DNA of 64,000 nucleotides from Mytilus californianus. Lineage: Eukaryota. The notes under the pieces were generated by a model. It was not told where the DNA came from. It saw only the letters and a list, made by a program, of their open reading frames with translations, and did not search any database. Each line of letters begins with the position of its first letter. The stretch's first letter is position 1. The DNA lies in contig NW_026262668.1 of NCBI RefSeq assembly GCF_021869535.1, positions 108,438,001 to 108,502,000 of the forward strand. Direction: 5' to 3'. Positions 1-64,000 of the stretch are shown piece after piece. The position numbers and the translations under genes were made by a program.

Positions 1-718
1 ATAAAAACTAAGGGTGGTATCAGATGCTTTAGGTTTCGTATGCTATAATTGTGGTATTGGTCTGTAAAACTATGAAATAACAATAACAGAACACTTTAAG
101 ACAATACATCTTTGGAAACTGGGAGACGTGACAACAATAAAATGTGACGAAACCAACCTTTGTTTATCATGGCTTTTACCGAGCAGCTTTTTTAAACTAC
201 AGTAAGAAATGACTTAATTCGACAAAAACACTTGAATGACTAACTAATTGTAAAATGTAAACAGTGTAAACAGTAGTAGTTTGTTGAGATTAAGAATTGG
301 GAAATTTATGAATGGATAAATAATCACTGTATAGTTTTCAATTGTGGATGCAAAAGAGAGGCAAAAGATACCATGGAATATTTAAACTCATATATCGAAA
401 ACTAACTGACAATGACATGGCAAAAAACGAAAAATGACTAAAAGGAAAAACAACAGTACACAAAACACAACATAGAAAAACTAAAGACTGAGCACCACGA
501 ACCCCACCAAAAACCGGGATAGTCTCGATCTAATAGTTGATTAATAAATGTCGAGGTATGAATCCCTGTTTGTTATGTCAGCTGTATGTTTTGTTTTAGC
601 TTGATAAGCTTTTTTTTTTTGGTAAAAACTAATTTCAATCCAAATTATGTTATAACTTGACATAATTTTTGTCTGTTTGCAAACTGGCTAACTGTATGAT
701 GATTTCGTCATATTTCAG

Positions 719-881
719 GTTTGACATAACGTCCATAATACAAGATGTAAGAAATGAGCTGGTTTATACGTCAGATAGATATGAAATGCCGATATTATCA
801 TCGACACTGAACAAAACATTATTTCTTGGAGGTTCTCCAAAGATGAAACCTGATAATGATAAACAAGATGAAGGAAACTAA
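719..881 (+). CDS. Terminal exon (caspase p10 C-terminal half) of an upstream caspase-family paralog (gene 0)
   Basis: tttcag acceptor at 718, phase 2, reads FDITSIIQDVRNELVYTSDRYEMPILSSTLNKTLFLGG...*; aligns with gene 1 last exon KDIRSILEDVKKEIICSLDNYEIPQSVTTLRYPVFLG. Confidence 0.85.
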
Positions 882-3404
882 GTTTTTAAGACATAATTAT
901 ATGATAGACCTTTTATGGAATTGTATCTAGTTTACAAGTTCATATTTACTTTAAAAAATATCAGGTTTGAACCATGATTTTATATTCATGTATTGACTCC
1001 TGTAACCAATAAATATTATTATCAGCATAATCTTCGAAACTAGAAGATAAAAATGACATCGAAAAGGAATGAATTGAATTGAATTCTATGTCAGTGATTG
1101 TTAAATTTTTCCTTTTTTATTATTATTATTTCCATGACGAAGTTTATTTGAGAAATAAAGTTTGAAAAATGTATATGCAGAAGTGTGTTAATGTTAGAAT
1201 TTTATGTACTTACGTCCTCGGAACACCAGCATAGATACATGTTTGATCTAAAGTTTGTGGAGTATTAAAACGATCATTTTCCAATCTGCAAATGGGAATC
1301 AGTGTTAAAATTGTATTTTACATCGTCTCTCTGATAATTGTTTCGATTGTCATCAATATAAGGTTTACATATATATTTAGCCCATTGGTGGCATTCTGCT
1401 GTTTTCTGCTCTTTGCTCGGGTTGTTGTCTCTTTGACACATTCCCCATTTCCATTTTCAATTTTTGGTCTTGTTTTGTTGTTTGAAAGGTGGGAGTTATT
1501 AATATCACCACCGAACCAGGTCCGGTAATTTTAAGATAAAGAGCAGCAATGACAGCGCTGCTCCTAAAACAGAAATTTTTTCAATAAATACCATAATGAA
1601 ATCGCGAATATAAAGCGAAGCTAATTTTAATTCAGTCGACAAATCGCGAATATAGACGGAGCGACAATTTCCAGGTTAATATTACTTTGAAGTAAAGTTA
1701 TATACCATTATATTTTTGAACGTTGTCTCATGTATGTTCTCGCCATTTGCCTTTTTCCCATCACGTTTAATGTAAATGAACGTATAATTAGAAGATACCT
1801 CCAATGAAATAAATATATAAGGTAGCAACATCTACAGTTCACTCTTTTCTTGCCTGGTGTGGTCGCTCTGATACAATGTGATTAGAAAACTGTGCATAAA
1901 ATGTTTAGAATATTTCAAGTACTTACCCTCAATGTTTGATGCAATTTCAAGTAGGAGAAACAGAAGGTTGTTGCCCTAGTAACGTTTCAATCATATTCAT
2001 AATTTTGAGATCTCCAAGATGTACTCAGTATACAGTTTTACAAAATGGTAACATGTTCTATTTATCTGGAATAGAATTAAAAAAGAGGTTACTATTTCCT
2101 CTCCTTGTATCCTTCAAAAATCCCTTTTCTGACAATAAGGAAAACTTGTCAGCGAGAACTGAAACACGTTTGATATACACCGATAAAATAAGATACAATT
2201 GCAGGGCTTGTCGTTAGTATGATTTAATTGTAATGAAATCGATGGAAGATTGCATTACAATTAATGCCCTCTCATTAAGTACATATAAAAATTGTGCGAT
2301 ATAACGCAAACCAACGGCTATTTTCCCCTTATTGCAAGTTGAAAATTATATGCTTAATATAGGAACCGTTTATCCTGGGACGGATGTCATAAATGTTAAA
2401 ACTCGAGAGCGTGAGGGAGTGACATGAATCATTAAAAAGTCGCCATCTACAATTTTGAAGTAAGAAAAGGAGAAACTTCCAATTCCTATTACACAATTGA
2501 TATTGTGTCAATAATGACTGGTGTCTTAGTCTTATAGTTCAATATATCGAATCTTTATTCTCAATACCACCGTAATGTGTCTAGAAATTCATATATATCC
2601 CAATATCATTAATCAGCAAGAGGTTAAAATAAGAAACCCTTGTAATCTTAAATTCATATGTGCTTGTGCAAACGTAGACTTTTGAACTGAACCTTAATGA
2701 AAAACACGATTTTTTTTAGTTTTTCTGTCAGTTATTTTAACCTGGATGCAGACGCAAGTCATTCATAAAGTGTCATTTTCATCAAATAGCCAGTATGACA
2801 TATTGCTTTGCACTGCGGTTGTCATAGTCTATCTCCTCTCTCATATTATCCTTTTATCTTATCCGTTTCTGCACTCTTCCTGTGAGGTATTGTTAAATTT
2901 AAGTGTTCATTTGGCGGTATAATGCAATTACAATAGTCAATACTTGATAACGCATGATCAGTGTTAAACTTTACAACTGTCTGAAACTTTAAACTTCTGG
3001 CAAAACTTCATGACGGCAATGCTGCAGTATACAAGAATTGAAAACAACTCGTCATAAATGTCATGCCTCCTAAGCGATTTTCTGGATTTACCTTCATCAG
3101 AAAAGCTCAAAGCCGAATATTTGTATAAGATCTCCAGAAGAAAGAACTTAGAAAAAACTACAATGTATGAAAGTTCCATTTATGAGCGATATGCTTTTTA
3201 AAAAAGAATCTTCACTTCGTTTGAGTTAAATTAAACATATCTCCAAAGGCAAATTTGAATTCTGATTCTTCAAACTAAAGGTTGCCCCTGTCCAAAATTT
3301 ACAATTCCAAAATTTTATTTGTCCATTTAATTTACAAACAAATTTGAGTAAAACCCGACCTTTCTTAATTTATTAATGTTGTAAATTTGTTATATAACAA
3401 AGAG

Positions 3405-3670
3405 AAGCGAAAGATACAAAAGAGACATTCAAACTCATAAGTCGAAAATAAACTGACAACGCTATAGCTAAAAAAAGACAAACAACAGTACACATATCAC
3501 AACAAACTAAAGACTGAGCAACACGAACCCCACCAAAAACTAGGGGGATCTCAAGTGCTCCGGAAGGATAAGCAGATCCTGCTCCACATGTGGCACCCGT
3601 CATGTTGCTCATGTAAGTAATAACTCGTTGGTAAGTCTAACTCGGTAGGTCACTTTCAGGAAAAAGGGGA
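3405..3670. repeat. High-copy repeat, 3' end derived from the Penelope-like family (further copies near 355, 6005, 12700, 36870, 40790, 42330)
   Basis: aactgacaacgc.atggc...actaaagactgagcaacacgaaccccaccaaaaac...gtgctccggaagg.taagcagatcctgctcc recurs and generates several spurious Cys/Val-rich ORFs. Confidence 0.8.
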
Positions 3671-4321
3671 CGGGATATCATTATTAAAATGTTAAAAGTT
3701 AGTTTCTATTCAATATTTGATCTGTAAACTTTCTTCAGCGGACTCGTCGATGTAACAAAGAAAAATTGTCGGCATTTGGTTAAACAATACCAAACTTTCT
3801 TATACAAATATATATACGAATGACCTGGAACATATTATACAAATAACTTTGACTATATCCTGGATAATCCTCTATATTATTTGGTATTGGTACTTTTAAG
3901 TAAGGTCAATCATTATCTTAAAATAAAGTATAAAACAATAATGATTTTGGCATATTTTTTTGTTTTTTGTTTTTTTTATGCTCTTTATCACTGCATTTTA
4001 TTTGGACTTCCAACGCTCTATGGTGTACCAAATTGTAAGCCTTATATCTTTGGTGAGATTTAGCTGATGTATAATATTGTGTTTAAATATGAAACTAAAT
4101 CCGTTATACTGAAAGTATGCTAACACAATTAATTAACGAAATCGAATCGTTCCAAATCAATGCCTAGTTAAAGTAAAGTTCAATAAAAATATTTTTGTTT
4201 TGTTTTTGGTTATTGGGTAAATATACAAAGCAAAACGCGATAAAAGCGTGACAAAGACTAAGATATAATTACAAACTTTTAATAAACGTCTTTATTAGGT
4301 ATACTACTGATAGTATTAAAA

Positions 4322-7300
4322 ATGGAAAACGAAAAAGCAACATCTAATGACCATAAAAAAGAGGACGATGACGAAAATCTAAGGAAGACTGAAACAAATA
4401 TATCAACAGAAACATTATTAACAGAGAAACGAAACTACAAAGAGGAAGAGGACCACCAGCATAAACTAAAGATTGAACCAACTACAAATACATTAGCAAG
4501 CATTCCAGACGGTGAAAGAACTAGGGCAATTGGGAATGTGATAATTAACGAAAGTACAAAACAAAGCAATGAAGCAACATCCACGAGAGACGAACTTATT
4601 CAGAAGATAGAACAACTTGAAATTCAGAAGAAAGCTCTAAGACAAAAACAACTTATAAAAGAAATACAATCATTACAATCAGAAGTACAAACAAACGTTC
4701 AAGAAGATTTGAAAACTGATTCATTTGGAAGAAATGACGTACCAAATGTTTCCAACAGTATGTACACCATTATGTATTGATACGAAACTATAACATATTT
4801 CAACAAATGTACAAATCTTTCTTGCAAAATATGGTAATAAATCTAAGTGATTCAAAGGATTATCTTAAAGTTATGATAGGGATATAGTAATTTGGTAATT
4901 GTTGTTTGGGGTTAGAGATCAACGGTCGGAATCCTTGGTGTTAAACGTACATTTAGTTATTTAACTCATTACAGAAAAGTGATTAAAATATTACATAAAT
5001 TGTTATAGATGCCGGATATTTTAAAAAGGTACCAGATTATGAGTGTAATCACAGTAATATTGTTAGCTTTATATTTTCATTTTATCCAAGGTGTAGCCCC
5101 TATGGCAACCGATATTTCAGCCCGGTCCAAATTTGATATGCAACTGCAAGAATTAAATGAGAAGATAGAACAGACAAGTAAATATGTGGAAGAAAGGAAA
5201 AAGGCGGAAGACTTGTCATCTCTTACTACAGAAGAATTGCATACTAAAGTCCAAGAGCTTAAACACAGGAAGGAGTTGTTATCCAAATTTCGACAAAAGG
5301 CGCAGGTAATATCTTTGATACAAGATTTACATACACAGGTGTCAGCAATGAAGGAAAATGTTAAAACTATAGAGGATAAAAGTAAGTACTTGTTATTTTT
5401 TTTCTTTCTATATCCTAAATCTGCTTAACGTAAATTTTTAATGCCAAATCTTTATGCAATCGCTACTTATGTTTCTACGGATTTCTACACCCTTGTTTTT
5501 GAAATGTTTGGGTTTAAGCGTTCCCGGAGAAGTTCAATCTAGAAAAGTGCTTCGGACACACGAAATTTGTAAAGTGTAATTTTTATTTTTCAACAACACT
5601 TAACGCAAGTTTCATACTGAACTGATATTTGATCTTGTGTATCAAATACCAGACTAAAAACCTTTTCAGCGATACATACATTGGTGTAAGGCAATATCTT
5701 GTATGCAATATATCAAGGAATATATGAAAATATACTATTTTCATACTACCAAATTTTGAGGTATATCATTTTTCGGCAGGTTACCTTCTGTGTGGAAAAC
5801 AGTAATTTTCCCCAAAATTTCACCGATTGTAAGCTTGATTTTGCTTCTTTCAGTTGTTTTTACTGGACCGAGTACTATATTGTCCCACCACAGAATTATT
5901 ATCCTGTCGGAAAATTGTATACTCCAGAGTCAAAAGTCGGTGATATGAAAATTGTTTATTAAACATCTTCATGGCCGGAATTGCTGAAATATCTTATTCA
6001 TTAAAACAAGGCTGAAGATACCAAAGGTACAATCAAATTCATAATTCGAATGAAACCGACGAAACTACGGCAAACAAAATCGATAGATACACAAACAAGT
6101 CTTCAAAGCACTGCATAGAAAACTAAAGAATGAGCAACACGAACTAGGATGAATTTTTAGTTGTAATCTCTGTCCTGCCTTTTTATTTTTCACACTATTC
6201 GGTCTTGCCTTTTTTTTATAAATTTATCCTGACTTTTTTTACATAAATTGTCATCCTGCCTTTTTTTTTTTGCAAAGTTGCTCATCCTGCCTTTTTTTTT
6301 TTTGCTCAAAGCTCCTGTCCTGCCTTTTTTCAAATTTCATCCTAGCCCCCTCCATAAAAATCAAATGGTAGCTCCCTTAATCAACTGCCATTTCTCTATT
6401 CAGTAATTTCCAGTGATCGTCTCAAGGCATATGCTTTGTCACCCTCTGAAATAGATGTTTACTGGGATCCAGCAGACTATACAGACTTGAAGGCTTATAC
6501 TCTATTCTACAGAAAACAAACAGATGATACAACCGTGTTCCATGCAGTACACCCAGATGTGTCTATGACGTCTTATGTAATAGAAGATCTTAAACCAGGT
6601 ACAATATACGATGTGAAATTAGAGGGCCTTGCAAATGAAGGATATCGAATAACTACTGAATCTTCCGAAACAACAACATCCAAACCGGGTATGTAGAAAA
6701 TCGTGTGTCTTAAATAAATTAAAGTTACAAAACAAAAAGCAGGTTTCATCCCACTTCATTAAAAATGACATTTGCAGTAAAGAATTGTTTTGTGAACTAT
6801 ATTATTAACAATAGAAAATATTAATTTTAGAAACAATTTTGTTTAATTTTTTTATGAATCTTACTTATGTTCTTATTTAATTACAAAATACTTTGATCGT
6901 TTCAATCTCACAAGAAACAAAGTGTAGCACCATAACATTTTGTAGCTAATTTATTCAATTCACTATCATCGGGGAACGTGAAAAACAACGGCCTGATTTA
7001 TGTACAAAACAACAAACGATAAACAAATTTGATATACAGCAACAAACGACAACCACTTAATTTCAGGTTCCTGATAGTTATCAAAGGTACCAGGATTATA
7101 ATTTAATACGCCCGACGCGCGTTTCGTCTACATAAGACTCATCAGTGACGCTCAGATCAAAATAGTTATAAAGCTAAACAAATACAAAGTTGAAGAGCAT
7201 TGAGGAACCAAATTCCAAAAAAGTTGTGCCAAATACGGCTAAGGTAATCTATTCCTGGGATAAGAAAATCCTTAGTTTTTCGAAAAATCGACTTGGAACA

Positions 7301-10300
7301 AGAACATACAGAATGTGGCGAGGTTTAAAGTTGTTTGCTTTAAAATTGAACGTAAATACACGTATTATTTTTCTAAATTAAAAATGTCGACCTGGAATTT
7401 GCGAAAATGAATATTATAAGTAATGATCAGCATCAATGCAAAAAGGGTCTATCAACGTTTAAATTTTTTTTCCAAACAAGTATATACTGATAACATGGAA
7501 TTATTTGCTTTGTAGTAAATGGATTTGCGTTAATCATAGCAAACCATTCGGATTTCCGATTGTCTCATCTTACGAATCTAGATGGTATTCAAACAGATAT
7601 ATGTAAGTAAATTGATATAATTCCAAAAAGAAATATGTATGTTAATTATTAGAATTTTGCAGTATTATCAATTTTTTTTATTTTTCTACGATCAACCCTA
7701 CCATCCCCAACGCCCAATTAAACTATCGACTACATCTTCTCCTTAAGCAATGCTTTTCCTACAAAAAAATGAATCGCAGATACAATTCCTTGTTTTAGGT
7801 CATAAAAAATCTTACTTTGTGAAGAAACATACTGATTCCAAAAACAAATACACTGAAATGACATAATCAATATGCTAGACATTTTGATCGATAACATATT
7901 TGTTGAGTTTGATGGTTTGATATTTCAACAAACAGTCTGTAATAGGTTCTAATTTTGCAACTCTACTGACCGACTTGTTTTGTATTGATATGAAGCAGAA
8001 TTCATACAAAACCTTCTACAAGACAAGAAGAAAAAGCATCTTGCAAAGTTCTATAATTTCTCTTTCAAATATATTGAAGACATCCTGTCACTTAATAACC
8101 CCATTTCAGTAAGTGCATGCACCTCCTATTTCCTGGAATTAAGGATACTAACGAACCTAGAAGGTCTACTACTTGTCTTGATCTTTTCCTTGATATTAAC
8201 ACAGATAAACGACTTTAAACTAGAATGTTTGAGACACGTTTTAATTTCAACGTTCCAAATGTAAACTTCCGATTTCTCAGCAGTAACACACCATCTGCCC
8301 CATCGTTCATACTTAATCCCTTTTGTAAAACTCAATTCAAAGATTATCATCCTCGTCCTGAATATACATGTACATGAAACATTTATCACTAAACGTTAAA
8401 AAATTAACACACAAACGATATGCAATTTGTAATTGGCTTTCCCCGAATTCGGATTTATATTGTAGTTCTATGTTATCTTAGTTTAATTTCTTTTAAGTGA
8501 GCTTTAAAGAGCAATTAGAAGATTTCGGGTTTGAAGTTTTGATCGAAGAAAATATAACTGGACTTGAAATAATCCAGGCAGTGGAAAAATATTCATCCCG
8601 TCTAGAGCAACAGCACATAGACTGCTTTTTATGTGTTGTCACTGGGTACATGTATAATGGTTATATTTATGGAATAGATGGAACACCAGTTTTATTGAAT
8701 AAAGTGTTTGAACCACTACGAGTTGCCGATAAAAAGGAACTAGACAAATGTGAGATTGGAGAAGGCAAAGTTAAACTTTTATTTGTCGATGCATTTAAAG
8801 TACGCGAGCATGTCATCGAAGAATTGGATGGTAAGATTGTGAAATTTATATCGTACTAATTTTTATGTAACGTGATGTCTAAAAATTATAGTTGATAAGG
8901 AGTAAATCACTGTTAAATAACATCTAAAATAGTTACTTGCAATATTGTCTTGGAAAATCTACCCCATAACTGCTATTCCCAACAACGTATACAGTGTTTA
9001 CGTATTTAAAGGGGGTTGCCCCATTACTTTGCCGAAACAAAATTGAAGAGAAATAATTTAATAAATCGGACTTCTACCTTCTATTGTAATGCCGTAAATG
9101 GAACTAATATATTAGAAATGATAAACTCGGGAACATTCTTCCAGTCGAAATATGCTAACTGATTTAGTAGACATGGTTTTTTTCGGACGATGGTGTGACG
9201 ATTTAAGATACTAATTTACCTGTCACAAGTTCTGTCAATTTCAATTTAATGTCATGACGAGACTTTAGAGAAACCTGTTTTTAGTGTTGTTTGATTTTTG
9301 GCGGAGTTAGACGAAGTCCATCACCGTCTTTTAGTAATATGATGTCGGGCGGATGGTCGGGCAGGCATCCAGACTTGGGAACTTAGTTTTTTTTCAGCAA
9401 AAGTGACGAAAGAGGGTACACGTTTTGTGTAATCAACTCCTCCTATACAGTGTTCAATCCAGATAACAGACTTCACAGGACGATTGTATATATGTTGAAG
9501 TTGTGTAAATGCTCAGCCTCTTGTGAAATTGTGATTTTATTTACTTTGAAACTTTTTTCAAAAGATTTTAAAAAAGAGGAAACAAATTTTTAGCTCCTAT
9601 AGTTTCAAACCCAAATCCCTGAAACTTCACAAGAAGATTGCACAAAAGTTTAAATTGTGCAACTAGTATTATAGAGTAAGTTGAAAGAAGATTTTTTCAT
9701 ATTTCTTCTTCCCCTTCATGTAATTGTAAACATTCTACATTGATTAGTCATACATTTTGCAACCTGGCCATTTGAGACTTTGTCTAATTTTTGTTTGATT
9801 ACGCAGCTGTATTCAAGCAGTAGCCGTGAATCTTACTTTTATCATTCAATTCTGTGATTTTTTTCAGACTCGTTACAACCAAGAGCAGTTCAATTTCGAT
9901 CGACGTCAAAGACAGTTTTAGAAGCTTCTTGGAAAAGGCCAAAACTTACCAAAAGGAAATTAAAGGACTTTAAATTATTGCTACACAATACATTTACATC
10001 ACAAATAAAACATGTACCTTTTAATCAACAAAAAGATAGTTATTTCTGCAAATTCGATAAACTAAATTCTAATACAGAATATAACTTAGAAATTTCTGCT
10101 GATTTTGAAGACGGCTGTTCTGGAAAGCCAGTGAAAGCCACATTGACAACGTTTCAACCACGTAAGTTAAATGCATTGTCTATAGGTCAAACTATGAATA
10201 GAAGCGGTAGAGAAACTTTTAATAGTATAACTGAGTAATATTACCGACTTACATTTTCATTGTGATAAAAAAGTGTGTTTGTCGCACTTCATAAATACAG

Positions 10301-13300
10301 GATAAAATCACAATATAAAGTAAGGAGATGTGGTACGATTACCAATGTGAAAACTATCTATAATGACGTGGATAAGAGCAAATAAAAATCCCGTAAGGTC
10401 TTTAAAAATGGGCAATATCATTGTATCAGTGTTTAGAATTTAGAAAAAGTTTTTTAAGAAATTTATGGTAAATAAATCCCTGACTTGATATTTACCAGTT
10501 ATACATAGATTGTGTTCATTGAAATATAAAACATCATAACAGACACGAACATAGCAATCGAGGATGAATGCACACGATAAATAAAGGGTCAAAGAAATAT
10601 CTAGTACAAAAAAGGAAAATTACCAATAGGGAACGAAATATCCTCCCTATTGCCTAAATATTTGTTTTGATTTTACTGTTTGAAACTGAAATATCCTAAT
10701 CTAGCAAAAGGATAAGTCTTGCTGTTGATATCAGATTTATTTAAATAAAATTCTCTTGTGTAGATTTCCACAGACTTATTAGGGAATTCTTGATTATTTA
10801 AATCAAGATTTTCATCAAGGTAGCGATAAGTATATTAATTATCAATTAAATGGAATTTACACAAATTTTACTGAGTTAGGTAATAAATGCGATTCATAAC
10901 AATACAGTTTGTCAAGTATGTCAAGGTAAGGTTGGGGCCTCGGTGGCCGAGTGGTCTAAGTAGTTACTACTGTAATCACTAGCCAGTCAACACTGAGGTT
11001 ATGAGTTCAAACCCCGCTCGTGCGGGTGCACTCGACTCAAATCTTAATTGACTAGGATTGTCAGTTTTCCTATCGAAGGTCGGTGGTTTTCTCCGGGCAC
11101 TCCGGCTTCCTCCACCAATAAAAACTGGCCGCCACGAAATAGCCCAAAAGCGGTGCTTAAAAGTGGCGTTAAAACACCAAAAATCAAAATCAAATCAAGG
11201 TAAGGTTGAACGATCTGTATAAGTCTTCACTCCTTTTTTTCAGAATTTATGCAGCCTAGAAAACTTTCAGTAGAAGCAGTATCGTCTTCTCAAATCTATG
11301 TCTACTGGATACCACCAAAACCCGAGTCCCGGGCAGTAATGGGTTATAAAGTGTCAATCAGGGATCAAACACACGAAGAGTATAGTCAAAAGATTACAAC
11401 TTATACATGTATTGTGTTTAACGATCTAAAGGAAGGCACAGAGTATAATATATCTGTGACAACGATTGTAAAGGGGAAAGTAATTGACATTGAAACTGAA
11501 GTCAGAGACGAAGAAAGTATGCCAGTATATATTGATATAACTACACTTGCAGATCGTAAGTTGTGAAAATGAATAAGAATTATAATATCAACGAAAAAAC
11601 GATAGAGTCATGCTGATTTTACATCATTATGTAAAAATTGTCTCAAGTATTCTATAACCAAAGGAAACAGAATGTTTATAATTGTATTTATGATTATTAA
11701 TTTATTGCGGATAAAATGCTAGTGCAAGAAATGTGTCAATAGTCATCATACACCATCAAAATAGTGTCATATAATCCTAGTAAATACAAATTTAATGTAA
11801 CAAATGTGCATGTTGGCAGTTGATGTCTTTTCAGTAATTGTTAAAATATCTTGGAACATTAAATGATGAAAGTCCCGAACAACACACACACACACAAACA
11901 ACCTTTGGATAGTATATGTATAGTATGGGATTTTCATATTTGCATGTATCTCACTATTTATAATCTTTAACAATATTTACTTTTAGGAACACCTTCAATG
12001 ATGTCAGGTAAGCAATTACACTTCACACGTTTTCAGTTTTATAAATATATATGAATAGCTTAAACTTTTCCCTATGGTTTTGTTTCTACCTTGATTTGTT
12101 ATTTACATGGATTTAAGAGATTTGAACATTGGTAATCTACTATTGCCTCTAATTTATATGCCGATGAATATTAGTGTAAAGTGTAATAATTTCGCGGATT
12201 GGATATTAAATGAAAACGGTCAAAACTTTTCTGTGTAAAAAAAAGTATTTTATGGTGTTTTGTTTTGCATATATAAGGTATGCCACGTGCTTTGTATATA
12301 TAAAGTATGTTACGATTGTTTGTTATTTATTACAGGATCAACAGTTCAGTATATATTAGAAGAGCCAGACTTTTTCATTGCATCTGCAACTGCAACTACT
12401 GTATACAAGTCTTCAACGTCATCGTTTCTTAATACTTTGAAGAGACATCTAGCGGAAAAGTACGAAAAGTATGTTTGCTTCTTTTAACTAATAAGGAGAA
12501 GTTATTCCAAGTTAAAAATCTGGGATCGGAAAGATAAGAAAAAAGAAAAAATATAATATTAAGAAAGTTTACAAAAGTATAAATTATATTTCCCATTCAG
12601 AACAGGGGATATTTCGTACTTTAAAATAAATGACCACCAAAAGATAAATCAAATGTCTTGACACTTTTTCCAATCGTCCATTCAAACTTTAATGTTGTGA
12701 ACACGTATTTGTTGCTTAGTCTTTAGTTTTCTATGTTGTGTCATCTGTACTATTATTTGAATGTTTGTCTTTTTATTTTTGGCCATGGCGTTGTCAGTTT
12801 GTTTTCGATCTACGAGTTTGACTGTCCATCTGGTATCTTTCGTCCCTCTTTTAAACAGTTTACAACATATATACACGAAATGTCTCAATGAAACACTTTG
12901 ATATCTCTTATTTTTAAATTGTTTTAGCTTACCAATGGTTTTGTCTCAGTAAAACTTATTACAGAAACAATGTTTATTACGCCCTTTTAGTCTACACGAG
13001 ACACTCAAATGGCACTCGAATTAAAACAGTTGGAAGGCCAATTGAATTAAAGTTGAACAGAATCTTAAAATTAAAAACAAAATTAAAAAAAAAAGATGTG
13101 TAAGATCTAGCTCAGGCTATCTTAGCCTTAGGATTGAAAAAGTGTTTCGACAAATTTTAATATTTCATGAGCTGTAATTGTACAGAAAATAACCGTATTA
13201 ATGATATATTAAGCCGGCACAGAATTCATGGCTGCAGGACTGGCGAAACGCTCACCAGCAGTGGCATCGACCGAATGTTTGTAAAAACTCTTCAGAGACC

Positions 13301-13479
13301 AGGCTTATAATTATTCTGCATTTGTTTTTAAGACTTTTGTTTTGCCTTTTTGTTGTAGGAAAGATATACGAAGTATATTAGAAGATGTCAAGAAGGAAAT
13401 AATATGTTCATTGGACAATTATGAAATTCCACAATCTGTAACGACATTGCGTTATCCCGTATTTCTAGGAAAGGTCTAA
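4322..13479 (+). CDS. Gene 1: FN3-containing pseudo-caspase (coiled-coil - FN3 - p20 - FN3 - FN3 - p10), ~770 aa
   Basis: Exons 4322-4757, 5091-5381, 6404-6688, 7516-7602, 8498-8830, 9868-10161, 11244-11555, 11987-12007, 12336-12468, 13359-13479; all GT-AG, phases consistent, no stops, 2313 nt. Caspase motifs NGFALIIAN, CFLCVVTGY..IYGIDG, KLLFVDAFK, EPDFFIA; FN3 W/Y/L..TEY motifs. Confidence 0.88.
6404..6688 (+). CDS. Gene 1 N-terminal FN3 exon (phase 1-1)
   Basis: SPSEIDVYWDP...YTLFYR...SYVIEDLKPGTIYDVKLEG is a fibronectin type III signature. Confidence 0.9.
7108..7151 (-). ncRNA. Minimal type-I hammerhead ribozyme motif inside an interspersed repeat (~7074-7329)
   Basis: Minus strand reads GCGUCA CUGAUGA GUCU-UAUGU-AGAC GAAA CGCGCG UC GGGCGU: full catalytic core, 4-bp stem II, palindromic stem III (ACGCGCGU), GUC cleavage triplet, stem I with one mismatch. 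Confidence 0.75.
7516..8830 (+). CDS. Gene 1 caspase p20 exons (7516-7602, 8498-8830), catalytic His and Cys replaced
   Basis: GFALIIANHSDFRLSHLTNLDGIQTD; QLEDFGFEV...DCFLCVVTGYMYNGYIYGIDG...KVKLLFVDAFKV. His position is Tyr (8647-8649); Cys position is Phe (8794-8796). Confidence 0.88.
7715..8345 (+). mobile_element. Degenerate Penelope-like reverse transcriptase fragment in a gene 1 intron
   Basis: Frameshifted frames give DIINMLDILIDNIFVEFDGLIFQQT...LLTDLFLY*YEAEFIQ...FKYIEDILSLNNP (YIDD-type RT motif) and FNF..VNF.FLSSN.PSAP. Confidence 0.8.
9290..9800. mobile_element. Degenerate HINE/Helentron-associated-like non-autonomous element
   Basis: T-rich end, GC-rich cggg/gtcgg tract and core pieces (tcaactcctcc...gaaacttcac) resembling the elements at 22093 and 57105. 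Confidence 0.4.
9868..11555 (+). CDS. Gene 1 linker FN3 exons (9868-10161, 11244-11555)
   Basis: LQPRAV...LEASWKRP...KLNSNTEYNLEISA and MQPRKLSVEAVSSSQIYVYWIPP...GYKV...DLKEGTEYNISV; both phase 1-1, between the p20 and p10 exons. Confidence 0.9.
10934..11194 (+). mobile_element. Full-length tRNA-derived SINE with 13-14 bp target-site duplication
   Basis: A-box TGGCCGAGTGG, B-box GAGTTCAAACC, V-domain-like core GGTTTTCTCCGGGCACTCCGGCTTCCTCCACC, (AAATC)n tail; TCAAGGTAAGGTT(G) at both 10921 and 11195. Confidence 0.88.
12336..13479 (+). CDS. Gene 1 caspase p10 exons (12336-12468, 13359-13479)
   Basis: YILEEPDFFIASAT...SSFLNTLKRHL / KDIRSILEDVKKEI...EIPQSVTTLRYPVFL*; phase-2 intron as in the other paralogs. 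Confidence 0.85.
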
Positions 13480-13787
13480 AGTTTATAACGATAAAATGGT
13501 TAAAATGGAATATATATATAAAGTAAACGCTATCTTTATATCATGAAGACTTAATATACGGGAATCATGTAGTGACAGTTCATTTATGTATACATAAACG
13601 CTTGTCATATTAAAGAAAATAAAAAAGGTAACCTTGTTTGACTCTTCTTATTTGTTCTCAACAAATGTTAATGATTGTAGCAAAAACCAACAACAAATCC
13701 CAAACAATATCGCACCAGAACTTATCTTAATGATATTGAATAATAGAAACATTCAAAATTTACGTTATAATAAAATTATAATGCTCG

Positions 13788-13870
13788 ATCGATAGATAGA
13801 TAGATAGAGAGAGAGATAGATCAATTAATAGATTGATAGATCGAGATTGACATCGAGAGAGAGAGAGAGA
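13788..13870. repeat. (GATA)n/(GA)n microsatellite
   Basis: Visible runs of gata and ga. Confidence 0.85.
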
Positions 13871-13879
13871 ATTTTCTGA

Positions 13880-14210
13880 AAGCGCGCGGTAACAAACGCT
13901 GCAAATGCTGCCTACAGATGCATCACTCATCAACATTCCACAGAAGGGCCAACGATAATAACCGTAGGATATTTTGCTATGTGACCTGCAAAAATTAATG
14001 TTATTTACATTCTAGAATGTTTTGTTTGTGGCCTCCAATAATTGATGAGTCGAAGCAGCCTTTCCACAAAACCCTCAATGGCCATAGAAGTGATATCTCT
14101 AAGAAGCCACCCCTAAGTTGGCCAGCATTTCAGACAGTCGGATCATAATCTTGATGACTGTTACTGCATTAACGTCCTAGTGATTGAACAGAACATTCAC
14201 TGGAATGGTA
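13880..14210 (+). mobile_element. Degenerate GIY-YIG endonuclease fragment of a Penelope-like element
   Basis: Frameshifted frames give NVIYILECFVCGLQ...KQPFHK.LNGHRSDI...GQHFRQSDHNLDD...VLVIEQN. Confidence 0.7.
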
Positions 14211-15039
14211 TTGTGTCAACACGATTTTAAAACAGCATCTTTGTATATTACCATCTTATATTAGTACCGTTGCGCAAATCTTAAGACTTTTATATTTTTT
14301 TTTCCTTTTCTGCGCAGTATCGCCTATTTCATACGATCCGGTACGTATTAAATTTGATGGTTGGTCCTTTTTATAGACTTCTATATATATTTATATATAA
14401 TAGTTGCAAGGCCAAATCCATAATGATGCTGAAGAGCCTTGAAACCCATGAATTCCAAACCGTTCGTCCAAATCTGGCTGTAAAAACTGTAATGTTGAGA
14501 CGGTGTCATTTTGATCTAAAAATCAGACACAGCCTTACAAAAAAAGATATTTTCTACAAGATGTGTAATTCAAAGATTTGATGTTGGAAAAAATGATCTT
14601 TTTGGTTAAGTCTTTGATTGATATTCAATTTTCCAAATCTAAGTGTAAAATGGTCATTTTAGAACAAGCACTTTCGACATGTTTTAGATCATAATTGGCA
14701 TTTCTGCACTAAAGTGTACAGATCATGTCTTATTTGTTTTTCAATAAGATTAACTTAAGTTTGGAAGTTTGAAAGATTTTTGCGATTTCAGTGGCCAATT
14801 AATGGTTCTTATAATACCTCCATGTTTTGGTAGGGAGAATATGGTCAACTTGTAAAAATAATTTCCTTTCCATACGATAAGCCAAACGTTAATCAAACCA
14901 TATTCAATTATAGTGCTTTGACTAACACGATTTTCGATCCTTGCTTTGTATGTTTTCGGTATATAAGAATTCAGGTATTTCAACATTTTAATCAGGAATC
15001 TAAAAAGTTTATACGTTGCGTTGTTTCTATTAATGCATT

Positions 15040-15698
15040 TCAGGAATTGAAATAGATAGGTCCTGTCAGTGTAGAGTATAACAAAGCCACCTGTCTGACT
15101 GTGGTGTTATCATCTGTGTTAACCATGGTATTAGCTTCTTGAAGAACAGTTGTTATATCCCTCCTTACAAGCCTGTAATAACAATTGAGACTTAAAACAT
15201 CTCACAGAGCTTGTAATTTACAATATTTTTTTCTTAAACTGATTTTTAGAAAAGTTAGCAAAAGGAACTTCACTATCATTTCTATAATATGATTACAGGA
15301 TCTAACATCCCTAAAAGTATATACAACTATAGATATACAACTTATATAAAAAATATGCTCTTCCTGCCAATAACAAATGGTTTGGTAGACATTGATCAAA
15401 ATATGTTGCTAGCCATAGAAAGTTAACACCATCTAAAATCTTACATCAGCTGGATATAATTTGACAACATCACCTCAAAAATATATAACATACCAGATAT
15501 TTCATACAGTTGTTGTAATTTTAAAATATTTAGTTCAATAGAGTTCTAGAAGAACATACCTTGGATTGTCTTCAAAGTGATGTTTGATTGCCGATAAATA
15601 CTTGGATCCTTTTTCTTGATCCAAGTAACTCCCAAACCGTGGTATCGTAGATATGCCAATTAAGAAATCTGGTTCTTTCGGAATATATGTGGATCCAG
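15040..15698 (-). CDS. Gene 2 caspase p10 exons (15698-15560, 15172-15040)
   Basis: YIPKEPDFLIGISTIPRFGSYLDQEKGSKYLSAI / DITTVLQEANTMV...QVALLYSTLTGPIYFNS*. Confidence 0.88.
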
Positions 15699-18600
15699 CT
15701 GTAAAAAAAGAAGGATTTTTGTTAGTTTTGCATCATTGAGTTAGAGAAATTTGATTGTGTGCTCAAACATTAAACAAAAAAAGAGACAAAACATACGATT
15801 GAGAGAATGAAACTCGAAGAGAGACCGACAAAATCATGAGTTCTATATCGTGCTTATAAGTGCTTATAATTTCCAAAATATAACAAAAAGGACATGAAAT
15901 TTTCTTGCAAAACTATTCTACTAACATGTCACGATTTAAACATGGAAAAGGCACTATTATATGACAAAACAAAAAAAAAACCCAAAAAAATGAAATACTT
16001 TTAAAATAGAATATGCAAAAGTAGCCCTTTTTAAACGCTTTAAAAATGAAGTAATCGTGCTTTTTTTACGACATAAAAAATACAGTTTATTATGTTGTCA
16101 AATTGAGTTCTTGTATGTAAATTCTGAAATGTTATAAACGCAAGTGAAGGCGTTTGTAAAAAAAGTATTTGCTCGATGTTTTAGAAATAAAGATAATAAA
16201 GATAAATGAAGCTAGTATAAACTTACGTGTAGACGTTCGGATTGTTGTTCTTGCAGGCTCTTTCACTTCTATTGGTATATCAAACTTCCCTTTCTTTGTA
16301 ACAACATTAACTTGTATTGTATATTCTGTATTTACATTCAAGTCCCGTAAAATACACGAAGCGTATTCAGTGTCAATCTCTTTATAGTGTCTTGCACTTT
16401 CACCCCATCGAACTTTGTATTTTGTTAATAAATGTTTGTGTTTTCCGTCTGGTGGTTTCCATCTCACGCACACTTGTGTTGGTGATATCACAAAACAATC
16501 GATTTGCTTTGGTTGCATGTTCTCTGAAATTTGCAAAATTGTATGTAATTCATAACATCTAGTTTTGTCTACTATCGTTTGAGGAAAAGAGGACAGGTTT
16601 GTGATTACGACAAATAAAACATAAACATAGTCATCAGTGACACATATATTCCATAACGATCAACCAAACATGTTGGCGTACGTAAAACTTTCGATGACAT
16701 GACTTCAACTTTACCATCTGGAACCTTTGATGAAATAGTAAGCAGTAATACTCTTTCAAAGAAATTGTATAGCCCTGCGACTCTTTTCACAAAAAATCTT
16801 ACGATTAAAATTTAACGTAAGTTATACTGAAATGTTCATGACTTACGACTTTTTTTACTCGTAAGATTTTTTTGTGAATAGAGCCCCTGGACTATCTTAT
16901 CAACTTGGATATATATATATACAACATATGCAGGCGCTGCTTACAGAAAAGGAAAGTTCACAACGGCAAAGAAATTGATCGATCAAAACCCGAGTTTGAA
17001 TAATTTAGAGACAAACCTGTTTTTGTTGTTTTGTTATGTTAGGGGTTTAGAGGGAGTTATATTAATGTTTGTTATGTTATGTAAGGGGTTTAGAGGGAGT
17101 TAGATTAATGTTTGTTTTGTTATGTTAGGGGTTTTAATAGAGGGAGCTAGATAAATAACTTTGTGTTAATCCTCGTAATAAGTAGCTGAAAAATATTCCT
17201 GAGAAAGTTTATATATTACTGCCACTGAAAGGTAAACCACAGCCAAATGGATGAAATTAGGATTCTATAATTAGTATAGAGTAAACAAAAAGGATTCTAC
17301 AACCTTATAGCGAAAAACTGTTATTGTATAGATGTCAACAAGATATAGATATATTTTACATGATAAATGATCTTTGATATACAAAATATCTTTAAAATGT
17401 ATACTTCTTTTCATTTCAAAAGAGTACAAAATAATAAATTAACAGTTTACTACTAAAATAAACTCTACATTTAAAATAAGATTTACCGTGCAACCTTCGA
17501 CCAACAGGATGTTTCAGATAGAAGTAAAGTTTAGCAAAATCAATACTGTCGTTTATAGAATAAGAATTTGACTAAACACATATGCTCATGTAATACATAA
17601 TGAACACTGAAAAGAACATTCAAATACATATTAAAACTTTTGATACAAATGCATTGTTTAATGACTCTCTCACTATGAAGCTAGCATTATTCTGTCATAT
17701 ACAGCATCGGTTTTGTAATAACTTTTTATATATACGGTCTTTGATTTTGTAGGCTGTACCATGGAGTGCAGTTGTTGGGCAAGGGTTCAATAATTTGACC
17801 ATGAGTCTAAGAGCTGTATGATATAGTATTTCGAGACATGTCGTATTGCATTTTGCATAACATACCTTTCTTTTTCGTGTGAGCAAACAATTCCACTTCA
17901 TCTCGCTGTCCATTCTTTAAGACAGCTACTACTTTTAATTTGTATTCAGTGTCTGGCAGCAAGTGATGAAGTTGTGTAAAATAGTTCAGTGTATCTGGCG
18001 ACGGACTGACTGTTATCCGTGATCCACGAAAAAATATGATATAATTTTTGATATTTTCAAAGTATTTAGGTCCAATCCATGACACATCAATGCTATATGG
18101 ATTCATTGAAACAGCATTAATATGCCTTGGCTGAAATGAATCTAAAAAAAATATATGTGCCATCAATAAAAGGAATTTTTTGTTTATGATAACTATTAAA
18201 AAAAACTAATACATAATTTAGACTAAATAAGTATGGTCCCAACACTGTCCAAGGTTCGGGGAGGGTTGGGCTCGCGCAAACATGTTTTACCCCGTCACAT
18301 TCTATATATGCCTGTCGCAAGTCAGGAGCCTGTAATTCATTGGATGTCGTTTGTTGGTATATATCATATTTGGTTTTTATTTATTGTTTTGTACATAAAT
18401 CAGACCATTAGTTTTCTCGTTTGAATTGTTTTACATTTTGCTATGCTTGCTTTGCGGTATGGATTTTTTCCCTCATTATTGAAGGTCGTACGGTGACCTA
18501 CAGTTGACTACTTCTACGTCATTTGAACTATGGTGGAGGGTTGGCTCATTCATACCACATCTTCTTACTTTAATATGGCGGTTCTTTCGTTTCTAATTTC

Positions 18601-21600
18601 ATTAGATTTGCACAACGTTGGGTTATGGAAAACCGGATTTATTCAATATTTGGTTATTAGTTCTGTGTCCAATGCAGTTCTTTTTCGGTTGTTTTTTTGT
18701 TTAGTTTTGTTTATTTGCAACTTACGTTATTAAGTGAATTTTACATGTTGCAAGATTTTCATTTAGACTTCTTATGTGAAATACATTTAAACCCCATTAT
18801 TTGACCGGGTCATTCAAATATAGTCTTTAGCGAACTTCTGCCATCAGGCAGTGTGGTTCCAATGTAGATCGTCCATTTGTAGTCCAGAATGTATGAATTC
18901 GCATCAACGACCGATCGGAACGAGAACGTTAAAACAAGTTGTTCGTGCAGGAAGAGGGTCTAAACAGTTAAACGGTTCGAGACCGCTAGAATTCTGACAT
19001 CAGAAATCATTTGCATAGTAATTTCCTAAATACATACCCTGAGAAACTGACCAATCGACACAATAAACTACAAAGCATTATGGGTTACTACGAGTTTACT
19101 ATCACTTAAAATACGTCAAAAAGTGTATTTTTTTAATTATATCTCGGAATCTCATCTTAATATCTTGTTCATCTAATGTTATAATTTTAATGTATATAAC
19201 GCAATCTAATATTTGCATGCCAGTCAGCTTTAAAAAAAAACATTGTTCACGAGTTTCAGCATTCGACGTTTTTTTTTCGTCTTGTCAAAGTAGTTAAAAA
19301 CAGGTTTTGTGTGTTGGTATGCACTGTATCTGTGCATTCATTTGACATGGAATTAATAACGAAGTGTCCAATGTTCAGTCCTTCGAACTCTTTAAAACTA
19401 GGTAAAACAATTTAAAGGATTGAGTTACGTGAATTGTATGCTCTAGGAATTTTCGTTTAAAATATTGCTATGTCTTTCTAAAAATAATACTCTTTCAAAA
19501 AGCATGGAGGATACGGCTCAAAAATCATACATGATATCAACCATTACATGCTGCAAAGTACAATGGTTTTAAAGGCAAACACTAAACTGATCTTCTCTGG
19601 TTTCGTTGACTTTTTGTCTTGACATGATATTAAAATTGGTCTCATACAGTATTTACAATATTATTTTATAAATATAGACTGAGACACCTGTCTATTGTTG
19701 AAGACTTTATGTTGTCCTGTAAAACTAGGAGTGGAAAAACAGAAATAGTGAATGAATGAAAGAAATTATATTCTCATAAACTAATTTACACAATTTCAAA
19801 GACAATAAGTTTTTACAATAGAACAGTGATAGTGCAATGTGCAGTGCATGTGGTAACACTACGACACATTTTGTCATAATATCTGAGGGCGTGCAGTCTT
19901 TAGCTATAGTTTTTATGGACAATTACCCTGTACTGAATTTTATTGACTTTTGCAATTACAGAAGTAGGTTAATCCTAGTATCTATGATGAGTTTAATAAC
20001 AAAATCCAGAAAAAAAAATTGTCCGCATTTAACGGATATTTTACAATCGCATTCCCTATTTTACGAGATAACTTAAAATTACAGGTCCCTCTTGTTTTCG
20101 AAATCTGAAAGCCAGTACAACTACTCATCTTCTGTAGTTTTTGTGTCGTTTGGTTGCTGTCTTCAAGAATGACTTTGTGTAATTATCCATAATATTAGTG
20201 GCTACTCTTTGACCCAGGTAAACAAAATAAGTGTTAAAAAAAATACATTGGCGGGAACATTAGTATCCTAAATCATGCCTACCCGTATAGATAGTGTACC
20301 TGACCTGTTAAAGAAACCTTGCGTCAACTCTCAGGCTGTTACTATCTTATTGATTATTTCTCTAATAATCGAAGATATTTTGACCCAAATGTTGCATGTT
20401 TTCAAATCAGGCTAATCCATGACTGGTTGTGAATTATTACTTGCCATTTACAACAAGAGTCACTCACAAAGCACGATATGAACACTGGAACACTGGTTTT
20501 TGTTTTTCATAAATATGTTGTTCTATCTTGATTTATTTTTAGCTCTACAGTAGTTTATGAAACAAATGCATATTAAGTTTTTGCATTTCAGCTCAAACCA
20601 CAAGTACTGAAGTTAGTTCTTAATTGCGTAAATTCGTTAAGATCACAAGAAGCAATTTGGACTAAAAAAAACAATAAATGAGGTATTGACATATCAAAGT
20701 AAGTAATTAGTAACAATTTTATGTTGCTTAAATATCCCTTGCAGATGTTGGATATTTATGGAATTATATACCTTTTTCAAATGTAGAGCACTCAATTTCT
20801 TGAGATGGTGCACCTTTGACCTCTTTCCATTTTCCCGAAAGTGATCGAAACTTCCAAAGTGGAACAACAATTATTCTATATGCTGTATTGTCCTGTAGGT
20901 CTCTAAGTATCAGAGAATTATGCTCTGTGATTTCTTCGAACCGTTCTCCTCCTCCGGATACTCTATAGTAAACAATATATCTTACTTCATCTCCCTCACC
21001 AACTTTGTGCTGAGACCAAGATAATTTAATAGAATGTGGAGCTAAAGGTGTTGCATGGATTTCAACTAAAAATAAAAATACAAATCAAATTAATCCAGAA
21101 AATCATTAGTGTTTTGGTCATGATTTTTAACCCTTATAGTTGTAAGAGGAAACACGTTTTAGATATAAGAAGATGTGGTATGAGTGCCAATGAGACAACT
21201 CTCCATCCAAGTCAAAATTTATAAAAGTAAACCATTATTTTACATGCATTCAAACTGTGTTAGAAATATAGGTTACTTACAATGTTCTTCCACTCCTTGA
21301 CAAGCATCTATTAAGACAATTTTAGGTTTATCTTGTAAACCTCTACTTTCACTAAGAGGTCGTAGCAAATCCTCTATTGTTACACTTCGTTTTCCATCAG
21401 AGCCATACAACACTCCCAGATTTCCTGAACAAGCAAACACACAGACAAATATATCATGGTAGGACTCTTGTTCGGCATAGTGTTGAACTGCTGATTTCAT
21501 TTTTGCTGCCTCTAAGTTCAGGTGAGTAGCAACTTTGAAATTTAGGTGATCCTTGAAAAGACTTTTCATGTAATCTAAAATAAATTTATATAAAATGTGA

Positions 21601-24600
21601 CAGTAAAGTTCTATATAAATATATAAAGCTGTGCTAAGCCAAATTTAAAAAAAATTATATTTACGCTAGCATTACCTGATTTTCACATTCATGAATCAAA
21701 TCAAGTCGACTAGTTTTGCTCGAATTTGACGAATAAAAAAATAAACATGGTTATATATAATTTCAGAGAATGTTCATCGTGTACTACTTTGTATATCACA
21801 GTCATGTTCACTATGGGGAAGCATTTTTCAACATTAATATCTGTTTCAGTCTCTGAATCTAATAGAAAATATTAGTCAAACATTATGATAAAATAAAACG
21901 AGTGTTCACATGACTGGACACAAGGCAACAGACGAAGCAATGTCACTTTTGTTTGTAAATAAAAAAAAATACGAATTGCTTGTACGGTATTATGATATGC
22001 GGTATGTGTTTTACTACTTGTTGGAAGGCAGAACGGTGACATATTATGGATAACATCCCCAAAATACACGTACTAAAGATGAAAACATGAACAACAAGAA
22101 TGTGCCCATAGTACACGGATGCCCCACTCGCAGTATCATTTTCTATGTTCAGTGGACCGTGAAATTGGTGTCAAAACTCTAATTTGGCACTAAAATTAGA
22201 AATATCATATCATTGGGTCCATGTGTACTAAGTTTCAAGTTGATTGGACTTCAACTTCATCAAAAACTACCTTGACCAAAAACGTTAACCTGAAGCGGGA
22301 CAGACGGACGGACGGACGGACGGACGAACGAACGAACGAACGAACGGACGGACGCACAGACCAGAAAACATAATGCCCCTACTACTATCGTAGGTGGGGC
22401 ATAAAAACAATCATTTTATTTTATGTTCATTGCTATTTCAACCAAAGATGAAGAACAAGATCTTCGTTAACTCTGCTCAACTCCATACGCACTTTACCCG
22501 CATTACGTTAAAACAACGTTGAAGGTAAATCCAGAAAAGCGCTTTAGACGCATGCAATTTATAAAGTGTTGTTTTAATTTTTAGTATTTAATTGATACTG
22601 ACGTGATTTATAACAAACCTTTCTTAAATTGTCCGTTTATAAATTAACAAATTATTAAGCAACTAAGGTGTCAACTCCCTTAGACAAAGTTGACCTTAGG
22701 TAGATTTGGCTATCATACTAAGGTCTTTTTTCATATAGCTCTTCAACTGTTTCGGTTCTTACATATCCTTGGCTTTCAATATACGGCTTTGAGCGTTCCT
22801 GATGAAGTATATCAAGAAAAGCGCTTCGAACGCAGGAAAGTTATCAATTGTTGTTTTTATTTTTTAAAGCACCGGGTCGAAACCTCTGCTGGAGGACTGT
22901 CCGTCCCCGAAAGTATCATCAGCTCAGTAGTCAGTACTTCGGTACTGACATAATTTATAACAAACCTTTCTAAACTTGTCCGTTTATAAATCAACCATGT
23001 ATTAAGAAACTAAGGTTTCAACTCCATCAGGCAAAGTTGACCTAAGATGGATTTGCCTATTATATCTACGTCCTTTTTGGTCATATAGCTCTTCAACTGT
23101 ACGTTTCTTTCGTCTTTCAAATATTAGGCTTTGAGTGTTCTTGGTGTAGTTAAATCCAGAAAAGCTACTCGGACTCATGAAATGTATATAGTGTTGTTTT
23201 CTTTTTTATCTAGTTTTATTTCAATTGTTGTTTCATTGGCATACACCGCATATCTCCATTTTCATTTTATAAACACCATAAAAAGAGATCTAAGTTAGTC
23301 TGTGCTGATATTTGTTTAGATACCACATATCGAGGTCCAGTCAAATAAAAAAAAATACATTTTACAGGTCTTACAAAAAACTAACCAGAACATACCTGCA
23401 TCTTCTTCACCTGCCGGGTTATTAAGGTTTACTATGATTAAAGCGAAACCTGCAAATAAAACACTTTGAATATAAAAGACAGGTCTTTACAAAACTTTGA
23501 ATTCTTCGAAATACTAAGGATTCTCTACCCCAGGAACAGATTACCCTAACTGTATTTGGCAAAATCTTTCGGAATGTTGGCTCCTCAATGCTCTTCAACT
23601 TAGTACTTTATTTGGCCTTTCGAACTTTTTTTTATTTGAGCGTCACTAATGAGTCTATTGTAGACGAAACACGCGACTGGCGAACAAATTTTTAAGCCTG
23701 GTATCTAGGATGAGTTTATTGCTGACGGTAGCCAATTGACCTTTCTAAACAATAAATTTGTTATTACGGATATTATTTTAGATTACATGAAAGGTTACAA
23801 TGAACTCTCTTCGTCATTTAACAGGATAACAGATTCTCTATGTTTTGGGATACTTGTTAAAATTTCCAAATCCGTTATAACGAATAAAACAACTAGTTAT
23901 AAGCACAGCACACACTTATTTTAACAATAAAAGTTGTAATAACGAATTACGAAATTTGTAAAATCGAATAAATTATTTTTAAATAGGTCTTTGATGTGCT
24001 TTGTACCTATATGTTATCCTCAATTAATTCAGATCGATGTTAGTCATTTTAGATACAAAATTTGAAGTTGAATTTTGATTGGGTATAAAATCGACAGGAT
24101 AGATGAATGAAGAATGAAAATAACACTTTATCAATTTCGTACATCCAAAGCACTTTTCTGGATTTACCTTCATCAGGAACGCTCAACACAAACATTTTAA
24201 AGAAGAAACTTTCATTTATTAAACCCGTTATATCAAAATATGTATTTGAAAAAAAGGCAGCACATATTTATTACTCTACAAATAAATGTTTATGTTGAAC
24301 ATGTGATTTTGTTTGTGAACTTACAATACCTCGTAGGAGCTTTATATAATTTATATTCATGTACAGTTAGGTCAATATCCCTAATGCGCCTCAAATTGAG
24401 GAACTATATATATAAAAACAAATTTAAAAAAAATCTGTATGTAATGATATTGTGTCAACGTATATTTGTTCTGCATAACAGAAGTTCCCCTGGTAACTTT
24501 GTTATTAACAAAGACATAATATATGTTCCTGTTGGAACAAATATTCCATATCCTTTATTCTAGTGTAAATAATATTACAGAATTTACAGAATACTTCGTC

Positions 24601-27600
24601 CACTTGGAACTTACATTGGAGTTATACTTTTACACCCTAGTTCTATTGTTGTACCTCATAGTTTCTATTTCTGAAACAAGTGTAAATTGAATACATCTAT
24701 TGTTACAAATAACAATGGATTTTGTCCACAGGGTGTGACGAGCGGGGTTTCTGGAAACCCCTGCTTCTACACCCCGAAACACATTCCATTGTTATTCATA
24801 ACAGTAGAAATTGTGTTTTAATAGCATAAACAGAAGAGATTACTAATAGTTTCACTACAAGTTGTTTCAAGACATATTAAAAAATTAAAAAAAAACATAT
24901 TTCAGGAAATTCCAATAGCGAAAAAAATATTTAGCATCTATTTTGAATTAAAAAAAAAATCATTTAATTACTCCTTTGCTCGAAGCTAAAATTTGATCCC
25001 ATATGGCAATGTCTTAAAGAACATACATGCAAAAAACTTTTGCCCAGGGGCGGATCCAGCCATTTTTAAAAATGGGGGTTGCAACGGCAACTTTGACATT
25101 TGTAAAATCTACTCACTTGTCAAAGTTTGAATGAAGATCGTCAAAGTAAGGTTACTAGTGGGGTTTCATCTAAAAAATATGCCTTTTCTTATTAGTTATG
25201 GTTTGATATTGTCAATCAAAATGCTATCCATTCTTTTTCATTTGATATTCAATGTAAACAAATTTAGTATCGGGTGTAAGTTAGGTATACACTTCGGGAT
25301 ACGGCGTGTCTGGATAGAAAAACCCCTCCGGCCTCCGGCAGTCGGGGTTTCTTATCCAGACACACCTATCCCTCAGTGTATAACTATTACATAAAGAACT
25401 GAATTTCCAGAGAATTTAACTTTGTGAAAATAAGGACTTTTCAATAACTGAACTGTGATCACATGGAGCCTTTCGGGGTTTCCCAATTTGTGAAAAATTT
25501 AATCGCACTTTGTACCTCCGGAAAATTTAACCACATCTGTGAAAACGATATGGACAGAGGAATGGTAGAAAAGGCTAACATTGTCGCCTACCTTGTCGCC
25601 TACATGAAATGTATTGCGCATCTTGACCTAGTTAATTTACAGCTCAGAAGTCGGTACTGATATGATTTATTACATGCATCATCTGCTTTCTTGAATTCTC
25701 CGTTGACAGATTTAGAAATTATACAGAAACTAAGTATGCATTGAACTAAGATGGATTTTGTCTATTCTTTTTAGGTCATATAGCTTCTCAAATATTAAAG
25801 TTTTCATATATCATTTGCTTTCAAATTTTGGGGGTTTAAGCGTTCCTGACGAGGTAAATCTAGAAATCCCTTCGGACCTACCAAATTTCCAAATTTTCAT
25901 TTTCTAAAACTGGGTCCATACCACCGATTGGTAATCCCGATAGTATCATAAAATGTGCTTCGGTTCTGACATTTTTTTTTCTTTTAATACCTTTCTTAAA
26001 TTCAATGTTGATACATTTAAAATTATTTTAAGAAACTAAGGTTCTAGTTCCTTCACGCAAAGTTGACCTTTAATGGATTTGGTCTTTCTTTTCATGTCCG
26101 TTACGGTTATATAGCTGTATTAATACATCCTTGTTTCAATTGTATAAAGTTTTATTTTCATTTTAAAGAAAGCTTGTTGCTAAAGCATTTAAGAAGCATA
26201 CCAAACTGGAGCTCTAACTAACACGCAAAAATTATTGGATTTTTTAGAAAAAGAACAAACAAAGAATTGGTTACGGAGCACATACCCTTAAATTGATTTA
26301 TAGTCAGATCCTGTACTCCATCTTAATACTTAATTCCAATAACGTAGCACGGTTTGAAATTATTCACTATATAAAGTTTTCGCTATAGTAAAACTGCTAC
26401 ATTGATATAAAAGTTACAACCTAAATAATTCGTTTTTTAGATTACAGGTACATAAAACAATACTGCATAAAATATAAGTACAATGAAGATATGAAAAACT
26501 CATAGTAATTCTTTACCTCTAGTTTTGTCTCCCATGTGATATGGCATGGGGGATATAATTCCGCGCTCGCCATCTGATGTCTCTATTTTTCTTCTCATAT
26601 GATTACGGTCTGCTATATCTGAAATTAATTATTTGTGAAAAAATCGACCATAAATGTTCAATTGTTTGAATTATTGTCAAGTTCTCGATAAAATCTTAAT
26701 GACAATGATTATACATTTTTTTTACATATTGAAAGTTGTATTTTCAGTCTTCCTTACAGCTTTCATTGTAACATAAATCGTCGCCCGAGAAGGTAGATTT
26801 TCAATTACTTATTTGTAATGGTTTCATTTATATGGTAAGCATTCTTGGATGACTTTATTTTTAAACCTACTTTCTTCATAAGTTGATACTTCTCTCTGTA
26901 CAGAATCACTATAGTATCCCTTTCTTTTAGCTTTTATGTTAACACTCAATTTCGCCTCAGAAGGCAGATTTTCTATTTCATATGTGTAATGGTTTTTCAC
27001 TGGGTTGTCGACTTCAGTTATGTGCTGTCCTATTTTTTCTCCATCCTCAGTCATAACATCGATAACATATCGCGAGATTTCACTTCCATAATTTTCTGGA
27101 GGCCGCCATGACACCCTAATTGACGTAGGAGAGATAAGACGGACAACAACGTTCTCTGGGTTAAATATTCCTGAAATACATAAAATTGAAAAGGTCATAC
27201 ATTGTAGCTACCTGTCTTCAACATATATAATACAAGTTCTTCTGCTGATACAGTAATAATGTCTCATAGAACCATAACAATGTGATTTTAATCTCCTATT
27301 TAATGATTTGTATTTCACCCAGAATACCCAAAGACACCTAGAGACGTCTTTTCACTGTTTCGCGACCTTTTGCGTTCATAATTCAGGAAAAAATGCAATT
27401 TTTTTTTACAACGTAGAAAAGTTTCGACTCGTGTTAAAAGTCTTATATAAGAAATGAAAAATATAAATGATCTCATTAATTTGTCAATGTGCATTTGACC
27501 CCTACATTTCTTACCGGCAATTGTCCAGATTATAGGGGCTATACCAATTTAATTGCTCAAGATGGGAGAAAAGTATGCCCCAGATCAACGATTTAGGAAT

Positions 27601-30600
27601 TATCATATATAAAGCTTTTGTGGCCATCTTAACCAATCAATCATCCAAAACAGTTCATCCACTACCGTCTACGGTTAACTTTGCCTGCTGGTGTTGCAGA
27701 CTTAGTTTTGATTTGTTTTAATCTTCAAACTGACAATTAAGTCAAGATCTAATTAGCATTTATAATATATTTAAACCATGTTTAACTCCCTGCTTAGCTT
27801 TTAATGCGCCTGTTTATTTTATTTTTTTCCTCAGTTTTTTATAATGTAACTTTATAACTTTTACTTGTTTACATTAGATGCGATTCCTACTATTTTCACT
27901 GCCAGGTGTGTCTGATTATATTGAATATACAGATAAGCATCCTCTTCGATTGTCAGATTTAGATTTTAATTTTGGATTTTTATGCTCTGAATGTTTTAAT
28001 ATTTGTAAAACGTTTTGTTCAAGGTTTTATTTTGAGCGTACACGAGAAAAGCGATTAGAGGATTTTGCGTCAATCTTACATGCAGTAGCTATAAGATGAC
28101 GTTGGAATTTTTTTTTTCTCTCGAGTCTACAGACAGTCTATCAAAGCAGATCCACAACTTGTATGAATGTAATTACTTTTATTTATTTTTTTACATACTG
28201 TTTAAAACATTAAAATAACATACCAGAAATATGTATCTATTAAGCAGTTTACCTATTTAAACATGATTTAATAGTACATATACTTGCGGTTACTAATATT
28301 TGTTAACTTGGTCTTTAAATCATTCAGGGCCTCTTATTTACAATCTAGAACAACTCACTTAGTTTCCCTGTCAAAGAAGAAGCATGACTTGTTTTGGTCC
28401 AAGATCGATATGACAGAAACCCGGAGGCAGATGATACTGAAATAGATCATGTACTATAATACATCATGTTGTTAATAACTGAACACGATAAGAATAGAAT
28501 TATCCCACAATATTTCTGAACTATAATTATTTGAATAAAATAGTACTTGTGTGTGTACGTTAATGAAACTAATCGATATAAGTCTTAGACAACTTCTAAA
28601 TTTATTTGTCAAATAAACCGGCCCCTAAAAATCTGATGTCAATACCAATTCCTAAAAGGATTGAAATCATTAACAGACGACAAACTCTGAAAGCTAATTT
28701 AAAACATTCCATCTGTACAGTGTAGATATAAAATCATGCCTGATAACCATGGGTATGTAGTTTTGCTCATTGTTGAAGGTCATAAGGTGACCTATAAATG
28801 CTTACATCTACGTAATTGGTATCTAGTCGATAGCTGTATCGTGGTCGATCATTCTATCTGCATCTTCTTATTGTTATTTGGTACTTTCATGAATGTTTTA
28901 TGGAGCAAAATGATTAACTGCAAAAATCGTTTTTGGTGTGTTTATTGTAAACGTTTTCAATAATACAAATATTACGTCTATTGTCTAATTGAGACCTAAG
29001 TGCAAACACCGGCATATCGAACCAACTAAGAAATGTACACTCCACAAGAAGAGACAAACGGACTAAGGAGAAACCAAGGTGCAATAAAAATTAATCAAAT
29101 CGAATCTTCGCCATGAAGAAACGGAAAATTAACAAAAGGAAGAAAAAGGCGATTGCTGTACAATTTGCCACAAAATGACTGGTAAATACTCTAGATTCAA
29201 AAGATTTGATATACAATATTTTTAAAGTGTAGAAAATATAGAAAATATTTGTACGAGGCTTTGTTCATATAGTGTATATATTAGAGAATAAAATATCAAC
29301 AAGATTTAAAATCATTATCTAATACTTATATTCATATAAGTTTGACGACGTCCAAACAGAGTCCAAATGAAGTGGACTAAAGCAACTGTAGGTCCCCTAA
29401 TCTGGAACAGTTGTGTAACAGAACAGCATATGAACAAACTGTAAAAATCTGGGAATGGCTTGACTCATCAGATTGGCACGAAATACAAAAACAAAAAACA
29501 ACTGAAATAAAGACAAAAGACACAAAGTGCCGATCTAAAAGTTCTCGCACTTACTGAATATAAATAAGAAGATGTTGTATGAGTGCCAATAAGACAACTA
29601 TCCATCCAAGTCACAATGTGTAAAAAGTAAACAGTTATAGGTCAAAGTACGGCCTTCAACACGGAGCTTTGGCTCACACCGAACAGCAAATTATATTATG
29701 GCCCCCAAAAGACTATTTTGAAACAATTCAAACAGGAAAACCAACGGTCTAATCTATATAAGAAACGAGAAACACTTATGAACCACACCAACAAACGACA
29801 ACCACAGAACAACAGGCTCCTGAAAGCTAGTTCAAAGCTTGTTTTGTCAAAGTCTTTATACTTACTTAAAGATTCGTTGTCTGATATTTTCTTGTGATGA
29901 ACCCATTTCTTTCCATACGCTGGAGCAGACTTAAATCCTACAAAAAATGATGTAGCAATAACTAATGTAACTTAAATACATATTATAACGTCAAGCAATC
30001 TCACATATCTTATGGAATGAAACAAGATCTGTCAAATAACCTTACTTGAAAACTTGGAGGTGTGTTTGGTTTCTGCAATGCAGTTATAACTTTCATATCT
30101 TTATAAAACCCATTGGTTGATCTATCATTTCTAAATGGGCGGAAGGGCTAAATAAAGTTTATGGGGGGGGGGGGGGCAGAATGTCTGTAGTGAAATAGGT
30201 ATTTTCTTTTCCCACTAAGTAGTAAGATCAGATAAGTTGTATTCAACAAATTACTGGTTAGGGTCGTACCAGGAATATAGACTGAATAAGAGTAGACATG
30301 TGGACAAGCAGTTTGATGTTACCAAGGTCAATGGTATATAAAAACTCCGGCTCTTTTCTGTCTGAGGGCACTCTTTAAATCTAGAAATTGTCACGAACAC
30401 AAGCAATTATTGGTATGTTACAGATTCAGTTTAGATTTTAAATGTATTCAAATAATACGACAGAAGAAGTCGTTTCTTTTAATAGAACAATTTTCGCCAT
30501 TGTTACAATTTGAAAAATATATCATACATAAAATGTTGGCGATTAAAATTCATGAATAAAAGCATCAAATAGAATGATAGTTATATTCAATTTTAAAAGA

Positions 30601-30886
30601 CAAATATCAGGGAAAAAAACCTGATATTAATGCTTTCGATCTGGAAAAATAGCGTTCTATACTTTTTTATATATCATTTGATTACTTTAGCCTCAATCGA
30701 AAACCACGTCACAAAACTTGACAAATATGAAGTAAATAGTATGGTATACTTTTTTAAAGATTCGAGCGAATGATGAAGCACAATACATAATATATAATAA
30801 ATATTACCTGGTCCAATATTTCGACGAGTTTTCTTCTTCACTACGTGAACATTTCTGTAATGTGGCACTGGGTTATCCAAAATGCT
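15040..30886 (-). CDS. Gene 2: FN3-containing pseudo-caspase (basic N-terminus - FN3 - p20 - FN3 x3 - p10), ~675 aa
   Basis: Exons in transcription order: 30886-30808, 29937-29866, 28436-28359, 27170-26871, 23449-23396, 21574-21281, 21065-20772, 18141-17866, 16523-16227, 15698-15560, 15172-15040; GT-AG, phases consistent, open to a TGA at 15040. Start codon uncertain (candidate ATG TCC TAC|gt near 31295-31303). The three small 5' exons are less certain than the rest. Confidence 0.85.
16227..21065 (-). CDS. Gene 2 three linker FN3 exons (21065-20772, 18141-17866, 16523-16227)
   Basis: PLAPHSIKLSWS...YIVYYR...LRDLQDNTAYRIIV (absent from the ORF track, no ATG); QPRHINAVSMNPYSIDVSW...LLPDTEYKLKV; QPKQIDCFVISPTQVCVRWKPP...LRDLNVNTEYTIQV. 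Confidence 0.9.
16590..16975 (-). mobile_element. Penelope-like element C-terminal (post-RT helical) fragment
   Basis: Minus strand gives ...LVDRYGIYVSLMT; same family as 35490-35830. Confidence 0.7.
16778..16886. mobile_element. ~109-bp Harbinger-like MITE nested in the Penelope fragment
   Basis: TTCACAAAAAATCTTACGA / TCGTAAGATTTTTTTGTGAA inverted ends, with CTG on both flanks; the host element resumes after it. Confidence 0.7.
17025..17150. repeat. Short tandem repeat, ~40-bp unit x3
   Basis: ttgttatgttaggggtttagagggagtt..attaatgt repeated. Confidence 0.7.
18225..18580 (-). repeat. High-copy interspersed repeat (further copies near 21165, 29560, 37670, 44930, 48880, 52370, 63050)
   Basis: Recurrent blocks cctgtcccaagtcaggagcctgtaattc, gaaggccgtacggtgacc, ctcattggcaatcataccacatct. 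Confidence 0.8.
21281..23449 (-). CDS. Gene 2 caspase p20 exons (23449-23396, 21574-21281)
   Basis: FALIIVNLNNPAGEEDA / IFVCVFACSGNLGVLYGSDG...KPKIVLIDACQG; His position is Ser, Cys retained. Confidence 0.9.
22093..22407 (+). mobile_element. HINE/pearl-like (Helentron-associated) non-autonomous element
   Basis: AACAAGAATGTG start, (GACG)n(GAAC)n microsatellite, 3' hairpin ATGCCCC...GGGGCAT followed by AAAAA. Confidence 0.75.
22505..23230 (+). mobile_element. Retrozyme-like tandem array of ~280-345 nt units delimited by hammerhead motifs
   Basis: GAAA cores at 22534, 22816 and 23159. Middle copy (22793-22833): GCGUUC CUGAUGA AGUAUAUCAA GAAA AGCGCU UC GAACGC. Inter-ribozyme sequence is repeated. 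Confidence 0.7.
23490..23718 (+). mobile_element. Second copy of the 7074-7329 hammerhead repeat, mutated core
   Basis: GAGCGTCA CTAATGA GTCT ATTGT AGAC GAAA CACGCG AC TGGCG at 23638-23682. Confidence 0.7.
25720..26110 (+). mobile_element. Degenerate copy of the 22505-23230 hammerhead repeat family (also ~2960-3130 -, ~5480-5600 +, ~24130-24240 -)
   Basis: gcgttcctgacgaggtaaatctagaaa...ttcggac plus aactaagg...aaagttgacct blocks. Confidence 0.6.
26871..27170 (-). CDS. Gene 2 N-terminal FN3 exon
   Basis: PENVVVRLISPTSIRVSWRPP...RYVI...YTYEIENLPSEAKLSVNIKA; 300 nt, phase 1-1. Confidence 0.9.
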
Positions 30887-32799
30887 CTACAACACAGTGC
30901 TATTCCAAGTTATGATTGCCTCAACAGTACATTTCAGTATATAGATGGTAGATTTGTACATTCAATTTTAAATACTGCAGACGAACACTAGATAAGAGCC
31001 AGTAAGCAGTAACAAATTTTGTGGACGTTTTCTGCATTTGACGTCTACAGTATGAGGTTTTTAAAATTAAGAAATTGTAAAAAATATCGCCAACGAGTTA
31101 CGATATAAACCTTTTTTGATTGAGCACACTCCAAGACCCTAAAAGGTTATATTGTGTCGAGCGGCTGGTTTTTAAGAATTCTATTTAAGAAAAAATTATT
31201 TACTATTTATCGTATTAATTTGATTGTTTTGTTTTGGGATCAAAACATGGAATGACTACTGTGACATCTAAGAGTCAATATTAATGACTGTACGTAGGAC
31301 ATTTTCCCGTGCGTATATCCTAATCAGTCCTCTTTGGAAGCACCTTTCTGAAGAATCCTGCATGTAGAATGCTTAAAGTTTCAATTAAAAATATGTAATA
31401 TAGGATTTTAACAAAAACGTCTTTAGTACAAAGGATGGAATTTTTAGCAAGTTTAAACCTCGGTCAGCAAACACGTTTTGCACAGTGCTTATTAATTTAA
31501 TACATTTGTTAGATAACAGGCCTTACCATTTCCTTCCATTTATCCCCTATTGATGACATCCCTGTTTATACTTTTACATACTGAAAATTAATAAAAGTGC
31601 AGTTACTTTAAACATTAGATATAGAAATGTAATATAACAGTTATAAGGGTTACTAAAGTAATTCTCGACAAGAAGTTTAAAATTTTTAATAAATTATGTA
31701 GAAAATGTTTATCGAAGACAAAAAAAAAACATGTAAATGATTTTAACAATTACTTACTTAATTTAAAGTTTCCTGTTATCTTGATATGTTAAAAGTTTGT
31801 ATTGTAACACAATCTGTTGTCAATAGAGTGTTCAACAGTGGAACAATTAGTTTGAAAGACTCGTATAAAAATGTCAAATATTGTATTTTTTTCTTTTGTA
31901 ACAGTTAAATATAGAAATATAGTACACATTCCGAATATACAAAGTACTATAATGTTATAGAAGAACTCTGTAAGGAAGGGCTTTTTTGGTTTTTTGGTTT
32001 TATTTTTTTTTTTTTAAGGGGGGGGGTATTTTTAGCAGACCTATGTTCGAAAAATGTTATATATTCAATTAAGATATTCAAACAGAAGGACATGTGCCTT
32101 CAAACTTGAAATATTGTTGCTAATTTTAACTTTGTATATGATCACTTCATATTTCTAGGTCTGGATTGCCATTAAGTTTTAGTATCAGCTCGCTGTTTAC
32201 CTCGTGTGATCTGCAAACTAATTGTCCTTTATGTGTTGTTTCGGTCATGTCTAGGATGGATTTTCAACATTCCTGTTTTTATTGAGACACATTCGTTTGT
32301 ATACATCTTTATGTATCTAAATTGTGCATGCATGTATTTTTTTTTATTCTTAAATCTCCTATTCGAGATGATTAAACTTAAACGAAGAAACGGACCAGTA
32401 ATAATAAAACAAAAACAAAAAGACATTTAGAAAATATCCATTTTGTTATAATCAAATTATAACAGATTAGGATTAGTCTAATTATATATGTTTTTTAAAA
32501 TTGAACTAATCAAAGGAAACTCGTCGATCGGACCATTGATCTCAACTGCTCATGCTTATTTATGCTTATGCAAGTCACGTGTATATACTTATTTAGTTTT
32601 GCAAGAATGACACAAATCTTTCATGAAAAAGGTAAATATTCATACAAAACTACTCTTTGTGTATGTGTGGGTTTTTTGAGTGCGTAGCAGGGTTTTAATA
32701 GCATATTATATGGATTGATTTTTGCTCATTGTTGACGGCCAGTCGGTGAGCTATAGACGAGCTGCTAAATTTGCAATCTCAAAATAAAGCCGACAACCA

Positions 32800-33482
32800 G
32801 GGACATGCAAACCCTTGGATGGCAGACTCTAGGGTCAAGGTGGAAAACCATGTTCTAAAAAGCAACACATGATGAAACGGTAGTAAACATACCATCACAT
32901 TTGAGAAGACCATCCACATCAACAAGACAATACCATCCAGAGAAATTTATCAAGATGAGTACCTTAACAGATGCCTACAAGAACAGTTATATACCACTGA
33001 CCATCACCGATTGGAACAGTCTGCCTGACGCGATCTAAGCTACATCCCTGGAGAACTTCAAAGAGCACCTACGGAGACTATAGCAATCAATATAAACCAC
33101 CAGATTTTATCCTATTTTACCTGCCGTAAATACCGAACACCCAGTTAACACGTTTACACAGCAGTGACTGCATTAAGGATTTCCACTGAAGATGTAGTTG
33201 CTTAATTCTCATCCTTAGGAAACCTTCACAGATGCCTACAAGAACAGTTATATACCACTAACCATCACCGATTGGAACAGTCTGCCTGGCGCGATCTAAG
33301 CTTCATCCCTGGAGAGCTTCAAAGAGCACCTACGGAGACTATATAGCAATCAATATAAACCACAGGATTTTATCCTACTTTACCTGCCGTAAATACCGAG
33401 CACCCAGTTAACACGTTTACACAGCAGTAACTGCATTAAGGATTTCCACTGAAGATGTATTTGCTTAATTCGCATCCTTAGG
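32800..33482 (+). mobile_element. CR1/L2-type LINE 3' end with a 261-bp tandem duplication
   Basis: GWQTL...STRQYHPEKF...TDAYKNSYIPLTITDWNSLP; 32961-33219 and 33222-33482 are near-identical. Confidence 0.75.
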
Positions 33483-33728
33483 TATCTGGTGGATAGTTGT
33501 TTCATTTGTAATCGTATCACATATCCTTATCTTTACATGAAAATTATTTATAATGATTTATCATATACCTAACATTAATATGATAGTTTTTGAATATGTG
33601 TTACGAGCGGAAGTAAACTAGCCATTATATACTACTGAACATACATTCACACCCTATGTGACGTCATGTGGTCGGGCTGATATGGGGTTATCAGCCTGGG
33701 TGCATTCGAACATTTATGATAAAAAGAT

Positions 33729-33839
33729 TAATACATGTCATTTTCCATATCGGCCCGGATATCATCCTTCGACCCATATCAGCCCTAGGTTAACGTCTCG
33801 GAATGATACCCGGGCCGATATGGAAAAGGCCATGTATTA
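33729..33839. mobile_element. Palindromic MITE-like element
   Basis: TAATACATG..TTTTCCATATCGGCCCGG.TATCAT versus ATGATACCCGGGCCGATATGGAAAAGGCCATGTATTA. Confidence 0.65.
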
Positions 33840-34072
33840 AATTGTATGTATCTCAGTTGCACAAATTTATGACATGTTTCGTCGTCCTATAACATAACCT
33901 CATTACATTAATGTGGGACATAAAATAGTATAATAGTCCCCGCATTAACTAAGATAATAAGATTTCAATTTTTATTTGTACAATACTTTAATTACACAGT
34001 ATGCTTCAAACCAAAAGAAAAGAAAAACAAAAATATTAGAAATAAACTTTAATAAATTATGATTGTTGTTGT

Positions 34073-34107
<35 letters not shown>

Positions 34108-34298
34108 GTTAGTACTAATAATTACTATTATTATTATTAATCGAAAGAAGAATGTAAAGCAAAAGAAAGTTTTTGGGAGAAAATATCGATAATTATTTAC
34201 CAAATAAATGTGTATACTGCGTGATCACGATTTTAAAAGTTCCAAACTTATCATTTTTTTTATTTTATTGATTTTTTTCTATTTAAAAGGGTAGCAGT

Positions 34299-37200
34299 AT
34301 GGCCGCAACAAACAAGACAAATAAAGGTCAAGTAAAAGAGGACGGAAAACTTAAAAAAGACAAGAAATATATTATTCAAGGTTTAAATGGTGGTCCACGG
34401 GAAGGTAAAGATTGTAGTTTCGGCATGGCAAGCAGGCATGGGGCGAATTACATTGCAATGTAATGCTTTTCATTATAATTACTTGGACAAAACGAGCATT
34501 ATATTACAATTACAATTACAAGTATTTTGGAAAGTAATGCATTAAATTACAATTACTTTACCAAAGTAATGCATTATATTACACATTACATTTTATAAAT
34601 TGTATTATCAAAAGAAACATATATACAGCATTTCATGCTGCAATCTTTGTAACTATTAAAAATGTATTATAAAAATCCTTTCGTTGCCCTATTAGACCAA
34701 ATGACAGCAGTCAAACAATTGTGATCACCTTCCTGAAGGTTATCATACAATTTTTGACATACAACCTTGGCCTTAGTCTGTATTAATTTAGATGAGAGAT
34801 GTTTCCGGCTTAGAATTTGAAATTTAGGGTTAGGATTTTCTATAAAGTTCTTAAACTTTTGACTTTCAACTGTTGATAATGGGAGTAAATCACTTCTAGC
34901 AATGTACCCGAAAAGTGAATATATAGCTTTGTTTTGCTTTGGGCCATTTAATTGATATTTCTGAATACCAGATGGATTTACAAAGTTTGCGAAGGTTGGC
35001 TGTTCTTCTGGGTCAGGTTTTTTATATTTCGAAGTATACATCTCTGTGTTTTCTCTAAAAAAGAAATAACAGAAATGTTGTAAGGAATGTATTCTACCAT
35101 TATGTTTTTTGATTATATTGTTAACTTAATATCAATGTTAATTAATTACTTAAATATCACAGATGTTTATACTTGAGGACAACAGAAGAAGTTTCCAACT
35201 TTTCAAATAGAAAAGAATACAGAAAAATTGACCATTTAAATACAGGTCGCAAAACTTAAATCTTAATATATTAAAGTAATTTTCAAAAGACACTTCGCTT
35301 TAATTTGGTTAAAAGCAGAAATAATTAAAAAAATAACTCCTATCTGATCATGTTTTCTGATTGGATTATTTTTACGTTTGTTGTAATGATGTCGCTACAT
35401 ACTTTTGTCCTTCGTGTTGCTAATGTCAGTACAAATTAGCGATACATTTCTTTTGGTGATCTTACATTCGATGAAAAGATCTAATGGACGTTGTGGTAAC
35501 GGCAATTGGAACATATTCGTCGTCATCTGTGAAACAGATATTCAATAACGATCAACCAACTCGTGATGGCGTCCGTAAATTTATTGGTGGTATGATTTCA
35601 ACTTCACCACTTGGAACCATTGGTTTAATAGCTTCCCTGTTAGCAGCAATCCTCTATCAAGGAAATCATGATAGGAAACGAAAGCTCTGGAATATCGTAT
35701 TATCTCTAGCAGGAATGTTGCTTCAAATAGAAATGGCCTGGAAATTTCATAATTGGTAAGCTGAAATCATCTCAGTTGTCGTAGTGTTTTGTTCTCATCC
35801 GATCCTTATTGTCAACTTCTAGATTTGAGTCAAGTAAAATTGTTAAAATAAACATTACAGATGAAGCACCACAGAAGATAACGAAAGGCAAATCGGGCAA
35901 AACTGAAAGTATAGAACTTAAGCTAGGAACTACCGAATTGCCTCTGGAAGACGCCCAGCTTGTTTTGGACCAGTACAAAAAGTTAAAAACAGACGATAGG
36001 TTTGTAAACACATCAGGTTTTCTTACCGAGCTTTTCCGGAAGTTGCAACCATTAGAGAAGGGTCAGTCTACTAGATTAGAAGTGGACATGACAGTGAGGC
36101 AGTTCCAGGATTACAGTGAAGGATTTAAATACAAGATGGATGCTAAACCAAGAGGTGTTTATTTTTCTTTATTAAATATTGATTAAATGGTCTTGCAGTC
36201 AATAATACAGAGTTTTCAATGCACCCTTTTTGTTCACTTGTGGCAATATGTATTAGTATTAGATAAAAACAAATCTAAAATAATCAAATCAATTTACTTT
36301 AATATGATTACATATACTGACATTTTATATGTATGCCTAAATTTGTTTTGCCTGTTTGGACAGGTTATGCATTAATTATTAGTAATGGAACATTTTACCA
36401 GATTCCCGGAGACCCTTTAAGTAGAGAACTACCGAAAAGACCAGGAGCAGACACTGATGCAGGTAAAGTTTTATTTAGTTAAAAGTCTGAATATAGGTGT
36501 TGGATTTTTCTGCAAATAGTCACTCCAATATACCGTTTCACATTCAATACAGCAGTGATGATCTTTTTACTATGCTAAATCTTTTCAAAAGGGATTAGAT
36601 TATCACAAGGTGGCAAGCAAAAAACGACAAGTCGAAGATTCTATAAGATATTTGTTATGTAACGAAAGTCTTTACCTGGAATTCTAGAAATCTTTACCTC
36701 GCAAAAAGTAAAAAAATAACAAAAAAAATTGACAATTTATAACTGTTTACTCTTTTAAAGAAAGGATTTTCATCAGTAAAGTTGTTAGATATAAAGTGAT
36801 GCATCGGGTACAATTTTCGGTCCATGTTCTTTTTCCATTTGTTTCGATATGTTTTCTATAAGTTAAAGAGAAAGCCGAAGGATACCAACTCATAACTCGA
36901 AAATAAACTGACAACGCCATGGCTAAAAAAGAAAACAGACAAGCAACAGTACACAAAACACAACATAGAAAACCAAAGCCAGAGCAACACGAACCCCACC
37001 AAAAACTGTTATAATCTACGTCATTTGGACTCCGTTGGATAATTGTCTCGTTGGCAATCATACCACATCTACATGTACTTATTTTATATATTTTTTTGTC
37101 GTCTGCATATTCAGGCATGTTCTACTACTTTGAGTAACTTATAACGAATGCAAATTACGTCTGGTAAATCCATATTGATCTCAAAATAGTTCCTCTTTTA

Positions 37201-40200
37201 TGTTGTATAATTTTGTTGTATAATTTGTAATATATATTTATGAAGTATTTTTGTTTCTATGGTATTAAGCAGTAGTATAAAGAAATAAAACCCATGTCTT
37301 CCTTAAAGATATATTACTTTCTGTGAACTTACTACCAAATTTCTTTGAAATCAAGGTTGACGATAAATACAGAATTATAAAAACCTTTCCGTATACCTGT
37401 TAGATTTCTGTATGTAAAGTGCAGCTTTAAAGCACATGCACTTGTCTCTGTAAAACTTAACTAAAGGTATAAGGTATATGTTTGTACAGAGACAAGTTCT
37501 TGTGCCTTACAGTTAGGAACAATAATAAAATATGTTTTCATCGCATTTTTAATATGATAACATATTTAAATTCTAACTTTTGACAGGACTATAGGGTCTG
37601 AAATTAAAAGTGAACATAATCATTATTAAAAAGGGAGACTATTCTTATGTTCAATTTGTATGGTCGAAAACAAACCACTGTTCCAGGTTAGGGGAAAAGG
37701 GGGGGGGGGGGGTGGGCGTCCGCAAACATGTTTAACCCGCGTTCCAGGTTAGGGGAGGGGGAGGGTTGGGCGCTCGTAAACATGTTTAACCCCGCCAAAT
37801 TCTGTATGTGCCTGTCCCAAGTCAGGAGCCTGTAATTCAGTGGTTGTCGTATGTTGCTGTATATCATATTTGTTTTTCGTTCATTGTTTTGTACATAAAT
37901 CAGGCCGTTAGTTTTGTCGTTTGAATTGTTTTACATTTGTCATTTCGAGTCCTTTTATAGCTGTCTATGTGGTATGGGTTTTGCTCATTGTTGAAGGCCG
38001 TACGGTTACCTATAGTTGTTAACTTCTATGTCATTTGGTTTTTGGTGGAGAGTTGTTTCATTGGAAATCATACCACATCTTCTTATTTTTATACAATCTG
38101 TCATTATAGTCAGTTCAAAGTTTTCTGTTAAATATGAATCTAAGTGGAAGAACTGGGAAGAAAATAAGCTACGATGATAACAAAAAAGTATAAACACTAT
38201 CCCCAATTTTTTTTAAGGCTAAAAATTGTTGAATCTATAAATGGGAGTTACAAATGGAAAAGTAGTTCATATTATACATAAAATATGTCCACTTTATTTT
38301 TGTCTAACTTGGGTTGTATTGCTCTGGTGCCATTTATTTCGATATATAATTATACAAAAATAGTTTTGTATAAATATATATAAATTTAAACAGACCAGTA
38401 GTGACATTTTGTAGTCAAAATACTTCGCAGTTCCAAATTGAAATTTCTCACCTCCAAGTTGTAATTTCTCAGGACTTCGACATTTCTCAATTCCGAATTG
38501 ACATTTCTCGGTACATGACATTCCTCATCAGTACTTGACATTTTCAGTGCCTAGTTAACATTTTTCAGTGCTCGACATTTCTCAGTTCCAAGTTGACATG
38601 CCATTGCCAGGCCCGCTAAGCTGACATTTCTGAGTAGATAACGTTTCAAAGTTCCATGTTGACATTTCTCAGTACATGATATTTCTTCGTTCCAAGTTGA
38701 CATTTCTCAGTTCCAAGTTGACATTTCTCAGTTCCAAGTTGACATTTTTTAGTTCTAAGTTGACATTTTTTAGTTCTAAGTTAACATTTTTTAGTTTTAA
38801 TTTGACATTTTTTAGTATCAAGTTGACATTTTTAAGTACATGATTTTTTTTTTTCCAAGTTTACACTTCTCAGTTCCAAGTTGACTAATGAAAAGTACTT
38901 CAGAAAGTCGTAAAGTGCATTTTAACAAGTATAATAGGTTTTATTTTCATGTCATTATAGATAAGGTAATGGGACTAAACTTACAAAATTGTAATCCCTA
39001 ATTTTATACATTTACATAATCTTGTTCTAAAATTTGCTTTCTGACACCGTAAAATTTTAATTGTTGTTCATACTGTATTCTCAGAAAACTTGGAAACAGT
39101 TTTAACTGGACTAGGATTCCGTGTAGTAAGGAAAGATAACCTGAAAAAATGGGAAATGGAACATGAAATAAAGACCATCGCTCGTGCTGATCATAAAGCC
39201 TTTGACTGTTTTCTACTTATTTTGTCCAGCCATGGAAATTTAGGGAAATTATATGGTAGTGACGGGCAACAAGTTATGATGAGTCAGCAGTTAAAGTTGT
39301 TTAAAACAGAAGCGTGCAAAGACCTGAAAGGCAAACCAAAACTGTGTTTCTTTCAGGCCTGTCCTGTTGGCGAAGAAGATGGTAGGTTTTATATCAAGTC
39401 TATCCTGTAAATAGTTAAATATTATTGCATTTATACGGTAATATTATCAACATACTTTATTATTAAGCTATATCTCTTTCAAGTCTGTTCATAATTCCCG
39501 ATCCACATGGAGAAATTTAACTTTAAGTGCTGTTGGCTAAACAGTTATGGTAATTATATATTTCAACAAATCGAAATTCCTTCTGCAAAAATAATTTGTA
39601 CTTGAATAAAAAAATAACAGTGTCTACGAAAGGTAACATTTAATCAAAATATGCCCTCATAGTACTTGTAGTTGCAGACACAGCAGCTCTGGCAATGGAA
39701 GGAACAAATAAAGGGAAAAAGAATATTTCCGACGAGAAACCCAAGTTTTTGATTAACGACGTTGATTTTCTGGTGGGATACTCTTCTCTACCTGGATCTG
39801 TTAGTTACCGTTCCGAACAATCCTCATCATTTTACCTCAACTCACTCTACAAAAATCTCAAAGACAAAGGCGAGGCGTAAGTAGAAGTGTTGTCATCATG
39901 ATAGCTGTAACTGTCAATTGTATTACAATTATTAGATAAATTTTCTGAAAAAGAAATATCAGATTTGATCTTTTACGTTGACTTTATAGGATAATTAAAC
40001 GTATTGAAACACAACTATTTAACTGAGTACTAAGACACATATTATTTACCTCATTATACCTCATACCACATCCGCTTATTCATACACAAGAGAAATGTGA
40101 CATTTGTTAGAAATCTAAGATAGCCAAACATATTCTTAACTAATTCTGTTTTCTGTAATATACCATTGTATAAGTGGTAATTCAAAATCTGACTGATTTA

Positions 40201-40339
40201 TTTTAGGTATGATCTTGTTACTATTTTGGAAGATGTTAACCGTGAACTCACTGCTAAGAAAGCTAAGTACAGAGCTGGCGATGTTAATGCTGTATCAACT
40301 TTTGTGTCATGTCTACGAGGACCAATATTTTTCCAATAA
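34299..40339 (+). CDS. Gene 3: caspase with intact His/Cys dyad and unrecognised prodomain, ~377 aa
   Basis: Exons 34299-34404, 35861-36154, 36364-36462, 39085-39381, 39672 (or 39678)-39876, 40207-40339. Motifs YKMDAKPRGYALIISN, KRPGADTD, LSSHG (His 39231), KPKLCFFQACPV (Cys 39360), DFLVGYSSLPGSVSYR, LRGPIFF*. Confidence 0.9.
34433..35080 (-). mobile_element. hAT-family transposon remnant (terminal region plus transposase fragment) in the first coding intron of gene 3
   Basis: ORF 34667-35041: DLLPLSTVESQKF...PKFQILSRKHL...LTAVIWSNR resembles the hAT region after the BED finger; terminus CAGGCATGGGGCGAATTACATTG followed by attac-rich subterminal repeats. Confidence 0.75.
35490..35830 (-). 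mobile_element. Penelope-like element C-terminal fragment
   Basis: Reverse strand of gataggaaacgaaagctctggaatatcgtat encodes an RYSRA..S..DFLDRG..LT.KLL-type segment; same family as 16590-16975. Confidence 0.75.
38440..38886. repeat. Minisatellite, ~20-21 bp unit TTGACATTTCTCAGTTCCAAG
   Basis: About 20 degenerate tandem copies, in the intron between the two p20 exons of gene 3. Confidence 0.9.
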
Positions 40340-43300
40340 TATCTATGTACAAAAGATTGTCAAAATACAATTTAATTACACGTTTGCTTTAATGCCACAC
40401 ATGATTATGAATGATTGTATTTACTACCAAACATGATTAACGGTCCTCTGTTGCTTCAATTAATATAATAGTGGGGAACTAAATATATTACAAAGAAGAC
40501 TAAACATACTAAAGAAAGGTAACGTCGCAAGTGACCTGTTTTAAGGTTGATTACTGACTTTACTCAATATTTTTTTACGATTGACCATAATATTAATTAG
40601 CAATCTCCTACAGGTTAATATTGTTTTGAGATTCTGTGAAATAATATATAGTTAAATAGATCATTATCATTCATGACCTATTTGTTGCTGTATGCTAATA
40701 AACTTACAAACAATAATTATTAAAATCAGACAGCATACTAGGAACATTTTGAATAAAATGGGTACGAAGCAAAAATTTCTAGGAAAACAAGAGGCGGAAG
40801 ATATGATATATAAGGGACATTAAAAACTCATAAGTCGAAGAGAAACTGACAATGCCATGGCAAAACGACAGACGACGAAAAGGCAAACACGTCCACAAAA
40901 CACTGCATAGAAAACTAAAAACTGAGCAACACGAACCCCAATAAAAACTGGTGATCTCAGGTGCTCCAGAACGGTAAGCAGATCTTGAGCCACTAATGGC
41001 ACTAGAGGCAGGGTTTTTATGGTTGATTTTCTGATAGATTTACTGACAAATATGCTTGTAATTTGTATGTTTTTTACCAATCATCTTATCTTTGATACAT
41101 TTCAAACAATTTAAAAGGGTTAGGCAAGGACTTTTTCTTAATAAATATCAGTCTTCAAGTTAATATTTCGAATTTGATTGATACATGTATATAAATATAG
41201 GGTCTAAAAATCAAGAATCAACATTCAATCTGTCTTGGCGTGGATCAGCTTGAAAATAATCTGATTCAGTTACTAAATTGAATTATATAAAAACTTGAGA
41301 ATGTAACGTCAACAATGAGTGTAATAAAAAATAGTTGTTACAATTTACAGATTCACGCAATATTTAGCTATGTAAATTACCGACCGTGCGAGGGCTGTAT
41401 AGCCAGTCAAGGTCGTTAAAAACTCCCATCATCATATGTAAATTGTATGATGTTCAAGATTAATTCCTTTGGTTTATGATGAAACGGTTTTCGTCTATTT
41501 TATCGAATCTATCAAGTTAAAAGAATTTAGCTGGTACATTCGAAATCATGCCCTACCCCTCTGTTTTCTACCTTGTGTGTCCAAATTATGGTTAGCCTCT
41601 ATTATTTGAAAGGTGTTATTTTCAAAAGAATGTCCTGTTCGTAAGAGGTGTCTCGTGATTGGACAGTTTCTTCCTTTGGAATAAAATTACTGGACCGGTG
41701 ATTATTTAGTCTGATTATTTATTAGTTTTATATGTTACTGTTATGGCACTGTAACATTACTACTGATTGATTAAAAAAAACAAATAGATAGACTAAAGCA
41801 AAAAATTATACTGATGGGGAAATAGTGTTTTACTTTATCGAAAGTGACCTCTTTTTCATACATTAAAAGTCGTCTTTAAAAAACGAACGGTCAATGTTAC
41901 AGTCCGAGTTTTATTTAGCCTAAACCAAAGTTATTACTGTAAAGTTTTCCGGTCACCATCACAATTTGGCCTATTTGTATCCGATGAATGTGAAAATGTC
42001 CATATACTAGTATTGTGTATCTTTCATTACCGATTTCGACACTTATTGAATTATAGTTAGCTCATTACTGATATTAACCAATGATCAATATGCTATAATT
42101 GTCTTGGAGCGAAAAAAAAATATATGACCCTTCTGAAGCACTCTTTTTTTTATGAGAATTAGAAGTGTCCGAGGAATTTTATATTTTCTGTTCGTATACA
42201 TATTTTTGTTTCCTATGTGCACATATCGTGTTAATTTTGATTCATTGCTTGAACTGTTTATTTGGACTGCTGATGCCTGATTTTCCTTTTTTGACTAAGT
42301 AGGTTCAGTATCTTCTTGCAGAGAGATCATTCGAGATTTAAAATCAATATCTCTAACAGCCAACCCTCTTAAGGAGCACCTGAATCCACCTCGGGTCTCT
42401 AGCGGGTTTTTGTTGCTCAATCTATAGTTTTCTGTGTATTTTTTTGTAGATTGAATTTTTCTATTCGTCTGTTTTCTTTTGACTTTAAAGATTTCAGTGA
42501 ATCTTTCAATTATTTTAGTGATTTTCAAGTTTTAAAGACCTTTGACATACTATTCAATAATGTTACCTCAAATTAATATAATTTTGTAAACTTTTATTGT
42601 TTGTCCAAATGAGACAGATACATTAAAACCTTTTCTTTTATTTTCAAAATATATTTGTTGGTTATCCTATGTTTACTTGTTCTTGGAAAGAAGCAGTATA
42701 TTAATCAATATTATTTTAATTCTTAGTGTTTTATTATAATGTTTTCAGATAATACCACTACTGGCATCATAAAAACTATAAATACGTTTTAGAACGATTA
42801 AAAATCTGTTGACAAATTTGATTCATTCTACTTAGTATCTTTAATAAAGCTTTTATGTAACACACTTCTGATAAACAAGCATCAACCGAATATAAAATTT
42901 CTGTACTCAATATTCTCGAATAGCTGACCTTTCTCCTTCTTACAAACAATATTTTGATGTTATCATTGTCATGTCACCTAGTCTTCCGCGACTAATATAT
43001 TGATTAAAAAAAGATGGATGAACGACATGGTTTTGCTTTTAATTTGTTTTTGGCTTATAAATTATTTACAAATATAGAAATTACTTGTGGCGAAAGGAGT
43101 ATCTGTTAAAAAATTAATAACTTCGAATCATTAAAACAAGATCGTATCAGATAAACTTAAGTAATAACAGAAATTTATTTTATCCCAAGTTATCGAAGCG
43201 TGTCACATTGAACAAAAAAAAGTATTTAAAAAGGTCTCTAGATGCCTTTTTATTTGATTATCGTGTTGGGTTATTATCTCATTGACGTTCCTCAAACCCC

Positions 43301-43896
43301 CTTTTTGTCTTACACGTACACGTAAAAAGCAAGTTGAAATCTTTAAATAATCAATCTAAACTAAGAAAAATTTGAATAAGTTTTATAACATGCGAGAGAA
43401 GAACAAGTTTGGAGTACTCTGATATCCCCCACTATAAAAATAATGTAAGAAATATATCATGTTTATAATTACATTTTTATTTAACTATGATAACTTTGCT
43501 ATGTCCGTAATACGCTGACATTGCATTTCTACAAGTAGTACACATTTAATAATATGTTCAATTTTTGTATTGAAAAATCTAAATTTTAATGTCAAAGGGT
43601 ATTTTTAAAACGCTTACAGTTGCACACTTGGGACCAATATAATCAACGTCCCGCCTTGAAGATTTCATACAATATTAAGTTTTACAAATAAAATCAGTCT
43701 GTGTAGTCCACGGGAATATTACTTATCAATTAACTCTTAAGTTAATTATGTATAAGCTAAATAGACAAAAGCAAATATTTCAAACTTAACATGACAACGA
43801 TAAACTCGTTTGTTAATTATATTCTTTGGCGACTAATGCATTTTTCATTAAGCAAGTTAATGCACACAGACTTGGATTAAACTTTCGAAAAACAAG

Positions 43897-46800
43897 ATGA
43901 AACCGTCGCAACAGAAAAATGATTCTACCAAAGCGGTAAGTCTTTCATATTTCTGACTTATTATACTATGGAGGTTTTATATGATAAATGAGACAGTTAG
44001 AACAAATAAAACAGAAATGAAATCTATAATTTAAATGATCAATTGTTTGAATGTTCCTGGCTGTACTAAATTAAAGAAGTTAACTAATAAGCAATGCTTT
44101 TCTATTTGTAAGTTATTCAAAATGTATTGTTTGTTTTTCCTCACATCGTCATGGCTCATATTTGGTACACTTAAAAATTTTCTGAATTTTTGTCAGACCT
44201 GAAACTGGCAGAAACAATCGATCATAAATACAAACGAAGCAGTTTGTGAATGACCGACAAAAATCTGCCTTCTTACAGTCATTTCATATAATGTCTAGAT
44301 ACAATGTTGTCTACTCTATGGTCGGGTTGTTGTCTCTTTGACACATTCCCCATTTCCATTCTCAATTTTACAATGGATAAAAGTTGGTTCGTTAAAAAGA
44401 AACTACGAACCCGGAGGGTGAGTGGTAGCTATAAAATATAGTACCGGGTATATCAAACCTGCATATAAGACTTTACAGAGACAACAGAGACAAGCATGAT
44501 TACATTACAAAGTACCGATATACCAAGACAATGCAAGTGTATTATAGGGGAATTGTTATCAACTGCCATTTAAGTAGCAGTTCTGGTTAGAATAAGACTA
44601 CGCAAATTTGTATCCTGATTATGCTTCGTTTCAGTGATAATGACAATTACGAATTTCTCTGAAGTAGAGATATGGCAAATTAATGATAATAGATTACGGT
44701 AATATAATGTAAAATATCAATGAGATTTTTTCATGGAATTACGCTTTAAATGAATATAAATTTTAAACTGAATACGACTTACTCTTTCTTAGGAGTAGCA
44801 TTGGTTATGTGTAAAATTATCATTTACTTAAGCTGCTGATATATTTGCTTTGTAGAAATATAGCCTATGAATTTCAAACTAATGTTATGTCACTTAAGGC
44901 AGTATAAATACCCTTCAACGTCTAGTCTGTGTTTTTGTTAGATGCTTTTTCTGCTTAGTATCGATCTGATGAGTTAAGCCCTTTTCAACTGATTTATATA
45001 GTTTGTTCTTATGTTGTGTTGTAACACCACTGTCCCAGGTTGGTTGGGGGGGGGGGGGGGGGGGGGAGGGGTTGTGCGCTCACAAACATTTCTAACACCG
45101 CCACATTCTTTGTGTGCCTGTCCCAAGCCAGGAGCCTGTAGTTAAGTGGTTGTCGTTGGTTCACGTCCGGCATATTTGTTTTTTTCGTAAATTGTTTTGT
45201 TATAAATTAGGCCGTTAGCTTTCTCAATTGAATTGTTTCATATTTTTCATGTTGGGGCCTTTTACAGCCGACTATATGGCATGGGTTTTTCTCATTGTTG
45301 AAGGTTGTACGGTTGCCTATAATTGCTTACATACACTTCATTTGAACTTTGGTGAATAGTAGTCTCATTGGCAATCATACCACATCTCCTTATTTTTATA
45401 TGAAGCTGGAAATTGTTTTATAATAAGGAAACATATACATTTTATCATTTACTTTTCATCTTAGCAATTTACTTTTCTTTTTAGTTCCGCATTTCAGCAC
45501 GTTAAACTGAGATGACTTCTTGTCGTCAGCTATGGGATGTCAAAATTAATTATGATAAAGCATAATAAACATATACTTGATTGGTTTTTTTTTATAAATG
45601 ATAATTCAGTAGTTACATATGTAGGATACCAATGTAAAGTCGGACCAGAGACGGAAAAAAATAACCAACCCATCTGCCAACCAGATAGGTATGTATTCTA
45701 TTTTACAAATTCTCTTTATCATATGCAAGATTTTTTTGCTTCTTTGCTCTCTTCATCCATTTCTGGAATCCAAAAGACAATCCAGTTGTTTTCTCGTGAT
45801 TTTCTTTCATTTATTTCTTCGAAAACGTCGTATACTGTCCCCTTTTTACTTTTCGAGCCGGTTTTGTTTATTTAATTTGAAAATTTGAAACGAACACTAG
45901 TTCATAGTATTGTCCATTTAAAGTTTGGAAGTTAACTAAAGCTTGATCTGGGACAATCGACATCAAATTTAATTTTCAAGTTAAGGTATCAGTGATTTTC
46001 ATATTTGTATATGTGTTTTTTGTTTGTTTTTTGTTTTACTTTTAAAATCGAGTGTACCAAAAATACAGATACCCGTATCATATGCAGGAATTGCGTATTC
46101 GATTGTTTTATTTATTAATGTAAATTAAATTACAAAAAAAGATATACAATAAGCTCGATCTATGACCCAAATTCTGACCATTAGGGACTCGGATTATCAT
46201 TATTTATATATAGATACGAAGTATACAAAAGCCAGCCTTTATTTCTTTGTTCTTGTTTTCTCTGTTGGTTATATATTTTCTTTTCGATAAATGTTTAACC
46301 CAAAAAATCCTATATAGTTTAAACAACTACTTTATATACACATTTAAGGTCAATGTACGGTAAACTGGCTGTTTCACAAATTTTGCATACAACTTTGGCA
46401 AGTTGAACTATAACTGTAACTGGAAATGCATTTATCTCTTTTATCTGTTTAATATTCTGAAATATTATGGAAGTTCATTCAAAATAGATGTACCTTTGTA
46501 AAGAAAGCTTATAAAATCGACGAAAAACGTTCTTAAATTTGTCTTAAAATCATCAAATCTCCAATTACCAATGCATAGATTTTTCTAAAAAAAAATGATA
46601 TGCTGTTTTCAGAGACCACTTATAAAAGGGAGAGGAAAAAAAGTGGTCTCATAGGACAGGAGGTCTTTTAATACATTTTCAATCAATATGAAATGCACTA
46701 CATACGGATCTAAAATTAATGATCTTATGATGGCAGGTTTGGCTGAACTTGAATTTCCGTTTTAACGATTTGCATCAGTCAAAGAGGTATTCCAGGTGAA

Positions 46801-49800
46801 AAAATACCACAGAACGTCGAAGTAACCGTAACGTCATCGTGTTGTACAATGTTAGCTGCAAAACGTCGATTTTTGACGTTTTTCACTACCAACTACCAAA
46901 CTGTAACAGATTGGTTTATATATCAAAAACGAGGTCTCTGACCCTATCATTCTTTTCTAACTATTAAACAGAAATTTATTTATCAACAAACATCTTATGA
47001 AGTGGAAATTGCAGGTTTATGATTTTATGACAAATTAAAGAACGTTTTCGCCAATTATGTGTGCCTAATTTGAAATATAATATATTTATAAATCAACTGT
47101 TCGAATGAATGTACCTAGGACTAAATTAATGCTAGTGTAGTATTCCCAGCAAATTTAAATATCTCATCGACAGCTTGCTAAACAAAACAAACCGCAAGAA
47201 CAAAAAATGGTGGAAGAAAAAAAAAACATATTAAACAGCTTGAACAAATACTTTTAGGTCTTTCCACGGAAAAGTGGAATAACCTAATGATAATTACAAC
47301 AACATCAAAATGTCTTTCCACAGAAAGGTCTAAATACCTTATGATTATAGTCCGAGTCTGTTATGATCAGAGTTTGTCATAGGCTGAGATTGTTATAGGC
47401 TGTGATCATGATATAACGAGTAGCCAGCAACGCCTTTAAGTGTTAATATATATTCACATTATCTTCTCTAACCATTTTTTCGGACAAACTCAATTGTCTT
47501 TTCATAGAAAGTTTATTTTTATACCACACAATTTTTTTTTTAACATTTTTGTTCTTATGTCAACAGTTTCGTTCTTGCTATTAATACTGTGTAATTTTTG
47601 CCGGAGTTCCCACTCATATATATAGATACATATACCGACATTGATTTTTTAGAACATAATTATATTGAAGTTAAGCACTTTAGTTAAGCTTTTTATCAAT
47701 ATCACATATTTAGCACATATCTCAGTTTCTTATTTCTGCTGCAAGGCGCAAAAAAGCGTATAACTGTCATGTTTTGCTAGGTGGTAAAGAAAAGCATTAT
47801 TGTATTTTACTTTGTATAAAGCATTAAAATGATGTACTTCAGAATGTTCTTCGAATCTATCGTTTTCAATCTTTATCAAACATAGCAATAAACTCATAAA
47901 ATCACGAACCATTACATTCTGCTTAAAGATGGATGTGTTTTGTCATTTGCAATAAAGCTACTCTCTCGATTACCGAGTTCACCACTGTAAATTATAGAAT
48001 GAAGTAATAGACTCTATATTTATTATATCTGAGTAACTTTTGTGCTTTCTTTCCATCAGAGTTTCTAGTGGGAGTATATGATTCCATTCTATTCGGTATG
48101 GTTAATGACAAGAAACTTGTTTGTTGTTGATGGTATACCTTAATAAACAGACGGGAACAGGGTTTATATAATTATATATTACATATGGTGTAGCATTCTT
48201 CTTTTTTCAATGGTTATTATGATCACGTAATTCAAAGGGTATTCCATGTACCTGCAGCCTTGTTTCTATTTTCAAGTGTATGGACGCTATGTTTCTATTT
48301 AAATATATATTGACGATCAATATTAAATATCTCGCAAAATACAATGTAAAATACACAGAAAGAACATTGACGTCCATTTCCGTAATACACTATTTAAGTA
48401 TGTAATATATAAACTAAGGACTTTCACTCAGTCAATACGTTATATACGGACCTGGGGCCAGTATCATGAAGCAATCTTACTGCTTAAGATCATCTTAAGA
48501 TCATCTTATCTACTAAGAGTGTATCTTGAAGTAATCTTAGAATGATTGACAGCCCTTAAAATTCATGTTGCACTCTTAACCCTAAGAGTACTCTTTATCC
48601 CTCTCGGAACACTCTCTTAGTTTTAATCTTAACGACTGGGTATCTCAAACGTCGATAACCAACTTAAGATCGTCTTTGATTACTCTTAGCACATTTTAAG
48701 TGTATCAGCAATCTTTTTTCACTGAAAACTTAACAGAAATTTCTAAGAGTGGTCAGGGGCACCCCTATCTCTCTCTTAGTTGATAAAATTGCGCTTGCAA
48801 TGTTCTTGCATGTGCGTTCAAGAGAACAAAATAGGATATCCAGAAGGATCTTTAGAGATCGAACAAATCCATTGGAGTGGATGTAAACAATTATAGGCAA
48901 GCGTACGGCCTTCATTGAGAAAAACCCATACCGTTTAATTGGCTATACAAGGCCCAGACATGAACAATATGAAACTATTCAATTGAGAGAACTAACGGCC
49001 TAATTCATAACAAAACAATTTACGAAAAATCATATATGAGACATGTACCAACGACAACCATAGGAGCAAAAAACGACAACCACTCAATAACAGACTTTGG
49101 ACCGAGCTTTGGACAGGCACATATAGGATAATATAGAATGTGACGGGGTTAAACATGTTTGTAGGCGCCAACCCTCCCCTAACATGTGACAGTGATGTAA
49201 CAGTTCAACATAAGAACAAACAATAGAAACAAGTATTGAATATAAAAGTATGTTTTTCGAGCGTTCTATTAAACGCACAGATGACTTTTGCCGTGAATTC
49301 TAATATTCTCCTAAAAAATCAAAGACGGTCACTTCGGAAAAGTCGATAAGAGTACTATCTTAACTCGCAGTCGTAAGTGTATACTAAGATAGCCGGTAAA
49401 TTGTTGAGAGTATCCCACGAGGGGATTGGAGATGCGCTCTTAGCACCATCGTAACTTTCTCGTAAAGCGTTCGTAAGTTTCCTCTTTAATGAAGCTTAAG
49501 ATAGGATTTCATGATACTGGCCCCTGGGGCCGGTAACAAGAAGCTCTCTTAACACTTAAGATCACCTTTAAAGTTATTAATAAGACTGTCTTAGTGACTA
49601 AGAGTCTAACAAAAAGCAATCTTATATTAATCTTAGAATGATTGACAGCCCTTAAGACTTTCGAATTTCTTACGGATTTAAGGGAATTCTTTGCCTTCCC
49701 TTATCATAAACTTATCAATTCGGGTAACTCAAAAAGATCTTAATTTTCTTGTCTTTTAGTAAGAACTCTTTGCATCAACTTAAGCATTTACGAGCGTAAC

Positions 49801-52800
49801 ACGATTCTTACTTAACTCGTTTTAATGTAAGTGTGGTTCTACTCACCCCTAAACTACTCTTTGAATGAAAATGGCGCTTGTTTTAAATATGATGAATAAT
49901 TAACAGGTGAAGAAAGCAAGATCGCTTTACTGGCATGAACATACGGATTTTGTGTTTTTAAAATTTACTGTTACAAACTTTTGGAAATTATTCTAAATTA
50001 AGGAATATATCTCCCTCACACAAAGCTCTGATTCCTTGCCCGACTTTGGCTATACTCTTTTGTCATTTTTGGTTTATAAGCTCTTCATATTTTTAATAAG
50101 CTTTGGATTTTCAAATATTTTGGCCTCAATGAATCATCACTGAAGAGACATTTATTGTCCAAATCCGCATCTGGTGCAGAAAAATTGGTACCTTTAATGT
50201 TATCACAAGACGTTTATTCCATGACCACTGAAATCCTCTTGATTTTGTGACAGATGCATGGACAAATTATCAAGAAACAACAAATTATCAAGAAACATCG
50301 ACAGAGCGAGCATATATGACTTATGGTTATCTCATTTACCCCCCCCCCCCCCCCCCCCCCCGATTTCAAATTAGGGGATATTTGAATATCTGTAATCGTT
50401 TAATTTGAACTATTTGTTTGTTTTGAAGAAAAGAAAAATTTCATTTAGAAAAGAAAAGTTTTCCCCCGTTTTACCTCCATTATAAAACAAGCGCCATTTT
50501 CGTTCAAAGAGTAGCTTAGGGGTGGGAAGACAGACTTACATTAAAACGTGTTAAGTAAGAATCGTGTTACGCTCGTTTATGCTTAAAAAGATGCAAAGAA
50601 TTCTTACTAAAGGACAAAAAATTAAGATGTTTTCGAATTAGCCGAATTGATAAGTTTATGATAAGGGGATGCGAAGAATTCCCTTAAATCCGTAAGAAAT
50701 TGGAATGCTCGTTCTCCATAACCAAATGTCTCGACTGTCGATAGTGTTGCTATCCTTTTACTGCATGCAACCACTTAAAGTAACTAGAATCTTTTAAAAG
50801 CCTGTACCGTTTACTTTGATATAATGGCCACTGTCTAAACCATAATAAAACATTTAGATTCTCGGTAATTATTAAACCGGCCTTTTAGTTTTATAGGATT
50901 CTTAAGAAAAATTTCCATTTAATTTAGAATAATTCAGAATTAATTATTTTTTTCTGGCTATGCGTAAAGCGCCCGGTTTTCAGCCCAATTTTTGAATGAA
51001 AGAGGAATGCTTATAAAAGACCTCATCCTTTAACACTTGCAAGAATAAGTTTCTGAGATTTCTTATAAAACTGTATATGTATGTTAATTTAAGTTGTATG
51101 GCACATTGCTGACATATATGATACCCACATTTCTAGTCTCGTGTGATTTAGAATTTGTGTTATTTTACAGACGCTTGTCTAGTGTTTATTATCGTATATT
51201 GACCTCTAGATGTGTTTTGTGTCATTGATGTGCTGTCTCATTGACGTTCACCCAAATATTCTTTTCTTCAAAATCAATTATTTATTTATTCCGGACTACC
51301 AATGTAGTTTCACAAAAACATGAAATGTGATTTAAGAAAAAAAAAAAGTCTTTGTAGAGTGTCTTCCAGTCATCAACTCTATGAAGCCTTATATGCTTTG
51401 GTCTTATAGTATCCTCTGTGAAGAAATTTGAAAATTGACCATTCCGAATAAAGAATCGACTCTGGTGGCAATACATAGGGAAATGTTTTACATAATCAAA
51501 ATAAAATGAGTTACTGTCATGAATGATCTTCGATATATTCTGACAAGTTTGGTTCGAATCGGTCGTGTATACTCATTAGTTTCACAACACAAGCTGAAAT
51601 GAGATTTCGCAAAAAGTTAAATTAAAACTATGTTTCATCATGACCGTCCTGTATTCGACAGGAAAAGTACGAAAAGAGGATTATTTATAGAAAATTTTCA
51701 AATCATCATGACTATGAAGTTTGAAAATATTTAGTATTTCTTTGGGAAAAGTAAGGCTTCGGAAGAAACAAAATTTGAAAAATTAACAATGTTGATCAAG
51801 AACGACCTCAGACAACAATGTTTCTGTGCCTGCTATATGATTCAGTATGAAGCAATGATCTTTCCATAAGAAGATTTGGAAATGATAGTTAAGCCTATAT
51901 AAATTAAGGTATATCTTAACATCAACAAAAAAAACAAGTTTTTTATTTTTATTTTATACATGTATTTTGATGTTATATTTGTTCTTGTGCAATGTTGTTA
52001 TTTTATTATACATGTATTGTTAAATATTTGTGGATCACTTGTGGTGTTGCATAATGGGTGCTTCATGTTTTCCTATTTAAAAAAACATTGTCTGCTATTC
52101 TCATCAATCTGAAGTCTGCAAATGATTGTCGTATAAAACAGCTTCAATTTTGTTTATATGTATAATAAGTTATAAGCGAAAAATATTCGATCATTTATAG
52201 TTCTCATCTTTCATTTGGATGTTTGTTGTTCACTTGTTTGTTTGGTGTGATCTCTCTTTTTCAAATTTAAAAATTAAGCAAAAAACAGGGTTTTTTTTTT
52301 AAATGTTATGTTGACAAATAAAAAATCTTAAACATTTATATTGAATGCTGAAAATTAAACTATGAAAATAAGGAGATCATGTATTATTGCCATTGACACA
52401 ACTATCCACAAAAAAATCAAAGGACAATTATGTGAACAACTACAGGTCACCGTACGGCCTTCAACAATGAACAAAAACAACACCGCATAGTTAGTAGGCC
52501 GTGTTAAACATAGTTGTAAGCTTTCAGCCCTCCCCTGACCTTGGGCAGTGGAATAGCAACACAACATATGTACAAATTTTTAAATTCAGTTGGAAAAAAC
52601 ACGACTCGTTATATTGGCAGTAAATACAAAAACGCCTAACAAAAAGACATAAAAACACAAAGTACCGATCTAAGAATACTCGCTGTTACTGAAAGCTAGT
52701 TCAATGCCCAAATTTTAACTAATAGATAAACCATGTTTTACCAGACTAAATAATCAATTATTACACCTCCAACGTGTTTGTTTTATGCCAAAATAATAGT

Positions 52801-55800
52801 CATAGAGTATAGAGTTTCCCGTGTAAAACTTAAATATCCAAATCAAGAAACTTACAATCATTGCTGTTCATGTTAGATTTTTTTTAAGTAAGTTCCCCTG
52901 GAGTAAATTTCCGCAGTTTAGAAAATTCTTGATTGTTAAAAGCAAGATATAACCAAGAAAAAGTTAAGTGTTATTAAATTTTCTATTAAACGGATCTTCG
53001 TAGAGTTTCACAATACACTGTGATCCATGACAACACATGTACAAGTCTGCTATTAAAGGGGCACAACTAGTGCTCATAGGAATACCTACAACCTATCGAT
53101 AAAATATATTGCCGAAACATACATTAATATTGTCAAGGAGAATACTAATAGCTGTTATCATTTTATCACAGTTCAAGTAAATATATCTACCATATTTATC
53201 TTTTCTATTTTATAATAAAAGGCTGAATATGAGTTGCAGCGAATACATTTGCAATCAAAGGTCCATTTGAATAAATAAGAAAGCTTCTATTTGATAAGAT
53301 TGTGTGGGAGTGTAGTTTAAATGATCGAAAAGACAAAACTGTCTACCGAAAAGGAACCATTAAAAGCACGTATTTCTTCACACTCAAAAAAAAAAATTCC
53401 ATTGTATGCATATGCTTCATTAAAGTAATAAAAATAAGTTCCTTTGATATTAGCCAGGGAACTAGTTAAAAGGACGGAACGATTAGTTATAGAATACTAT
53501 GTAGAAGCATAGATGAAACGATATTTGACCGGGGCATTTTTTGCGTATTTTATGTACCCAAGACATAGTAGAGACTACTGAATGTTTAGAAAAGGCCTTA
53601 AACTGAGATGTGGTTATGATATAAGTGTCTACTATTTGACTATCCGTGGAGCGCACGACCTTGAATGTAGAAAAATTTATAATTTCATTCTTAGAAACGC
53701 CCGTGAAATTATAAATTTTTCGGTACGAACACAAAACGTTGTCAAAGTACTTTAAGTATATTTCTTATCCTATAAATGAACGTATTGTTGTTAACCTTTA
53801 AATTCATTTCTAAATTATATCCATGCGTTTCTTCAAATAAGAAACTAGTGATTTTTATCAGACTTCCAAATTTTTATAAAAGGACGAAGGAACATCTTTA
53901 ATTACGATCACCAAAAATAACGTTCGTTGTAAACATTTGTTGTTAGTTTTACCAAGGATTTGTATCGTCTTACTATACAAATCCTTGGTTTTACATATTA
54001 CTTTTCTTCTCATACTAGTAGTTGAAAATAATTATAATTTTTATGACACCTTTTTTGTCCAATCGAATAACTCATATATCCAGGTAAAAACAAGAAAAAG
54101 GATACAAAAGCTGCACAGGTCGTAGAACTCCATTTAGGAACAACAGTGCTACCACTTAAAGATGCTCGTGCTGTATTAAGTCTGATAGAACAGTTGAAAA
54201 CCGACCAGAAATATTCCGCCACACTGGGTTTTTTGTCAGATTTGTTCCGGAAGTTGAATACGTTGGAAGATGGACAATTCTCCAGAATAGAGATTGACAT
54301 GACAGTTAGACAATACCAAGACTATACCGATGGATTTCAATACAGACTTACTGTAAAACCAGTGGGTAAGTCAGTATTAGGATCATACTAGCGGATTTAA
54401 GAATATATGCTACAAAACAGATATAAAGCGCGGCTATATATGACACAAAAAGAAAGTTGTTGATGTAAGTACTACACTGAAATACTCAAAACCAAGATAA
54501 AAAACTTTGAGTACGTTTATACTTGCAACTTCTACTGAAGAATAGTATGTAGATAAACACACTTCATCATCCCTTCTGAAATTCTTTATCTGCATCCAGT
54601 AAATTTTCAACTATAAATATTTCAGTTATTCTGACGTTAATATGATCTTTGTATCATCGTAACTTGTATGGTATAAAATGCTAGTATAAGGGAACGACCA
54701 TTTAACTTCAAGGGGGGTTATGTTTTTTTCCTAAAAAAATATTCTGATCCCCAATTTGATGAAAAAAAATATTGTGGTCAAGCAGATGACAAAAAAAAAA
54801 TTCTGAATCCAGATTTTCCTCATACCTTATAGTGTTAAGTTTTGAAAATTTTCTGACTCAGACAAAACCATAACCCCCCCCCCCCCCCCTTGAAGTTAAA
54901 TGGTTGCTCCCTAACACAATGAGAACATTTGTTTTATGTATGAAATCATTGACAAGATTAATCAAACACGATTTATACGAAAGTTCAAATTACTCTAGTG
55001 TGATGATTAATTATTATAGATATATTTTCTGAAATATATTCTACTAATTTTTCGTTGAAAATAAAGGTGTTATTTTGTCTATAAAATATATATATATTGA
55101 AGTCGTGTATAAGAGGTATTAAAACAAATACAGTCGACTAGTATAAACAATGGAGTAACTAAATTAATACTTTATAGAATTTATCTGTCAAAACAGTGCA
55201 TGTTAATGACGACGGCAATATGTGTCAAAATGAAGCTTTACAATGCTGGTTCTAATGGTTTTTGTCAAAACAGTGCTTGAAAATGATGGTTCAAATGATA
55301 TATGCCAAAGCAGTGCCCCATAATAATGGCTCTTATGATATTTGTTAAAAAATGTCCGATAACGACGGTTAAATTGTACTTGTAAAAAATATATTTTGCC
55401 AAAACAGTGCAATACTGGTATAACATTGGTACTGATGGTATATGTAACATATAATGATGGTTTCAACGATATGTGTGAAAACATTAACAGATAATGATGG
55501 TTACAAATGATATTTGTCAAAATGTTGGTTTCCTTGGCATTTTTCAAATTTCTGCCTGATAAAGATGGTTCCAACGATATATGTCAAAACAGTGCAAATT
55601 AATGAGGTATCTAAAAAAAAATTGTCCAAACACTGCCAGAAAATGATATTTCCAATAGTGTTTGTCAAGCAGTGACATGTAACGATGGTTACAATGACAT
55701 GTGTCAAAACACTGCCTGAAAATGAAGGTTCTTATATTTTTAGTATTTGTCAAAACAATGTCTGACATTAATGGTGCCTATGGCATCATGTATCAAAACA

Positions 55801-58800
55801 CTGCCTGATAATAATGGTTCCTATGGTATTTGTCAAAACACTGCCTGATAATTTTAGTTCCAATGGTATACGTTAAAATACTGCCTGATAATGATGTTTC
55901 CTATGGTATTTGTCAAACACTGCCTGAAAATGATAGTTCCAATTGTATTTGTCAAAACTCTGCCTGATAATGATAGTTTTAAGGGCATTTGTCAAAAACT
56001 GACTGATAATGCTAGTACTATGATAATTGTCAAAACACTGCCCGGTAATGATGGTTCCATTAATATTTGTCAACACAGTGCCTGATAATGACAGTTTCAA
56101 TGATATTTGTCAAAACACTGCCTGATATTATGCGTCCTAATGTATTATTCAAAACACTGCCTAATGATAACGGTTTTAATGGTTTTAGTTTAAAAAAATA
56201 TCTGAAAATGATGGTTCCAATAGTGTTTGTAAAAAAGTGCTAAATTACGAAGGTTCCAATAGAAAAATAAATTTCATAAATTTAGTTTATTTTAGGTTAC
56301 TGTTTATTGATAACGAATAGTGAATTTTATCAAGTTCCGGGATGCCCAATCAGTAAAAAAATGCCTAACAGACCAGGTGTGGAAGGCGATGCCAGTAAGT
56401 ATGTACGCTTCTCATGGAGTACAATTAAACAAGTAAACTACTTATAGTAATTGCATACATTGAAATCGTTTGATGATCACTATCAAACATATTTCTTTTA
56501 ACATTACGTGTTAAGCCGACGAGTATATCATTGTCCAAGATATCTTAAAAATGTATCGAAACATTTGAATGTACTTATAAATTAAAGTATAGAAAGAACT
56601 TAGAAAGGCTGTACTTGACTTTTGTTAAACCGATATTTTACTTGAATGTAAATTTTGGGAAAGTATGGGTGTCGGTTATTGTAACAAATTAGAGCAATTG
56701 CAGCTTGAGGTTGCCAGAATTGTAACAGGTCTTCTTATTTTTACTAGAGGTAGAATTATTTATAATGAAATTGGTTGGGAAACTCTAGCTGAACGAAGAG
56801 AAAGGAGGAAGTTACAATTATTTTATAAAATTCAACATAATTATGTATATAATGTATAATAATATATAATAATAATAATGTAATTCCACCAACAATCCAA
56901 AGTACAGCTGTTTACCCTTACGTAATGGGAATGATATAATATTACCTTTTCGTAGACTCTCATTGATCCATGAATCTTTCTTACTTTCATCTATACGACT
57001 GTAGAACTATCTAAATGATTTTATATGCAAAATTAAAAAAAAAATACTTCAAAAGCCCAAGAACCTAAAACATTGTTAAGTTGAAAATCGTAAACACAAC
57101 ATCATTTTGCTCATCTTCATTTTTTGGGATATGTTAATGGTCTCCGTCCGTCCGTCTGAAACACATCAATACTCTTATGTTAGTCTTGTATGTTTTTTTT
57201 TTTATTTTGGCTCATTTATATGTTTTGGAGTTTAGTGTAACGTCCATTTTCGCTGAACTAGTACGGCTGTTTTCTGCTCTTTGGTCGGGTTGTTGTCTCT
57301 TTGACACATTGCCAGTTTCCTTTCTCAATTTTATCTAAGACCGTTTTGAAAAAAACTTTCATACTATGTAGGATTATTTGTCGTCATATTCTCTTGACCC
57401 CGTTGTAGCGTCAGTTTGATTTTCCAATTTTTCCTTAATTTATGAGACTTTGATAATTTTTGGAGTATTGTGACAATAACACCTTGTGAAGGCAACACCT
57501 CTCAGTGAGACCATTTGACAGAAAGCTCTCATAATAGTACAAAATTATACCACCATTTTGATTTGCCGTTTTTCACGTCTGCAATGGGACTGTCACTTTT
57601 TTTTTAATATTGTAACAATGACACACTTTTAAAGGCAACTCCTCTCAGACCTTTCGTGCGTAAATGACCAATATATATCGTCATTTTGATCCGAACATTT
57701 TTATGGAAGATATGGAGACTTTGACTATTTTTTAGCATTGTTACAATTACACCTTGTGAACGCAACTCCTCTGATACCTTATGACAAAGAGCTCTCATAC
57801 TTGGTGAGATTGTTTGCAATCTTGTTTGTTGCCTATATTATACCGTCATGACAATTGACCATTTCTACGGGAGTTAGGGACTTTGAACGCAAATTTTCTG
57901 AGACCGTTAAGCAGAAAGGTTCATAACTTGCAGGGTCATGTGTAGTTGACCTTATTATGCCGTTATTTTTATTTGACCATTTTACGGGAGTTATGGGAAT
58001 TTGACTATATTTACTTTTTGTGAACGCAACATCTCAGACGCCATTTGACAGAAGCTCACTAGGTAGGTTTGTTTGCCATCATGTTTTGTTGACCATATTG
58101 ATACCGTTAATTTGATTTGACGATTTCTATGGGTGTTATAAGACTTTTACCACATTTTGACTATTGTACCGTACTGACACATTGTGACATATTTCTAATT
58201 TATACTTTCGCTACGGCGTAGAAATCTTGTTGAATTATTATCTTTATAGAGTTAATATTATTTTAGATCCGTCTTGTCGTTATGGTGCGTGAAGATTCTT
58301 AATACATCTGTTTATAAATTCCAAATTATGCTTATTTAAGAAATATACTATCTAAAAATCTGAACTGGTTACCAGAGAACTGTCCACTAAATTTTAACAT
58401 CTGAACCCCCGGCCATAATTATATCACTAACTAATGATCAAAACGAAATCATATAAAAATGATAACCCCTTCAGATAGGCAGTACACAAAACATTATTTG
58501 TATTTCAGAGCGACTAGAGGGACTTATGTCAACGATTGGTTATAAAGTAATTAGAAAGGATAATCTGAAGAAATGGGAGATTGAGCGTGAAATGAAAGCT
58601 ATGGCAGAAGCTGATCAGAAGAAATTCGACTGTTTTGTTTGTATTATTTCAAGTCACGGGACAGCCAACAAAGTTTACGGCAGTGACGGATATGATCTCA
58701 TGTTAGGTCCCCAGTTAAAAAGATTCAGTGTGGATACGTGTCCAGACCTTCAAGGAAAACCGAAAATATTTTTGTTTCAGGCGTGCAACATAGAAACGGA

Positions 58801-61800
58801 AGGTACTTCACTACGCTATTTACGTTTTTGTGTGATAATAATTGTTTACTGTGTGCAGCATATTGATAACCTCTACAGTAAAGATATTTGAGTATATTGT
58901 ACTTTTTTTTAACAGCGGATGACCGTGAGGGCATTCCGTAGTCAGTATGTTGCCGCAGACATTTCTACCCACGTGACTTGCGTTTTTGACTGATTTATAA
59001 CCGAACGTATTTCGTATAATTACGCGGATATTATCGAGTGCAAAGTAACATTCCTTATCGCTTGTTATATTATATTAATTTCATCAATAAATATTCATGA
59101 AAATAATTTTTAAGAACATAGATAAATGATATGAAAATGTTTTATCGTGAGAAATATATATATCAATAACAAATCAAGAATACCGAAAATTTTTGTTAAC
59201 GCATGCGGAAGAATATCTCAAGAACGTTTTGTAACAAACGCGGGAAAATATGAATGCCTTCTCAAATCCAATCTATTAGAAAATCGAATTATTACAGATG
59301 AGTGTCCACAATGCACTTGCACTGCACTATCATTAGAATAGTAGAATAGAATGATATACAAATGGATGAAAATTATATATAACTGTTATACAAATATTAA
59401 TATAATATATAACAACAAACCAGAGTATACTGATAACAAATGATAATATCACTACAATATAATAGTTATAACGGTGAGGTTCAATTCCTTGTCATTTATT
59501 CATCATCCACACAGGAACTTGTCTCCGAAAAAAATATATCTATGTTCCTTAACCTAACTTTCAGGTATAGAGATGTGATTTTTTTTTCTGAGACAAGTGC
59601 TTGTGACCATCCACCAGAACTTGCGGTCATCCGATGTTCAGTACTTCAGTACTTTGATTAATTGATAATTTGTTAGCCTACTAGGGGTCCTTCAACATAT
59701 TTTCACGTATTGTGCGTCAATTCTTTCTTTATTTGTGTATTCCTATGAAGCAAATGAATACAAAACTGTGGAAAAGACTTAAATTTCAGCTTCCGCTATG
59801 TGGATGATAAATTGTCTCTTAAAATAACTAATAATGATAACAGATTACCTTCATTCTTTCAATCGTCCTGAATATGCATGAAATATTTGCCACTGGACGT
59901 TAAGCAACCAACAATCAATCAATCAATCATTCTTTCAATCCAAATGGCCTCTCAATTATACAACTAAGTCTGTTTGAATTTGATAGAAAATGAAGTTAAG
60001 AAGAAAAAGAAAAACGTATTACAAACAATATTTCCGTTTCCAAAAAAGTGACTTTTTCTGTTATGTGCAATAATATTCCTAACACTCTACGTGAAAGTGT
60101 TTACATTCAATCAATTCGCTAATGAAAAGCTAGCGTCAACTGCAAGGGTTTGACAGAACTACCTATGTCGGATAAAAATCATAGTTTTATAGTCGCCATC
60201 ACAAGCTGAATAAACCATTACATAAGAGTCCTCCACATATTTTCTTTATTTATTCCTGGTTCTCATCTGAAATATGGCTCGTTACCGGCTTAGATCACTG
60301 GACCATACCTACGATTAGTGTCTAATACATAGAAGGCTATACGTACTTTATGTCACACCTGGTGACTATTGACGGTTCTCAATGAACTGACTCCCGTTTC
60401 CATATGCAAATTTTTATGTATTAATAGTGCGCTAGTTTTTGTCTTTTAAGTTTTTTTCCGACATTTTGATATCACGTTTAACATCCAGTCTTTAAATCTA
60501 TTTGTTTACCACACCTCTAAGTGCATAGGGGTATTTCCCTTACTTACAATACAATATGACTAATCTGTTGATATTTCAGATAAGATGCAAAAAACATTGC
60601 AGCCCCTTATAAATGAGACGGACTTTCTGTATGGTTTTTCGACACTGCCGGGCCATCTAGCATACAACCCAAAAGACGGGGAAAAGACTGGATCATATTA
60701 CCTCTACTCACTATATAAACATCTCAGTGATAAATACAAAGCGTAAGTTAATGATAACTAACCTAGTAACTAACACGTAATGTTCAACGAATTGGAACGT
60801 TTATAAAATGTTCAGAGTTCGTATAGCGGTGTGTGGAAAGGATTAGAAACAGTTAAGTCCATTATGAGTAATCTGACCAAAGTTAAACTTGAAAGATGTC
60901 TGTTCAAACGTTGCTTAAGTCCGATACGTTCAGAAAAAATATCATAAAGTTTACGAAATACTAAAAGAAATGCAACTTATAAAATATAAATTATAAAATC
61001 AGGAGTTATCAAATTATCCTGTAATTTTAAGATTGATTTTTTATAATGGAAAGGCGTGATCCTTACCCAAATGCCAACCGAAAGTAATGTTTCCCAGACA
61101 AAAAAAATGGAAATACTTGGCTTCTGATCTTCTATGATGTCAAACCCTCTTGCTGTCTAGAGATTTCTTATTGTCAGGTCGCGCAAACTGTTCTGTAATG
61201 TTTTGCGTTTAAGACATTTCAAATTGTATGTACTACTGGAAAATGTAAACTTATCACCATCAAAGGAAGCTTTGTGTTTAGAGTACCGTGATACTCTAAA
61301 CACAAAGGGTTAAGGAAAAAGGTAGGAAAACACGAAGGCGACGGAGATATGTAGTCAAAAGAAGTTAGGAAAGGTGAGCGATGGAAGTTATTAATATTGT
61401 ATAACTATCACAAAACTGATTACGATCGCTGGTGGATAACTCGGCCTTACGTGGTCATTAATACACATATTTCAGAAAATATCAACAAAAAATATCTATG
61501 AAATAAAGTTTAACTTAGATGCACAAGATATTCTAAACATGTGTTTATGTTATATAAAGGGGAATCGTAATATTTTGAATGAGGAATAATGACTGCTCAG
61601 TATTGGATATTTTTGTGAATTTCTCGTATTTACTTTTATATTGTTGGTATGGCCTTTTTTTTTTGGTAAACTGCCTGGTGTTTTAATGACTGGCGAATGT
61701 AAAGAAGTTTTTATGGTGTTAAGTCTCTATTGCTTATCATTGGTATACAAGCAGAGAGAACTTTGTTTGACAATGAATGGCTGATAAATAAGAAATTTAA

Positions 61801-62035
61801 AAATTTGAGGTTTGTGTGTATATGTTTGTGTGAATAAAACCAGATGTTGTGTAAAATTGTTATATGTATATCCTTGTTGTTGAATTATATCATATATTGT
61901 AGGTGCGATTTGGTTGCAATTCTTGAGGACATGAATAGAGAATTGGCAGAAAAGAAGTCAGAACTTAGACCTAATGATTTAGGATCCGTAACAATGTTTG
62001 TTGATTGTCTCAGAGGTCATTTATTTTTTCAGTGA
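43897..62035 (+). CDS. Gene 4: caspase paralog of gene 3 with intact His/Cys dyad, ~357 aa
   Basis: Firm exons 54084-54365, 56296-56394, 58509-58802, 60580-60742, 61903-62035; tentative phase-compatible 5' exons 43897-43935 and 45625-45688. Motifs GYCLLITN, NRPGVEGD, ISSHG (His 58655), KPKIFLFQACNI (Cys 58784), DFLYGFSTLPG, LRGHLFF*. Confidence 0.85.
48455..49523. mobile_element. PIF/Harbinger-like non-autonomous element with a nested repeat
   Basis: Perfect 16-bp TIR GGGCCAGTATCATGAA / TTCATGATACTGGCCC with CTG on both flanks. Confidence 0.8.
49664..50701. repeat. ~220-bp inverted repeat (49664-49885 / 50483-50701) with ~600-bp spacer
   Basis: aatttcttacggatttaagggaattct...gcgcttgtttta versus taaaacaagcgcc...gaattcccttaaatccgtaagaaatt. 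Confidence 0.85.
50134..50177 (+). ncRNA. Degenerate hammerhead motif, third repeat family
   Basis: CATCA CTGAAGA GAC-ATTTATT-GTC CAAA TCCGCA TC TGGTG; core GAAA is CAAA here, so it is predicted inactive. Confidence 0.55.
54690..54911. mobile_element. 222-bp Harbinger-like MITE (a related single end lies at ~6140-6376)
   Basis: GGGAACGACCATTTAACTTCAAGGGGGG / CCCCCCTTGAAGTTAAATGGTTGCTCCC, with TAA on both flanks. Confidence 0.8.
55190..56260. repeat. Minisatellite, ~40-bp unit ATAATGATGGTTCCAATGATATTTGTCAAAACACTGCCTG
   Basis: About 25 degenerate tandem copies; period 40 visible at 55801/55841. Confidence 0.9.
56575..57110 (+). mobile_element. CR1-type LINE ORF2 C-terminal fragment
   Basis: KLEQLQLEVARIVTGL...GWETLAERRERRKLQLFYKI...IPPTIQST.VYPLRNG.DII.PF.RLS. 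Confidence 0.8.
57105..58230 (-). mobile_element. HINE-type element with tandem core repeats and a nested repeat
   Basis: Ends in tcttgtt (reverse complement AACAAGA), ccgt microsatellite, three to four cores ttgtgaacgcaactcctc...gacagaaagctc. Confidence 0.65.
59865..59926 (+). mobile_element. 5'-truncated retroposon tail with 14-bp target-site duplication
   Basis: TCATTCTTTCAATC at 59851 and 59927 flanks gtcctgaatatgcatg...(caat)n; a similar decayed tail lies at ~8355-8410. Confidence 0.8.
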
Positions 62036-64000
62036 ACTGGAATTTTGAAAACGTAAATAAAAACAATCAAAATTAATTTTTTAACACATGTTGATCTTAA
62101 TCTCTAAAATAAATGTCCAAGTTTGAACCTAGCTTGGAATAACTCCGATAACTTCTGGAATTTAGACTTCCAATAAACTTTAGACTAAATGCATGCGTTC
62201 ACTATTGTTTCTCTGGCCAGCTGTTTTATGAACATTCCTTGCTTCAAATGTAAATATGATATATTGTGACAAGTGCATTGAGATCACAAAACGCCATTCA
62301 TCAAGCTCCAGGTATAAAAAAAAGTACAAACAATGCAACTAAACAAGAATTAACGTCAATTCAGGCCAAGGTATATTAAACTTGTTCGCAATTCCATCAG
62401 CAGAAAGCGAATTTCATAACGAACACTAAGGAAGAAACATCAATGAATAAAAATTATTATAATGATATTATGAAAAAAGCTATATACCAGTTTATTTGTC
62501 AAAAACTCAAATTATTGCCCAGTTATAATAAAAACGACTAAAAGCCTTACTTACCTATTTTCAGACTCAACGCAATCATCATCATACACTCTATTCATTT
62601 GCAATTGTCTTCCGAATTAAGTGTACTCATCTAGAAACTGGGGCATTAAGATATTTATGGTAGTGGGATTGCCTGATTGTTGTTTGCTTTACGCCCAGCT
62701 ACAAATATTGCATGCATGTTCAGAACGACAGCGACAATAATTACAAAAGGTAGATCCTGCATATAAGGAGTCGTTTAGGATGAAGGGATGACAATTTAGG
62801 TTCCACTGGAAAATAAGGCTATATCGGATACTAGTATTGTTACAAATTAATAACAAATGACTGAACATCAGGTAATTGGAAGATTTCTGTTTAAAAACTT
62901 CCGTGTATATTGTCATTTACGAACAAACGGACACATGACAAAAGGACAGAATGATTAATACAGTGCATACATGTACAAACATATTTACAAAGAGGAGCTA
63001 TTTTAGTATCCTGGGGCCTAGTATTTCTTACTATTACGGGTTTGTTCATTGATGAGAATCGTGCGATAACCTGTATTGTTTAGCTCTTGTTCCTTTTTGG
63101 TATTTGGTGGATAGTTGTCTCATTGCAATCATACAACATCTCCTTTTTTTATATGAAACAAGCAGTGAGCTTTAACAATATGTTCAATCTGGTAAACATC
63201 TTTGAAAAATAGTAACTACTAGAACACACCTGCGACATCGCGGGTAAGTGACTGAATTGTAGCCCCTTTTTAGCCTGATTTTTTAGTATTCGTATTTGCC
63301 ATCTGATAAAGTCATGTTGATTGTAAGGTGCACAGTTTTCTCTGTTTTCAAAATCTTTCTGTTTATACCCATCCTGGTTTTCTTACTACAACCGCGAATG
63401 CTTGGTTCATGCCATTGAGAGCGGACGTGGACATATTTGCAGAGAGAATTCTTCAACATCTTTGAAATAGCTTTGTCAGATTTGTTTCAGGAATCTAAGT
63501 ATGTCCTTACCGGTTTTCTGTTCGTTGCCATGGCATTTGTGCGGCACCCGGGGGACCTTGTCCCTCATTTTGTATATAATTGGTTTTATTGCATTGAACA
63601 TATTGTTTTGAGGAAGGTTAACATTCTGGTAGTAAGACCCGTCACATCAAGGCTGTGAAACTGGGTAGGCAAAAGCTCATACTAAATCTGAACCTATACA
63701 GTGTATTAAATGTCCTCCTTTACACCATGACCCATGGTAGTGCTCTTATTACAGGAGGAAGATACAGAACATACATACATGAGACATATACTATTGGTAT
63801 CGGTATCGGATTCGACCCGGAACTTGTTAATTATTGGCATTATTAATTATGTGGAAAACAAAAGGACCTGGAATCAACACCATTGTCCTATATTAGTTAT
63901 ATATAAAGTTGAATTCTTTGATTAGTCGTGTTTACGTCATGACGGCTAACAAATTGGACCTCGCTATTTTAGTATTATAGATGTATGTATGTTTGTATCC

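Follow-up and report, generated by a model that had tools for sequence, protein, structure and literature searches.

Can the caspase fold accommodate folded domains in the linker between its p20 and p10 subunits, and what could a protein built in this way do? The question is raised by gene 1, located in the window (the whole stretch of Mytilus californianus DNA analysed here, 64,000 nucleotides of contig NW_026262668.1), for which a first-pass annotation had proposed a spliced FN3 - p20 - FN3 - FN3 - p10 frame. In that proposal, the FN3 pair could turn the activation loop of the caspase into a scaffolding or ligand-binding surface.

When the GT/AG sites flanking the candidate exons were enumerated, a single open frame made biological sense (Table 1): ten exons with GT-AG introns, on the + strand between 4322 and 13479, encoding 770 residues (an 88-kDa product) in the order coiled coil - FN3 - p20 - FN3 - FN3 - 7-residue micro-exon - p10. 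The introns are phase 1 throughout, with the exception of the last one (phase 2). A signal peptide and a membrane segment were looked for in the protein and neither was found; its sequence predicts that it is soluble and intracellular.

Table 1. Exons of gene 1 and positions of the replaced catalytic residues, in window coordinates.
Feature	Position	Strand	Content	Evidence
Exon 1	4322..4757	+	Start codon, acidic low-complexity N-terminus, first coiled-coil repeat, aa 1-145	GT donor
Exon 2	5091..5381	+	Second coiled-coil repeat, aa 146-242, phase 1-1	
Exon 3	6404..6688	+	FN3a, prodomain FN3, aa 243-337, phase 1-1	
Exon 4	7516..7602	+	Beginning of p20-like half, first strand NGFALIIANHSDF	Caspase alignment; X1 join to 8500
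Exon 5	8498..8830	+	p20-like core, aa 367-477; IEELD at end, then phase-1 donor	
Catalytic-His position	8647..8649	+	Codon TAC, Tyr417	HMMER and MAFFT alignments
Catalytic-Cys position	8794..8796	+	Codon TTT, Phe466	DAFKV where caspases have QACxG
Exon 6	9868..10161	+	FN3b, first linker FN3, aa 478-575, phase 1-1	Joins 8829/9867 and 10161/11244
Exon 7	11244..11555	+	FN3c, second linker FN3, aa 576-679, phase 1-1	RNA joins
Exon 8	11987..12007	+	21-nt micro-exon RTPSMMS, phase 1-1	AG/GT flanks; X1, X5 and X6 contigs
Exon 9	12336..12468	+	Beginning of p10-like half, EEPDFFIASATATTVYK	Caspase alignment; RNA join 12468/13359
Exon 10	13359..13479	+	End of p10-like half: last helix, dimer-interface strand TLRYPVFL, stop	X5 contig to 13499

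The assembled RNA follows this frame from the p20-like half to the stop codon. One contig of RNA run X1 joins 8500-8829, 9867-10161 and 11244-11555 and then enters the micro-exon, and in an X1 contig 7602 is spliced to 8500. In run X5, 9867-10161, 11244-11555, 18 letters of the micro-exon, 12333-12468 and 13359-13499 are linked on one contig, and run X6 (from a second organism) has joins identical to those of X1 and X5, the contigs of the three runs differing from the window by 0-1 letters. Hence, p20-FN3-FN3 stands on one contig and FN3-FN3-p10-stop on another, and the exons from p20 through the stop are transcribed and spliced together in two organisms. The junctions anticipated in the first-pass annotation (8830/9868 and 12007/12336) were matched exactly, both by the splice-site enumeration and by the RNA contigs, and its spliced frame is real, transcribed and conserved. 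The annotation had also considered that transcripts might skip the FN3 exons or assign them to another gene; the contigs carry these exons between p20 and p10, and no joint skipping them was found among the assembled contigs of X1, X5 and X6. A direct splice from 8830 to 12336 would preserve the reading frame. Expression is apparently low (word depth of 10-29 in RNA), and the raw reads of run X21 give zero coverage over the exons of gene 1. Exons 1-4, with thin or no RNA coverage, rest on conservation and on a gene call in M. trossulus.

This syntenic M. trossulus gene, at a locus with 75-88% nucleotide identity to the window, was also called at 770 residues and begins with the same N-terminus (MENEKATSNDH). 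Amino-acid identity between the two species reaches 97% in exon 2 and 96% in FN3b. With dS of 0.29-0.46, dN/dS is 0.28 in exon 1, 0.03 in exon 2, 0.22 in FN3a, 0.12 in the p20 core and 0.06 in FN3b, and ~0.17 overall, which indicates that gene 1 is under purifying selection. In the comparison with a more distant relative (L001), FN3c has the smallest dN (0.118) and the largest values fall in exon 1 and p20. On these estimates, the linker FN3 domains are among the slowest-evolving parts of gene 1, slower than p20, a constraint that fits, indirectly, the scaffolding or ligand-binding surface suggested initially. A search of L001 for the p10 exons of gene 1 found none; the p10 half may be dispensable there, or the assembly may be at fault.

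A paralogue, ~36% identical to gene 1, lies immediately upstream in the same tandem array. Its counterparts LOC134704994 in M. trossulus (P0032) and LOC143064736 in M. galloprovincialis (isoform X3 being P0004) have the same domain order as gene 1, as do the M. coruscus unnamed product P0033 and LG02.t1168 (PMC10967218), which belong to the same paralogue set; the architecture is shared by three named Mytilus species. RefSeq labels these paralogous genes 'uncharacterized protein', and in one predicted isoform the first of the two linker FN3 domains is skipped. Exon 5, used as query in an exhaustive HMMER search, retrieved only fragments (at most 61% identity) and the paralogue, and a profile search seeded with the gene 1 exons (A1) retrieved the paralogue family and fragments only; the family seems confined to mytilid mussels.

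These observations bear on whether gene 1 is simply a decaying duplicate or an annotation artefact, that is, a transcribed pseudogene or a model with FN3 exons taken from another transcript. Bivalve tandem caspase arrays do hold many degenerate copies (PMC10967218, PMC7836458), and the low expression would also agree with decay. Nevertheless, the single contigs described above, a 770-residue frame intact in two species at a dS of ~0.3 and under the constraint just given, and an architecture common to a paralogue conserved in three species make this explanation scarcely credible, the contigs, the intact frame and the selection having largely refuted it, both for a pseudogene and for FN3 exons of another gene.

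Each of the three modules FN3a, FN3b and FN3c significantly matches FN3 profiles or solved structures. Exon 3 matches the Pfam fn3 family at 4e-7 (30.6 bits, with a cut-off of 25) and exon 7 at 4e-11; exon 6 alone has no match in Pfam, and a five-sequence profile of this exon matches PDB FN3 domains from titin (5e-21), PTPRD (2e-12) and fibronectin (3.5e-9). Each linker FN3 is predicted to have seven strands (with low confidence for FN3b, which is basic, with a pI of 9.6, and contains KRPKLTKRKLK, a patch that might act in nuclear import or lipid binding). In the remaining parts, exon 2 has weak Pfam matches of coiled-coil type only, and exon 5 matches Pfam Peptidase_C14 (PF00656) at 2e-9 (37.8 bits, with a cut-off of 21.4) and PDB caspases at 2.5e-7 for the best match. 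FN3b, FN3c and the micro-exon together form an insert of ~209 residues (478-686), placed where caspases carry a short cleavable loop (25-35 residues in seven canonical caspases); the FN3 pair and the micro-exon replace the short linker of a caspase-3/6/7-type ancestor.

The gene structure suggests how the replacement came about. Gene 3, a canonical caspase of the same cluster (with SHG and QACP), has a phase-1 donor at 39381/39382, ten residues past its Cys, and the symmetric phase 1-1 FN3 exons of gene 1 sit in an intron that gene 3 shares in both position and phase. Insertion by exon shuffling fits this arrangement, since the canonical caspase has its phase-1 intron at that very spot. Additionally, the best match of each of FN3a, FN3b and FN3c is the same-position domain of the paralogue, a position-wise similarity which points to a single insertion, before the gene duplication. 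With ready-made phase 1-1 exons entering a pre-existing intron, the locus offers a clean natural case of exon shuffling inside a catalytic domain.

Whether the resulting protein can still be a protease was assessed with a MAFFT alignment to seven caspases, the p10 half being aligned to the same seven. Both residues of the catalytic dyad are replaced in the alignments with PDB and library caspases (His by Tyr417, in the motif GYM, and Cys by Phe466), and HMMER places VVTGYMYNG against LLSHGEEG of an ancestral effector caspase. In the S1 pocket, the p20 Arg is Leu (exon 4), the Gln preceding the Cys is Asp, and the p10 Arg is Lys (exon 9). The orthologues L002 and L001, from two further species, also have Tyr and Phe at the dyad positions. 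Given that the dyad and the three aspartate-holding residues are all replaced, an aspartate-specific cysteine protease is ruled out for gene 1, whose product is a pseudo-caspase: the fold is kept, the catalytic residues are lost and the gene is maintained by selection. The modified activation loop put forward initially is thus not supported, as there is no proteolytic activity left to activate. A protease using unconventional catalysis, with the FN3-filled linker regulating its activation, could still be argued from the retained fold and the purifying selection. However, none of the residues at the five catalytic and S1 positions (Tyr, Phe, Leu, Asp and Lys) is able to serve as nucleophile or general base, and the paralogues, equally dead, share the replacement of His by Tyr but have Ala at the Cys position, unlike gene 1, which argues against a new conserved catalytic residue. 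With the dyad and the S1 residues replaced, we reject an active protease as extremely improbable.

The insert is flanked by conserved aspartates at both ends (IEELD before it and TLAD after it), and this raises another reading, in which the protein would be a decoy substrate or a cleavage-controlled module: active caspases would cut at one or both of the FN3-flanking aspartates, freeing the FN3-FN3 pair or unlocking the pseudo-caspase. Gene 1, its orthologues, the paralogue and the fragments from other samples all have E-[EQ]-L-D just before the insert; FN3c ends with an aspartate in gene 1, L001 and the paralogue (TL[AT]D); and genes 3 and 4, apparently active caspases of the same cluster, could do the cutting. 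However, the residue following the first aspartate is also Asp, a poor P1' residue for known caspases; gene 2 has VEEH instead of EELD; and ELD may have only a structural role, as a motif conserved after the active-site loop of effector caspases. We consider this reading decidedly unlikely. If true, the ancestral 'cleave the linker' switch would persist in a dead enzyme, controlling the exposure or release of a binding module, and the protein would represent a new kind of caspase-operated signalling scaffold.

The consequences of the insert for the fold were studied in a paralogue with 36% identity to gene 1, and not in gene 1 itself. Folding used alignments A5 and A7 only (A2, A3, A4 and A6, in which FN3 or p10 fragments were misplaced, were dropped). 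The AlphaFold model of the one-FN3 isoform P0004 has a pLDDT of 67 (75-90 in the caspase halves) and its six strands and five helices follow the order b1 a1 b2 a2 b3 a3 b4 - FN3 - b5 a4 a5 b6. Residues 28-340 of P0004 match PF00656 (9e-13), and Foldseek aligns 330-355 of the 365 residues of the model with single-chain caspase-8, -6 and -7, at target TM values of 0.65-0.85, while in the Atlas search with the paralogue model 215-226 residues were aligned at 3.0-3.6 A. The prediction is, thus, that the p20-like and p10-like halves pack against each other and that the FN3 module loops out after strand four, ahead of strand five. The proposal that p20 and p10 still pack around the insert is supported by this one-FN3 model, which keeps the caspase order; the model of the two-FN3 form is too uncertain to extend it (pLDDT of 57, and below 40 in FN3b), the placement of the FN3 pair on the core not being readable. 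Few protease folds have been studied as thoroughly as that of the caspases, whose intersubunit linker is usually treated as a short regulatory loop; gene 1 shows that this linker can house ~200 residues of folded domains, and both caspase halves apparently still pack despite them.

The architecture has been met before in part. The 2024 study of M. coruscus lists the orthologue of the paralogue as an FN3-containing caspase, with the FN3 put in the prodomain, and scores the same gene as caspase-3/6/7 with 'p20' only (PMC10967218). In the literature, we found FN3 in a caspase only in that study and found no description of a linker insertion; in view of this earlier listing, the claim to novelty has to be moderated. 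Fold searches of an AlphaFold DB cluster and of the Atlas returned ordinary caspases only, leaving room for linker insertions elsewhere. In bivalves, caspases have undergone large expansions that are poorly understood, and gene 1 adds to them a pseudo-caspase that is conserved, expressed and distinct in architecture. Many members of these expansions are at present scored as 'p20-only' or degenerate, and some may likewise be split by inserted domains; the practical reach of the finding is modest.

Based on the loss of the catalytic residues and on the pattern of constraint, we think that the gene 1 protein is probably a non-catalytic scaffold or adaptor. In this mechanism, the N-terminal coiled coils would oligomerise the protein, the caspase-like core would act as a structural or dimerising hub, and the strongly constrained FN3 pair would be the main partner-binding surface. 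By analogy with cFLIP and caspase-8, we put forward, as a tentative possibility, that one such partner might be an active caspase encoded in the same tandem cluster, with the caspase dimer interface mediating the contact. cFLIP-L (CFLAR) is a vertebrate pseudo-caspase that lost the catalytic Cys and His and kept the p20/p10 packing, and it binds without cutting; the structure 3h11 of the caspase-8:cFLIP complex is among the fold matches of the P0004 model. Nevertheless, the prodomains of cFLIP are tandem DEDs and its linker is short, whereas gene 1 has coiled coils, FN3 domains and a 209-residue folded linker, and the two have no sequence kinship beyond the caspase family.

A scaffold could also be unrelated to cell death, for instance an adaptor for the cytoskeleton or cilia in gill cells, in which the coiled coil and FN3 parts would do the work and the caspase fold would be only a rigid spacer. 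Intracellular cytoskeletal proteins commonly have FN3 placed after a coiled coil, constraint in gene 1 is strongest in the coiled coil of exon 2 and in the FN3 domains, and expression of the M. coruscus paralogue is almost confined to juveniles (7.6 FPKM) and gill (4.5 FPKM), with none in haemocytes or larvae. These expression figures were, however, obtained for the paralogue of a different species, clear constraint also acts on the p20-like half (dN/dS of 0.12) and gene 1 is located inside a caspase cluster, so that we regard this alternative as rather unlikely.

Other known systems share parts of the architecture with the proposed scaffold. In MALT1, an Arg-specific protease that is active and has its dyad intact, the Ig domains flank the protease domain rather than interrupting it. 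Like gene 1, MALT1 and the paracaspases combine a caspase-like domain with Ig-like beta-sandwiches in an intracellular scaffold, but MALT1 differs in being active and in having flanking Ig domains instead of inserted FN3 domains; a MALT1-like cluster is among the nearest Atlas neighbours (as a lead only). The type II metacaspases of plants and protists are active C14 enzymes with a regulatory p20-p10 linker of ~100-150 residues; they share with gene 1 the long linker, which in their case does not have an FN3 fold, and belong to another subfamily and kingdom. Finally, the Atlas leads include bacterial Peptidase_C14 proteins (Bacillota, Fidelibacterota), unrelated in sequence and likened to gene 1 by domain content rather than by FN3 position, which combine this domain with fn3, GH85_C or SaeA-type Fn3 domains, at scores of 0.79-0.85.

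The plus strand of the window, which is AT-rich (~32% GC), carries between 4322 and 13479 open reading frame pieces for two helical heptad-rich segments, an FN3 domain, a p20 piece, two FN3-like segments and two p10-like segments (gene 1). GT/AG sites were enumerated up to 8 nt from each candidate boundary and stop-containing combinations were discarded, which left essentially a single model of ten exons with a 770-aa product; its start, its end and the junctions 8830/9868 and 12007/12336 match those of the first-pass annotation. Since the last intron alone is in phase 2 and all others are in phase 1, exon 2 (coiled coil), the three FN3 exons and the micro-exon are symmetric 1-1 modules. Pfam identifies exon 5 as Peptidase_C14 (2e-9) and exons 3 and 7 as fn3 (4e-7 and 4e-11, respectively); exon 6 by itself has no Pfam match, and its profile, including orthologues and paralogues, matches FN3 domains of titin, receptor tyrosine phosphatases, fibronectin, neogenin and others (5e-21 to 1e-6). 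With each module thus identified, the order FN3 - p20 - FN3 - FN3 - p10, previously read from the sequence, is correct. The insert comprises residues 478-686 and, when aligned to the domains of seven canonical caspases, falls after the active-site strand and before the first strand of p10, where the canonical domains have 25-35 residues. The protein is acidic overall, with no signal peptide or membrane segment, and its sole basic domain is the first linker FN3 (FN3b, pI 9.6), which carries KRPKLTKRKLK. This cluster (9930-9965, exon 6), kept in both orthologues and missing from the paralogue, resembles a signal for nuclear import or a patch for acidic ligands.

Caspase-like genes of the window; gene-1 exons come from splice-site enumeration, and dN/dS refers to the M. 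trossulus orthologue
Feature	Position	Strand	Remarks	dN/dS
Upstream paralogue, last exon	699-878	+		
Gene 1, exon 1	4322-4757	+		0.28
Gene 1, exon 2	5091-5381	+	coiled coil	0.03
Gene 1, exon 3	6404-6688	+	FN3a (prodomain)	0.22
Gene 1, exon 4	7516-7602	+	28 codons	
Gene 1, exon 5	8498-8830	+	p20 core	0.12
Gene 1, exon 6	9868-10161	+	FN3b	0.06
Gene 1, exon 7	11244-11555	+	FN3c (second linker FN3)	
Gene 1, exon 8	11987-12007	+	21-nt micro-exon	
Gene 1, exon 9	12336-12468	+	p10	
Gene 1, exon 10	13359-13479	+	p10	
Gene 2, whole	about 15100-27207	-	half-dead relative; ACSG at His site, Cys kept in DACQG	
Gene 2, FN3	27207-26827	-		
Gene 2, p20 start	23486-23319	-		
Gene 2, p20 core	21644-21276	-	ACSG, DACQG	
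Gene 2, three linker FN3 domains	21084-20767, 18205-17810, 16659-16135	-		
Gene 2, p10	15732-15538	-		
Gene 3	39045-40336	+	canonical-looking caspase; SHG, QACP; short linker	
Gene 4	58466-58888	+	canonical-looking caspase; SHG, QACN; short linker	

Both members of the catalytic dyad are replaced in gene 1. The HMMER and multiple alignments place Tyr417 at the catalytic His and Phe466 at the catalytic Cys (in the HMMER alignment with a solved ancestral effector caspase, VVTGYMYNG faces LLSHGEEG and FVDAFK faces FIQACR), and in the multiple alignment the pocket for the substrate aspartate is changed as well, with the p20 Arg replaced by Leu, the Gln before the Cys by Asp and the p10 Arg by Lys. 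The Tyr and Phe are kept in both orthologues, from M. trossulus and from L001, a more distant syntenic contig. Judged by these residues, the gene-1 product is a pseudo-caspase; the architecture proposed earlier stands, and the activatable enzyme that had been read into it does not.

In RNA-type runs from two organisms, about one quarter of the sampled words from 8400-13500 are present, roughly the exon fraction of that stretch, and four RNA runs were compared with window 7500-13499. An assembled contig of run X1 (967 nt, one mismatch) joins 8500-8829, 9867-10161 and 11244-11555 and runs on into the micro-exon; a contig of X5 (976 nt) joins 9867-10161, 11244-11555, 18 nt of micro-exon, 12333-12468 and 13359-13499; and in X6, a run of the second organism, contigs contain the joins 8829|9867 and 11556|micro-exon|12333. 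The stretches skipped have GT..AG ends in every case, and a thin X1 contig joins 7602 to 8500. Spliced RNA across the two junctions singled out by the first-pass annotation carries the FN3 exons between p20 and p10. Among the assembled contigs no joint bypasses these exons; because assembly drops rare forms, and the X21 raw reads on the exons number zero, minor FN3-skipping isoforms may exist, and a hypothetical direct join from 8830 to 12336 would keep the reading frame.

An exhaustive HMMER search with exon 5 over 1.84 billion cluster representatives returned only five close relatives, the rest being ordinary caspases (E 1e-7 or weaker). Among the five is P0004, the RefSeq 'uncharacterized protein LOC143064736 isoform X3' of Mytilus galloprovincialis, which is without the first linker FN3, so that the paralogue has at least a predicted isoform in which this domain is skipped in frame. 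The longer P0032 (M. trossulus) and P0033 (M. coruscus) are ~36% identical to gene 1 end to end, with identical domain order (micro-exon included), and are also catalytically dead (SYK and DTAK). Compared with P0032, P0033 misses 33 residues inside FN3b, where the 614-aa model in the supplement of PMC10967218 has a full FN3; the gap is probably a gene-model error.

Structure prediction used the paralogue as a stand-in for gene 1. The P0004 model, from a clean 18-row alignment (pLDDT 67, pTM 0.62; caspase halves 75-90, FN3 55-67), has the element order b1 a1 b2 a2 b3 a3 b4 - seven-stranded insert - b5 a4 a5 b6. Against the PDB, Foldseek found caspases only, including caspase-8, procaspase-6 and -7 (single chains), caspase-3, caspase-9 and CED-3, with target-normalised TM 0.65-0.85 and alignments over 330-355 of the 365 residues; the Atlas search aligned 215-226 residues at 3.0-3.6 A. 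In answer to the check proposed earlier, the two halves are predicted to pack with the FN3 looping out, in this one-FN3 form only: the two-FN3 model (P0032:155-618) has the same element order, but its pLDDT is 57, with FN3b below 40, and its geometry is unusable.

The M. trossulus locus and the window are collinear, with 75-88% of nucleotides identical; in that locus, a gene called 3.2 kb downstream of P0032 encodes 770 aa and matches Peptidase_C14 and fn3. The window can thus be assigned to a mytilid mussel that is a relative of M. trossulus but not the same species. The upstream paralogue in the window, mostly located before its start, has the same architecture, and its last exon is 74% identical to the P0004 C-terminus. 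L001 contains gene-1 exons 1-7 in order, with the gene-2 p20 exon only 1 kb past exon 7 (L001:13103-14120); the gene-1 p10 exons and the gene-2 linker FN3 and p10 exons were not found on this contig, reflecting either the loss of ~8 kb between these convergent genes or a collapse in the assembly. Selection was measured per exon (Nei-Gojobori) against the M. trossulus orthologue, with dS of 0.29-0.46 for the exons with a dN/dS in the table; exon 4 was left out, having too few changes (4 in all). Against L001, where synonymous sites are saturated, dN rises from 0.118 in FN3c (the lowest) to 0.161 in the coiled coil, 0.187 in FN3b, 0.272 in the p20 core and 0.395 in exon 1. Together, the low dN/dS and this dN pattern indicate that gene 1 is maintained, with the inserted FN3 domains among its best-kept parts.

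As to the origin of the insert, the p20 exon of gene 3 ends ten residues past the Cys with a phase-1 donor (39381|39382), all candidate acceptors upstream of its p10 coding sequence are phase 1, and the intron has the same place and phase as the gene-1 intron holding the FN3 exons. Gene 2 has the order FN3 - p20 - three FN3 - p10. Each gene-1 FN3 is closest to the same-position FN3 of the paralogue, FN3c being also closest to the last FN3 in the gene-2 linker. The simplest history would be that FN3 exons entered a phase-1 intron in a caspase of the effector type once, before tandem duplication.

A bivalve caspase survey (PMC7836458, 2021) makes no mention of FN3. According to a study of M. coruscus (PMC10967218, 2024), 'two caspases contained FN3 or PB1 domain in their prodomains'. 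In the supplementary InterProScan table of that study, the FN3 domains of LG02.t1168 (614 aa) span 318-398 and 415-504; its Table S1 scores this protein as caspase-3/6/7, 'p20' only. LG02.t1168 is the counterpart of the upstream paralogue, not of gene 1, and its FN3 domains agree in position with those in the P0032 linker, so the linker insertion and the p10 behind it went unrecognised there. Among the papers searched, no other contains both 'Peptidase_C14' and 'fn3' as words. The named relatives are annotated only as 'uncharacterized', the literature touches on them only in mislabelled form and, as far as our searches reach, the FN3-in-linker pseudo-caspase is restricted to mytilid mussels. 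Expression of the paralogue (Table S4 of PMC10967218) reaches 7.6 FPKM in juveniles and 4.5 FPKM in gill, against values close to zero in larvae, haemocytes and the majority of tissues.

Our results show that gene 1 is transcribed and under selection and that it encodes an intracellular pseudo-caspase whose linker is filled with domains. Such a protein would act through binding, without cutting: the coiled coils would mediate oligomerisation, the caspase-like core would serve as a rigid or dimerising hub, and the highly constrained FN3 pair would form the main interaction surface. Putative partners may be the neighbouring active caspases (a role like that of cFLIP), gill-cell cytoskeletal elements, or others. 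In a more adventurous reading, based on the conservation of the IEELD and TLAD motifs on either side of the insert, the flanking aspartates might keep the linker cleavable, active caspases releasing or exposing the FN3 module. Gene 1 represents a neat structural and evolutionary case, with a biological role that is possibly narrow.

The coiled coils of exons 1 and 2 (4580-4700 and 5230-5340) share a ~35-aa motif, EL..K[IV][EQ].L...K..L...Q.[IV]..IQ.L...V, repeated in the paralogue too, which suggests that a phase 1-1 coiled-coil exon was duplicated within the gene. Outside the coding sequence, short interspersed repeats occupy 10300-10700, 10930-11190 and 12710-12855 in the gene-1 introns, and a related ORF-like stretch occurs at 3373-3612. 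The summed depth of the repeats is very high in every RNA run, from hundreds to ~30,000, with numerous mismatched copies and loose ends; they are probably abundant elements of transposon origin, present in a large number of transcripts.

What the first reader, a model, noticed from the sequence alone, without database searches (positions are those of the whole stretch)
35861..54365. Unrecognised ~90-aa caspase prodomain shared by genes 3 and 4, occupying the FN3 slot
Exons 35861-36154 and 54084-54365 encode IELKLGTTELPLEDAQLVLDQYKKLKTDDRFVNTSGFLTELFRKLQPLEKGQSTRLEVDMTVRQFQDYSEGFKY and VELHLGTTVLPLKDARAVLSLIEQLKTDQKYSATLGFLSDLFRKLNTLEDGQFSRIEIDMTVRQYQDYTDGFQY. They are strongly conserved with each other, look mixed alpha/beta, and do not resemble CARD, DED or DD to me. 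Each is a phase 1-1 exon directly before p20, where genes 1 and 2 have an FN3 exon, so prodomains appear swappable.
Basis: partly seen in the sequence, partly recalled or inferred. Interest (0 to 1): 0.75.

Follow-up and report, generated by a model that had tools for sequence, protein, structure and literature searches.

The report
Mussel-only orphan module on caspases
Three neighbouring California-mussel caspase genes carry, directly in front of the protease domain, a conserved and expressed 73-residue module that matches no known protein family or fold; it adds another unusual N-terminal module to the several already reported on bivalve caspases.

Summary
Exons 35861-36154 and 54084-54365 encode the quoted peptides (56% identical, E 6e-35). 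Both have AG/GT splice sites and are phase 1-1. RNA contigs splice the first exon directly onto the caspase p20 exons. Gene 3 is the NCBI protein 'caspase-3-like isoform X1' of Mytilus californianus. A third copy lies 27.7 kb beyond the window, and the genome holds only these three.

The new part is 73 aa, not about 90. The exon also encodes a lysine-rich lead-in and, at its end, the ordinary caspase N-terminal peptide (YKMDAKPRG; caspase-8 has YQMKSKPRG).

An exhaustive HMMER search of 1.84 billion proteins found the module only in mussel sequences. Pfam, PDB sequence profiles and profile comparisons with mussel DED, FN3 and caspase p20 gave nothing significant. Four PDB fold searches gave only noise-level matches, and an ESM Atlas search gave no hit.

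Purifying selection is strong (dN/dS 0.04). The two AlphaFold models disagree (alpha/beta versus three helices), so the fold is open.

My best reading is a mussel-restricted binding or recruitment module that stays attached to the protease. Its function is inferred, not shown. Unusual prodomain modules are already published for bivalve caspases, so this is a new variant of a known theme.

The scan has not reported this module on other DNA.

The parts
34287..34404 (+). Gene 3 upstream coding exon (..KGSSMAATNKTNKGQVKEDGKLKKDKKYIIQGLNGGPRE), lysine-rich, donor in phase 1
   Evidence: 100% tblastn match to P0015 residues 3-41. The donor GAAG|GTAAAG was read. The first two residues (MK) must come from a further upstream exon that I did not locate.
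35861..35907 (+). Gene 3 module exon, 5' part: basic lead-in (D)EAPQKITKGKSGKTE
   Evidence: A K/R-rich patch is conserved upstream of the module in all paralogues and orthologues.
35908..36126 (+). Gene 3 orphan module, 73 aa (SIELKLG...QDYSEGF) = P0015:58-130
   Evidence: It is transcribed and spliced. dN/dS is 0.04 against the M. galloprovincialis-like orthologue. No family or fold match was found.
36127..36154 (+). Gene 3 module exon, 3' end: canonical caspase N-terminal peptide KYKMDAKPR(G), phase 1 donor
   Evidence: It aligns to human caspase-8 YQMKSKPRGYCLIINN and to the Amphiura caspase YSMTHIPRGHCVIINN.
36364..36462 (+). Gene 3 first p20 exon (GYALIISNGTFYQIPGDPLSRELPKRPGADTDA; strand beta-1 and the P1-pocket Arg)
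   Evidence: RNA joints 36154>36364 and 36462>39085; 100% match to P0015:140-172.
39085..39381 (+). Gene 3 main p20 exon with catalytic His (SSHG) and Cys (QACPV)
   Evidence: Pfam Peptidase_C14 E 5e-22.
39663..40339 (+). Gene 3 linker/p10 exons (39663-39876 and 40207-40339 including the stop), with an intron between them
   Evidence: RNA joints, translation, P0015 match.
54084..54118 (+). Gene 4 module exon, basic lead-in (KNKKKDTKAAQ)
54119..54337 (+). Gene 4 orphan module, 73 aa (VVELHLG...QDYTDGF)
   Evidence: An orthologous fragment from another mussel (P0005) was found.
54338..54365 (+). Gene 4 caspase N-terminal peptide (QYRLTVKPV(G)), phase 1 donor
56296..62035 (+). Gene 4 caspase exons: 56296-56394, 58509-58802 (SSHG, QACNI), 60580-60742 (p10; the pocket Arg is replaced, AYN), 61903-62035 including the stop
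   Evidence: The model was spliced by homology with AG/GT sites and gives an intact frame. Pfam Peptidase_C14 matches the p20 and p10 exons. I had no RNA check for this gene.

Best explanation
Shown:
- The feature is a genuine, expressed, selectively constrained 73-residue protein module.
- It is found only in mussels and has no detectable relative in any known family or fold.
- It sits in the N-terminal prodomain of three tandemly arrayed caspase genes of Mytilus californianus (genes 3 and 4 of the window, plus LOC127727751 27.7 kb downstream), which NCBI names caspase-3-like or uncharacterized.
- It is encoded in a phase 1-1 exon. That exon also carries a conserved lysine/arginine-rich lead-in and, at its 3' end, the ordinary caspase N-terminal peptide. 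The module is therefore fused to the catalytic core with no flexible linker.
- The catalytic His and Cys are kept in all three genes. Genes 3 and 5 also keep the Arg/Gln/Arg of the P1 pocket.

Inferred:
- The module most likely remains attached to the mature enzyme.
- Together with the basic patch, it most likely acts as a binding surface. [quoted passage not shown]
- It probably does not act as a death-fold type homotypic oligomeriser.
For: Reality and expression:
- The peptides translate as quoted and are 56% identical.
- RNA contigs splice exon A onto p20.
- P0015 is identical to gene 3.

Distribution:
- Six-frame searches of the 1.65 Gb genome, with the protein and with a profile, find exactly three copies, all in this cluster.
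- An exhaustive profile search of 1.84e9 proteins returns 11 hits. Eight are mussel-type fragments or caspases and three are low-complexity or repeat proteins.

Constraint:
- Against the close orthologue, dN is 0.015 and dS 0.351.
- Against two more distant orthologues, dN is 0.10-0.15 with synonymous sites saturated.
- The module diverges at about the same rate as the catalytic domain: 59/54, 41/52 and 44/51 % identity.

No known family:
- Pfam at E<=10 on 13 members shows no consistent hit.
- The PDB sequence profile gives nothing significant.
- hhalign probabilities are 3% for DED, 1% for FN3 and 0.3% for the caspase domain.

Tight fusion to the core:
- YKMDAKPRGYALIISN aligns to caspase-8 YQMKSKPRGYCLIINN.

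Basic patch:
- 5-9 K/R in the 11-22 residues upstream, in every paralogue and orthologue.
- The caspase-7 K38KKK exosite that binds RNA is the published precedent (PMC6815152).

Variable upstream parts:
- Gene 3 has a 41-aa basic N-terminus. Gene 5 has a 459-codon Q/N/K/S-rich exon. The module is constant.
Against: - No binding, localisation or activity data exist.
- The fold is unresolved. AlphaFold model 1 (pLDDT 66) is beta-alpha-alpha-beta-beta and model 2 (pLDDT 75) is three helices. Hydrophobic periodicity favours a strand at module residues 55-62.
- The alignments are shallow (Neff about 2), so remote homology to a known fold cannot be excluded.
- Conserved Asp residues (YKMD|A in gene 3, YRMD|S in gene 5, the invariant QD|Y) could be processing sites that remove the module. 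That would favour the cleavable-prodomain rival.
- Gene 4 lacks an RNA check here and has lost the p10 pocket Arg.
- The taxonomic range rests on unnamed fragments.
Confidence: 0.55

Rival explanations
1. The module is a very diverged single death-effector domain (DED) inherited from a caspase-8-like ancestor. It would work by homotypic DED-DED recruitment to a FADD-like adaptor.
For: - The best solved match of the catalytic domain is human caspase-8 (116 bits, against 92 for caspase-3), with a near-identical N-terminal peptide.
- Bivalves have one-DED caspase-8-like genes, and DEDs are single exons (PMC7836458).
- Of the three profile comparisons, DED scored best (E 0.014). It aligned R-x-E-[VI]...V-R-Q-[FY]-Q to the RxDL...V-x-x-Y-Q end of mussel DEDs.
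- AlphaFold model 2 is all-helical.
Against: - The hhalign probability is only 3.2%.
- The Pfam DED model finds 46 DED exons in this genome down to 27 bits, but not these three exons. It also gives no hit at E<=10 on 13 module sequences.
- No death-fold entry appears among the listed rows (top 50) of any PDB fold search.
- Only 2-3 helices are predicted in 73 aa, against six in about 80 aa for a DED.
- Module residues 55-62 show strand-type periodicity.
- The p20 tree groups genes 3-5 apart from the DED-linked p20 exons, though with weak support.
- Mussel DED exons end right after helix 6, whereas this exon runs on into the caspase core.
Confidence: 0.1
2. The module is a removable inhibitory or folding-assisting prodomain. 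It would keep the zymogen inactive or soluble and be cut off at an Asp during activation, with no binding role of its own.
For: - Executioner caspases lose their N-terminal peptides on activation (established knowledge).
- Candidate Asp sites lie at the module/core junction: YKMD|A in gene 3 and YRMD|S in gene 5. QD|Y is invariant, and LEVD and IEID motifs lie inside the module.
Against: - No junction Asp is conserved in all three paralogues; gene 4 has YRLTVKPV.
- The YxM..PRG peptide is part of the folded caspase core in solved caspases, so a cut there is unlikely.
- By established caspase structure, the N-terminus lies far from the active site, so direct blocking is unlikely. This is inference.
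- Conservation equal to that of the catalytic domain, plus a conserved basic patch, suggests more than a disposable peptide.
Confidence: 0.15
3. It is not an autonomous domain. It would be an N-terminal elaboration that packs onto and extends the caspase fold itself, for example by adding strands and helices to the core or the dimer surface, and so tune stability or dimerisation.
For: - There is zero-length linkage to the caspase core peptide.
- Structure predictors are unsure about the isolated module. AlphaFold gave pLDDT 66 and 75 with contradictory models. ESMFold2 gave pLDDT under 50 in at least one run.
- In model 1 the last module strand pairs with the YKMD segment.
- The module co-evolves at the same rate as the catalytic domain.
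Against: - It is encoded in its own symmetric exon at a slot where paralogues carry an autonomous FN3 domain.
- I could not obtain contact information for a full-length model, so this reading is untested.
Confidence: 0.15

Closest known systems
Non-death-fold prodomain modules of bivalve caspases: two DSRM domains in Crassostrea gigas Cg3C-like, and FN3 and PB1 in Mytilus coruscus caspases (PMC7836458; PMC10967218)
   Same: Both are an extra folded module encoded upstream of p20 in lineage-expanded, tandemly duplicated caspase-3/6/7-like genes. Both were apparently acquired through symmetric exons. Genes 1 and 2 of this same cluster carry FN3 in the same exon slot.
   Different: Those modules belong to widespread Pfam families with known binding activities. 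This one has no family, no recognisable fold and no occurrence outside three mussel caspase genes. In the M. coruscus survey, proteins like this would count among the 30 caspases 'without any specific domain'.
Death-fold recruitment domains of initiator caspases (DED of caspase-8/10, CARD of caspase-2/9)
   Same: They occupy the same position N-terminal to the catalytic domain, have a similar size (73 against about 80-90 aa), and the catalytic domain resembles caspase-8. A recruitment role is the default expectation for a long prodomain.
   Different: There is no significant sequence, profile or fold similarity. There is no flexible cleavable linker between module and core. Fewer helices are predicted and there may be strands.
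N-terminal domain exosite of human caspase-7 (K38KKK; PMC6815152)
   Same: A lysine-rich patch lies a short distance upstream of the Y-x-M core peptide of an executioner-type caspase. In caspase-7 it stays on the mature enzyme and enhances cleavage of RNA-bound substrates. All module-bearing paralogues and orthologues keep such a patch.
   Different: The caspase-7 N-terminal domain is short and disordered. Here a conserved 73-aa module lies between the patch and the core. RNA or substrate binding has not been tested.

Membership tests
Caspase (Peptidase_C14, clan CD), the host protein | p20/p10 caspase fold with a catalytic His-Cys dyad | tested here: met
   Pfam PF00656 matches the p20 and p10 exons of genes 3 and 4 (E 5e-22 to 7e-5) and P0004 (E 1e-41). 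The motifs SSHG with QACPV (gene 3), QACNI (gene 4) and QSCQA (gene 5) are present. The best PDB hits are caspase-8 and caspase-3.
Caspase (Peptidase_C14), P1-Asp specificity pocket | Arg (after beta-1), Gln (QAC) and Arg (p10, SWR/SYR) that bind the P1 aspartate | tested here: inconclusive
   Gene 3 has KRPG, QAC and SYR. Gene 5 has DRPG, QSC and SYR. Gene 4 has NRPG and QAC, but AYN replaces the p10 Arg. This was read from alignments only.
Death effector domain (DED, PF01335) | Match to the DED profile | tested here: not met
   hmmscan found no DED hit at E<=10 on 13 members. A six-frame DED search of the genome finds 46 DED exons, none at the module. hhalign against 17 mussel DEDs gave probability 3.2%.
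Death effector domain (DED, PF01335) | Six-helix death fold with an RxDL motif in helix 6 | tested here: inconclusive
   The models show 2-3 helices. No death-fold entry is among the listed rows (top 50) of the PDB fold searches. The models are of low to moderate confidence and contradict each other. R-x-E-[VI] aligns weakly to RxDL.
CARD (PF00619) / Death (PF00531) / PYD | Match to the family profile | tested here: not met
   No hit at E<=10 on any of 13 member sequences or on the two exons. HMMER filters may drop very weak matches.
Fibronectin type III (the module in the same slot of genes 1 and 2) | Profile similarity to the cluster's own FN3 exons; all-beta sandwich | tested here: not met
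   hhalign against 7 FN3 exons of genes 1 and 2 gave probability 1%. A strong amphipathic helix is predicted at module residues 36-51. The Pfam 'Fn3-like' PF14310 hit at E 0.07 is below threshold.
dsRNA-binding motif (DSRM) / PB1 (other bivalve caspase prodomain modules) | Match to the family profile | tested here: not met
   No hit at E<=10. The predicted element order does not fit alpha-beta-beta-beta-alpha.
Partial internal duplicate of caspase p20 (beta1-alpha1-beta2-alpha2) | Significant profile or pairwise similarity to the p20 N-terminal part | tested here: not met
   hhalign gave probability 0.3%. Smith-Waterman scores against shuffled sequences gave z of about 1.

The most novel reading that the evidence does not exclude
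The module is a domain that arose within the mussel lineage, either de novo or diverged beyond recognition. It would form a new, non-death-fold class of caspase recruitment or exosite domain. Combined with a basic patch and, in one paralogue, a roughly 460-residue Q/N-rich region, it would target active caspases to a mussel-specific platform, nucleic acid or condensate, in a cluster that also holds FN3-bearing pseudo-caspases as possible partners.
Probability: 0.25. Interest if true: 0.7.

Novelty: new variant of a known kind. Interest (0 to 1): 0.5.

Why it matters
Caspase activation and substrate choice are usually explained through death-fold prodomains. Bivalves have greatly expanded caspase families, and a few exotic prodomain modules have been published for them.

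This module differs from those. It belongs to no family, occurs only on three clustered caspases, is old enough for synonymous sites to be saturated between mussel lineages, and is as constrained as the protease domain. If it proves to be a binding domain, it would be a clean example of a lineage-born domain being wired into cell-death or immune proteases. It would also give a handle on what the expanded mussel caspases actually sense or cut.

In practice it means that caspases listed as 'without prodomain domains' in mussel surveys are not all short-prodomain executioners.

Tried and rejected
1. Degenerate duplicate of the p20 N-terminal part. A MAFFT alignment of fragments placed p20 exon pieces on the module, which prompted the idea. 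hhalign gave probability 0.3% and the shuffling control z of about 1, so I rejected it. The placement was an alignment artefact.

2. Diverged FN3. hhalign gave probability 1%, so I rejected it. I found no FN3 remnants in genes 3/4 and no module remnants in genes 1/2 (all E>0.3).

3. Diverged DED. Not supported. I keep it as a low-odds rival.

4. PDB sequence profile. The only hit under 1e-3 is a designed three-fold-repeat beta-trefoil (4qkr, E 4.6e-4), built from three sub-threshold repeats (each i-E 38 or worse). I treat it as an artefact of summing.

5. ESM Atlas feature searches. The best rows were unannotated phage or bacterial clusters with a low recognition score, and there was no named hit. 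The Atlas shape search gave no hit.

6. Word-index protein search with the bare exon. It found only three genomic fragments, because of the length window. A region search with P0004 found only P0014.

7. Complex prediction with two copies of the module gave no verdict: ipSAE 0.00, with the fold uncertain in ESMFold2. This is neither support for nor evidence against self-association.

8. The first coding exon of gene 4 and the exon encoding the first two residues (MK) of gene 3 were not located.

Full report
**1. Observation**

The two peptides are 56% identical over 82 residues without gaps (E 6e-35). Both exons lie between consensus AG and GT sites and are phase 1-1.

The window is G000:C88:108438001-108502000 of a 1.65 Gb, 175-contig genome. 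NCBI proteins named Mytilus californianus match it at 100% identity apart from HSP ends that overrun splice sites, so it is the California mussel.

**2. Gene models and expression**

P0015, 'caspase-3-like isoform X1 [Mytilus californianus]' (386 aa), is gene 3. Its exons are:
- 34287-34404: basic N-terminus;
- 35861-36154: the exon in question;
- 36364-36462: beta-1 and the pocket Arg;
- 39085-39381: His and QACPV;
- 39663-39876;
- 40207-40339.

Contigs of four RNA-type runs, one of them on record as RNA-Seq, carry the joints 36154>36364, 36462>39085, 39380>39662 (39671 in one run) and 39876>40207. The exon is therefore transcribed and spliced directly onto p20.

Gene 4 gives an intact frame through exons 54084-54365, 56296-56394, 58509-58802, 60580-60742 and 61903-62035. 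It has His and QACNI, but the p10 pocket Arg is replaced.

A third copy lies at G000:C88:108529702-108529920, in LOC127727751 (P0014; a full-length relative from another mussel is P0004, 799 aa). There a single 459-codon exon rich in Q, K, N and S precedes the module exon.

**3. What part is new**

The last 11 residues of the exon (YKMDAKPRG, followed by YALIISN in the next exon) align to human caspase-8 YQMKSKPRGYCLIINN and to an Amphiura caspase YSMTHIPRGHCVIINN. That segment is the ordinary start of the caspase catalytic domain.

The first ~15 residues are a lysine-rich lead-in. They hold 5-9 K/R within the 11-22 residues upstream of the module, in every paralogue and orthologue.

The novel module is the 73 residues in between (P0015:58-130; window 35908-36126 and 54119-54337). 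It is joined to the caspase core without a linker.

**4. Distribution**

Six-frame searches of the whole genome, with the protein and with an 11-sequence profile, find exactly the three clustered copies. The next best E-values are 4.6 and 9.95.

An exhaustive HMMER profile search of 1.84 billion representative proteins gave 11 hits at E<=1e-3. Eight are mussel-type: fragments of the gene 3, 4 and 5 types, and P0004. Three are repeat or low-complexity proteins, for example a TALE-like repeat protein.

At least three sequence variants exist for both the gene 3 type and the gene 5 type. The triplication therefore predates the split of those mussel lineages.

**5. Constraint**

Over 82 codons, gene 3 against the M. 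galloprovincialis-like orthologue gives dN 0.015 and dS 0.351 (ratio 0.04). Against two more distant orthologues dN is 0.10 and 0.15, with synonymous sites saturated.

Between paralogues the module is about as conserved as the catalytic domain: 59 against 54%, 41 against 52%, and 44 against 51% identity.

**6. Comparison with known families**

- Pfam at E<=10 gives nothing consistent on the exons or on 13 member sequences.
- The PDB sequence profile gives only an artefactual summed hit to a designed trefoil.
- Profile-profile comparisons with alignments built from this genome give DED probability 3.2% (E 0.014), FN3 1% and caspase domain 0.3%.
- The Pfam DED model finds 46 DED exons in the genome but none here.
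- A p20 tree groups genes 3, 4 and 5 together (86/80). It does not place them with DED-linked p20 exons, though deep nodes are unsupported.

**7. Fold**

AlphaFold2 on the whole exon (6 sequences) gave pLDDT 66 with the order beta-beta-alpha-alpha-beta-beta. On the 73-aa module (11 sequences) it gave pLDDT 75 with three helices.

The two models disagree about module residues 55-71. Alignment-averaged hydrophobic moments favour strands at residues 3-8 and 55-62 and helices at 20-25 and 36-51.

The fold searches gave no match above noise:
- Foldseek against PDB: best E 0.23 and 0.99;
- ESM Atlas: no hit.

No death-fold entry appears in the listed rows.

**8. The FN3 slot**

In gene 1 the FN3 exon (about 6403-6691) has a phase 1 acceptor and donor. 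It ends ...SKPG and directly precedes the exon encoding ..NGFALIIANHSDF.., the homologue of the beta-1 exon of gene 3. The first FN3 exon of gene 2, on the minus strand, is also phase 1-1.

Positional equivalence is therefore real. An actual swap remains an inference, because no remnants of either exon type are detectable in the other genes.

**9. Mechanism**

Three things are shown: the architecture, the retention of catalytic residues, and the constraint. The rest is inferred from the following points.
- The module is fused directly to a core peptide. By established caspase structure that peptide lies far from the active site.
- The basic patch is conserved.
- The upstream regions vary while the module stays constant.

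From these I consider a retained binding module, acting in recruitment or as a substrate exosite, the most likely role. The caspase-7 K38KKK exosite is the nearest functional precedent (PMC6815152).

The rivals are a cleavable inhibitory prodomain, an integral extension of the caspase fold, and a diverged DED.

**10. Literature**

Bivalve caspase surveys describe CARD, DED, DD, DSRM, FN3 and PB1 prodomain modules. They list most caspases as having no specific prodomain domain (PMC7836458; PMC10967218). The papers I read do not describe this module.

Earlier notes of this scan describe the FN3 pseudo-caspases of genes 1 and 2 and a DSRM-caspase elsewhere in this genome.

**11.

Noticed in passing
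L040:5383-6759 (G000:C88:108527383-108528759), upstream of the third module copy: Gene 5 (LOC127727751, P0014/P0004) has a single 459-codon exon of low complexity (Q 14%, K 13%, N 12%, S 10%) directly before the module exon. This is a long, probably disordered Q/N-rich prodomain on an apparently active caspase. From memory, it recalls the Q/N-rich prodomain of the yeast metacaspase.
   Followed up: partly
P0016 (M. galloprovincialis caspase-3-like isoform X3) compared with window 36364-36462: The annotated isoform skips the 99-nt exon that encodes strand beta-1 and the P1-pocket Arg. It joins the module exon directly to the main p20 exon and would probably give a non-functional or regulatory protein.
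   Followed up: no
window 39662-39671: Alternative or species-specific acceptor: three runs join 39380>39662, while the RNA-Seq run X10 joins 39380>39671, a 9-nt difference in the intersubunit linker.
   Followed up: no
window 60580-60742: Gene 4 has lost the p10 Arg of the P1 pocket (AYNPKDGEKTGSYY instead of SYR...) and has a very short intersubunit linker (QACNIETEDKMQ...). Its substrate specificity or activity may differ from gene 3.
   Followed up: partly
window 35450-35850 and 36850-38250 (upstream of the module exon and in the intron after the first p20 exon of gene 3): RNA-run contigs pile up at summed depths of hundreds to thousands, with many internal rearrangement joints. This is typical of abundant transcribed repeats or transposable elements, not of the caspase transcript (depth about 6-58).
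   Followed up: no
G000:C2:66.88-67.34 Mb (L009, L012-L016, L046, L048, L051, L058, L059, L063, L064): A large cluster interleaves DED exons and caspase p20 exons, suggesting a tandem expansion of caspase-8-like genes. The genome has at least 46 DED exon matches.
   Followed up: no
window 15040-36154: Gene 2 (FN3 pseudo-caspase, minus strand) and gene 3 (plus strand) lie head to head, with about 3.4 kb between their first located coding exons. Shared regulation is possible; another note of this scan also records this.
   Followed up: no
alignment A3: Method caution: MAFFT placed the first about 40 residues of isolated p20 exon fragments onto the module instead of onto p20. This created a false impression of homology, which profile and shuffling tests removed.
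   Followed up: yes
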